A DNA stretch of 64,000 nucleotides from Antedon mediterranea. Taxonomy: Eukaryota; Animalia; Echinodermata. A model generated the notes under the pieces. That model made no database searches and was not told where the DNA came from. It worked only from the letters and a program-made list of their open reading frames with translations. The position numbers and the translations under genes are program-made. Location: positions 16,554,001 through 16,618,000 of the forward strand of contig NC_092674.1 in the NCBI RefSeq assembly GCF_964355755.1, given 5' to 3'. Below are positions 1 to 64,000 of the stretch, one piece after another (the stretch's first letter is position 1; each line of letters starts with the position of its first letter).

Positions 1-1027
1 GTGTAATGTCAGTATATGAGAGTAATACAATTATGCATAATGTCAATTATGAATGCATTCTTAACTATTATAGTAATATAAGTAGCCCTAAGTAAAACAT
101 AGTTAAAGACGAAAACGAATCAAAAGACACGTTGATAAACCTAATTTAAAAGAACACATCAATCAATCAAAAGGCCAACATCTATCATACCTGTTAATTT
201 TCAATAAAAAAAAGAAAGATCAAAACAAATCTTTAGTATATTGTTTGTTTTCTGCTGAGAAATGTAATGCATATATCAAGAAAACGTAACGCTTCCTAAA
301 ATAAGTGTTTAGTCAATATTAATATACGCGTTACATGACAGGAAATTAAGGTACATTCCGCTCACAGCCTTCACCTGAAGTTTATGTCCACTATCCTTTC
401 TTTTAATTTATTTGTTTTACCTCAAATAAAAAATTTAAAGTGAAAAAGCCTAATAGAAAGCAGTATACAGTAACACGTCTTAAGCTGCTGCCAGTTGTGA
501 AGATATGATAAAAATGTTGATTTCAGAAAATCGCGCGTTCAAATTTCATTAAAATGCAACATGACGTTACATAACATTATGTTTGTACATTCTAATGAGA
601 TATGACGTTTTCAAAATAATGTATAATCTTCCTAATTTTACAAACTTTTTAAAGTTAAGCCTACATGTGCGCAATTTGTCACATTAAATGTGCTCGTATA
701 ACCAGCATTGATGTCGAATAATAGTCCTAAGGTTTGACAAATGCACTTCAGATTGTGCTTTAAAAAAGTGCGCACGTAACGCATTGGAATTTACGAAACG
801 CCTCAAAAAGATTTTAAACTCTTATCCATCAAAAACATTTAATAATTTTTTTAAACATTTGTTTAAAATTTGACACATAGGCCTACTTACATGCATAATC
901 TGCCATTCTTTGATAACGCATGACTTGAAGTTTGTGACTACTTTAATTCTAGGGGTCCAGTTATGAAATATTGTAAAAACCTTTTTTTAATTCAATTTGA
1001 ATAGAAAACAACGATAGGCCTACGGTA

Positions 1028-1364
1028 GAAACTAATACTTTAGAGACATTGTCTAACTAAAACAACACATTTTTACATTTGCGGGTGGCGGGTGACATGT
1101 TTTTACATTTGTGATATTAGGTTGCCTAGAATACAAAGTATTCCATGATTTGTTTTAATTCTAGCGGCGTATGTTGCGTGCGCGACACATGAGTTGAAAC
1201 TAATACTTTAGAGACATTGTCTAACTAAAACAACACATTTTTACATTTGCGGGTGGCGGGTGACATGTTTTTACATTTGTGATATTAGGTTGCCTAGAAT
1301 ACAAAGTATTCCATGATTTGTTTTAATTCTAGCGGCGTATGTTGCGTGCGCGACACATGAGTTG
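1028..1364 (+). repeat. 168-bp tandem duplication
   Basis: gaaactaatactttagagac...gcgacacatgagttg starts at 1028 and 1196; the copies look identical. Confidence 0.9.
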
Positions 1365-2364
1365 CGTTCTAACACTCACTTCCCGTCAAAGCGAAATCAA
1401 AACGAACAAGTACGGTAGAGCAACTGTTCACTGAACTACGCTGTTACGCAAAAGAATCCGTTAAAGATGTATTGTCCCCTTGGACATTTTTTCTTGTTTT
1501 TGTTGAATATGCCATTTTAATATCACATAATAGTTCACTTTGACCAAAAATTGGATTGGAAAAAAGATGTATTCACCTGAAAAACTGTAATTTAAAGCAA
1601 AACTTAGAACTTAACAATTTATTTTGTCATATTTTTACATATTGGTGATAAAACTTTGTTGTGTACTGTGATTATGTTTAAAGTTGGCGTTCAAATACGA
1701 TGGTAATATTTTATGAACAGTACCTATTTAATTTGAACAACTCTATTTCAACATTCAAAATCTTAATTTGTCTATCTCTTTTTGTCCAACATTTTTCTTT
1801 TACTTTTTTGTGATGGCAAAATACCATGATGAACATGCGTAATCAAAATGATGTTGAATACGAGCAGAACATTTTCTGGCGTTTTAAGGAATGATGCCTG
1901 TCTATATAACAACTTTTGTCTGGTACCAATTTTGTTTACAACTAGCAACATTTTCACTTGTTAACGACTGGTCAAGTGATAGATAGGTAATTTAAACAAG
2001 ACGATTCCTTAATGAAAACTCCATTAGGCCTACAACTGACCAAAAACTCATTCAATTGCTTTACTTTGTGATTAGTTCAAAATAGAATAGCTTCTGTTTT
2101 ACCACTTAAGTGAATTGATACTTTGTTGTTGACCAACTATTCATTACATGAATCTAGTTATCTAGGCTACTTTATTTATTAGCAAATGAGATCGGATCGT
2201 TGTTTGACATATTTAAAACACTGTCGTCTGCATATAGCAGAAGCTTACTTGGCATGTCATTAACGTAGCAAAGAAAAAGCAGGGATCCATTGTAATCGAT
2301 CAGGATAGGAAGCGTTTTCGAGATATAAGAGGTCAAAGTTCAAAATTGACCAATTACAACAGTG

Positions 2365-2398
<34 letters not shown>

Positions 2399-3597
2399 TA
2401 ATAGTTCATTCTTATATAGCGCATATAACCAAGCTTTCAAGTATTCTAACCAATTTATTGAAACACAATTTGGTCTTTTCTTACATTTTTATGATTATAT
2501 GTATCTATTCAATCACCTTATGAAAAAAAAATCCTTCGCGATTAAAAGTCAAATGTCAATATTGTCCAATCATAGAACTTACCTATAAAACCAAATAAAA
2601 ACTAACAATTAACATAAAATTTTATGTAAAATAGTCCGCCAGCAAAGGGTTTAACTTGCAATGTTTTCTATATTTTTTTTGTATGGATTTTGATTCTTGA
2701 TACCATCAGAATGAAGAAGAATTTTTTTTAGTGGATGGCTGTCAGCATTGAGCAATTTACATAATTAGCAAAAACAAAATTCCCGCTATTTTCATAAAAT
2801 ATGCTATATATCTGGAAATACTGGACGTAGTGAGATATTGTTGGTGTCAAATTGTTCACAATGTATATGTTTATATTAGCTCTAGTAGATTTTTTTTTCT
2901 AAAATTGACCGGAAACTCAATTTTTAGCAATTTTGACCTTTGACCTTTTCGCTATATCTAAGTAACGGTAGGTCGGAGAGAAAACAAAACTAGGAGCAGA
3001 TTGTTTTCAAGATATACATTTATATTCAGTTTAACAGATGATATTGCTTGAAAATTACCGGAAGTGTGGTTATTGACCTTTCACATAATTAAACAAGTTT
3101 ATTCTATATTATAATAACATAAATTAATTTGTCGTAGGGAGCTAATTTTGGTGTCAAATTGTTCGCAAGATATATGTTTATACTTTTTTTCCCAAAAGTG
3201 ACCGGAACATGTAATTTTTGTGTATTAGCATTTGACCCGCTTTTCTCAATAACGACATATAGTCCAGATCCCTATGTCAAAAAAAGTGCCTTCGTGTGCA
3301 GATCATGGGGAAAGTGTAAACATTGTGTTTTATGAATATTTGAATCATGCTGGTTATAAAAACCCATGTTGTCAAATTTCTAAAATTCATCTTTGACCTC
3401 TGACCTCAATTTGAATGTTTTAACCCATTGAAAACAAAATGGTCATATCTTTGCAACGCTTAGATTAAATGAAATAATTTTAGTGTCAAATTATTTGGGA
3501 GTAGTTGTCCAGGGGGTAGTTGTCCTAAGGGGGTATTTGTCCGGGGGGGTATTTGTCCGGGGGGGGGGGGTAGTTGTCCTAAAGGGGTAGTTGTCAT

Positions 3598-5197
3598 CAG
3601 GGGTGGCGCCAGGATCTTCCCGACGCGGGGGCTACATTCCCCGACGAGGGGGCTATGCGAGCATCACTAGGCTGGGGGCCAGGGGGACGCCAAGGGCCCG
3701 GTGGGGGTCCAGGGGGCGACGCCCCCGGAAGCAATGCGTTCTAGCGTCATTTGAGGTCTTTTTAATCAGATTTAGGGTAGCCATTTTTTCCATTTTTTAT
3801 AATGCATAAATAAAATACTGCGTGCAAAAAAACGATGCGCGATGACTGTTTCAATCCATATTTTTCAATTTAAAAATTAAAAGTTCAAAGAAAATTTAGA
3901 AAAATAGAGTTGGAGGTCCCGGAAATTGGACTTATTATACTTCAAAACATGAAAACAAATTTATAAGTCCCTATCATGGTTGTGACTGAGCTAAGAAATG
4001 TTTGAAAAATAGAGATGTTAGGTCCCGGAAAATGTACTTCTTGTTCTTCGAAATATGACCAGCTTTATTGTTGAGGCTGAGCTAAGAAAATGTTTAAAAC
4101 TAGAGCTGCAGGTCTTCAAAAAATTGCATTTTATACTTTGGAAACATCAGGCCTAGAGGCTTAAAAAAACGCAAGCGTAGACCTTTTTCAGTCGGGGAAA
4201 TAAGTTTATTCCTCCCAGGTGTATGCATGCGTACCATCTGGACTTCCGAGTGGTGAGAAATTCATGACATACAGGATATTGAAAATGTAATAACTTAGCT
4301 ATTATAAAGATGTTGGCTAAGCAAAAATGGCATGTTTTTTTGTTTAGTAATGGATGAAAAATTTATTTTAGGTGCCCCACGGTACAGAAGGTTACTTGTA
4401 AATTAAAAAATTGGTGAACATACGAAAAATTAACATAATTCGTTTTTGCTGTAGTGTAGCGTACGTCGACGCAGTACACGACGTAACCGTCGGTAAACTT
4501 CGCCTGGAAAATAACTACAGTACACATTTTGGTCCCTGGAGGGAACATGATATTACGCGTCTCGACCCAACGTTGAACGATTCGTACAAAGGGATACCGC
4601 CAGACAAGTGCGTACCTAGCTATTGTTTAGTAGTAAGTTAGATCGCTGGCAATAATGAATGCATATAAAGTGCATAATATCACTCTGACGTACTCTCACG
4701 GTCAATGAAACGTCGCGGTTTTCTAGGCGCTGAAGCTAGCTACGAAGTGAACGCGAACGCTTTTTACTGTACAGGTATATTATATTCCCCGACAAAAAGT
4801 ACACGCGTTTCCTTCGGTAACCGTCGGTAAACTTCGCCTGGAAAATAACTACATTACACATTTTGGTCCCTGGATGAAACTTGATATCACGCGTCTCGAC
4901 CCAACGTTGAACGATTCGTACAAAGGGATACCGCCAGACAAGTGCGTACCTAGCTAATGTTTAGTAGTAAGTTAGATCGCTGGCAATAATGAATGCATAA
5001 AAGTGCATATTAGCCCTCTGACGTACTCTCACGGTCAATGGAACGTCGTGGTTTTCTAGGCGCTGAAGCTATATGAAGTGAACGCGAACGTTTTTTACTG
5101 TATATTATATTCCCCGACAAAAAGTACCCGTGTTCCCCGACGGGGGGGCTAGGCTTAGAGCCCCCGTAGCCCCCCCCCCCCGCTGGCGCCACCACTG
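3598..5197. mobile_element. hAT-like non-autonomous element
   Basis: 15-bp TIRs CAGGGGTGGCGCCAG / CTGGCGCCACCACTG (same ends as 9008-10581), subterminal CCCCGACG repeats and an internal ~330-bp tandem duplication (about 4484-5125). No 8-bp TSD visible. Interrupts a GGGGTAGTTGTCC tandem tract (about 3497-3597). Confidence 0.75.
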
Positions 5198-5804
5198 ATC
5201 CGGATACGATATAATTATGGCTCTGCTCCATGGCTCACATGGCGCCACCCATTAGCTTTATTCTATCCCACAATGCCTTTCGAAATTGTTACGCGCTTCG
5301 GACGAACAGGAGATTCTTGTGTTATAAGCAAAGATCTTATATACTAAAGATGTGACACTTCCCGCGTTTACGCGTAACACTTTAGAAGCGTCAAATTATA
5401 GTGCGCCCCCTCGCTTAAACAAGTAACGAACTTTTGCGTGACGATGATCGCACAGTATTCTTTAGAAAATGGGATTGAGGAGTCGCGCCAAAGTTTGAAT
5501 GGTTAAGAAACAATGAATGAAAAGAGAAAAAGTGGAGGGATGTACTGTACTATTTGTATTGTTCCCTGGTTATATTACTTATCCGTTGAGTAGCCATAAC
5601 AAACAATTTTTAATTGAATCTTATACTTAAAATTTATGAAATTCAACCGTTAGTTATTTAGTGGTTTTAGGTTAGGTTTAAGTATTTGATTTTAGGCCCT
5701 AACCAATTTGAAAATCAATTAGCATGCACGTAGACGTCCTATAATTACGTAAACGTTAATTATGATAAAGCAAAAACTCACTAGACAATATTATTAATTT
5801 ACAG

Positions 5805-5988
5805 GTGTGCAAAATGGGCCCAGAACACACGACGCGCGGATTTGAGAACGAAACCAAGTTCCTATTTACACCGTAATTGCCACTTGTGCAATATTCATTT
5901 CGAAGAATCTCAAATACTGATGGTCACAAGAAGATTGTATGGAATGCCGTCCCTACAATATTTGATGTCCCAAATCCACCACACCAAG
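5805..5988 (+). pseudogene. THAP zinc-finger domain remnant (frameshifted)
   Basis: After a tttacAG acceptor: CAKWAQNTRRADL...LCNIHFEESQ, then in another frame KKIVWNAVPTIFDVPNPP (W, CxxHF and the AVPTIF box of THAP). A possible first-exon remnant MNEKRKSGGMYC lies near 5513. Confidence 0.8.
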
Positions 5989-7374
5989 TAGTTAATGTCC
6001 TATCTATCTGTGAAAGATTTTTGTTTCTAACTTTAACAAATACTGTATTTTTAAAAATGTATATGAATGTAAATGTGGTTACTTCTTAACATCAAAATAA
6101 TCTTAGTCTTATGTATATACTGTTCAAAAGATATGTATTTTTTAACAATGTACCTTATAAATAAGAGAAATATATAAATGTGCATATATACATATATTAT
6201 TTATATTTATAGAACTATAATAAAAGTGGGACGAACCCACACAAGACAAAAAAAAAACTTTAACAAATACTTACATACATCAAACATCAGCAGAAAAATA
6301 AAGTTAAAAATCGCTACCATGTTACATAGATTTGGTATGAAGTTGAATCTTTGTTCACCAGCAATTGAAACATTGCTAATTGAAACGTACGTAAACCTAC
6401 GCATATTCTTCAACAGAGACATAATCAGTGATAAGAAGAACAGTAAAAAATTAATTAAAGTATCACATTTATGAGGTATGGTAAAGTTGTAGGAGGTCTG
6501 TACGCGCCCCGGTCTGTGCATTATCGGCTAGAAATGATGATCATTACGACGGTCTGGTATGATGATTGAATAATTGTAAATATGATGATTTTATTTCAAT
6601 GTTTCTACATTTTTTATATTTCTTTTGGGTGGCCTGTGCATCATTTTCGCAATAGTTATTGAGTTAATTTTAAACTGAGACTACTATAACATAACTAATT
6701 GTTATCTCAGGTTTTAAATAAATTATGATAATAAATAATGAATGTCATGGCGAATGATGGGTACATGTATGCCTAGTATGAATTGTCTCAGAATTGACTA
6801 TCATAATCTGTTTCATATCATGCCTGTAGGCTTAAGCCTGTGATTGTTTATAAATATATTCCGAAAAATTACTGCAATAAAATAGTCGAAGTAGTGATTT
6901 TAAAAAGTGACTTCTTGTTCTTTTTTAATTGTTTATAACACACTATTTGACTACTATATTTTCCTAATCTGCACTGTTTTGCTGCTGGATGAAAAAGAAG
7001 AACACATCAAGAACAAAAACGGAATACGATGCGCTTAGTGTTAATACCAGAGCAGACTCGCATAAATAAGTAGTAGTGCGGATGATGTGAGTGATGATTA
7101 CTCCTAGATGATGATTTTGAGGATGATGATAAACATTCAATAATAACAACAATATTCAGTAATTAAAACAAATAGAGATATACAAAGTACAGGAAATAAG
7201 TCTATCATTATAATTTAATCGCACATTACCGCAATTATTGTGATGAAAAAAATTGAGTATTCAGTTACAACACAGTAGACATATCTGATCCATAAATCTA
7301 CTTGTTTGAGCGAGGGCGCTCTATAAAATGAGCTCCATGCACGTAAAATTCCGAGAGTGTCCCATCTTTAGTAT

Positions 7375-10300
7375 ATTTTTGATATTGATCAAGGAGTAAA
7401 GCAAGGGTGCGTTTTATCACCTGTTTTATTTAGCATCTACATAAATGAGTTTACCAAAATGTTAAGATCCAAGGATATAGGTATTAGAGTAAATGATACA
7501 TGGATGGGTAGCCTTTTTTGGGCTGATGATATTGTATTATTAGCTAACAATGAACTGGAAATGAAAAGAATGTTAGACCTTGCAGGAAATTTTGCTAAGG
7601 AATGGAAATTATGCTTTAATTTTGAAAAGTCAAATATACTGATAACTGGTAAACGTGTTGATAAAGTAAGACAATGGAAATTAGGTAATGGCTTTATATC
7701 TGAAACTGAATCATATAAATATCTCGGTGTACATATTTCTAGTAAATTAAATGATGACCATATACAAATTGAGAATGTTATAAAAAAAGGTCAAAGATTA
7801 ACAGAGTATATTATGGGGATACTCTGTGGAGATCGATAGTTCTCCAATCTATCAACTATGGTTGTTCAGTATGGTGCTCTTTAAGTAGAATAGATATAGA
7901 TAAACTAGAGCGTCTCCAGCTCCAAATGGCGCGTTACGGTATATCTTAAAAGCACCTCGAAATACACCTTGTGCCGCCTTATATGGAGAGCTTGGTTGGT
8001 CTCCAATTAACGATATTCATAACGCTCTTCGTATGAAATACTTCCATAGAATTATAAAGATGGAAAACTATCGATGGCCAAAAATTATGTTTATTGGAAT
8101 GCTACAACTTAATTGTGAATTTAAAGACTTAAGGTATAAGTTTCTATCTTGTATAAACGATATTCTCTTGAAGTGTAATTGTGAATCCAAAAATATTTTC
8201 ACCACTCTCTCAAATTATAAAGAAGTCTACTTTCCAATTTATGAAATCTTAAGAAAACTTAACTATATAATGATAGATGAATGGAGAATTGAATTACAAA
8301 ATAAATCAAGTCTCCACATCTATGAAACATTAAAATCAAAACCTGGACTTAAAAATTTCTTAATTGATAAAACTAATTTTGAAGGTGCTGCATTAAAATT
8401 TAAAGCTCGTTCAAATACTCTACCTTTGAATGATAGAACTGCAAATTGGAATATTGATAATAATAAAAAATGTAAATTGTGCGGTACAAATTCGGACGAA
8501 GACATCCATCATTTCATCCTTAATTGTCCAGCTTTAAATAATATACGTAATCAGGAATTATTTAATTTATATGTGGATATGTATAGAAATCGCAGCAAAG
8601 ATATGTTTGATACTTTTTATACTTCTCATGAAAATGACAAACTTAAATATATTTTGGGATACTCAGATAATTTAATTGATGAAGAGTGTGAAAATATTTT
8701 GGATAGTTTTTGTAAAAGATACCTAAAACAAGCATGGAAATTTCGAAATGATTCACTGAATTCCATGACTCAATAACTATGTTATCTACATTGCTACATT
8801 AAGTAAATTGAAAAAAAAAGTGGTTCGTAATAAGCTGTGTTTATCAGTTGATTTTATTTTATTTTATACACTTTTACTATATCTTGTTTTGTATTCATTG
8901 TGTAAAGTAATGATCTACTGTACGTATCGATGTAAATTGGGGGGGGGGGGGGGATAGGAGTTGATAGTTGCTTTTGCCTTTTTTTACTTTTCTGTTAGTG
9001 TTAATTGCAGTGGTGGCGCCAGGATTTCCCCGACGGGGGGGCCGAATTCCCCGACAGGGGGGCCGAATTCCCCCACGGAATTTTTTTTTGAAAAAATAGA
9101 TGCTTACACACTGTTTAATGGGCTAGAGCAACTGTTTCCATTTACATTTAATAACAATGTCACATAATAATGTAAATTTAAATAAATCTTTCCTAAATAC
9201 TCTAATTAATACGGATCTTTTTCGACGAACTAATAATAAACTTTGATCCAAAAATGCCTCGATAGTGCATGTGTTTAGTGTACGACTGTGCTTTGGTGGT
9301 CTGTTAACCTCAGATATATACCCTATAGCCGGGTGAATAACTCAATGTAATTTAGTACCGTATACAATGATGATTGCCGTAATCGCCGTGTCTATAACAC
9401 AAATCAATAAAATGCCGTTTTTTCGGCCGTGTACATAGAACAAGACATTTCATGTTTATGTTATGCCTATAAAATAATAATAAAAAGAACGTCATGTTTA
9501 TCGTTTTTTTTATCGTTTATACTGCATACCATTATATAAAAAACCTTCTTACGCGAGAAAAAAGTTCACGATATTACACTCTACTCTGTACAGGGGTGTA
9601 AATATACAGGTCCACGCTAACGCTTGCACACGCACCAGGGCGGAAAATGGTGTATTTTTGGAGAGTGATGACGTCAGCATTCACACGAGGAGCGAGCTAA
9701 GACAACGTGATGCTGGTAGTGGGAGTGCATGTGTTTTGAAAATAACTCAGTTGTGGGTATTTTCCGAAGATTTTAAATTGCGTTTTCTTTTTAAACTCTT
9801 GAATTCATAAATAGTTCTTTCACTATGTAGGCCTATTTACACAACTATAGCTCTAGCCTACTCTTCTTAATTCAAAGAGTCAAGTGCGCCGAATCCGCGT
9901 CTAGCGACGGTCACGGGTTTGTTGCATCTTTTTTTTCCCTTTAGAAGTAAGCCACCCTATTCACCCACCTACCCTAGATCGAGATTTATGCGCGAAAAGA
10001 AACGTGACCAGACCCTGTTTTATGGTTCGGGCCAACCGCTTCCTTTTCCCAATCGAACCCCCACCCAAACCCCTTTAATCGACAGCGAACATATACGCAA
10101 GGGTTATTGGTAAATTGAAACAATTCGTAAACTCAACCGTGAGAACATAACTCGTACCTTTATCCCTGTATGAACGTACGTCGATGCGTAGTTGCAAATG
10201 AATTTTCGATTTTTGCCTGGAATCTGAAAAATACATATTTTGGTCCCTGGATGTAATATGATACAGCCCAGATATGTCGACGCGTATACCGCAGTGAGTG

Positions 10301-10668
10301 AAAGATTCGTACAAACAGACACCGCCAGACAAATGCGTACCACATACTGTTTACTTCGCTGTCAGTATACCGTACGTACGTCAAAAATGGAATGCCGCAG
10401 TTACTTAAAATATATAGTAGTACACTTAATATTGTTTTATTTTTTACCAGAAAAGAAATGATCCTATTTTTCTTCCCGACAAATATGGCCAATACTCCCC
10501 GACGGGGGGGCCAGCTTTCCCCGACGGGGGGCCCTGGCCCCCCGCCCCCCCCCCCCCCCCCCCCCGCTGGCGCCACCACTGGTTAATTGTTATATTTTAT
10601 ATGGTCAAGGATGCACCTTTGTGCTAAGTGTGCCACCGATCTAAAGGTATAATTCCAAATAAATAAAT
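7375..10668 (+). mobile_element. 5'-truncated non-LTR retrotransposon (RTE-X-like), broken ORF2 plus 3' UTR split by a hAT MITE
   Basis: RT motifs GVKQGCVLSPVLFSIYIN, LFWADDIVLLA and YKYLG (about 7380-7800). C-terminal CCHC CKLC...EDIHHFILNC in ORF 8033-8776. (TAAA)n tail at about 10657-10668. Clade call is tentative. Confidence 0.8.
9008..10581. mobile_element. hAT non-autonomous element (1574 bp)
   Basis: Perfect 15-bp TIR CAGTGGTGGCGCCAG; 8-bp TSD GTTAATTG at 9000-9007 and 10582-10589; subterminal TTCCCCGACGGGGGG repeats. Confidence 0.92.
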
Positions 10669-10763
10669 AGTATATACGATCTTTGGTTATAAGTTCTTTG
10701 CTGTGCGTCTAGTAAACTTTTTTTGGTCGTCGTCATCGGAGGGCGTGTGAGACAATAAAATAA

Positions 10764-11024
<261 letters not shown>

Positions 11025-11433
11025 TGAGTGATTACTTACTGTCTAGGCCTAGACTAGAGCTAGCCTGGGCAAGGCCTATGTCCTACTGCCTAGTAGAGTA
11101 GTGTTACAGATCATTTCGGTCGCGTTTGAAATCGGTCGAGTTTCAAATCGGTCGTGTATATGGCATACCAAATGTGCCTTGTATAATTTTCTTTGTTTGC
11201 TTATTCATCTTACCTCTGTCAGACTGTATGCGCTACGTACATGATTCAAGCCCCAAACTGTACAAAAACATTTTTTTTTTGGCAAATCATAGAAGGGTAG
11301 GCTTCCATTGATGATTGAAGAAACGGAAAATGTGATATATATGTTATGTACCCAATCTATCATTAGGGTTACCAATGTTGTCTCCATTGTTATTGCCACG
11401 ATTCAACTCTGCGTACGTTATCATTGACAGCCG

Positions 11434-13381
11434 CTACGCTCGCGCTAAACGTTCGCCAATTCGCCAATGGCGACTGGAGTCTCCATTTGGCGAAAATAAG
11501 TATTGCCTCGTTCGTCAAAATGGTGAAAATACATTTTCAAGCCTAGGCCTAACCTGGTCGGAGAAGTAGCCACACTTCGGTACTTTCTGACAACACAATC
11601 ACGGTCACTGACTCGGGTACACTTTTTACCACCACAGCATTTTATGTGACATCACGATCGCCATGTTCATTTTTTTAGTTCTGTTTATACATGTGCAGAG
11701 CGTGCGATTACGTTTTAATGACACACAGTTAATGTGATTGGTTAGCCGTTGACGTGATGATTAGCTAATAAAAGGGGAAGTCCCTATTCTTTGACGCAGA
11801 AAATGAACTTCTAGAAGAAAATGTAAACAGAAACATGTAGATGAATACTTCCGTAAACGTATAATTGGTTATGTTTTGTTGTTGGTGTATTTGAATCATT
11901 AGAAATAGAGAAAGTATGCCTAGTACATATTTCAGGACCGAATAAACACAGCGAAAAGAAATGAGTTAATTGTTTTTATATATAAAAAAATATTAATTTG
12001 TGTCATTAGGTACTTCGGCCGATAGCAGCGTATTATTGATTTTATTTTGGCCGTTTATACAGTTATTCCTACTACTTGAAGTCATTATAATATGAAATAA
12101 AAATATAGATTTTACTTTGAAATTGCGTGAAAGGCTTTGCCTACTCTTGTTTTAATATTTTATTTTATTCAAAAGGCTGTTCTTTTATTTAAAAAGGGGC
12201 CAAAATATCATCGTTGAGACAGTATTAATGGGGTTATATTGTAGTTGTAAGATGTTTTACTTAAAGCTGTTGGTTTTCATTTTCTGTTACGTGTACTGGT
12301 TTGCGTCGGCTGCAGCCGGAGAAGAAGTGACAATGACGTACTGTACTAGGCCTAGCTAGAGTAAAGAACTTTTATCTATATCATACTATCACCTACTCAC
12401 TAGCAGCCTAAAATACAGTAGTCCAGAGTAGCTTGTAGTTTAGTACACTACCTGGCTCAGGCCGTCCATATTCTCCTTCATTGTATCGCGTGGCATTGTG
12501 TAGTATGTACACTAACCCAGCTTACTAGCTAACTACACTCGCCAGGCACCCTAGCTCTATCTAGCTATGTATGCACTGCCACTAGGCCTAGCCTATTTCG
12601 GCTCTCATGTCTTGCAGCATCTGAAAATTATCCTCAGTGAAAATATTTTTTAAAATTTTATTTTTTGGTTGAATATGCCGTGTAGTGATTTTAATTGTCA
12701 AAAACATGATCGTCAGTCGATGGCTCGGGAGTTTCGATAAAACGCGTGGTGTGGAAAACACTCTCCTCAGCAAGTTTGCTTTATTATAATATGCAAGACA
12801 CTGTGACGACCGCTTTAACGTGACGTCATTTTACTTTAGCTGCATTCGAAGAAGTAGTCGCGCATAGCCGCCCCGGTCGTCCGCCGGATATGTGTGTGTG
12901 TTTCCCATTTTGATTTGTATCATCAGTTTTCTAGCAATAGTTAATAGGCATAGTGCCTATAATTGATATTTATAATTAACTTCGCTAGTAGGGTTGTACA
13001 TTATTGTCATACGGTAGGAGGATGTTTTATTTTATTTACAAAGTGAATTATTATCATTTGGTTAATAATAATATTCATGTTCAAGTATAGCCAACACTGG
13101 TGGCGCCGGCGGGCACGACGCACGATCGCATCTAGGCCTAACCGGCGAGTAGTAGTACCTTATTTATTTTCTTTCTTACAAGAGTTATATTTTTGTTCCG
13201 ACTTTGAATGTAAAAGAAGTAAAATAACTAACAAATACATGCATTAATTATTTGTTTAATAAACTCTTTTGCAAATTTTTATGTTTTTAAAATTTGGCTA
13301 AAGGATTTTCAATTTGGCTAATGTTTTTCAAAACCTTTCGCCATTTTGGCAAACGAAAATTTGACCTTAGCGCGAGCGTAG
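11434..13381. mobile_element. Probable hAT-like non-autonomous element
   Basis: Perfect 15-bp inverted repeat CTACGCTCGCGCTAA (11434-11448 / 13367-13381) with TCGCCA/TGGCGA subterminal repeats at both ends. No TSD resolved. Confidence 0.55.
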
Positions 13382-13659
13382 AGGCGTGCATTCCCTATTT
13401 TTTTGGTTGAAAAATATTTTTATCGGTTTCACCATGGTGGTCGACGATGGACGGCCCCGTCCACCACTCAGAATTGTCGACCATAGTTTTCATGACGCCG
13501 ATCACCACTATATTTACGCATGTTATGCTAAATTGTTCGTAACCTACTACTCCTACTACGATGTATTGTTATTATAATTATCAACACGTCGATCAGAGGG
13601 TAGGGTTATTAAACAACATTGTCATTGCCTTTAGAAAATGCATGGACAATGCAAATTAA

Positions 13660-14152
13660 AGATGAATTGTCCCTTGAAACACAAAATATTCTAAATTTAA
13701 ATTGGCCATATTCACTTTAAGTCGAAAATTCAAGCCAAAAACAACAAGTTTACGTAATTAACAGGTAAATTAATTTGATTACATTTCGTCTAAAAATCAT
13801 CGCAAGCAAAAGTAAACAAAGATTTCCAACCACGAGTATGCATTGTGCATGATGCTAATAAGGATTGTTTACAACTCGTCACGGTTGAGAAGCTGTTTTC
13901 ACATAGATCGAGAGAAAGTTTTATGATTATGCATACAGAGTAGCAAGACAAGCGCGTTGCATTATGAGATAGATATGTTTGATCGAAAACTTTGACTGGA
14001 AGGAAGTCAAAGTTATTTTTTGAACAAAAAGTTAAATGATTTTTTTTTTGGTGAAAGTTAATAACTATTATGATACTTCAAAATGATCCACTTTTTTTCG
14101 AAATCGGTTTTTTAAATATTTTTTGGGAATTGGTCAAAGGGATAATACATCT
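13660..14152. mobile_element. Kolobok-type MITE
   Basis: TTAA TSD (13656-13659, 14153-14156); TIRs AGATGAATTGTCCCTT / AAGGGATAATACATCT (14/16). A related left end lies at about 1461. Confidence 0.8.
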
Positions 14153-15701
14153 TTAACAATGTACTGTTCACTAATTAAAATCGGCGCCGCCTAAAAATCC
14201 TACCCAGACTAGGCCTAGGTGTATAGCCTAATTTAGCCGGACGAGACAATTTCATGCGCCGAATCGACATCGGAGTGGAGTCTAGTTTCTGCGGCCTAGG
14301 CTTACGCTAAATTATTTAATCCTACCTTGGCTTAGCTAATTATAAATACGCCGACGTAAATATAAAAAAATATATGCAAACCAATATATTTCATGTTAAG
14401 ATTTACAGTAACATAAGCTTACAGTAGGCCACCTATTTAATTATTACAACATGTCACTGTGTAATAGTATTCTGTAGCTATTGTGTGATGGTGGGAAACA
14501 GTTAATTTAGAGAGAGTATCGCGTTTCATGTCACGTGACACAAAATCTAGGTAAACGATCTTCGTCGCATTTCCAGGCCTGCCATAATATGACCACAAAA
14601 AAAAATCTAGGTCTATGTGCGATCGACATTCCGATACTATATTTAGAATGTTAATGATCTTTTGTTGTCGGCATCGTTTCTGGATCGACTGGACGTTTTA
14701 TTTAGAAGTTGGCCTAAGCCTATACTACTACTAGGCCTAGTGTGCCATCATGCCTCTACCGTGGGAAATTTCTATTTATTTATATATTTGCAGTCGCAGT
14801 CGAGTAGATAAAAAACACCACGAAGAATACGGTTACGATTAATAATATTTATTATTAATAAATGCTTCTGAGTAATTTACAACTTGGTCCTCCGTCAGTC
14901 AAAATTGACTCATTAATTTTGCACACCTTGTTACCTCACAAAAAACATCATAGGGTTGTCTACGAAATGCATTTTTTCCGACCTTATTTTGAAATGCGTG
15001 GGTTTGGCGGAGTAGCCGGAACCCCTCACCCAATTTTTGGGGGATCGTCGACCACCACTCATGACATGCTGGTGACATCCCTGCCTACTAAATTTGTTTT
15101 CGCGCCGCGGCTTTAGCCAGCAATGTCCCAAGAGGACATACTCATTAAGAAGCTTTATCATCGCGGTAGCTATAGTTCTAAGGCCGACAGTTTTGGGAAT
15201 TTTTAAACTACACAATTTTCCGCGTCTTTTAATAATTTATTTTGTATATCAACATTGGAAATATCAATAAAATATGTTATTAAATGTTTTATAAGATAGA
15301 TAAAGTTGTTTCTTTAACGGAATTCGGACAAATCATTGATCTAAATACGCGAGAGAAAACATTCCGTTGATGGGTGATTCGCGTCACCAATCAAATAGTC
15401 AGAATCCAAATTCATTCAACCGTGAGCTCTGCCAATTCAATTTATTTAATTGTTTGAAATGAATATGATGACTTTTTCAAATTAAAAATAAAGTTCATAC
15501 TGTATGTCTGAGTTGGTTTATTTATTGTATACCAGTGAGATATTGCATCATTGATGCACTTTTACTTTTTTATTTTATTTTCTTTCTCCCTTATTTGTCT
15601 TTCCCTTGCCCTTTTTTATACCCAGCCTTGTACGAATTTGCCAGCTCGGTAGACAGAGTAACCCTCCACCTTCTTCCCGTCTTCTAGATAGATTTTATTA
15701 G

Positions 15702-15836
<135 letters not shown>

Positions 15837-16712
15837 TAATGTTGTATTCAGATTATAAAAAGTTTAATTAAGCCTGAATTTTTGGGTGAAAATCATTTAA
15901 CTGTTATTCAACGGTAATACAAGAAGCTAATTTTACTTAATTTGTATAGGCCTCTGGTTTATATCCGTATTTTCCCCAGACCTTTTTAGTGCCATGGTAC
16001 CGTGATGCTTGGGACCTCTACCGTGACTCGGATGAAAACAGATTAATATAACTAATTGCACCTCCCGTAAGCGGCCGCACTTTCAAAAGCCTGTTTGTTC
16101 TTCTAATTAGTGCATTTGGTACCTTGTATGGTAAATTACCTCCCAAAGCGACCTCCCAAAAAATTTGTATTGACTTTTGACAACAAAAATATAATTTTTA
16201 TGCTTACTGTGCTTTATTTAGCTTTATTTCAAAATGGTTTTAAAGAAATTTCTGTGAAGAACATTCCTTTGTGTTTTAGATTGAGATGAGAAAACTACAC
16301 ATATTTTGACCAACCATTTTCATATGATAAAAGCTTTTAAAATTTGTCTGAAAATCATAAATAATAATAATATACTAATAACCGATTTTGGGGAACTTGG
16401 GCCCTCTGTGTTTATCCAAAAGAATTTGCTATGCGATTTAACAAGAATTGTCATTGTATGTACTTGGCCTAAACTTCCGTATTTCAATTTAATGTACATC
16501 TTTACGGTTAGAATAATAAAAAGGAAAATAAAATTATAATGTTAACATGATATTCCATGGGCGAACAGAATAGTTTAGCATTAGGCCTAGCTACAGTAGG
16601 CCTCTCTGATCCTAGCTAGGCCTCTACACACGGCGATCAGAGGTGATCCAAATTGATTCCTAATAGCCGGTGTCGACATAGCGATAAGTGGCTATTGTGC
16701 CTATACTAAAAA

Positions 16713-19700
16713 TAGGTATCCCAATGAAAAAATTCAGATTAATTTTTTTACATTTTCTTTCAGTTAACCATAAAGAACTTAATGTAATTAGCATTTTGCA
16801 ATTTAAATGATTGAAATCCAATTACCCGTTCTAAAGTTATGGTTATTTAAAGTGGTAAAAAAATATACGATTTTTTGCCTAAAAATGGTGTTTTTTGCAG
16901 TTGAAATTGGAAGCATTTTTAAAAGGTTATAACTTTTACAATAATTAGTTAAAAGTTTTGAATTTTGTTAAACCTATAGATATCACAGAGTTGTACAACT
17001 CTATTTTTTTTGGAGCCTCAACAAAACCTATTTTTTAAATTATTGGTCCGCAAAGTGGTAGGAAAGCATTTAACGCCCATTTTTGCTGGAATTCCCTAAA
17101 AAATGAAAAAACTGCAATTTTTCAATGATCTGTAACTTTTGAACTACTGTACTAATTCATTTAATTTTTTTTGTAATTGTTAGAATGTAGTGTATATTTC
17201 ATTAATAAATATATTTTAGATGTGTATATGAAAAAAAAAAAATTTTTTAATGGTGAAATTTAAAATTATAAAAAAAAAAATGAAAAAGTATGTTAAAAAC
17301 GGTGTGTACTGTTTCCTTTCGTTTACACTAATTTTCGGTAAGTATAATTATTAGAATATTTTAATATACCAGACCTTGATTTAAAAGGAGCGCCATGGCG
17401 CTGACGCTCCTTGGCGCTCCTGAAAACGATCAAAGGAGCGCCTAAAATAGCGCTCCCCAACCTGTTACAGTGCGTCATAAAAATATATATAATGATAAGA
17501 ATATTAACCCCGAATACAACACACAGTCTATATATAGTAGCGCAAACGATCTTTGTTATGGCTACCCCCGATAGGCTAGGCGCGCCTACGATCTTTGATG
17601 TTGCGAGAAAAATATCGTAAACAATTCATTCTAAATATAGTATCAGAACGTTCAATCGGTAGCTCAAAAAGACTGCCGTCAGAAGACCGTAATTATACAG
17701 ACCTAGTTTTTTTGGTCACATGGCATGAAACGCGATACTCTCTGCTTTACCGCATGACATGAAACATAATACTCTCTCTGATCTTTATAATAACTGCTCA
17801 CATGTTTTCCCCTCCAAATTCTGGTCGGGCCTTTTCTTATACACATGTCGCCTTTATGTTAAATCTTATAGTAATTAATATGGAATATATATTTATTTTG
17901 CATATATTTTGTTGGTGTCCTAGCCTAGGTGTCGTTGTTTTTATAATTCGCTAACCCAAGGTAGGATTAAATAATTTATAGTGTAGGCCGCCGAAACTAG
18001 ACTAGATAGATAGCCTCGACTCTCTCTCTCAGACTCTGCGTGAGCTGAGAGGTCCACTGACCCGATGTCGTCTCGTCGGCGGATTTCCGTCCAAATTAGG
18101 ATAACCGATGCGTAGGCCTAGCTAGGGTGGCTACAAAAATTGACGTCTACTATCTTTAGATAGGATTTTAATTAGCAAACAATTGTTTGTTTGCATTGTC
18201 CATGCTTCTAAAGGCGATGACAATGGTGTTTACTAACCCTACGAACCACCCTACGATCGACGCGTTGATAATTATCATAACAATACATCGTAGACTACGT
18301 TCAGAGAACAATGACCTACGATGAATTTTACGTGCGAGAGTACCATTTCCGGCCATCTAGAGGTGTCATTTATCAAAATTCGGCTCGCCACAGGCCCAAC
18401 CATGGTGGGCCTGTGCCTCGAATACTTAATCAAAATAATGGCTCTCCTCAACATATTTAGGAGAGCCATTAGGAGCTCTCCTCTTATATTTATAAATCAA
18501 GGTCTGATATACTTTATATTTATAATTTCAATCATAAATACTATTATATATAACTTTTGAATACGTAAAACAAGATTTTAGGCCCATATGATTATGACAC
18601 CAAATCTAAGCCGGGCTGCTATAGTAAGATATGCTCTTTTAAGGCAAACGCACAATATGGGTCAAAATAAACTCATTTAAAATAATCAATGTTAATTAAA
18701 ACAATTACCTGAATAGTATATATAACATTATAAAAATTGTTTTCTTTTCGTATTATTACGTTATTAAATTGAAATACGGAGCTAAAGTTTAGGCCAAGTC
18801 ACGGCTTACTCGCGATCAGTAGTCGCTCCCGTTAAAGTATTTCGGTCGCAGTTAATGACTTTCGGCCGCCGTATACAGAGTCAAATGTAACGTTGGTAAA
18901 TTAGCTTAATAAATTTCCTCGGTACATTTTAACCTAACGCATTTGCATTGTATACTTGCATAATAAATCTTCCGCACATTACATCAATTTTAAGTTGTTA
19001 AATTAATGTGTAAAACCAGATATTCTACGACGGAAAAGGACATGTCAATCTCCGACATCGCTGCTGTCACACATCTCGCGTCGAGCCGGTCGAACTCGAG
19101 CGAGGAAAACTAAACAACGTGTTCAAAATATGGAACGTACCATTCGCTGATAGGGTGCATTAATGTATTTAACGGAAAACGCCACAACAAACACGCGCGT
19201 ATTTTAGAGTACAATATTTTACTCACTACAATATTCACCGGATTATAATGGTTGGATCTTTAAAATTTTGAACGGGATTTACGCCTCATGCACCATTTTA
19301 AAATGTAGTTCGCACAATTACCATGCACAATACGTTTGTAAACTATGTTTTATCGATTTCAATGTAGATTTAGCTATAATTTAATACCAAAATCCATAAT
19401 ATTTTTCCATAAACGGTGAATCAAAATTGGATTTTTGTCACAAAAATTGACTTTTCGTTACGAAAAACCTATTTATAGAAGACGATTTTCGTATCAAATT
19501 AAAGCTTATTTAAAGCCTGATAACATACAACAAAAATTAATCCGCTAGCTCCAATGGTAATCGTGCGATCGTGTTTTGAAAACTGATGGGGATTTTCCGA
19601 TGAGGTTTTCAACGCGCGGAAATCGGCTCGACGGGATTTTAGAACCGTTTTAAAATCGCATTTTCTCGGCAACTAATTCATTAATTTTAATTATAAACAC

Positions 19701-19863
19701 ACTTATACATAGATTAAAACAAGTACTTTCAAACAATATAAATTTTGTAAGTATTAATTAAGATTGAATACGATTTATTTAACATCAAAGTCATACTACT
19801 TTTTCGAATTTCGTCAATATTTCAAAAGTGATACCCCTCTGTGCGCTTTCATTGGGATACCTA
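16713..19863. mobile_element. hAT-like non-autonomous element with 7-bp TSD (hATw-like)
   Basis: 17-bp TIR TAGGTATCCCAATGAAA; CTAAAAA duplicated at 16706-16712 and 19864-19870. Confidence 0.75.
17370..18506. mobile_element. hAT-like MITE with 6-bp TSD (hAT6-like), nested in 16713-19863
   Basis: 14-bp TIR CAGACCTTGATTTA; ATATAC duplicated at 17364-17369 and 18507-18512; GGAGCGCC-type subterminal repeats. Confidence 0.78.
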
Positions 19864-22179
19864 CTAAAAAGTACCCTTTTTTGACAAATTACGAATGGCA
19901 AACATTTGCTAGTTACTGCAAGTTTCAACTAGCAAATTATGAAACAACTCTGGGTACTGTAATATAGTGTTTTGGGTTGAGGTACTAATGAAGACTCTTA
20001 CTCGCTTAACTGTCGTAACACATATTGTTTATTCAGTATAATACTTCAGTACAATATACAACTATAAGTATAGATAAGGAACGGAGGATCAGTGATGCTG
20101 TCGGTGAGGTGTGAAGTGTGTAGGTCTGCTTCTGAAGAAGTGGCTGTAAGGTGTGTCTGGGCCCTTCTGAAACTTGGGGGTATATTGGCTTCGGTTCATT
20201 TGCATATGTCACTACGTAATCTGTGAGGGTAACGATTGGTCCTAAGTTGATCCAGGGGTGTTTAAGTGGGAGTGATTGATCTTATCTGGGGAGGTTACAA
20301 TGATGAATTGGCCCTGTCGAATCTCTGCTAAAAACTGTCAATATCTAATTGTTTTACGATGGGAACAGTCACAAAGTTAAGCTAAGTGTTTTCTTTAGGG
20401 ATTCTATTATAAACTAAATGGTCATTAAAACATCTGGACAAACTCTCCTCTGGACTTTCTGGGTCAAGTTTGTGAACCTATTTGAATTCTGATACAAAGG
20501 TCAATTTCTTACTTATAAAAGTATATCGTTATATTACAGTACAGTACGTTACCATGCGCGCGATGTCATTGATGAAATTATTTTGTCCATAGGTAAACAC
20601 ATTTTTATGTATTATTATTCTGAAAATAATTGAACTGTAAAATAATTCTTTTGAGTGTTTGTTTGTTTATTTACATATCATTCCATCAGATCAACTATTT
20701 TTTATTTCAATTACATCCAACCAAACATGTAAATAATGTGGTTAAAATATGATATCATCTAACGCGTAGGGCCGTACAAACGGTCCGGTGACCTTACCCT
20801 ATTCAACCTCTCATGACCTGGGATTTTTTTGTCTTCCTATGCCAAAATAATATAGTTCCACATATTTTATTATAGTTTCAATTTTCTCGATATAAGGCCT
20901 TTATTATTCAAATCTATTAGAGAAAAAGCACACATACCATAACGAATGTCCATTTATTTCATTTTTTAAACAAAATTGTGAATATTCCATGAGGTTCAAA
21001 AACAAAACTAACTGATCTTTCCCGCGATCGGCAGAGCTCACGGTTAAATGATTTTGGATTCTGGCTATTTGATTGGTGAACGCGAATTACCCACAGTGGA
21101 ATGTCTATATAGAATTGGTTACGGCTGCTGCATAGCAAATTTTAAGCTTCTTAAATTTCTTCATTACATTTCTTCCTAACGTACTTACTTTATATTAATT
21201 ATAGAGATTGATAAATATTCCACTTGTTAAATAACTTTAAAAATCGGCAAAATTGATGGTTCAAAGCAAATGTTCCATGAGAGGCGACATTTTTCGACAT
21301 GCCTCGTGTGCGGCGAAGACTAGTTCTGAAAATGGAACAGTCCACGGCGAGGGTATCAAATTATTAATTAACATGCTAATACAGTACATGAATACCCTGC
21401 ACATTGCCTGGGCGACGTATTTTAGTAATACTGTAAAAGGAAGACTGAATCCCCCTGTAAGGAAAATGGTAAACACTGATGTTTATGGTCGGGATTATTT
21501 TTTTCAGTGGTTGGCCTCTGTGCACGAGGTCCACGCAAAGTCAAATAAAACAATGTTGTTTATCAAACAGAAATATAAATTAACTTCAATTTTACTAAAT
21601 TAACCAGATTTTGATAATGAGAAAGACTCAAATTAAAATATTTAATAAACATAGATTAAAAATATATAAAAATAATCCCTTAATCAAAATCTTTCCAGAC
21701 ATAATTTATTCACATGGGTACATAAGAAATAGTATATTTTTAACTTCTAAAGACATACCCATTTTTTAAATTTCACGAACGTGTTCAAATCGTGGTAACG
21801 AAATCTGCTTCATTGGGATACTACTATAAACCTTATTGAAAATTCTTATGAAATGTTCGTCTGTAACGCTCAGATTTTATAACCCTTGTTGAAAAATGGT
21901 AGATTCCTCAAATATAAAAATCTAATTCACACAGCACAATTTTTCTTTAGCGTCTTTTATTTTCGCAAAGTCTGAACAGTCAAAAGTAAAGTAAAGTATA
22001 AAATTCCTCATCAAGTATTGCTTTCATTTTCTAGTATTTCAAAGTGAAGGGATAGTGTATAACAAAATCAATAGCCGCCGTAAATACAGTAGCTCCGAAT
22101 TTTATTCGTGATACAATTTGTTTTTATTTTAATAATTTGTCAAAGTATTTTTATCAGAGTGCGCACTCTCAAAATTTAA

Positions 22180-22545
<366 letters not shown>

Positions 22546-25500
22546 TAATTGCGTGGCGTAATGTACGATTGTAACATACCACGCGTAGCCTACGTACACA
22601 CACGATTATTTTATGCGTAGCCTACGAAGACGATGAGGCCTACGCCGCCTGCCCGAACGATAGTAGGCGGCTAGTAGTAGTAGTAGCGAGAGTGTAGCGA
22701 TACCTCAACATAAAGTATAAATAAAAACCAATTGCTGATACATTAAATATTATCTAAATCTATATAAACAATACTAAAGTTTATTTTACTTCCTGGGCTC
22801 GCACTGGCCGATCGCCAAGTCGCCATGGGCAAAAACGTTTCCAGATTGGCGAAAAATAAAACGGCTACTTTAGCCATTTTGGCGATGACATATGATAAAA
22901 TAGATAATCAAATAATCATTTTGGCGAAAGTATAAAGTCCAACTAAAAGGTCCATTTGTCGATCTTCAAGCATTTATTTTGTTCGTTATAATGTTGTTTA
23001 CTTCAAGCTCCATTTTCGTCAACTTGTTTCGTTGTACCAGGCGTCTCTTTGTTTTTTCAATATGATGGAGGTATAATGCACAGAGAGACAGACATTACAC
23101 GACACATGGATGATGGAGTCTACCCAAACTATCACGTGTTGCGCTGCACAAACGATCGACGACTCGACAGCCGACGGTCGGCTATTTACCGGGATTGTCT
23201 ATTTTTCGATAGGGGTGTACTTTTCAGATTCAAAACAAACATAGTATCTTCAATGAATGATCTTATCAAAATCAATATTTATGCGTTATGCATTTTAGGC
23301 TCCAATAATGTAGTTTCATATTTTACCCTTAATAAAGTTTCCTCGTGCGTGCAGTGCGTCAGTAGAGTAAACAAAATAACATTCGGGAAATGGTAGAGTC
23401 TAACAGGGATTTAGCTAAACAAACACGTGCATTTATTGCGGACTATATAAACAGCAAGGCCGGCCGGCCGCCGGCTTCTGTGTTGTTGGGTAATAAATAA
23501 TCGAGCTGGGATGGTATAAATTTCTCCCCCGACAGAAACGCTTTTTCCCTGTGCTTTGGCCTATATTATCTGCACGTTCAACAACGATACGAGTGTTCGT
23601 TTGCTAGAAATATTTTTAGCATTTATACGACGTACCGTCGTACATAATTTTATTATGTTGATTATTATTAAATTGATAACTGTATGAATGCTGTATGATT
23701 AAAAACAATTTGAACAATTGTTTTGATCATATAAAATACAACAACTAGATTTGAACTCGTCACTTTGATGAGTTCGGGTTATCCGCGCAAATGCAACATG
23801 CACAAACCAGGGAGTTTTCAACTCCCTGCACAAACTTAACTATATGAACCTCGACAATTCCATTGAAAAAATGTTAGTGCGCTCTCTATTTTGTGTCACG
23901 TCTAAGGGAGCGTGCCCAAATGTTTTTACTCCGTTAAACTTGTTGTAACGCAACTAGTTTAACGATTTACCGTTATATGCGAGCTAATTTAAATGGGGTT
24001 GGGCGTGTTCAGTGAGGCATATCAAGCCCTCCGTTTACTAGCTACTATGCTGTTGTGATCACTCCATTGTTTAACGCGTAATTAACGGGAGACCGGACAT
24101 GCCGTTCAGTGTTGCGTTATTAACAGTCCTTGTTATGGTATGTTGCGTGAAATCCTATGATGACTCAAAATAACGGGTTATTAGCAGTCCGGTCATTGTT
24201 GTTACAACGCGTTGTTAACACGATTGTTAATTCGTTTAATAGCTTTTTGGGCTCGTATGTTATGTTATGTTATGTTATAATTATATTTATTAAAATAATC
24301 ATGTATTATACTGTATCCTAGGCCTACCGTAAAATAAAAATATATATAGGCTGAGGCCTACACGGTAAAATAAAAATATAGGTCTAAGCATACTATTTAC
24401 GATTCGATTCATGCTATTTTTTAGCCTGGTACGTCGGGCGACACGTGTCTAAATTTCTAATTTAAAGGTCAAATTTGCGTGTCAAAAGTGCGACTTATAC
24501 ACAATAGTCACAGTTCAGTCAGTTATAGTCACAAGCAATAGGGGATATGCTGTAGACAAAAATCCGGGAAAGAAAGAAGAATAACAAAGAAGATGAAAAA
24601 GATATTTACAATCACAAGGGTTATCCTGCAACTAAGTTGCGGATAACCAAAAAAAAAAAAAGATGATGAAACAGGACAGTTACAAGGAGTTATCCGTGAA
24701 TGCGGATAACTAATAATACAGAAAAAAAAAAATTGATCCAATACAATCACAAGGAGTTATCCGCTATTAAGCGGATAACTAACTAGACATGTAACTCGTC
24801 ACTTTGACGAGTTTGGTTATCCGCCGCGCAAGTGGTGCAACATTAACATTAAGGCGATGGGTTGAGGACAAAAGGAAGTGTTCACGTTGGCATTATGACC
24901 TGAACTGAAGAATATGATATGTTGTTATTGCTGAATTTTATTATTTAAATTCTTATATAGTATACACAGTATAATCTGTATCCATATCACATACAGTGTA
25001 GAATAGGTGAAATTACGGGACCCGCTATTTATTGCAATTTTTAACATGTTGACGGTTTTAAAATGAAACGCGAAGGTAGCAATTCCGAAAGGAAATTATC
25101 TCAGCAACAACGTATTAGCGTGTAGAAGAAATTTGAATACGTGAAATATTGATGCGCGCTCTTTTAAATGTAATGAATTATGACGCAAAAGATGAAAATA
25201 CGACCTTTTTTATTTAACTGGCCATATGATGACGTCACAACATCCGATTGGCAACATTTTTACATAATTTCGTATCTACAATTCAATAGCTTCTAGAAAA
25301 AGTTTTAATCGTGATTATCACATTTTATTCTTACGAGCTATACAGGTAACAGATTAAAATTTACTGTAAAGATGAAATTAATGCCACACGTGATTTAAAT
25401 TTTTAGGCATGATGACGTAAAAAAAATTAAAATATTTTTAACACGGGCGAAAGATACTTGATCGACCTAGACAATATCAAAATCGGGGTGAAAATGGAAA

Positions 25501-28072
25501 ACGGATAAGTGGAGATGCGCTCTATTCAATATGATGAGCGATGACGAAAGATACAAAAATCCTAAAATTTATATTCGCGTGGCCATACGATGACGTCACA
25601 ATGTCCGGTTAGCCATATTAATACCTGATCCGATATCTACAACTCATCTACTTCCAGAATATGCCATCCACAAAAAGTTGACCGTCTAGTTTTGAAATTA
25701 CGACTGTTTAAAAAAAGGCATATTTTAAACGAATTTTTTAACCTTTTCATAAAAAACGCGCGCAAATTGTCCAATTCGCATTAGTGCTCGTATGACGTAT
25801 CTTTAAGTCGAAATTGTTTAAAATTTGATAAAATTACTAGAAAAGGCTGGAAAAATATAAATCACGCGAAAAAAATATGTTTTCAATGCTACGTGCGCAC
25901 CGCACACGTAAAAATGTGCGCACGCGTGGGAATTTTTGGCATGCTTAAAACGACATGAAACGCGTAGAAAGTTGATTATAAATTAATTTTGCGCATTTTG
26001 AAATTTTAAATGCGCTTGCGCGCGTAACTTTGTGTAAAACACGCAATTTTTTTTCAACAGAAAGTTAGCGCATGATATAAATTAAACTTTTGCAAAGTTT
26101 CAAGTTGAAATGTTATTTGGTTGTCGAGCTATGTTAAATAGGACAAAATCGTTAAATCGCGCGTAACTCACGTTGCGAAATTGTAAACGTCATGAAAAGC
26201 TTCGCTTGACGACGTTACGTAAATGTCAATATGTTAAGATAGTTACCGAAATGTTATGTTTGCGAGTTTTAGAGAAAAGCGTTACACAAAAATCATACAG
26301 AAAGAAAGAAGATGAACTAGAATTTAATTCGTCACTTTGACGAATTATAGGTGATCATTTTTATCATTTTACTGAAATTAATTTTTTTTTACATGCACGT
26401 ACTGTACGTTATCATACGATCAGAAAATGTTGATGTATGACGTCCCATTATACGCTTATAGTGCTGAGTTGTGCCTATTATATGCCATATACAATATGTA
26501 CATATATTTAATGTATATCTATATACAGTGTAGCATAGGTGAAATTACGGGACACACATCATGTTCTAATTTTTTGTTATGATAGAATTATCAAAATAAA
26601 CTCGATGATGACAATTTCGAAAGATAATGAATTGAGCAAATAAATATAAGAATTGGAAGAGAATTTGGCACGTAGAAGCGCTGTGAAATTGAAATTTGTA
26701 TAACTTTGACGAAAAAGATGAAAAAACTACTTTTTAACTTCAACTGGCCATATGTTAACGTCACAACATCCGATAGGCTTGATTTTTATATGAATTCATA
26801 TCTACATTTCATCAGCTTTCATAATAAATTATAATCATCAAGGTAACCTTAAATTCTGAAGAGCTGTAAGATATTCAAATTTACGGCAAAGGTGAAATTA
26901 CACGACCTACGTTATTCAACTTTTTACGCGTGATGATGTCGTCAAAATAAAAATAGTGGCAAGTCCTGAGAAAGTCAATTAATTGAGCAATCACATACTA
27001 AAATTTGAGCGAAAATCGGCACAAAATAACAGAGATGCGTTCTATTGAATGTGATAAAATATGACTAAAAAGAAAAAAAACTTTATTTTAAATTTAAGTG
27101 GCCATTTGATGACGTAATAACATTTTGTACGTAAAATATGTACATGAATTCATATATACAACTCAATGGCTTCCAGAATAAGTTAAAAAATTTGGGGGTC
27201 ATCGTGCATTCTTAAGAAATATTTTCATTTAAAAAATGCCTAATTTTTCACCATTTTCAGCACTTTGATGCAATTAATTTGCGCATTTTGTCATTTTTAA
27301 CCTGCTCGTATAGCGTTATTTTAAATCGGAACTGACTCAAATTTGGTAAATGTACTAAGGATGGTGAGTAGAATGCGATTTGTACAAAAAAAATCGTATT
27401 TTTATGCTTTTTAAGTATCGCGCGCGCAAAAACGTGTTTTTGCGCAGTAATTTTTTGAAACACGCAAAATGGCCCAATTCATGCTCTAAATTGATCAAAA
27501 CTTAATTTTGAGCTTTTTAAATTTTTAACGCGCGATTTCACGCGCATGACCCTACGTGCGCGTGCGTTTTTATTTGCTAATATTTTTACCCTTGACCTGA
27601 AGTTTACGTGTTGTGAATGTCGTTAATATGTGATAATGAATTATGGAGATATGATTGATAATGTGATTTCACAAAATGGCGTATAAATGACGTACGGATG
27701 AGTGATCACGCTGAAAAGCTTATTAGGACTAAGTTAAAGTATTTGAAAGACATTGTGAGATTTTGGTAATCATTAACATTAAACTTTTTGAGATATTTGT
27801 TACACAAAATCTGTACAGAGAGAAATAAAGAAGAATCATAAGAACTAGACATGTAACTCGTCACTTTGACGAGTTTGGTTATCCGCCGCGCAAGTGGTGC
27901 AACATTAACATTAAGGGCATAGGTTGAGGACAAAAGGAAGTGTTCACGTTGGCATTATGACCTGAACTGAAGAATATAATATGTTGTTATTGCTGAATTT
28001 TATTATTTAAATTCATATATAGTATACACAGTATATTAATCTGTATCCATATCACATACAGTGACATACATA

Positions 28073-31035
28073 CAGTACCGGACAGAATTATTGCAGATTT
28101 TGAACGCATTCAACGCATTGTTAAAGTGTTGACAACGCGTTGAAACTGCGTTGTCCGTTGGCGTTGAAAGTGTTGAGTTCGTTGAACTGTTTATTCAACC
28201 AACACAATGTGTTGCGTTGAGTTTGCGTTGAAATAACGAACAATCGGATTCGTATGGTATTTACAGATTGCCAGTGTGTATTAGTAGTACCGTATTTTCC
28301 GGAGTATAGGTCGACCCGAAGTATAAGTCGACCCCCAACTTTGGCCTAGAATATCGTTGATTTTGGTATGACCTGAATATAAGTCGACCCCCAAAATCAG
28401 CTAATAACACAACTTACTTTAAAGTTCAAAGAGGGCTAGAAATGTATGAAATGTGGTTATTTGTTTATACTGTATTATTAAAGTGTAGGCCTAATCAATA
28501 TCGGACGGACGGACGTAATGATGACAACTTCGCCGCCGTCTTCACCAGCCTATAATAAATGACAGCGATGTAGCGTTACTTGCCATCAGCGATGTTTTTC
28601 GCGTCACTCGAATAAATTAAAACGAGTTTTCCGTTAGGAGGCTTATTAATGTACAGGCGAGTAGTTGTAAATCGCGTTATCTGTAAATGTACACGCGCCC
28701 GACTAAGGAGAATTTATTTTATGAATAGACATGCGCAGTAATTGTAATTACGAACAAACAAACAAACTGCGCATGTGTATAGATGAAAATATCGCTCAAT
28801 AACAAACATGCTGCATGGACATTCCGACGTCTGTGGTGTGTGTTACGATGTTTTCGCGAGAGTGAATAAGAAGCATAAAGAAAACTATTTATTCTTAATT
28901 ATCTTAAAATAAAAGCGTAATATTTACATCAAAATGAGTCATTGTGATATATTAATATTTTATTGACCAGTACTTGTTGCAGTTGTATTATTTTGTACAA
29001 TGTAGGTATTAAATTGAAAACTTCTGTGAGTGATTGATGATAGGCCACTGACCTTGCTGGGTCTTGACAGCTGACGGCTTTTGAACATATTTTTTCGGCT
29101 TGATTTTTTTCAAAAATCGCATGGTCGGAGTATAAGTCGACCCCCCGATTTTGCAATTAAAATTTTCCCACAAAGTCTCGACCTATACTCCGGAAAATAC
29201 GGTAGTAGTAATAGTATAAAATACAGTATTACAAATATTTACGAAAACAAACATAATGTGTATTTTTCCGCGGAAACCTAGCTTAATATATTACACTAGG
29301 CTAGGCCTACTACTAACGAGTAGGCCCCGTGTGTATATGAGCCGCGTCTGCCATCGCAGTTAAAAGTACGTGGTCATGTCCTCAATTACTGTGTGCCTAT
29401 ATTAACTGGAGTATTAAATACCAAAGTTAAGGCGGCGGTGAATCTTGGAGGCTAGGTCACATCGTAATTAATTATTTCCAAACTAAAAACTTCGCAGTAC
29501 TGTACTACATTTTTCTCGATTATTTATAAAAACAACATAGCCTACACCCGCCGCCATGGAAGGCAACAATACACCACCAACATAACGATCCAGCATGGTC
29601 GTCGTCTTTTTCACGCATGCTTTTCGTGACGTGAGGGACTGATCGAAAGGTGAAGAGTTCATTCATTATGAAATAACGCGTAATTAAAAGGGAAAAAATC
29701 GTTTAGTTTTATTATTATCCATAAATATATCATTATCATGTATTATATTATAAATTAATTATTGTGATGCCTAACGTAACCCATGCAGAGAAAAGCGTTA
29801 AATATAATAACCAAGAAATAGGAATGACCAATTTGATGACAATAGGCAATGTTAGGCGTTTTCTTTAAAATCAAAACCTGTGCCATACCATATTATTCAC
29901 GCCAAGGTGTAACCCACAAATATTTGAATAACCAAACAATTCAGAATAAAGAACCACTTTATTCTGATGCAAGACAATATATTATTACAGGCGAGGTTTA
30001 GGCGTTTTCTCTTTAACATACTATTGTTTTGTTTCTTAATATAATTATATTGGCCTCCTCCTGAAACTGTATGAATGGGATGGGAGTTGCGAGAATATGC
30101 GAGCGAACAGCCAACATTTTAATCAGTTTACAGTGTGATGCTTTTCAAAACGCGCAACGTTTTCAACGCGTTCAACGCTATGGGATTCAATTGTTTAACG
30201 TCGTCAATGAACGGTCAACGGGTTCAACACATTCAACACGCTCTATTGTTAACGTATTCAAAACGCTTTTTGTACTTAAAAATGTAATGTTGTTCGATTT
30301 ATAAAGATTTAAATTGGTTCATGGGTGTCGGACACGTCAAATTTTTTAGTTCTTTCAAATTACATTACAACAAACAATGGGACAATTATAAAATAAAAAC
30401 CAAAATAGAGAAACAATATTTTAACTTTATCTCTTGAATCTCGAACAGCTAAAAAATGTAGGCCTAAATAAAATTAATTACTTCGTCGTCATTAACGATC
30501 GTTAAATACGTCATAACACACGTGGTGTTTTTCTTGAGGAAACCAGGGTGGCGGCCTCGTGTGTTGATGTCAGTAATTTCCACGTTGTTTGATTTTACGA
30601 CGCGAGATCGTGTTTTCCCCCGGAAGGCCTACAGTACAGTGTTAACTGTTAGACTTGGCATCGACCTTATTATTCGATGTTTTCCTTCACTAAACACTGG
30701 GAAATATCACTGTGTGTTTTATTTGGTAACTGTCCGCTCAATACTTAAAAATATATCTAAGCTTCATATATATTTTATTTATATTAAAATATCTGGTAGT
30801 GACTGCCGATAGGTATTTTGCCTGTTGTTGTTACTGATCGTTCAGGCGTGCAATCGGCCAGTCTAGTGCTGCAGCAGCTAGCGTTGAAATAACTAATTGT
30901 TTACTTGACATGCTGATAATGACTTTCGTTGAATAAACAACTAAACGTTGAAAGCCGTTCAACGCAACGCAAACACAACGCAACGACAACGTGTTGAATG
31001 CGTTGGGATTTTTGCAATAATTCTGTCCTGTACTG
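28073..31035. mobile_element. Tc1/mariner-type non-autonomous element inserted in a Helentron copy
   Basis: TIRs CAGTACCGGACAGAATTATTGCA / TGCAATAATTCTGTCCTGTACTG; TA flanks; CGTTGAA/TTCAACG subterminal repeats; the host Helentron sequence resumes at 31036. Confidence 0.85.
28290..29202. mobile_element. pogo/Tigger-like MITE nested in 28073-31035
   Basis: TIR CCGTATTTTCCGGAGTATAGGTCGA at both ends, TA TSD, TATAAGTCGACCC subterminal repeats. Confidence 0.88.
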
Positions 31036-34000
31036 TAGAATAGGTGAAATTACGGGACCCGCTATTTATTGCAATTTTTAACATGTTGACGGTTTTAAAA
31101 TGAAACGCGAAGGTAGCAATTTCGAAAGGAAATTATCTCAGCAACAACGTATTAGCGTGTAGAAGAAATTTGAATACGTGAAATATTGATGCGCGCTCTT
31201 TTAAATGTAATGAATTATGACGCAAAAGATGAAAATACGACCTTTTTTATTTAACTGGCCATATGATGACGTCACAACATCCGATTGGCAACATTTTTAC
31301 ATAATTTCGTATCTACAATCCAATACCTTCCAGAAAAAGTTTTAATCGTGATTATCACATTTTATTCTTACGAGCTATAACAGATTAAAATTTACTGTAA
31401 AGATGAAATTGATGCCACACGTGATTTAAATTTTTAGGCATGATGACGTTAAAAAAATTAAAATATTTTTAACTCATGCGAAAGATAGTTGATTGACCTA
31501 GACAATATCAAAATCGGGGTGAAAATGGAAAACGAATAAGTGGAGATGCGCTCTATTCAATGTGATGAGCTATGACGAAAGATACAAAAATCCTAAATTT
31601 TATATTCGCGTGGCCATACAATGACGTCACAATGTCCGGTTAGCCATATTAATACCTGATCCGATATCTACAACTCATCTACTTCCAGAATATGTCATCC
31701 ACAAAAAGTTGACCGTCTAGTTTAGAAATTACGACTGTTTAAAAAAAGGCATATTTTAAACGAATTTTTTAACCTTTTCATAAAAAACGCGCGCAAACTG
31801 TCCAATTCGACGTGCTCGTATGACGTATCTTTAAGTCGAAATTGTTTAAAATTTGGTAAAATTACTAGAAAAGGCTGGAAAAACATAAATCACTCGAAAA
31901 AAAAACGTTTTCAATGCTACGTGCGCACCGCACACTTAAAAATGTGCGCACGCGTGGGAATTTTTGACATGCTTAAAACGACATGAAACGCGTAGAAAGT
32001 TGATTATAAATTAATTTTGCGCATTTTGAAATTTTAAATGCGCGTGCGCGCGTAACTTAGTGTAAAACACGTAATTTTTTTTCAACAGAAAGTTAGCGCA
32101 TGATATAAATTAAACTTTTGCAAAGTTTCACTTTAAAATGTTATTTGGTTTTCGACATATGTTAAATACGACAAAATCGTTAAATCGCGCGTACGTCACG
32201 TTGCGCAATTGTAAACATCATGAAAAGCTTCGCTTGCTGACGTTACGTAAATGTCAATATGTTAAGATAGTTACCGAAATGTTATGTTTGCGAGTTTTGG
32301 AGAAAAGCGTTACACAAAAATCATACAGAAAGAAAGAAGAACTAGAGTTAGTTATCCGCACGACAAACGCCACGTGCACGTGATACGTTAGAATATTGCA
32401 CACAGAAAAAGATTATGGCATTATGACCTGAACTGAAGAATATGATATGTTGTTATTGCTGAATTCTGTTATTTTGTGTCATATAGACAATATAATCTGT
32501 ATACATATTACATACAGTGTAGAATAGGTGAAATTACGGGACCCCCCGTTTATTCCTATTTTTAACATGGCGACGGTATCAAAATGAAAAACTAAGACAG
32601 CAATTTGGGAAGGAAATTATCTCAGTAACAACATATTAACGTGCAGAAGAAATTTGAATACGTGAAATATTGATGCACGCTCTTTTAAATGTAATGAATT
32701 ATGACACTAAAGATGAAAATACGACTTTTCTTATTTAACTGGCCATATGATGACGTCACAACATCCGAATGGCAAAATATTTATATGATTTTGTATCTAC
32801 AATCCAATAGCTTCCAGAAAACGTTTTAATCGTGATTATCACATTTTATTCGTACGAGCTATAACAGATTAAAATTTACTGTAAAGATGAAATTAAAGGC
32901 ACAAGTAATTTAAATTTGTAGGCATGATGACGTCATAACAATTAAAATATTTTTAACTCATGCAAAGGATAGTTGATTGACCTAGACAATATCAAAATCG
33001 GGGTGAAAATGGAAAACGGATAAGTGGAGATGCGCTCTATTAAATGTGATGCGCTATGACAAAAGAGAAAAAATCCCTATATTTTATATTCGAGTGGCCA
33101 TACGATGACGTCATAATGTCCGGTTTGCCATATTGATGCATGATACGATATCTACAACTCATCATCTTCCAGAATACGTAATAAAAACAACTTTTACCGT
33201 TTAGTTTAGAAACTACAACTGTTTAAAAAAAGGTATAATTTTGACAAATTTTGATGAATTTTTGAACTTTTTCATAAAAAACGTACATAAATTATCCAAT
33301 TCTACGGGCTCGTATGACGTGATTTTAAGTCGAAATCGTTTAAAAGTTGGTAAAATTACTAGAAAAGGCTGGAAAAACCTAAATCACGCGAAAAAAATTG
33401 TTTTCAACGCTACGTGCGCACCGCGCGCGTGGGAATTTTTTACATGCTCAAAATGACATGAAACGCGTAGAAAGTTTTTAAATGCGCGTGCGCGCGTAAC
33501 TTCGTGTGAAACATGCCATTTTTTTTCCACAGTCAGTTAGCGCAGAATATAAATTAAACTTTTGCTAAGTTTCAATTTAAATTGTTATATGGTTTTTGAT
33601 TTATGTTAAATACGCGAAATTCGTTAAAATGCGCGTAAGTCATGTTGCGCAATTCTGACGTCATTCAAAAATAAAAAAGCACAACTTCACGTGAATGCCC
33701 ATATGTTGACAAAGTTATGAAATGTTAACTTTACACGTTTTTGAGATATGCTCTGCACAAAAATGACAGAAAGAAAGAAGAATACAGAAAAACTAGATTT
33801 GAACTCGTCACTTTGACGAGTTCGGGTTATCCGCGCATACGCAACATGCACATACTTTAAACTATATGAACCTCGACAATTATTATGCCATCCTATGACA
33901 TGAAATAAATATCTTTACAGTGCTGAATTGTACCGATGTTGTAGCATACATCATGTTACAGTATTTACAGAATACACTGTATATTATGTTATATACAGTG

Positions 34001-37000
34001 TAGCATAGACGGAATTACGAGACCCATCTTTTAAATCCAATTATTAACACGATGACATCATCAAATTGACATAAAAATAATAATTTTAGAAGATAATTAT
34101 CTAATTAATTACATTAATACAAATTTGGAGAATTTTGGTCACGTAAAAGTGAGATGCGCTCTCGTTTAAACGCAATGAACTTTTACGCAAGAGGTGAAAA
34201 TATGACTTTTTGAATTCAACTGGCCATATGATGACGTCACAACATCTGATTGACAAAATATTCACATGAATTCGTATCTACAATCCAATAGCTTCAAGAA
34301 AACGTTTAATAATGATTATCACTTATAACTCTGACGAGCTATAACCGATTGAAATTTACTGTAAAGATAAAAATAAGTGACCCACGTTATTTACATTTTT
34401 AGACATGATGACGTCATAAAAATTAAAATATTTTAAACTCATGCGAAAGATAGTTGATTGACCTAGACAGTATTAAAATATATGAGGAAATGGAATACGT
34501 ATAAGCGATATGCGCTCTATTTAATGTAATGAGCAATAACGAAACAGTCAAAAATCCAATATTTTACATTTGTGTGGCCATACGATGACGTCATAACATC
34601 CGAGGGGTAAAGATTCTGCATGAATTCATATCTACAACATATCTGCTTACATATTAAATTTTTAAAAATGGGGGTAACGGTTGATCCTGAGGAGCTATAA
34701 TAGATTCAAAGTAGGCATAATTTTGACAATATTTTGTCTTTTTTTAAACTAAAACGCACGCAAATTGTCTAAATCAACGTGTTCGTATGACGTCATTTTA
34801 ATTTGAAATGATGTCAATCTTTTTTTAAATGACTAGGAAAGGCTGGAAAATCATAATTCAAGAGAAAAAAACATGATTTTCATGCACCGTGCGCACCATA
34901 CGCGTAAATTTGTTTGCGCGCGCGGGAATTTTTGACATGCTTAAAATGTCATGATCAGCGTAGAAAGTTGATTAGAAATTAATTTTGCGCATTTTGAAAT
35001 TTTAAATGCGCGGGCGCGGGTAACTTCTTGTGAAACATGCCATTTTTAATCCATAGAAAGTTCGCCCTTGATATGACTTAAATTTTCACCAAGTATCAAT
35101 AAAAAATGACTTTTGGTTTATAATCTATGATCAATCATTTAAATTCATAAAATCGCGCGTAACTCACGCTGCGCGACTCTAACGTCATATAACAAAGTTT
35201 CTTGCACATCTACAGCTACAGGTCAATCTTTTGACAAAGTTATACAAAGTTACGTTTACAAGCAATAGGGGATATGCGACGCACAAAAATCCGGGAAAGA
35301 AAGAAGAACTAGACATGAAACTCGTCACTTTGACGAGTTAGTTATCCGCTCGACAAACGCCACGTGCACGTCATACGTTAGAATATTGCACACAGAAAAA
35401 TATTAAGGCATTATGACCTGAACTGAAGAATATGATATGTTGTTATTTCTGAATTCTGTTATTTTGTGTTATATAGTATACACAGTACAATCTGTATACA
35501 TATCACAAACAGTGTAAAATAGGTGAAATTACGGGACCGGTATTTTATTGTAATTTTTAACATCTTGACGGTTTCAAAATGAAATGCAAAAGTAGAAATT
35601 TCAGAATGAAATTATCTCAGCAACAACATATTAACGTGTAGAAGAAATTTCATCAAAACAATGTTTTTTTAAATTGTAATCAATATTATTGTAATAATAT
35701 TTTTTGTTATATCTACAACGAAGTCTTTATTTAGGTTTTTTCTTACCTAGGCTCGGTCGCGCCCAGCCTCAACAAGTTCTTTCTAACTTGTTATTAATGA
35801 GTTTCGCACCCGCAACATCGAGTGCATGATCGTGTGTGGGCTAGCCTCGCTCGATCATTTCGAGAGGGCGCACGTTTTCACGGACAATCGTATTCGATTA
35901 GTATCTATGTATCCGAGAAGTGTATACGCTAGGTCCATGCTATAATCAACTGGAGAATATACTAGTCGAATACCGTACACCATGTGGCCGCCCAGAAGGG
36001 CTTGCGCTAGGGGTACAGAGGTCGGCAATCGTGCGTATAACTATAAATAAATACATTCCAATCGTAAACGTTTACAAATGAAATTTTATCGGAGCGCCTA
36101 AAACAGCTCTATAATGAACAAATCTTTTCATCATATTTAGTATAACATCACGCTAAAATGCCTTGAAAACTAGGCAGAAGCAGGTTGCCGTTACATTAAT
36201 ACACTGTAGCTAGCCTAGGCGCGCCAACCAACGAGGTGACGATTATGTACAATCTGTGTGGTGAGGCATTTATGTTCGGTGTATAAGACGCACCCTTAAT
36301 TTAGAGGTCAAATTTGCGTGTCAAAAGTGCGACTTATACACCGAAATATACGGTATAATAAGATGTTGGCTTAAAAAAAAGAAGTGAAAATGGCATGTTT
36401 TTTGTTTAGTAATGTATGAAATATTTATTTTAGGTGCCCCACGGTACAGAGGGTTACTTGTAAATAAAAAAATTGGTGAACATTTGAACAATTAACATTT
36501 TTTTAACGTTTTTGCTGTAGCGTACGTAGACACACAGTACACGACGTAACCGTCGGTAAACCTCGCCTGAAAAGTAACCACAGTACACATTTTGGTCCCT
36601 GGATGGAACATGATATGACGCGTCTGGACTCAACGTACGTAGCGTACCTACAGTAGCTATTATTTAGTAGTTAGGTCGCTGGCAATAATGAATGGAATGG
36701 AATGGAGCTAATACTGTACTGTGGTTGAGAGCAAAATGCATGTGGTATTTTTACCATGGAGTAATTACACACAGTAGTACTTCTTAAAGCTCAAGTGGGA
36801 ATCAAGGATATTTCTATTTTCGTAAACAATGTTATGAAAACGGCACAGATTGAAGTCTATTTTCAAGTACTGTAGCTTGAGCAGTATTTCTATTTTGTAG
36901 ACTATTTTTTTCACACACGGCGTACGTCTTCTTGCAGCTCGAGCGAAAGTCTAGTGTTATTTTTTTAAAACAAGACGATCAACTGAACTTAAAACGAATT

Positions 37001-37485
37001 ACGGATTAACGATTTGCCTCAAAAGATGTCGATGTTGTGATAAATTTCTGCACAGAATAATATGCGGATGGCTTGGCGATTGGAACATTCCAATCTCTCT
37101 TCCAAGTTTTAATTTCCTCAGGCATAATAAATCAGTGGCCAACAAAAACCAGTACACTCATGAGCATGCCCAGTTCGAGTTTTAACCATAATTCAATGAT
37201 TATCTGATGGCGAATTATTATAATATTGGCCCAGATTGACAGCCAAAAATCAGTCAGTTTAAATACAGGCCATAAATAAAGTTTTTACTGTTATTCATTA
37301 TTTGACATAGTCAGGTCGCTTACCACTTTTTTGTGCACTTCGTGACAAAAGCACCAAACTTGGCAGAAACCTTCTTTAGTACCTAACAATTCTAAAAGGG
37401 TGTACAAATAAAGTGCAAGTACATTTATAGCATGGATCTACGTTTTTGTTATGCGTCTAGAATCATGACATATTTGTATTGACAC

Positions 37486-38067
37486 TAATACCCCTTTCAC
37501 ACCAAAACTCCGGAGTGTCTCCGGAGACACCCCGGGGTTTATGACCATTCAAAACGTCGAGAAACTCCGGAGATACCCCTTTCACACCAACCTAGCAACT
37601 CCGGGGTTTATAAAATAAAATTGTAAATGTCGCCCTCTATTTTGTTTGTTTACATAGCGACGATCATTAGAATCATTTTAATTAATAATATGTTTAATTT
37701 AATAATTACTTTCAAAAGTCTCAGAAGTAATATAATGTTTTATTGATACTACTTATTATTTTTGAACCTGCTATATATGTTGTACAAATATTTAAAGTAT
37801 TTTGAAATAAAACTAAAGCAATGAGTGATCGTGTGAGGATGACCTTTTGACCCGAAACACTCCGGAGTTTGATGTTGGTACCTTTCACACCAAAACACCG
37901 GGGTGTCCCCGCAGTTCGCTCTCCGGAGAATGTTCAGCTGTTCAACCCCGCAGTTTTAAACTCCGGAGTTGCTTGATTTTACCTTTCACACCAAACAGCG
38001 GGACGTCAACTCCGGGGTGTCTCCGGAGTGTCTCCGGAGTTTTGCTTTTGGTGTGAAAGGGGTATTA
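37486..38067. mobile_element. MITE (Harbinger-like)
   Basis: Inverted ends TAATACCCCTTTCACACCAAAA / TTTTGGTGTGAAAGGGGTATTA; internal CTCCGGAG and CCTTTCACACCAA repeats. Confidence 0.8.
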
Positions 38068-38756
38068 GACTATACTACTTGTGTAGCTTATATGTCATAC
38101 AAGTACCGCGGCATGGATAACAAAGACCTGTGCAAGAAAATCCTGCTGATCGGAACTTGCAGTTGTTTACTGAGCAGACGGGCAGCTTTTTACGTTCACA
38201 CTTTAGTATTAATTCTCTACTTACTTTGGATGCTTCAGGTATTATCCAGACTGGCTGCACATAAGACTACTATAAATAACAGTACAACCAAAACCTCCGG
38301 GTGAAGGTACATATACTGCATTAATAATGAAATAATATCGAACATCATTGGTGTTAAACTGGTAGTCCAATGCTTGCTTGATATGTGGCAGGGACAAGCC
38401 AGATCAGTCGCATGTCGCAAAATTTAATTTTGAGATAATATCATATTATTATGCAGGTAATTATCTGTTTTATAATGGTAAAAAAATTATTGCAATCCAA
38501 CTTTTTACTTACAAAGTTATGTGAAATTTAAAACATGTATGTGTTGGAACTCTCTGGATTATGTTTCGGAGAAATTTGTTTTAGTTATCAGTATGTTTAA
38601 ATAAAATTCCTGAATTATTTTGTTTTTATATTACTCTTGTACAGTAACATGCAAAATCTCAATATGATTCTAGAACATAAATGTAAGATTTAAAATATTA
38701 AAAAAACCAGAAATATTTCTTACAAAAAACGCTGCTCGACTTTTTTGACCAGTTTG

Positions 38757-38893
38757 AATTATTAACTGGAAAATTATTACTTTATGTTGAACCAAAAAAA
38801 TACATACACAATTGGTATAAATACGGTAACATTAGTTTGTGTATGTATTTTTTTTGGTTAACATAAAAGTAATAAATTTCCAGTTAATTATAT
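38757..38893. repeat. AT-rich inverted repeat, ~55-bp arms
   Basis: ttaactggaaaattattactttatgtt..accaaaaaaatacatacacaa is the near reverse complement of ttgtgtatgtattttttttggtt.aacataaaagtaataaatttccagttaa. Confidence 0.75.
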
Positions 38894-39500
38894 TCAGAGA
38901 ACCAGATGAATTTATTTAATAGTTTTAATTATTGTTCTTTTGTCATTAAATGATGTTTTTTAATTTTTTTTTTTATTTTTAATTTTTTTTTTTATTCATT
39001 TCAAAAAAATACAACCATAACACAAAATCACTTATATAAAGTAATAGGTATCAAAATGATATGAACGTTTAAATAAAATAGTGATCAAACAATATTAAAA
39101 ACTATAAATTATTAATTCCATTTTTTTTTAAAGTAAATAATTAATTAATTTTGTAAATGCTGTGTTTTCCACAATTATGTAACTAATCTAACTAAATATA
39201 ATTGTATTAATCAAATTAGCCAGAGATATACTAACATATTAATTTTTTTTTTGTCTTTACATAGCAATAATAAATAATACTCATATACATACACATGCAT
39301 ACACACAAATATATCTTAATTTGTATTATAACCAAGGAACTATAATATAATTGTATTAATTAAAATCTGATAACTACATTTAACAACATAACCATTTTTG
39401 TTTCTTTAAAAAAATACATAATATATTTTTAATTATCTGTATTGTAACCAAGGAACTAATAGTATGCCAATAAAAAATATAATAATAATAATAATAATAA

Positions 39501-40944
39501 CTAGAATTTAATTCGTCACTTTGACGAATTATAGGTGATCATTTTTATCATTTTATTGACATTCATATTTTTTAAACATGCACGTATGTTAACATACGAT
39601 CGGAAAATGTTGATGTATGCCATCCTATTATACGCTTATAGTGCTGAGTTGTGCCTATTATATGCCATATACAATATGTACTGTATATACTGTACTGTGT
39701 ATATCTATATACAGTGTAGCATAGGTGAATTTACGGGACCCACATCATGTTCTAATTTTTTTGTATGATGACGTTGTCAAAATAAACTTGAAGAGAACAA
39801 TATCGAAAGATAATGAATTGAGCAATAAATATAACAATTGGAAGAAAATTTGGCACGTAGAAGCGCGGTGCGCGCTCTTTAAAATTTGTATAACGACGAA
39901 AGAGATGAAAAAATGACTTTTTAACTTCAACTGGCCATATGATAACGTCACAACATCCGATAGGCTTCATTTTTATATGAATACATATCTACATTTCACT
40001 AGATCTCATAATAAGTTATAAACATCAAGGTCAACTTTAATTCAGAAGAGCTGTAAGGTATTCAAATTTACCTTGTAGTTGAAATTACGTAACCACCGTT
40101 ATTTAAATTTTAAGACGTGATGACGTTATCCAAATGAAAATCTTGGCAATTCATAAGTAACATAATTGGTTGAGGCACAATGTATTAAAAATTAAAAGAA
40201 AATCGATCACAGATAAGCGAGTTGCGCTCTGTTGAATATGGTGGTCTATGACAAAAGGGGAAAAAATCCTATTTTAAAAATTCATGTGGCCAAATGATGA
40301 CGTCATACAATTTTGTACGTCTGATGTGTATATACATTTATATCTACAACTCATTGGCTTCCATAATAAGTTAAAAAAATTGGGGGTCACCGTGCATTCT
40401 GAAGAATTATTTTCATTTCAGAAATGCCTTATTTTTTACCATTTTTAGCACTTTTGTACAATTAATGTGCGCATTTTGTCATTTTTAACGTGCTCGTATA
40501 GCACTATTTTAAGTCGAAATGGACTCAAATTTGGTGGATGTACCAAGTAAGATGAGTAGAATGCAATTTGTACAAAAAAATTGTATTTTTTACGCTTTCT
40601 GTGTACGCACGCGCAAAAACGTGTTTTTGCGCAGTAATTTTTTAAAACATGCAAATGGCCTAATTCATGCTCTAAATTGATCAAAACATAATTTTGAGCT
40701 TTTTAAATTTTTAACGCGCGATTTCACGCGCATGACCCTACGTGCGCGTGCGTTTTTATTTGCTAATATTTTTACCCTTGACCTGAAGTTTACGTGTTGT
40801 GAATTTTATTAATATGTGATAATGAGTTATGGAGATATGATTGATAATGTGATTTCACAAAATGGCGTATAAATAACAATAAAAACAACAATAAAGATTT
40901 CATACAATAACAATAGGTGATCATTTTATTCTAAATGATCACCT
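39501..40944 (-). mobile_element. Complete Helentron-type non-autonomous element
   Basis: CTAG + TTCGTCA-ctt-TGACGAA hairpin + AGGTGATCATTT at the left end; hairpin AGGTGATCATTT-tattct-AAATGATCACCT at the right end (40915-40944); sits in an (AAT)n tract; no TSD. Confidence 0.82.
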
Positions 40945-41559
40945 AATAATTTCTGGTTTACGTTTTAATTCAATACAGTAATAAAGAGCAAGCGTAATAA
41001 TAATAATACACAAAAGTAAGTCATTTTCTCGAGAAACAGTATCATTAAGTTATTAAATATAATCTTCTATTAATCTCCACTTTTGTCTGAAATTATACAA
41101 TGTACTTCTTTTAGAAGCAATGTTTTTTTCTACGTTATAATTAAATTTTAACCGATTAAAGAAAACCTGGAAGACTGGCTTTTTGTGAGTTAATTTGTAA
41201 CTAAATATAATTTTCTTAATCAACAAAATACATAGATTTAATAATTGATATTCTGTTTGATAATTTAAGAAATAATGAAAACCAATCAATTAATTGAATC
41301 AAACAATCTATTTTTATTTCAGAACAAAATCCATGGCTGTATTGTATAGAACAAAAGTATAATTTTAGACTAAACTATAGTACATATTCCGGTGTAGAGG
41401 CGTTATTCCTTAATGTCGTAGTGACCCACAAACCCCAACATTCTTGTAATCAAAATGTCTAATTTCCCAGAACTTTCGTTATGACACTATATAACCCTGA
41501 CCTTGTACTATCATGTTCACGCTCAGAAATCATTGAAGATCTACTTGGGACTAGATGTA

Positions 41560-41865
41560 CGTAACAGTAAGCCAACAAGTTAACAACCACACACTACAAG
41601 TAGCAATGGTATACATGACCTTGCTTGTAGTGTCATGTACGCGCACAACATACAAACATCGAATCAAACATCAATTTGGAACTATACGTATAACAGTAAG
41701 CAAATGATGTTAACAACCAAACACAAGTAGCAATGGTATACATGGCCTTGACCTTGTAGTATCGTGCGCAAAAAACATCGACTTGGAACTATACATACAT
41801 AACAGTTAGCCAATGATAAATATCAACAACACACTACAAGTAGCAATAGTATATATGACCTTGAC
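41560..41865 (+). repeat. Degenerate ~110-130 bp tandem repeat, three copies
   Basis: taacagtaagc...acaagtagcaatggtatacatgaccttg recurs at about 41562, 41690 and 41800. Confidence 0.7.
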
Positions 41866-42240
41866 ATTGAGCAAAAAAGATCGCAAAATAGTAATAATTC
41901 AATGCGTTGACAGACGTATCGTGAACACACAAGTATTGAAACAACTCAATATAATCATGATATAATGTATTACGGTAACTCGATCAAAATTGTTGAGTCT
42001 AGAACTACATGTGATTTTTTTTTTTTTACATTTCTGGGCGAAAAAGTCTCTTTTTTTTTACATTTGTAGGCAATGGTTGTTTTCACATTTGTGGGTGATG
42101 CGTTTTCACATTTGTGACAAGCCCCCCTAGGGTTTTGGAATAAAAAAACAATGGCAAACATGTTTAGGCATGTTTTTGAAACATCACTCTGCTGGATAGC
42201 TATAAGTATAAGTTCATGAGGATTTATAATTAAATGATGA

Positions 42241-42426
<186 letters not shown>

Positions 42427-42483
42427 TAATATGTTTTATCCTTAATTGTACAAATAATAATTAGTTAAAAGAAAAAGATAAAA

Positions 42484-43060
42484 CTAGAATTTAATTCCTC
42501 ACTTTGACGAATTATAGGTGATCATTGATTTTGATTTTTTAATACTCTGCGCAAAAGCAACATCCACGTATGTTAATAATACTATAAGAAATTCAAAATA
42601 TTCAAAATAGATATCTTTTTACACAAATTTGCATTAAATTTCCCTTTGGAGAGCGCATTATTACCTACACGTGTGTCGTTATTTGACATTTAGAGGACAT
42701 GGAATGAAAGCAATATATCACATAGGGTATATATAAAGAACAAATAATTACTGTAAAAATGAACTTTTTACATTATTTACATGCTATGCGCACAGAAATA
42801 TAGGTGCATGCCGTTAACAAAATTGGAAAAATTGTCTGAATGATGCTCTTAGGTGTTAGAAATTGATTTTCAGAAATTTTCTAATATTTTGAAGCGCGAT
42901 TGTGCGCAAAGTTTCCTGCGTACGCATCCTTTTTTTTGTGCTTATAATTATATGATGACCCTTGACATGAAGCTTATGTGTAGTGAATTTAATTGAATGA
43001 TATCTTATGATAGTTACAAAAATAGGATGGATAATGTGAATTCACAAAATGGCGTCTCTA
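42484..43060 (-). mobile_element. Partial Helentron-type element
   Basis: CTAG, hairpin and AGGTGATCA end at 42484; family-like sequence near 42880-43055 (tgtgaattcacaaaatggcgt). Confidence 0.6.
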
Positions 43061-43257
43061 TGTAGCCGTGTGCAGTCGTTCTAAGCCGCCTATAGCAACG
43101 ACATTTTGCCGATCAATAAGATCCATATCTGGCCTAGCTTATGCATCAAAACTATTAAAATTCAACATTTTACCTACCACATTAAAAACTCAAACTTTAA
43201 TAAACAATACATTATAAATAAATAAATAGTAAACTGAAAGTTAGAAATACTGCTAGT

Positions 43258-44060
43258 ATTTATTTATTTATTTATTTATTTATTCTTTCTTTATTCTGCA
43301 GGCACTTTCAGTACTAGTGCATTGATTTCCAAAGTGGTACAGTAATTGAAAATATAACAAACATAATAAAAAAAAAAAAAGAGTAATTGAAATATACATT
43401 AAAAATAGTAATCAATTTTAGAAAACAAAAAATTCAGTTAAAAATATTGAGTACTAATTGTATTTTGGAATGAAGTTATTGAAAAATCTTTAAAGTTAAT
43501 TTTTAATTCATTTGGAAGTTCATCCAGCTTTTAGATGAACGATAAGTAAAGGTTTTTTTGCCTTGACAAATGTTCCAGGTGGGGACAACTAAATTGTTAT
43601 GGCTTTGGCTTCGTGTGCCTTTAGAATGGGTAGTGTTATTAAAAGGCCTTTTTGAGGTCAAATATGGAGGAGCACACCCTTTTAAACACTTGAAAGTCAT
43701 TAATAATAATTTTTCATTGCAGAGTACATTTAGTCTGTTCCAGCCAAGGTTATTTAAAATAAAATCAATTGAGGTCTTAATATCAACAGAAAGCAAAATT
43801 CTACCTAATCTATTCATGAGTACTTGTAAACAATTAGTATTTTGAACAATACAATTAGACCATACACAACAACAATAATAAAAAAGGGGAAAAACAAGAG
43901 CGTTGACTAACATTTTAAGCGTATATGACGGAAGAAAACATTTTACACGCCGGATGACACAAATACGTTTTGAAACATTTGAGGATACCTTGCTTATGTG
44001 ATCATTCCAATTTAATTGCGGATCAAATGTGACCCCAAGATATTTAAAAGAGTCAACTCG
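43258..44060 (-). mobile_element. 3' fragment of a CR1/L2-group (Crack-like) LINE
   Basis: Minus strand reads DSFKYLGVTFDPQLNWNDHISKV...MLVNALVFPLFYYCCCVWSNC...KKTFTYRSSKSW; (TAAA)n tail at about 43258-43284. Confidence 0.8.
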
Positions 44061-46042
44061 TCGCCAAAGAAAGAGGCCTAAAAAGTGCTTGTAACACGAA
44101 ATTTTAAATGCTATTTTTTGAACATCGCGATTATAAACTGAAAGTGAACTTGCAAAATATTCAACAGTAGTAACGTATTAAAATAAAGCAAGATGAACAA
44201 CTCTAAATTATGTAAAAACGTAATTTATTGGGATTTACGACAAAGCAATGTTAAATCAATGCGTTTCGGCCCAAGAAGGAAGACTTTTTAGACGGCTTGC
44301 AACATGCGCAGACGTATTCGAGATAGCCCACAGTTATTCCTTCTAGCTTACTCAATAAAACTCGGCTAAAAACTCCATTTTAAACAAAGGGTCTTATCAG
44401 ATCTCCCTATGTAATTTTATAAATACTATTCCCCACAATATACTGCAATGCTTTATGGCGTATATTTAATTTTATCTTTATTAATTTGCAGTATATTTTT
44501 TATTTTTTAACTACTGTACCTTCACGCGCGCGGTCCGAAAACAAACAAAAAACTAAAATGGCTATAGCCACTAAGGCGTGATCTACAAATTATTTCAGAC
44601 CACAAATCAGCGTCCAGACGCGTTTTCTATTGTTTACCCAAAAACGCGTCTCAAAACCCGTCTGATTTGGCTGCGTCTAGACGCCAATATGCATGTTCGA
44701 CTTTGGCCCCGCCCCTATTATACGGCTGACTGCACATTCTTGGTTCTGTGTACTGGTGGTGTGGTATTAAGCCCGTTTTCCTGTCGACGTTATTCGACAC
44801 TATATTGTCGGACGATCGTTTGAAAACGATCAAGTTGAAAATAACTTTATATTAGCATTTGACTCCATGCTTTGACATATTTTAATTAGTTTGTGATATT
44901 ATTTAGTGTTGCGGATGTTCTTTTTGTAAAAAACCAATAAGAAAATATCCACAATATCCGATTTTAATTTTAAGCACATAATTGTAGATTTTTTTGTTTG
45001 TAATGTGGTATCCACTGTATCGGTCGTGCAGCGCACAACACATAACAAGCGGTAAAGACAACGAATCAGTATTCGTCGCCTTTGACATAGTTTGACGTGT
45101 ACTGGTTTGACCTTGTTTCAGGCCTTTGAATTGCGTATGCAGTATCGCCCGCCGCCCGCACAACCGGCGGTAAGACAAACAAATCAGTACTGGTATACCC
45201 TTTTACAGAGTATACTATAAAGCGCAAATTTTAGTTTTTATTCGCAACCTTTCATTTTTGCGATTTTATTTTTCTTGTGCTAAAGAGTGAATTTACCACA
45301 TGCAAAAAAACGTAAAAAAACATGGAATCACTCAAACTATTGACCTAGGCCTAGCTAGTCTGCTGCGTGCTAGTCTATCTTAACATCCATCGTGGACAGA
45401 CCTTGGTTGGTCTTGTCTAGGCCTAGCAAGATAGCTAGGCTAATTTAGGCGAACCCAGTTAATTAGGCACGTACGATCGATCTTCTAGCTAGGTTAGGGC
45501 AGGTCTCTAGGCCTAGCCAGGGTATCAGGAATAACCGCTAGTTATGATAGGCCTATGCTATGTGTTCATTTTGTTGTTGTATGGTTTAGACGATTCCATT
45601 TTCATAAGGGATGGTCATAACATCATGGAAATTACAATACAGTAATGTAGGCCTGCTGTTCATTTATTAATTACCTATATAAATGGTACTTCCGTGCGAT
45701 TGTCTATATTCCCACGGTGTTGCTGGTAGGCCTACATGTACGTTGAATTGTAACCATGGAAATGGTGTCAGTAAGATGATTTTTATGATTCGTAAGACAG
45801 TTTAATACAGAAATGAATATTGGAAATTAAAAGTGGGAACAATTTATTATTTTATTAATATTTTACTCATATTATAACGATGATTTTGAAAGACAAAATT
45901 TACAATTTTATCTTATCTTATAATCTTTTTTTTTTCAAACAATTTAAACAGCAATCGAATCGTAAAGAAAATATGAATAACAGTGTATTTATTTACATTG
46001 ATTTAAAAAAAACAACTTAAATACTACAGTATATACAAACAA

Positions 46043-48008
46043 TTAAATCTGGCGACACGAACGGCATTTGCCATTGACGGCTTCTTTCAGGGCTCTTTCT
46101 TGTGTTGTAGTCGAACCGGGAAATACAGTTTCCACTTCTATGAAAATACCTTTCATTCTTGTTGGAGATAGTGGTGCCCACTCTACTCGATTACCATTTA
46201 ATTTCGTAGCTTTTCCATGTAGATTTGATTTAGCTAATTCTTCGACTGTAAATAGTTTTCTAAGAAGCAGTCTCGTCAGGGCTGTTGCTGTATGGCCAGA
46301 TGCAATGCACGTTCTGTAAACATCTTTGTTTAATGGTACTTTGCCACCAACCATTACTAGACCGTCTGGCCCAGCGGTTCGGGTCACGGGATGGTTGTTG
46401 AATAGCCGTCTGTTGACTTTAGCTGGTTGATGTAGTTGAGCTGGTTGATGATGTATTTGAGTTGGTAGAGGTATATGAGCTGGTGGATGAGTATCAGCTG
46501 GTGAATGTAGATGAGTATCAGTTGGTGAATGTGGACTAATATGAGCTGGTGAACTATGTTGTTGTTGCATGTTTAATAACTCCTTCTGATTTTGAAGTAT
46601 TTGTAAAAGCATCTCTTCAACTCGAGCTTGTCGTGACGCCAACTGCTCTAACAACTCTCCGTGATTGCAAACATCTGTTAATAATTATAAAAGATTAATG
46701 TACATGTACATATTTCTTATTTTTTTAAAAATAAATTTAAACAAAAATTGTAATTTAGGCCTAAAGCAAAAAATAGCCAAATTATTTGTCAAGGCAGTTG
46801 GTTACTAATTAGCTAAAGGCTTCTAAGTGAAATCAATAAAAAAAAAAAACCTGCAAAATGGCATATAAAGTCTGATTTTTAGTAATCAATGTGTTAAGTT
46901 TTTAAGGGGCAGATTTAGTTAGTTAATTTTCACTGGCGACACAATCTTAAAATACTATTACTATGGGGTATACCATTTTGTAAAATAATTAGAATTAAAT
47001 AATTATAGTCAGTGTTACAAAAATTCAAATGTAATTTATATATCGAAAGTATGTCAGAATATGAATGAAAATATGCAATAATGTAAACAAGACATTTGTA
47101 TATTATTAAACAAAATTAATATTGTTCGTTAGTAGTCATCGGGTCGATTTGTACAATACACGAAGAGATAAAATTGGATGCGTGTGTTGGAAGAACAAAA
47201 TAAAAACAATTTACTTACGACGAATTCCCATCGCTTCGTTTAAGAAATCGTGGATGATACTGTCATCATTGCTAAGAGTAGCGTCTGGTGCAGAATCTGG
47301 TTCAGCGTCTGGTGCAGAATCTGGTGCAGTTTCAACAACACATCGACGTTTTTTTAGTGGTGCTGCATTGTCATCTAAAAAAAGTCAATGTTAAATAAAA
47401 TGTAACAACATATATTACATAGGGCAATACCGTACATAAACATCTACATTATTATGGAACATATTTTATTTTTTGAATATGTACACAACTGCAGTACGAT
47501 AGAAAAACATACTGTACACGTGTGTGCATCTATTATTAAAGGGATTTTATATTTCATCATATTTTGTGTGTACGGGCTTAAAATTGTGTCAAATGGTCAT
47601 TGCGAATGATGATATGTAAACACACTTTTAAAACGCAAAATCGTCCTAATGAATGGTGATAAAATGATGAGTAAAATCCACAAATGGAAACATTCGTCTT
47701 AAAAGACATAATAATTGCACAAGGCATACATATTCACTACAATTTAATATAATTAACTTACCATTGTTGTCAGCGTTGTTATTTTTGGTTTTCCAAAATT
47801 CGGCGTCTACTTTAATGAGAACATCGCTGTCATCGGACAGTTCCAAGATTTGGCATTTCAGGTTCTTTCCACTGAAAGTAATTTCCGCCACACTTTTAAT
47901 GTTTACGTCTCCACGAAGTTTTTTGGATGGCACAATGCTCGTGCTTTCATCGAACTCGAAATAAACTAAGGCAAACTCTGGATTCCTTGATAAGCGACGG
48001 CGACTCAT
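46043..48008 (-). CDS. BEN-domain protein, spliced: complement join(48008-47762,47374-47219,46674-46043), 344 aa
   Basis: Two phase-1 GT-AG introns (GTAAGT donors) give an uninterrupted frame. N-terminal FALVYFEFDESTSIVP...ILELSDD globular segment, NLS-like PLKKRR, coiled-coil-like LLEQLASRQARVEEMLLQILQNQKELL, His/Pro linker, and a C-terminal BEN-like segment TALTRLLLRKLFTVEELAKSNLHG...PLSP...AVNGKCR. Confidence 0.82.
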
Positions 48009-48330
48009 GATTTACTATGATATTTGACGAATTTAATATTTGATGTATCTAAGGCAATTGCAGAAAGAGAAGTGAATTTAATAGCTGCTTAGAGCCTTTT
48101 TATTTAGGTATACAGGGAGTTGTAGGAACTCCCTTGTTTGTGCATTGAAAGCCGTTTCAATTAATTTGCTTATATACAATTAAAAGCTAGCACCTATTTT
48201 TTTTTATAGAACAGCAACACCCAATTCAATTAAGAGTGAACAAAAGCGTTGATTTATGGTTTTAGCAACGCCTTGGCCTATGCAAAAACAAATTCAGTAT
48301 ACTATTATTATACTATTGTTACTATTCAAG
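48009..48330. promoter_or_regulatory. Putative bidirectional promoter region between the BEN gene and the transposase
   Basis: About 320 bp between two head-to-head start codons; central 8-bp-stem palindrome AGGGAGTT-gtagg-AACTCCCT at 48114-48134. Function is inferred from position only. Confidence 0.45.
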
Positions 48331-50450
48331 ATGTTATCAAGTCCACGTTCTCCGAATTTTTCTTCAAAACTAGCCTCGGGCAATTACTTTAGAACCAAGA
48401 AAACAAAATGCATATCAAATATTAAACCAGTTGGTCGTCCGTCCATTACGTCAAAATTTCCATATATGATCACTGTTGCAAGGCAATTTGTAGAAAACAA
48501 CGGGTTTGAAGCCCATAGGAGACGGCAGTCTACCACAGGCCTTTGTGGTACTGGGTTGAAGGAGCTACGAAGGCACCTGCTACAAGAAATCGAAGGACTT
48601 CGCGATCAACATCCACAATTTAGTAAGTACAGTATAAATGTTTTGAGAACGAAAGTTGACAATATTTACTGCTTTTTATTATACATTTTATTGTTTAAAT
48701 TTGTTTAGTTAGTTTTTAGTTTTAAAATATAAATTGAAAAAAATTAAGTTTGACAGCAACAAAATTTATTTTTTCATACAATTTAAATTACAGTATATAT
48801 ATAGATATTCTTCAGATGATTAGCAGATTACTTTTATTGTAATTGTTTTACAATTTGTTTTTTTATATTATCATTGCCCACATCGTTTTTATATTATTTC
48901 CTGCTTCAAGTTATTCAATTGTTTTTGTAGGTGTTGATACTGTTCATAAAATGTTCAAAAGTCCACATGAAGGGAGAAAAACCTCTGCGCGTTACAAAGG
49001 AAACATTAATGCAAAAGTCCCACCTAAAGACAACTCAAAGATGAAGGAGAATCCAAATGGACACTTCTACAGCGCCCGTGTAAAGTATTGCCTTCAACTG
49101 TCTGCTAGCTACCCAGCTAATTGTTGCGTGTTTTCAGTGGACAACAAGAACAAAATTAAAATTGGTATGTAAATTAAGTGCTTTTTAATCTAAATCACGG
49201 TATTCACAATTTAAACACAGTCTAATTTTTGAAACACGCCATTTTTACAAAAAGTTTGCCCTTGATATAAATTAAACTTTTACCAAGTGTATATTACCAA
49301 ATATATTTATTATTTAGGATCGGATGTTCTTGCAGTGGATAGACACATAAGCATACGCCGTTTTTTCCCGTGCAACGACAAACCTATATACAGTGATCAT
49401 GACTTCCCTTCACGTGCTGGCAACTTGGTTACTCCATGCGGGTATATGAAGCTTACTCTACCGAACCCTCCTGAAAATACATCAGATAAGCATGGTCGTA
49501 AGGAACTTAAAGTTCATCGAAGTGGACCAGTGACGATAGTTAATAGAGGACCGATGACAAAATGTACCATTGCCTCGCATATAAACGACTTGTTACCTTT
49601 AGTGATAAATGAAGTTCATAACGGCAAAACGATAGTTTCTATTATTGCAGATGGCGGTGGGGATTTCAACACTGGACACCATACGAATCTTCTGTATTAT
49701 GCAAGGCTTTTCCGAAAAACTGCACTGGATGCCCTAATAGTTACCGCTTACGCTCCTGGTCAATCGGCATTCAACATGATCGAACATGTATGGGGAGCAT
49801 GTACGGCAGCCCTGACATCTGTTTCCATACCAGATAAACTTCCCGGAGAAACACTCTGTCCATGGCAACAAGGTCTATCAGAAGACGAGCAACAACAGAA
49901 GGAGTGCAGAATGTACGACATTGCGATGCAGACTCTTGGCAACTATTTAAGTAATGTGGAGTTTGGGGGGCTTCCGATTAATGTTCAGTATATTCCCTCG
50001 TCGGGCCAGGAACTACCATATGCTGATTATAATGAGGTTTATGCCGTAATGTCGAGTAACAGTGGTAAAGTCTACAGAGAAAGTCAACTACAGGATGAGG
50101 TTAACTTTATGCTTAAACATATAGATAAACGCATAGGATTTATTTCATTTATCAAATGTTTAGACAATACTTGTTCTCACTGCACAGCTAATCCAATTAT
50201 TGCCAACGATATATTACGACCGATAATTCAGGCTGGGGGGTTTCCATCTCCAATGTGCAATGAGAAAGGGGACCATTACTTGACTTTCAATGAAGTTATT
50301 GGTCTACCATCATGGGACACAACCGACATGGCAATGCGTGCGCCTGTCGGTCGGTGTCGCTTTTGCCCATCATACACTTTTAGCAGCAATGCAGAGGTAA
50401 CATCACACAGAAGAAAATATCACCCAAGACAAGATGTTTTAAAAGAATAG
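48331..50450 (+). CDS. Zator-type DDE transposase, spliced: join(48331-48622,48931-49164,49318-50450), 552 aa (start could instead be 48256)
   Basis: Three ORFs join in frame through two phase-1 GT-AG introns with no stop. Motifs SVDNKNKIKIG (D1), SDHDF, ADGGGDFN (D2) and APGQSAFNMIEH (E), with 43 residues between D2 and E (DD43E), as in Zator. CxxxxCxxC motif and a C-terminal C2H2-like finger CRFC...HRRKYH. Confidence 0.88.
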
Positions 50451-50454
50451 GCAA

Positions 50455-50752
50455 TGTTTTGAAATGAAAAGGTTATATGTAAATATGTGTATTATAAAGA
50501 TATGTTTTGAAATTGTCATTTTTAGTATACAGAGTAATAGACCTATAAATAATTATATATGCTTCTAAATTAAATATTGCATTTTTTTTGTGTTAATATG
50601 TTTTTTAAATGAAAAGGTTATATGTAAATATGTGTATATAAAGATATGTTTTGAAATTGTCATTTTTAGTATACAGAGTAGGCCTAATATACCTATAAAT
50701 AATGATATATGCTTCTAAATTAAATATGTATTTGCATTTTTGTTTGTGTTAA
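50455..50752 (+). repeat. ~145-bp tandem duplication just downstream of the transposase stop
   Basis: aaatgaaaaggttatatgtaaatatgtgtat... starts at 50462 and again at 50607, nearly identical. Confidence 0.85.
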
Positions 50753-52186
50753 TCATAAATAAATAAATAAGTCTTCTTGAAATTGTAATTATTTCTACTT
50801 ATTTGTCTATATACGAAAATAACGTTTAAATCCCGTTTAAAAAAATTGTTTTCATTCAGTTTGCCGACGACATTTTTTTTGGGCTTTGATATGAAATATG
50901 AATCAATACCTCTTACGATTGACGATTTAGTGACGCTTATCAGCATGTTAACGCGGGTTTCAATCATGACTTGATTCGTGTTAACGCGAATTGGCGCGAA
51001 GTAGCAAGATAGTACAGTAGGTAATGCAACGCAACGATTTACTGTCACTCTCGCTCGCGATCAATTAGGCCTAGCATCAGGTAAATTTCGGTTATTTTTA
51101 CATTTTGCCAGAGACATGGATGATTATGCGTTTGTCGGGGAATATAATATACAGTAAAAATCGTTCGCGTTCACTTCGTAGCTTCAGCGCCTAGAAAACC
51201 ATTACATTCCTTTGACCGTAAGTAGACCTACGTCAGAGGGATATTATGCACTTTATATGCATTCATTATTGCCAGCGATCTAACTACTAAACAAAATAGC
51301 TAGGTAGTACGCACTTGTCTGGCGGTGTCCCTTTGTACGAATCGTTCAGCGTTGGGTCCACACGCGCGATATCATGTTCCATCCAGGGACCAAAATGTGT
51401 ACTGTAGTTACTTTCCAGGCGAAGTTTACAGACGGTTAATTACTTCGTGTACGATCCAATGGGAAAAAACCTCGTTTGTGGGTTTTACGTTTCCGGCCGT
51501 TGTGTGCATAAACTTGTATACGCAGATATATTTTCTTTGCTAGTGTGCCACTGTTTTAAAAGTGTAGATTTCCAAACAAATTATTAATAATAATTCATTT
51601 TTTGTACTGTAGTATGTATTACATTTTTTTGTAATTCGCAGATTTAAGTGATGTTAACTAATAATTAACGTTTTGACCTAAACAATGATAAGCTTGTTGG
51701 TTAATTAACAACATAGGTGGTAATACGCGTCTTCTATCTATTGTTTCACCATACAAGCAATACAGACGGGTTTTAATCACTCAGACGCGTTTTCTATTGT
51801 TTTACCTACTAACAGCGAAGACGGGTTTCAATCACACAGACGCGTCTTCACCGCGATTGGGTAGCTCATGAATATTCATAATAGATCGTTAATGAGGTTC
51901 AGCATTGGACAGACGCGTCTGATGAGTGGCAAGTTTCCAGACGCGTCTCTGTGGTCTGAAATAATTTGTAGATGACGCCTAACGGCCAACAATAGTTGAA
52001 ACCAAGAAGTTTCAAGGTGAACCTGTGAACTCATCGTGAGCCCGGAAATTACTTTGACCCGCGTACAATTGAAATTTAATTGAAAATCTACTGATGAAAT
52101 CAGAAATTTTGTTATAAAACCCTTTATAATTCAATTCACTTTTATTTCAGACCAAAGTCCATATCATAACAAATAACAATATTCAA

Positions 52187-53584
52187 CTAGAATTTAATTC
52201 GTCACTTTGACGAATTATAGGTGATCATTTTTATCATTTTAATGAAATTAATATTTTTTAAACATGCACGTACGTTAACATACGACCGTAAAAAGCTGAT
52301 GTACGCCATCCTATGACATGATGCATATACACTTATAGTGCTGAGTTGTACCTATTATGTACAGTATATACTTTATATCTATATACAGTGTAGCATAGGT
52401 GAAATTACTGGACCCACATCATGTTCAAATTTTTCGGTATGATGGAATTATCAAAATAAACTCGAAGATGACAATTTCGAAAGATAATGAATTGAGCAAA
52501 TAAATATAAGGATTGGAAGAAAATTTGACACGTAGAAGCGCAATGCGCGCTCTTTGAAATTTGTATAACTTCGACTAAAGAAATTTAAAAACAACGTTTT
52601 AACTTCAACTGGCCATATGATAACATCAAAATAAAAATGTTGACAACTCCTGAGAAAGATAATTAATTGAGCAAGCACATACTAAAACTTCTGCGAAAAT
52701 CGACCTAAAATAACGGAGATGCGCTCTATTGAATGTGATAACCCATACAAAAAGATAAAAATTACTAATTTTTAAATTGAAGTGGCCATTTGATGACGTC
52801 ATACCATTTTGTACGTCTAATGTGTACATGAATATGTATCTACAACCCAATGGCTTCCCGAATAACTTAAAAAAATTGGGGGTCACCTGCCATTCTGAAG
52901 AGTTATATTCATTTTAAAAAGGCCTTATTTTTCACCTTTTTCATCACTTTGATGCAATTAATTTGCGCATTTTGACATTTTTAACCTGCTCGTATACCGT
53001 TATTTTAAGTCGGAACTGACTCAAATTTGGTGAATGTACTAAGGATGCTGAGTAGAATGCGATTTGTATAAAAAAATTGCATTTTTTACACTTTGTAAGT
53101 ATCGCGCGCGCAAAATAATTTTTTTGCGCAGTAATTTTTTGAAACACGCAAATGGCCTAATTCATGCTCTAAATTGATTAAAACGTAATTTTGAGCTTTT
53201 TAAATTTTTAATGCGCGATTTCACGCGCATGACCCTACGTGCGCGCGCGTTTTTATTTGCTAATATTTTTACCCTTGACCTGAAGTTTACGTGTAGTAAA
53301 TTTCATAAATACTGTATGTGATAATGAATTATGGATATATGATTGATAATGTGATTTCACAAAATGGCGTATACGTGACGTCACGGGTCAGTGATCACGC
53401 TGAAAAGCTTATTATGGCTAAGTTAAAGTATTTGAAAGACATTGTGATTTTTTTGTGATCATTGCCATTCAACTTTTTGAGATAATTGTTACACAAAAAG
53501 TGTACAGAAAGAATAAAAAAAAAAAAAATAATAAAGATTTCATACAATAACAATAGGTGATCATTTTATTCTAAATGATCACCT
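52187..53584 (-). mobile_element. Helentron-type non-autonomous element with both ends, internally deleted
   Basis: Same terminal structures as 39501-40944; lacks an internal segment near 52625. Confidence 0.82.
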
Positions 53585-53699
53585 AATAAATAGATGCAAG
53601 TAAAGTAGTATACCACATGTCGCACATAATAATGCCGTCGGAAAACCGTCGGTTTTCAACTAGGAGTGAAAAAAAACCACATTATTATGGCTATACTGA

Positions 53700-54548
53700 C
53701 ACAAGTTAACATACGTAAAAGTATGAATGAAATTATGTATACAGAAGTTCAATCCATTTTCTGTGCAACTTTGAATCTTTTAGAATTCGAGAAAAAACAC
53801 TTTTTTCAATTTTTGTTTTGAAACAAAAAATTTATTTCCGAATGTACTCATAGAAGGAGGGAACATGGTTATCAACAAACATTGCACTAGCACTACAGCT
53901 CCTTGAGCATCTTAAAATCTTTCTAAATGTGTTGTTATAACATACCTGTAAATGACTTCATAGTTTTTACATTAAAATCGCACCATAAGGCCGCACAATA
54001 CATACTAATACAGTATGACTTAAACAAAGTAATCTTAACATTCGTTGAGTATTTACTAAATTTTCTACAAAGAGAGTTTACCTCTAATACATAATGATCG
54101 ATATTGCCTTTTAATATCCAGTTCGTCCCTAGTATCATTACTATTATAACACAACCAAGGTAGGTAGTGGATTGAACGTAATTTAGTTCTTTACCACATA
54201 CAGTAGAACAGTATAATTACCATTCAGTTTTCTTTTCTTAGGGCAAAAGCACATGCAAATTGATTTTTTTAAAATTATATAATACATCAAAGTCATTAGC
54301 AAAATCCTCACATATGTTGACCTTCTTTTGGAGGGCATCTAAAGAGGGCGCAAGTAACACCATGTCGTCTGCATAACTTAAGTTGTTGAACTTTGTATTA
54401 TTGAGCTCACAACCAAAATTACAATCACTAAGCATACTGTTTAAATTGTCAATGTAAACATTATATATCAGAGGAGACATAACATCACCCTGTCTAATGC
54501 CATTGGTAACTTTAAAACCTGAAGACATAGAGTTACCCCATCTAACAA
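53700..54548 (-). mobile_element. Degenerate non-LTR retrotransposon RT fragment (Proto2-like)
   Basis: WGNSMSSGFKVTNGIRQGDVMSPLIYNVYID...LSYADDMVLLAPS, followed after frameshifts by KITLFKSYCISMYCAALW. Confidence 0.8.
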
Positions 54549-55273
54549 AAATAATATCTTCCTAAGATAGAAGGCAGAGATTTGTCCCGAAGTTTTTCCA
54601 TTGTGCTCGCCTATGTCAGAACTAATCATAATTTATATATAGATGGACCTATAGTTGACCAGAAATTAAGTTAGGTAAAAATTGTATCAAAGTTCCACCT
54701 TGGAGTCAATTGTATAAAACTTTAAAATGATATTTGAATCTGAAATATACACATTGGTCGCGCTAATTTCAATGGTAGAGGCGGTTAAGTGAAGGGGTCT
54801 TCTGCACCACCTCAGTCCCATCATGGTTGGGGCTGAGGTAAAAAAAGGGAAACATAGACCTTTTAGTTGGTACAATCGTATCAAACTTCTCAATTCTTTA
54901 ACACTAATGTTGTTTGTACTGTCTACTTTTAATTTATGGATAGGGAAAGTCTCCACACACATAGACTGCCCAAATCATTATGCTTTAATACCAAATTTTA
55001 ACTCTTGCAATAGTTTTAAATTTAACCTAATATTAGTTATTTTGTCAGGTTGATAAACTTAATCATAATTCAATTGCAACATCGGACACTAGTGTGGGTA
55101 TGGTAGATGTTTTCTGGAATGTACTGTAGGTTTTATAAAACAAATTACAGTGGAAAATATATTCCTGAGTGTAGTAGTAAAATAATTTTTCAACATTTCG
55201 TCATCCGTAAGAGAGAGTACCTTATTTTGTTTACTTTACTCCTTTTTTTTAAATAACTTTGTTTTTTTTGCAG

Positions 55274-55443
55274 GATGGAACCGTCGCCAAACACTTGAAG
55301 CTCTTCTACGCAAAGGTGGTTTTAGAGGCAAAGTTACATTAGAATTTTTGAAAACAATTCGTGTTGTACGTTACCAAAGTGAAAAGTATAATCTTAGCTA
55401 TGATGAATTTGTATCAATGCGGCCTAAAAATGGGCGTGTTTAA
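55274..55443 (+). CDS. AMMECR1: AMMECR1 coding exon 5 (to stop)
   Basis: tttgcAG acceptor; (G)WNRRQTLEALLRKGGFRGKVTLEFLKTIRVVRYQSEKYNLSYDEFVSMRPKNGRV*, with LLRKGG and RYQSEK motifs; TAA at 55441-55443. Confidence 0.95.
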
Positions 55444-55589
55444 TGATACTCAGTCACATGAGACCCTTGCTCAGTATCCTTGCCTTGATTATTTATGATG
55501 ATGTTGTTTAGAAAAACCAGCTTTGGCAATCTCACCGTAATTATAAAATAGAATAATCTCTGTGTAAACTATTGTTTTATTCATTTAAC

Positions 55590-56027
55590 GATATTACACT
55601 CCAATCAGGGGTGTAAATATACCACGCTAAAACTTGCACACACGGAGGACCAAGGCGGTAATTAACTGAAATGGAAAATAATGGTGTATTTTTGGAGAAT
55701 GATGACGTCGGCATTCACACGAGGCGCGATGAGCTAGACAACGTAGGTAGGAGGAGTGCCTGTGTCTTGAAAATAACTCAGTTGGGGGTATTTTCTGAAG
55801 ATTTTAAATCGCCTTTTTTTTTTTAAACTCTTGAATTCATAAATAGTAAATAAACTCTTAGCTTTTTAACTATGTAGGCCTATTTACACAACTAATGCCA
55901 ACCCTAGCTCTAGGCCTACTCTTCTTAATTAAAAAAAGAGTCAAATTGAAAGAATACGTTGCATCTTTTTTTTTAGAATTAAGGGGAGTGGCTAGCAACC
56001 CTATTCAACCTCCACGATCCGCCACTG
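55590..56027 (+). repeat. Fragment related to the interior of the hAT MITE at about 9570-9970
   Basis: caggggtgtaaatatac...aatggtgtatttttggag...gaaaataactcagttg..ggtattttc..aagattttaaa is shared with 9591-9880; ends in a hAT-like ATCCGCCACTG. Confidence 0.7.
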
Positions 56028-56078
56028 GTCTCCACATCGTCTTAACATAACATACCGGTAGTGCATGCGCATTACTTA

Positions 56079-56937
56079 GGCCCTGTTTCTGCTGCCAATC
56101 CCAAATATACCGTATAAATATACCGTATATATACCGTATATGAAATTCATGCACCGTTTCCGCTGCACATACTTCGTGGGTGGGCTGTAAAAAAAGTTGG
56201 CTTTCATATACCCAAAATGCATTTTGTGAGACGGAAGTATGGATTGACCTAGAGTCTCGTGTAGTGAGGTTACATGACAAAAACAAAACAATGATGGTTT
56301 CTCAAAACGTCTTAGCATTGCTTTCTATTTTAAATCTAATGATCAGAAGTGGCAACGAATTTACATCGCACAAACAATCTAGAAATGTAGAATGGGCATT
56401 GACTACATTTATGCAAAGAAGACGACGGCGTTTGCCGATAACTTTGGCGTTATTAAGTCTACCACAAATTCTGCTTTTATTTTGTTTGAGATACTTTTGT
56501 AAATCTCGGTATCTCTTCTGTTGCCATGTAGTCTCCCCCCAACTTTCGCTTCTCTCCACAATTGAATTGCAAAAATAGTTATTTCTTCAGTCCACAGTGA
56601 TATTTTGATCTGTTGCTTGCTTATTATACACGTGTGTGTCAATGCAGCAGAAAAACCAAACAAACGCGTCACGCTCTGTTAGTTTTTGACCTCGTGTCAT
56701 GGGCCGGGTCACATATACGGTATATTTTGAGTGCAGCAGAAACGGGGTACGAAATATACGGTATATTTTGGAATATACCGTATAATATCCACAAACGATG
56801 GGGATATTTATGCGGTATATATACCGCATATATATACGGTATATTTTTTATGAGACCCATTTCTGCTGCCAAAAAATATACCGTATATAAAATATACCGT
56901 ATATATACGGTATATTTTTGGCAGCAGAAACGGGGCC
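56079..56937 (-). mobile_element. PIF/Harbinger non-autonomous element with a Myb/SANT (trihelix)-like remnant
   Basis: TIRs GGCCCTGTTTCTGCTGCCAA / TTGGCAGCAGAAACGGGGCC; TTA TSD (56076-56078, 56938-56940); ATATACCGTAT repeats. Minus ORF 56409-56672 contains WTEEITIFAIQLWREAKVGGRLHGNRRDTEIYKSISNKI. Confidence 0.85.
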
Positions 56938-58162
56938 TTAGTTGATGAATCTTTGAAATTTCCAAAAATGCATAGGATTACATAATCGGTTTTCTGTGCT
57001 CATTATTTTGAACATATATGTGTATGTGTTAGCTCAGATAACCTAAATTGGCATAAGTGATGAGTTAACACCAAAGTTTTAGTTTTAGTTTGATTTTTCA
57101 TAGTACTTTCATAATACTTTCATGGTCTCGCATTGGGTCCAAGTGTGTGCTGATTTTTTATGTATTATTTATAGAAAGCACTGAAAACATACATGTATGA
57201 AATTCTCTAATACCTAATTTGCAAGTTATTTTTATCTACAGTATTAATCATTTGAAGTCCAATCAATGCAAATGATAAGCAATTTGTTTTCAATTGCAGT
57301 TGACTTTTCAAATGAAACAATTTTTTTTATGTAGATGCTGACACTTTCCTATTTTATTACTTTTATAATTGAGCAAGGATTCATGTGACTGATTTTGAAT
57401 CGAAAACATTTATATGCTTTAGAATTCACATAGTAAGGGATGTAGTTAGACGTTAAGAGTTTTTTCTCGTACTACTTTGTTTTCTGTCAAAAGTCATTTC
57501 TTATAAAATCATCCAAAGCGTTTTATACATGATTTGATTTTGATGAAAATTGATGTACATATTGAGTGGGGTTTTTTATGCCAAAAATCAAAAGTTTGAG
57601 CAACCCAGAACAATGTTTTTTTTAACATGGTATGGCTAGAATTTGCAACTCCTTGTACCCACATTCCCAAAAGCTTACTACCCTAGTGAACCTATAAAAT
57701 AAAATAATGACCAGATTTTGCTTACAATTTAAGATTTGGCCATTATAGACCAAACCCAATATATACCAGTTTTCATCAAAATGTTGGCAAACATGTGAAC
57801 GGTACATTTATGTAAATGTTAATTGCCAATAGTTTACAGTTGTTTGAATGTGAAAGGGTGCTAATAGGAGATTTACTTTATCCCAATAGTTACACAACAA
57901 AGTTCAATAGTAATTCTATAACAAACTGAGGAGGTGGAAGTATTTTGCTGTCATAGGTACAGCTTCCACCACTGAACCAGAATGCTATCTGGTAGTTGTA
58001 GCCTATTTTATGAGGTCACTGTTTATGTTCATGTAATTAGGAATGCTTTTATCCATTTTTTACCAGTTTATATTTGAAAATGTTTTAGTTCGTTGTTTAT
58101 TATTAGTGTCAAGGTCATCCCATTTAAGTTTTAGCCTTGTTTTGATAAGTAACTGTCATAAT

Positions 58163-59522
58163 AGCCATGTTCACATAAGATTTTATCGTACTTTCTTATC
58201 GTGATATTGAATATCACGTCAGCAGGAAGAGTGTTCACAATAGAATTAACATTGTGATATAAGTATGCTATTATAAAGGGGCACTGAACTGATGTGTTTA
58301 GAGAACACGTGACGTGGGAAGGGATTGTTGATTTGTTTTTGTAGTGTGGGCCTCTATCTAGTAGCAGTAGCTAGCCAGCAGGCCTAAAATAATAAAGAAT
58401 AGTAACTAATAGGCTTTGTCCACGATTCTTTTGCGGATGAACCATGGCATCTTGCCTCAAATTTGTTCGTGTCAAAAAATAGGCCTAAGTAAGTAGCGAG
58501 CGTGAATTAATTTGAAAACAAACTCTATTACTTATTTCACCTCAATTTCGGCAGTAATCAAGAACATTCAAAATCGATAATTTTGCAGAACTTTAAGTTT
58601 CAAAACACACATGATTTTAACTATAAAAATCTCACCTTGTTTGGAAATGAAGTTGGTGATTTATTAACATTCCATCGTACACTCTCTATTTGCACGAAAG
58701 ATTGAACGTGGACGAATTTATTCACCAGACTAGTACGTATTTGTCCCGTCTGATGATAATGTATTCAATCACGCCACAACTGTACTACATCAAATATTTT
58801 ATTATTGGTATTACATTACTGTAATTTCAATGTATTTACTGAAATTCATGACAACAATATTTAATATGCATATAGGTCTAGGATAGTTAGTAAGTAGGCC
58901 CTACCCCCACCGTTTACGTACAACAATACATGTTTTACTTTGTGAAAAAAAAAAAATGGTGAAATCATCTACATGCACCACAACGATATTTTATTATCCA
59001 TTTCGTGGTTAAAATCAATAGTTTACAAAATAAAGGCAAGTTGCGGTGTGCGTGCAAATAGTGTGTCAGCCTTTTCGTAAGGTCATATATGCTTTTGTGG
59101 TGGATCGAGTGGGTTGGACGGTCTAGCTTTCTAAATAGTCCTGGCTGTTTCACATTAATTTCTGATTCGTTCACCAGATTTCAATCAGGTATTCTAACTT
59201 GATGTATGATGTCCGAAACGATATAGTGATATAAGCAATTTGACTATCAAAAAATCAAAACAACAATGGTGACTTCTTCTTCCGTTGGGTGGCCGATGAT
59301 GCAGTAAATAACCAAGCGCTGATTGTTTGAATTTCGTGTCTGCATTTAACGGTGTCTAATATATCATGATTACTTCGTAAGATCATGATAAATTAACAGG
59401 CTCTCCAAGAGCATGTTAGCCAGAATTAACGTGATAAACAAGATCACGTTAACGACTTCCTGCCGGTTCATAGAACATCATGATAAAGAAACTTACGATA
59501 ATTTGTGAATGTGAACCCAGCT
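58163..59522. mobile_element. Old Harbinger-like non-autonomous element
   Basis: Imperfect ends AGCCATGTTCACAT / ATGTGAACCCAGCT with ATCGT/ACGAT subterminal motifs; flanks AAT / ATT. Confidence 0.5.
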
Positions 59523-61244
59523 ATTGTGGTCTATAGCATGTATACAGTAGATTGTCAATTTGGCTTTTTATAAAGATTAGATTCTTTTATTTTTATTCAG
59601 TTTGAATCATTGAGATATTATAAGTCACTATCTCTATGATTCAATCTGTGTGTACTGTGTAGTCATTTAAACTGAAACAGACACTAAAATCAAACTACAC
59701 GCTATAGTAATTAGTATACTAAATCATTAGTTTAAATAATTTGAATGTAATGTATCTGTGAATATAATAAAAGTAATGGTGTTTATTCAGTATAGTTAGT
59801 ATGGTATTTGTATTTTATTGATTTGTTTCTAATCTATATAAATTACGTAAGGGAAAAACTCATTCAAACTCAAAAACTCATTTGTACTTGGCAGCAGAAA
59901 CGGCGCAAAATGAAATAACCGAATAAAAATTCAACCATATCCATTGCGTGTTTTAACCGATTATTTCTTGTTATAACCAATTATTGCGGAGCAGTTTTGA
60001 GCTGCAACACAAATAGCGATTATTGACCACACTTTAACCTCTAGAGTATGGCAACACAAAGCATGCTATTTATTTGCGCGATCGACGACTATCAACAAAT
60101 TTTGTGGGGGGAATTATACCGAGAGACTCCAGGATTCTGCGTTACAAGTATACAGTTACATCTCACCAGTCCAGGCTGATGTTTTGCATGTCCTTTTTTA
60201 GGCCTGTTGTTTCGGTAGAAATATATAGCCTAGCTAGGCCCTAGAGTAGAACCAACAACGGCGAAATGAACTTTTCTCGGCGACGTGCCCGCAGCCCTTA
60301 TTAATATAACATTCTGTTGTATGTGGTTCGGTAGAAGTAGGCCTAGATATTTATTTTACAAATAATATACAGTAGCTTTATGTAAGAGTTTAAAGCTCAG
60401 GTAAAGGCATGAATTTTAAGTATAATATCTGGTTAATTGTACATAAATCAAATATTTGTAACAGAAATCAAGACGAAAAACCATGAATAATAATATGGTC
60501 AAATACAAAATTTGGCAAAATTCTGCCAAAAAAAACAGGAAGACTTTTTTTCAGTAGTTAGGTAGTTAACATAATGCAATAACATGTCTGGTGACTCCCT
60601 AAAAGGTGAAAAAAGATGGTGGATATACGGTGGATTTTGCTATAGCATGAAAATAAAATTCTGAAGTTGAATAAAAATACCAGAAATGTAAAATTCAAGT
60701 TATATTACCTATATTTAGTCATCTGATAACATTTTTTACCACACTGTTTATTTTTCATAGCTTTTTAAAATGCCTCTCTATTTTTAAAATTTGTGTACAA
60801 AAGAATAGAGATTTTACTGTGTAATTTGAACTATCCCCCCACTGATATGAAAGTACTAATTTTCAACAAGCTCCTGTAACACAAATAAAATCCCAAAAAT
60901 TATGAAACATAGGGGAAACTATAGATCGATAATTATTGGAATGTATGATCAATAGAAATTTTTTGCCCGCACCTGGCCTTTAATTTTTAATCCTACATGT
61001 GAGAGTTTTAGGCAGCAATAGGATGTAAACAAACCAACTCTCATTGGCCTTCCATAACTTGAACTGCGCTGTGGATGACATGATTTTTAAAAAGCAATTA
61101 CCAGATAACCGATTAACATTTTCAGTTGCAACGTGGTCAATTCTGTGGTTTGTGGTACTTAGGAAAAATCTATTATTTTTATTTTTTCAGCAGAAAAAGC
61201 CCCTTAGGTATATAAAGTTGGTTCATACTTTTGGTACTGAATTT

Positions 61245-61440
61245 AATATTAGATCCCGTCAATTAAAGTTCCTGGGCCACTCGCTTCGAATGCCTGATGA
61301 CGAACCATGCAAAGAGTACGTGGGAAGAGAAGGCAGAGAACCATCCAACAGCTTTTAGGGGATGAAGGAGGCATGATTACCTCTGATAAGCTGTCAGAGT
61401 TAGCCAAGGACCGTTGTGGCTGGAGAAAGCTTGTAGTAAG
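61245..61440 (+). mobile_element. RTE-clade LINE 3' fragment
   Basis: IRSRQLKFLGHSLRM and, further on, LAKDRCGWRKLVV, the typical C-terminus of RTE ORF2. Confidence 0.7.
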
Positions 61441-62109
61441 TAACCCTAATTAAGTTGAGTTAGATATTTGGTTATTGACAATTAAAATTAATTTAATAGC
61501 TTCAATGATTTGCTTCGACCGTGGTATACACTGTCTAATACCCGTACACAATAATACAAGGATTTACCAATCTCCTTCTACGATAATTGTTTTTTATAGC
61601 TGAAAACCGGTTAAACAGCTCGAGTACAGCATCATAATGTACAAACCAAATTTGTTTAAAAAATACTATTTTGATAGGTTTAATATACGTTTATACAAAC
61701 GTATTAATTGGTGATGAATGTAACATTCCAACCTCTCACACAAGTAAGTAAATTCCCTTGGGAGATAAACTTGTATTGAAATACAGTAAAATAAAAATTG
61801 ATAGTTGTTTTAGTATGTTATGTTTTCATTTGATTTATCTTCTTTCTTTTGTCTTTACACTTCTCTGTATGTAATTTGTTTTGTTTATTTGTATTCATTA
61901 TTCATTTATTCATGGTCAAGCACAGTAAAAATATGTACTGTACATGGTTTCAAATTGTTTTTGTTCAAAATTAAAATTTTACATAAAAATGCTAGCTAGC
62001 TAGAGAGTAGGGCTAGTACCAACAGCGAAATGTATGTGGTAGTAGGCCTAAATGTTAATTGGGTTATAGTTTTGACTATGATTGGGTTTACAAATAATAT
62101 AGCTTTTAC

Positions 62110-62395
62110 GGAAGAGAAATTGTTCAAAAGTTGGTAAAATTACTAGAAAAGGCGGGAAAAACATAAATCACATGAAAAAAATATGGTTTTAACATGCCAT
62201 TTTTTCCAACAGAAAATATAAATATAAATTACACAATTTAAAATGTTATTTCTTTTTCGAACTATGCTAAAAACGCGAAATTCATAAAATCGTGTGTCGA
62301 GTCACATTGCGCAATTGTAAGCGTCAAGATAATGTTAGCTGCACAACTTCACGTGAATGACGATATGTTGATAAAGTTATGAAATGTTATGTTGA
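62110..62395 (-). repeat. Internal fragment of the Helentron-type family
   Basis: aaagttggtaaaattactagaaaagg...gcacaacttcacgtgaatg..atatgttga.aaagttatgaaatgtta matches about 33340-33730. Confidence 0.75.
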
Positions 62396-63001
62396 TGAAA
62401 TGTAAGATGAACTTTTTTGTCAAGAAGACAGCACCAAAAGGCATGGTTTATTATTTCTGATTTTAATCTGAAATTGCCACGACCATACTGGAGTGACATC
62501 TGAAAAGTGATAATATAACAAATAATCAATAATAAGATGTAACAAAATAAATTGAAAATTAATAAATTTTGCTACAAGTAGTAATTTACTGAAATTAATA
62601 GATTGTAGAAAAATTACAGAACTTGTTTCTTTGCCTTCCATAATCATAGCCTACTTTCTCTTCCACTACATTACTCTTAAAATGTAAAATAACGGTACTT
62701 CACATAAATTGAAGAAATATAATGATTAAAATGTCAACTGGTTAGTTAAATTTTAATTTATTCAAGAAATAGTTTTGATAGTTATCTATACAAGGTAGAC
62801 CTATCTATAATCTACAGTACCTGTTTCTACCAGCTAGCCCATGTGTACAATTATTTGTTTTATTTAGTGACTTACATGCTAGACCCAGACCTAAAACAAG
62901 TTAAAAGGTAGCCTCTAACTAGGCCTAGTAGACACACTTTACAAAAAACCCCTAACTTTCTGTATTCTCATTCTTGAGGACGATTAATGTATATTGAAGG
63001 A

Positions 63002-63273
63002 GTGGAGTTGTGGCTTGGTGGTTATGATGCTTGGCGTCCTGGGTTCAAGTCCTGTCATATGTCAGGATTTTTTCTCATGACAATTTGCAACTCCACTCCC
63101 AAAGACTTGTAATTAAGTCTTTGTTTATGTAGAGCATCTTGTGTATGTTTGTGTTGTGTATATGTTTGTGTTGTGAACAGGATTGCCACCTTTGAGAGAA
63201 GGACAGTGATTGAGTTCACTTGTGGTCTTCCTTGGCTATAAATGCCTAAAAAGAATAAATAAATAAAAATAAA
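63002..63273 (+). mobile_element. tRNA-derived SINE
   Basis: Pol III A box TGGCTTGGTGG (63011-63021) and B box GGTTCAAGTCC (63042-63052) with shortened spacing, a ~200-bp body and an (AATA)n tail. Confidence 0.7.
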
Positions 63274-63487
63274 TTGATCGAAATGTCAAGGTGTACCGCA
63301 AACTTTATATCAACGACTTAAATAATACATATATAAACACATTTGTTTTTGAATAATCAAATTAAAATGTACAAATTATTTATTACCAGACTAGATTACT
63401 AAGAAATTGTCGAATCTTGCTAAATTTATTCATAAAATATTTTGTTTGTTTAGCTGACTGATATATGCTAATTATTAATAAGATAAA

Positions 63488-63971
63488 AGGGAGTTTTCGC
63501 AACCTTACGAATACGATAACGAAAACGGATACGTCACACATTTGTGAAACTTTTGAGCTGATCCCCATTTCATATTCGTAAAGCGTATTCGTGTTGACGA
63601 ATATCACTAGTCATATAAACGAGTATAGTTTTTGATGTATTTTGCACATTTTGCACTTGAATCAGGAATGATTCATGATTATAATATAATTATACTTTTA
63701 TTGAAAGTAATTTACTAAAATGCCAGGTCAATTTTGATAATAGCAGTTTTAAAGTCCTCACTCGCTTTGATGTTACGCTAGGCCTAGGCAGCCAAGCATC
63801 AAGCAACACGTACCTGCGCTTTGCTCAAATTTACCGCAGTTATATTTTGGACGGCGCCCTCAATATTTTGTTGCCATGCAAAACAGATTTTTACTGGCTT
63901 ACGAAAAACGAATACGTGTGCGTGACGTATCCGTTTTCGTTATCGTATTCGTAAGGTTGTGAAAACTCCCT
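63488..63971. mobile_element. MITE with ~50-bp TIRs (Harbinger/ISL2EU-like ends)
   Basis: AGGGAGTTTTCGCAACCTTACGAATACGATAACGAAAACGGATACGTCAC and its near-perfect reverse complement at 63922-63971; TSD unclear. Confidence 0.8.
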
Positions 63972-64000
63972 ATTGTCTTAATTATGTTACTCATAGTAAT

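What the first reader, a model, noticed from the sequence alone, without database searches (positions are those of the whole stretch)
44575..51979. Two-gene Zator transposon: DD43E transposase plus a divergent, spliced BEN-domain partner
Seen: 30-bp TIRs (29/30) and a TAA TSD enclose two head-to-head genes. Each has three exons with canonical phase-1 GT-AG introns and no stops or frameshifts: a 552-aa transposase and a 344-aa protein ending in a BEN-like domain. Established: Zator elements (TP36/IS630-related, TWA TSD) are described as encoding a single transposase. BEN domains are sequence-specific DNA-binding/chromatin modules (BANP, BEND3, Insensitive). PIF/Harbinger uses a separate Myb/SANT protein to bind ends and import the transposase. 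Inference: this is a two-component Zator lineage in which a BEN protein is the end-binding, targeting, anti-silencing or autoregulatory subunit. I know of no description of a Zator-BEN pairing, but could not search.
Basis: partly seen in the sequence, partly recalled or inferred. Interest (0 to 1): 0.92.

Follow-up and report, generated by a model that had tools for sequence, protein, structure and literature searches.

The report
Two-gene Zator transposon with BEN partner
This is an intact 7.4-kb cut-and-paste transposon of a feather star that carries, back to back with its transposase gene, a second gene for a BEN-type DNA-binding protein; the same pairing recurs beside distantly related transposases, so the second gene is likely a long-kept helper that would bind repeats near the element's ends.

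Summary
Observation confirmed: 30-bp TIRs (29/30), TAA duplication and two head-to-head three-exon genes without stops. The 552-aa transposase equals RefSeq XP_071949802.1 (Antedon mediterranea). It has D168/D287/E331 (DD43E), weak ISAzo13 profile hits and a Mos1-like predicted fold, so it is Zator-type, not Harbinger. The 344-aa partner has a predicted coiled coil and a BEN domain (above the Pfam cut-off; closest solved structure BANP).

The pairing recurs. Three of 4 metagenome contigs with at least 1.9 kb upstream of a related transposase (29-35% identical) carry a divergent coiled-coil+BEN gene. A hemichordate pair is suggested by near-consecutive accessions. TIR enclosure there is not shown.

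Both ends carry an AGACG(C/G)GT array, and BANP's G-reading arginine is kept. Best reading (0.5): the BEN protein binds these repeats as an end-binding helper. This is untested; the transposase has its own predicted HTH, and the two genes show no co-phylogeny.

No such pairing turned up in 10 literature searches, but Repbase, Dfam and two key papers were unreadable. The scan earlier noted BEN partners in EnSpm/CACTA elements and one two-gene Zator with a differently labelled helper. Verdict: new variant of a known kind.

The parts
44572..44574 (.). left target-site duplication TAA
   Evidence: sequence
44575..44604 (+). left TIR, 30 bp, begins GG
   Evidence: 29/30 match to the right TIR
44616..44686 (.). 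left subterminal array: 5 AGACG-core motif instances, mostly AGACG(C/G)GT
46043..46674 (-). partner exon 3: predicted coiled-coil helix (residues ~139-174), Pro/His linker, BEN domain (residues 267-339, about 46061-46279), stop
47219..47374 (-). partner exon 2 (basic KKRR stretch, possible nuclear signal by inference; acidic/Pro repeat)
   Evidence: splice model from sequence only
47762..48008 (-). partner exon 1 (N-terminal region of unassigned fold)
48009..48330 (.). 322-bp region between the two start codons, putative divergent promoter; 8-bp dyad at 48114-48134
   Evidence: function inferred
48331..48622 (+). transposase exon 1 (GRP motif, start of predicted HTH region)
48931..49164 (+). 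transposase exon 2 (includes first catalytic Asp, D168)
49318..50450 (+). transposase exon 3 (D287, E331, Cys/His cluster, C-terminal C2H2-like finger, stop)
51131..51452 (.). nested ~320-bp unit of an unrelated high-copy repeat (other copies at window 4474-5121, 10212-10346, 36537-36694)
51725..51948 (.). right subterminal array: 10 AGACG-core instances, three sites being AGACGCGTCT palindromes counted on both strands
51950..51979 (-). right TIR, 30 bp
51980..51982 (.). right target-site duplication TAA
   Evidence: sequence

Best explanation
This is an intact two-gene cut-and-paste transposon with a Zator-type DD43E transposase and a divergent coiled-coil+BEN gene, and the BEN protein likely oligomerises and binds the CpG-containing repeat arrays just inside both ends as a helper of the element. 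Shown: the ends, both reading frames, the BEN domain, the arrays, and recurrence of the gene pair beside distant transposases. Inferred: (1) both genes are driven from the shared 322-bp region; (2) the coiled coil gives dimers or tetramers that read the palindromic ACGCGT cores, as BANP reads CGCG; (3) the bound protein helps the transposase, which would contact the 30-bp TIR through its own HTH, to pair and cut the ends; (4) binding may depend on the ends being unmethylated, which would tie mobility to methylation state. Insertion is at TAA/TTA.
For: Recurrence: L001, L002 and L011 carry a minus-strand coiled-coil+BEN gene upstream of transposases 35, 31 and 29% identical to ours. A BEN profile built without window or locus rows hit only these three and the window gene among 2535 six-frame ORFs. 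Ptychodera flava XP_070560361 (transposase) and XP_070560363 (BEN) share a 47,284,028-nt contig (adjacency indirect). BEN-linked transposases fall in three deep branches of a 23-row tree, and the linked BEN domains are only 17-32% identical, which points to long retention. Motif AGACGC occurs 12 times in 431 terminal bases against 0.11 expected (windows chosen after the fact). The closest solved structure is BANP by profile (E 8.5e-6) and by fold (E 1.8e-4). N285, K337 and R339 align with BANP N269, K314 and R316, and R316 reads a G of CGCG. BANP needs oligomerisation to select unmethylated CGCG. A BEN-like fold reads the inverted repeat in Tn3 transposase. The Harbinger Myb protein binds ends and recruits its transposase.
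Against: No binding or transposition data exist. The transposase has its own GRP motif and predicted helical N-terminal domain that aligns with the Mos1 N-terminus, so it could bind the arrays itself. L008 has a putative left end with a CpG-rich array ~420 nt before the transposase and no BEN gene in 1.9 kb upstream; its downstream side is not on the contig. The array at L011's putative end is CCGA/TCGG, not our motif, although its BEN keeps the arginine; L002 has Gln at that position. There is no co-phylogeny: Mantel 45 of 120 permutations as high, 5 pairs only, and the linked BENs are not one clade among 15 rows. BANP S313 and R320 are G and Q here. Both TIRs were seen around the pair only in this one element.
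Confidence: 0.5

Rival explanations
1. The BEN protein is a regulator only. It represses or protects the element's own transcription (autoregulation or anti-silencing at the shared promoter or the ends) and takes no part in cutting and joining.
For: BEN proteins are transcription and chromatin factors. The head-to-head layout recurs in L001, L002 and L011. A dyad lies in the intergenic region. The transposase has its own predicted DNA-binding region. L008 may lack the partner.
Against: The BANP-like CGCG-type motif clusters at both ends, far from the promoter, which is CpG-poor (observed/expected 0.52 against 1.35-1.45 at the ends). Arrays at both ends suit end pairing better than promoter control (inference).
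Confidence: 0.27
2. The BEN gene is cargo picked up more than once, for example from BEN-bearing EnSpm/CACTA elements or host genes, and gives the element no specific service.
For: Linked BENs are not monophyletic and do not track the transposases. N-termini differ among partners (short first exons in L001 and L002 by eye; a different exon in L011). Earlier scan notes report BEN genes in EnSpm/CACTA elements (unchecked).
Against: The position, orientation and coiled-coil+BEN order are the same in 4 directly seen loci with transposases only 31-36% identical. The frame is open here and in L002. The tree test has little power with 127 columns.
Confidence: 0.13
3. The BEN protein is a targeting tether that steers insertion to CpG-rich or particular chromatin sites.
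For: A CGCG run lies ~45 nt left of the insertion (window 44526-44533). BANP-type BEN domains bind CpG islands.
Against: Only one insertion site is available. The target is a TAA in a high-copy repeat. This reading does not explain the arrays inside the ends.
Confidence: 0.08

Closest known systems
Zator superfamily (eukaryotic relatives of bacterial TP36/ISAzo13; e.g. Branchiostoma Zator-1)
   Same: 3-bp TAA duplication and ~30-bp TIRs (Branchiostoma Zator-1: 33-bp TIRs, TAA/TTA; PMC12905397 passages). Transposase related to ISAzo13 profiles (PMC5718144 and PMC10045372 passages pair Zator with ISAzo13). Mos1-like predicted fold.
   Different: A second, divergent, spliced coiled-coil+BEN gene and subterminal arrays. 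That Zators are described with one gene is recalled; Bao et al. 2009 was not held.
PIF/Harbinger (transposase plus Myb/SANT protein)
   Same: Two genes, TWA duplication, and a separate DNA-binding protein that binds the ends and recruits and imports the transposase (PMC9392472 passages). This is the working model.
   Different: The transposase is IS630/ISAzo13-like, not IS5-like, and the partner is BEN, not Myb/SANT. Interaction and requirement are not shown here.
En/Spm (CACTA) with TnpA, and animal CMC elements with BEN partners noted earlier by this scan
   Same: An accessory DNA-binding protein with subterminal repeat arrays at both ends (TnpA role recalled). Head-to-head BEN partners are described in unchecked scan notes.
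   Different: Unrelated transposase superfamily; termini are GG..CC, not CACTA.
BANP and BEN-solo transcription factors (Insv, BEND6)
   Same: Coiled coil plus a single BEN domain; best profile and fold match; Loop-1 Asn and helix-5 Lys-Cys-Arg kept.
   Different: About 25% identity, lies inside a transposon, and ends 5 residues after the arginine.
Tn3-family TnpA DBD1
   Same: A BEN-like fold that reads a transposon's inverted repeat (PMC9579193 passage).
   Different: Bacterial, fused inside the transposase, and replicative transposition (recalled).

Membership tests
Zator superfamily | DDE transposase related to TP36/ISAzo13 | tested here: met
   NF033519 hits 8 of 13 family members (best E 7.1e-9; this protein 1.5e-4, far below the prokaryotic cut-off). 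PF07592 hits 8 of 13, and relative P0007 passes the cut-off. Weak for this protein alone.
Zator superfamily | IS630/Tc1/mariner-type RNase H catalytic fold | tested here: met
   VIA top three of 48,161 chains are Mos1 (two) and Metnase, Z 8.4, rmsd 3.5-3.7 over 166-170 residues for the catalytic domains. Integrases follow within 1 Z unit, so the margin is small. Foldseek gave nothing at E<=0.001.
Zator superfamily | 3-bp TWA target-site duplication | tested here: met
   TAA on both sides
Zator superfamily | Short TIRs (~30 bp) with GG..CC termini (termini recalled) | tested here: met
   30 bp, 29/30, GGCG..CGCC
Zator superfamily | Clusters with reference (Repbase) Zator transposases in a tree | not testable with these tools
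   No reference Zator sequence was available; supplements searched gave names only.
Canonical single-gene Zator architecture (recalled description) | Transposase is the only gene | tested here: not met
   A second intact gene lies inside the TIRs. Filed as a variant lineage, as Kolobok lineages are split by accessory gene (PMC9587614 passages).
PIF/Harbinger | IS5-like transposase | tested here: not met
   No Harbinger/IS5-type Pfam or NCBIfam family was listed for any of 13 members; the hits are ISAzo13 and IS630.
PIF/Harbinger | Second gene encodes a Myb/SANT protein | tested here: not met
   The partner is BEN by Pfam and by fold.
PIF/Harbinger | Both proteins needed for transposition | not testable with these tools
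   Needs an excision assay.
En/Spm (CACTA/CMC) | CAC-type termini and CMC transposase | tested here: not met
   Termini are GG..CC; the transposase is ISAzo13-like.
BEN domain | Pfam PF10523 above the gathering score | tested here: met
   28.5 bits against 23.2
BEN domain | Five-helix BEN fold with middle loop | tested here: met
   Model pLDDT >90 over the domain. Foldseek: BANP E 1.8e-4, prob 1.00, rmsd 2.6; all 14 listed rows through rank 15 are BEN structures.
BEN domain | Sequence-specific DNA binding | tested here: inconclusive
   N285, K337 and R339 are kept, while S313 and R320 of BANP are not. No binding data.

The most novel reading that the evidence does not exclude
An ancient animal lineage of the IS630/Tc1/mariner group transposes as a two-component machine. 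A BANP-like BEN oligomer reads unmethylated CGCG arrays at both ends and licenses the transposase, making mobility a direct read-out of DNA methylation. BEN genes would then be a shared accessory module of unrelated animal DNA-transposon superfamilies (Zator, EnSpm/CACTA) and a source of host BEN-solo transcription factors, as Harbinger Myb genes were for MSANTD/NAIF1.
Probability: 0.3. Interest if true: 0.85.

Novelty: new variant of a known kind. Interest (0 to 1): 0.63.

Why it matters
Elements of the IS630/Tc1/mariner group are the textbook one-protein transposons (established knowledge). A conserved second gene in a Zator-type lineage shows the transposase-plus-DNA-binding-helper design of Harbinger and En/Spm in a third, unrelated group. 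The intact copy supplies both proteins and a candidate binding motif, so the helper's role and any methylation sensing can be tested directly. It also offers a route by which BEN genes multiply in invertebrate genomes and are domesticated.

Tried and rejected
Genome-level tests: no genome was held for this window, so copy number, exact empty sites and other two-gene copies in the same genome were not tested.

Binding prediction: transposase 30-548 with partner exon 3 gave 'no answer' (score 0.00, 0.00; alignments not used). It is not evidence either way.

Expression and reads: no RNA holder was listed. Partner and transposase splice junctions could not be read, because the joints table was cut and a closer look was not obtained. 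One contig of run X8 (kind unknown) aligns from 49317, the exon-3 acceptor, with its first 82 letters unplaced there; this is a weak hint only. Run X5 has no cover at 48255-48888, which is not interpretable.

Homolog searches: the word-indexed searches for the partner found none of 193 candidates and 2 of 7983. No relative of the transposase was found in viral contigs (0 of 166 stretches), GTDB genomes (0 of 30) or phages. The BEN alignment was too variable for a locus scan. The ESM Atlas did not complete.

N-terminal domain: a Tudor/SH3-like barrel shared with P0022, P0028, P0031 and P0035 looked plausible by eye but was not supported (126 of 500 shuffles as high).

Adjacency by locus tag or accession: not seen for the Holothuria hits (BEN HOLleu_44546 and 02731 against transposases 26495, 27490, 42540, 43282, 43925, 44295) or for the second Antedon pair P0002/P0024, whose contig lengths differ. 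Only a few BEN proteins per genome were sampled.

TIR pairs: none enclosing the pair among the longest inverted repeats listed for L001, L002, L006, L008 and L011; the contigs are short.

Harbinger was considered because of the GGC start and TAA, and rejected on the transposase.

Papers not held: Bao 2009 and Pan 2023 on BEN phylogeny.
Full report
1. Observation. The element spans 44575-51979 (7405 bp). Its first and last 30 bases are inverted at 29 of 30 positions, begin with GG and are flanked by TAA on both sides. The TIR occurs nowhere else in the window. The + strand gene (48331-48622, 48931-49164, 49318-50450) splices at GT..AG phase-1 introns into 552 aa. That protein is letter for letter RefSeq XP_071949802.1 of Antedon mediterranea, so an independent annotation has the same model and the window appears to come from that feather star. 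The - strand gene (48008-47762, 47374-47219, 46674-46043) gives 344 aa; no database protein identical to it came back. The start codons are 322 bp apart.

2. The transposase. Fifteen relatives were found among 1287 candidates, from echinoderms, a hemichordate, rotifers, a glomeromycete fungus and unnamed sources. In a 13-row alignment D287 and E331 are invariant and the D168 column is Asp wherever present, giving DD43E. ISAzo13 profiles hit 8 of 13 members in NCBIfam and in Pfam, weakly for this protein (E 1.5e-4 and 0.015). No Harbinger-type family was listed. Passages of PMC5718144 and PMC10045372 pair Zator with ISAzo13 and give 3-bp duplications. The model (mean pLDDT 73) is closest to Mos1 and Metnase (Z 8.4), with integrases less than one unit behind; Foldseek gave nothing at E<=0.001. 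The model has a helical N-terminal region after a GRP motif, so the transposase probably binds DNA itself (inference). I could not compare it with reference Zator sequences.

3. The partner. Exon 3 scores 28.5 bits on Pfam BEN (cut-off 23.2). Its model shows a 36-residue helix, a disordered linker and a confident domain that matches BANP best (Foldseek E 1.8e-4). A profile of relatives also ranks BANP first among solved structures (E 8.5e-6). By that alignment N285, K337 and R339 correspond to BANP N269, K314 and R316. R316 bonds to a G of CGCG (PMC10206803 passages). BANP S313 and R320 are not kept. The N-terminal exon could not be assigned.

4. Does the pair recur? A metagenome scan with the transposase alignment gave 13 loci from 324 stretches. 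Nine have under 1 kb upstream of the match and are uninformative. Of the four with 1.9 kb or more, L001, L002 and L011 carry a minus-strand gene upstream with a coiled-coil-like segment, a linker and a BEN domain. Pfam BEN scores are 27.2 bits for L002, 22.2 for L011 (just under the cut-off) and 14.3 for the first piece of L001, which is split by a frameshift. A profile of 12 public BEN proteins, themselves found with the window's gene as query, hit 5 ORFs in 4 places among 2535 six-frame ORFs of the window and all loci: the window gene and these three. Their transposases are 35, 31 and 29% identical to ours; L002 looks intact, while L001 and L011 have breaks. Against: L008 has no BEN hit in 1.9 kb upstream, and shows a putative end (TAA then GGG, with a repeat array) ~420 nt before the gene; its contig stops ~70 nt after the transposase. 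In a tree of 23 transposases the five BEN-linked rows fall in three deep branches, and L011 shares a starred branch with L008 and the rotifer group. That tree left out short loci L009, L012 and L013 and proteins P0006, P0010, P0015, P0016 and P0018-P0021; it has a midpoint root, and fungal P0013 sits on a long branch. It fits an old partner with losses, but also repeated gains. Pairwise identities of the five BEN domains (17-32%) do not track those of the transposases (45 of 120 permutations as high), and the five are not one clade among 15 BEN rows whose other members have unknown neighbours. Both TIRs around the pair were seen only in this window.

5. Ends and family. AGACGC occurs 12 times in 431 terminal bases against 0.11 expected from the rest of the window (post hoc windows). 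Contigs of 4 of 10 listed runs were laid. In run X4 (organism A) one contig matches 47245-49353 without a difference and bridges both first exons. Runs of organism B hold pieces of both genes with few differences, for example 46841-48036 and 49489-50342 in X5. Contigs with other letters and far higher depth lie on both subterminal regions, consistent with many shorter derivatives; the tool warns that depth is no copy number. The flanks are a high-copy repeat, and two X4 joints (44559 to 52013, 44562 to 52025) show related flanks without the element. These are paralogues rather than exact empty sites.

6. Mechanism. Best reading (0.5): the partner oligomerises through its coiled coil, binds the ACGCGT arrays and helps the transposase assemble on the ends, possibly only when they are unmethylated. 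Supports by analogy: BANP needs oligomerisation to select unmethylated CGCG (PMC11472053 passages); a BEN-like fold reads the Tn3 inverted repeat (PMC9579193 passage); the Harbinger Myb protein binds ends and recruits and imports its transposase (PMC9392472 passages); maize TnpA binds subterminal repeats (recalled). Every step after 'BEN domain and arrays exist' is inferred. Rivals are regulator only (0.27), repeated cargo (0.13) and targeting tether (0.08).

7. Known or new. I ran ten full-text searches: Zator+transposon, BEN domain+transposase (10), BEN+DNA transposon+Repbase+Zator (43, 0 papers), BEN domain+transposon (47), BEN/BANP structure (60), BEN/DUF4806 (76), Zator+two proteins+TIRs+ISAzo13 (78), Harbinger mechanism (84), BEN domain+transposable element (93) and Zator+ORF+Bao+TWA (106). 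No listing described a Zator-BEN pair or a BEN gene carried by a eukaryotic transposon. I saw term-matched passages only, never whole texts, of 15 papers: PMC12905397, PMC7386202, PMC5751038, PMC10045372, PMC5718144, PMC9579193, PMC11601247, 10.1101/2021.09.26.461848, PMC9587614, PMC11472053, PMC10206803, PMC8533490, PMC10789644, PMC9392472 and PMC10294476. I also ran term searches in the supplements of three of them. Bao 2009 and Pan 2023 were not held, and Repbase and Dfam cannot be searched here, so the pairing may sit in a database entry. Earlier, unchecked notes of this scan describe BEN partners in EnSpm/CACTA-type elements of several genomes and a two-gene Zator-like element with a NAB-NCD2-like helper. 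I recall, unverified, that NCD2 has been reported as BEN-like in fold, in which case that element may be kin to this design.

8. Verdict. This is a real, intact element and a recurring two-gene design in a Zator-type lineage, with a plausible and directly testable helper role. New variant of a known kind; interest 0.63.

Noticed in passing
window 51131-51452; also 4474-5121 (two tandem units), 10212-10346, 36537-36694: A ~320-bp repeat, tandem elsewhere and of very high contig depth, sits nested in the element's right non-coding arm; no target duplication was evident.
   Followed up: partly
window 49227-49288: Transposase intron 2 holds a ~60-bp piece of a dispersed repeat with four other copies in the window, at 26037, 32065, 33507 and 35028.
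   Followed up: partly
window 48114-48134: Perfect 8-bp dyad with a 5-nt spacer in the region between the two start codons; a possible regulator site.
   Followed up: no
window 50457-50753: ~145-bp tandem duplication in the transposase 3' region.
   Followed up: no
window 7372-8776, 43503-44177, 53935-54561: Decayed LINE reverse-transcriptase-like fragments, recognised by eye from ORF translations.
   Followed up: no
window 40251-40949 and 52747-53589: Two copies of a ~700-bp repeat flank the region about 12.5 kb apart.
   Followed up: no
window 13556-18293, 14308-17978, 15384-21079, 28288-29204, 63500-63959: Further near-perfect 30-bp inverted pairs, probably other elements or MITEs.
   Followed up: no
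L004 3-1370 (+): Related transposase with a C-terminal C2H2 finger and PHD-like finger (Pfam PHD E 3.4e-4, below the cut-off), echoing an earlier scan note on a PHD-bearing Zator.
   Followed up: no
L011 262-420, L008 1338-1600, L006 4660-4801: CpG-rich CCGA/TCGG repeat arrays at putative element ends; L011 and L008 begin TAA then GGG with no closing copy on the contig.
   Followed up: partly
L011 4648-5004 (-): Upstream exon-like ORF resembling a Tudor/SH3-type barrel by eye, possibly the N-terminus of that locus's BEN partner; no significant Pfam hit.
   Followed up: partly
L010 3-269 (-): Short divergent ORF with a coiled-coil-like end upstream of a rotifer-group transposase, cut by the contig end; it could be the start of a partner gene.
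   Followed up: no
L001 2111-2370: Three ~85-bp direct repeats between the partner and transposase start codons.
   Followed up: no
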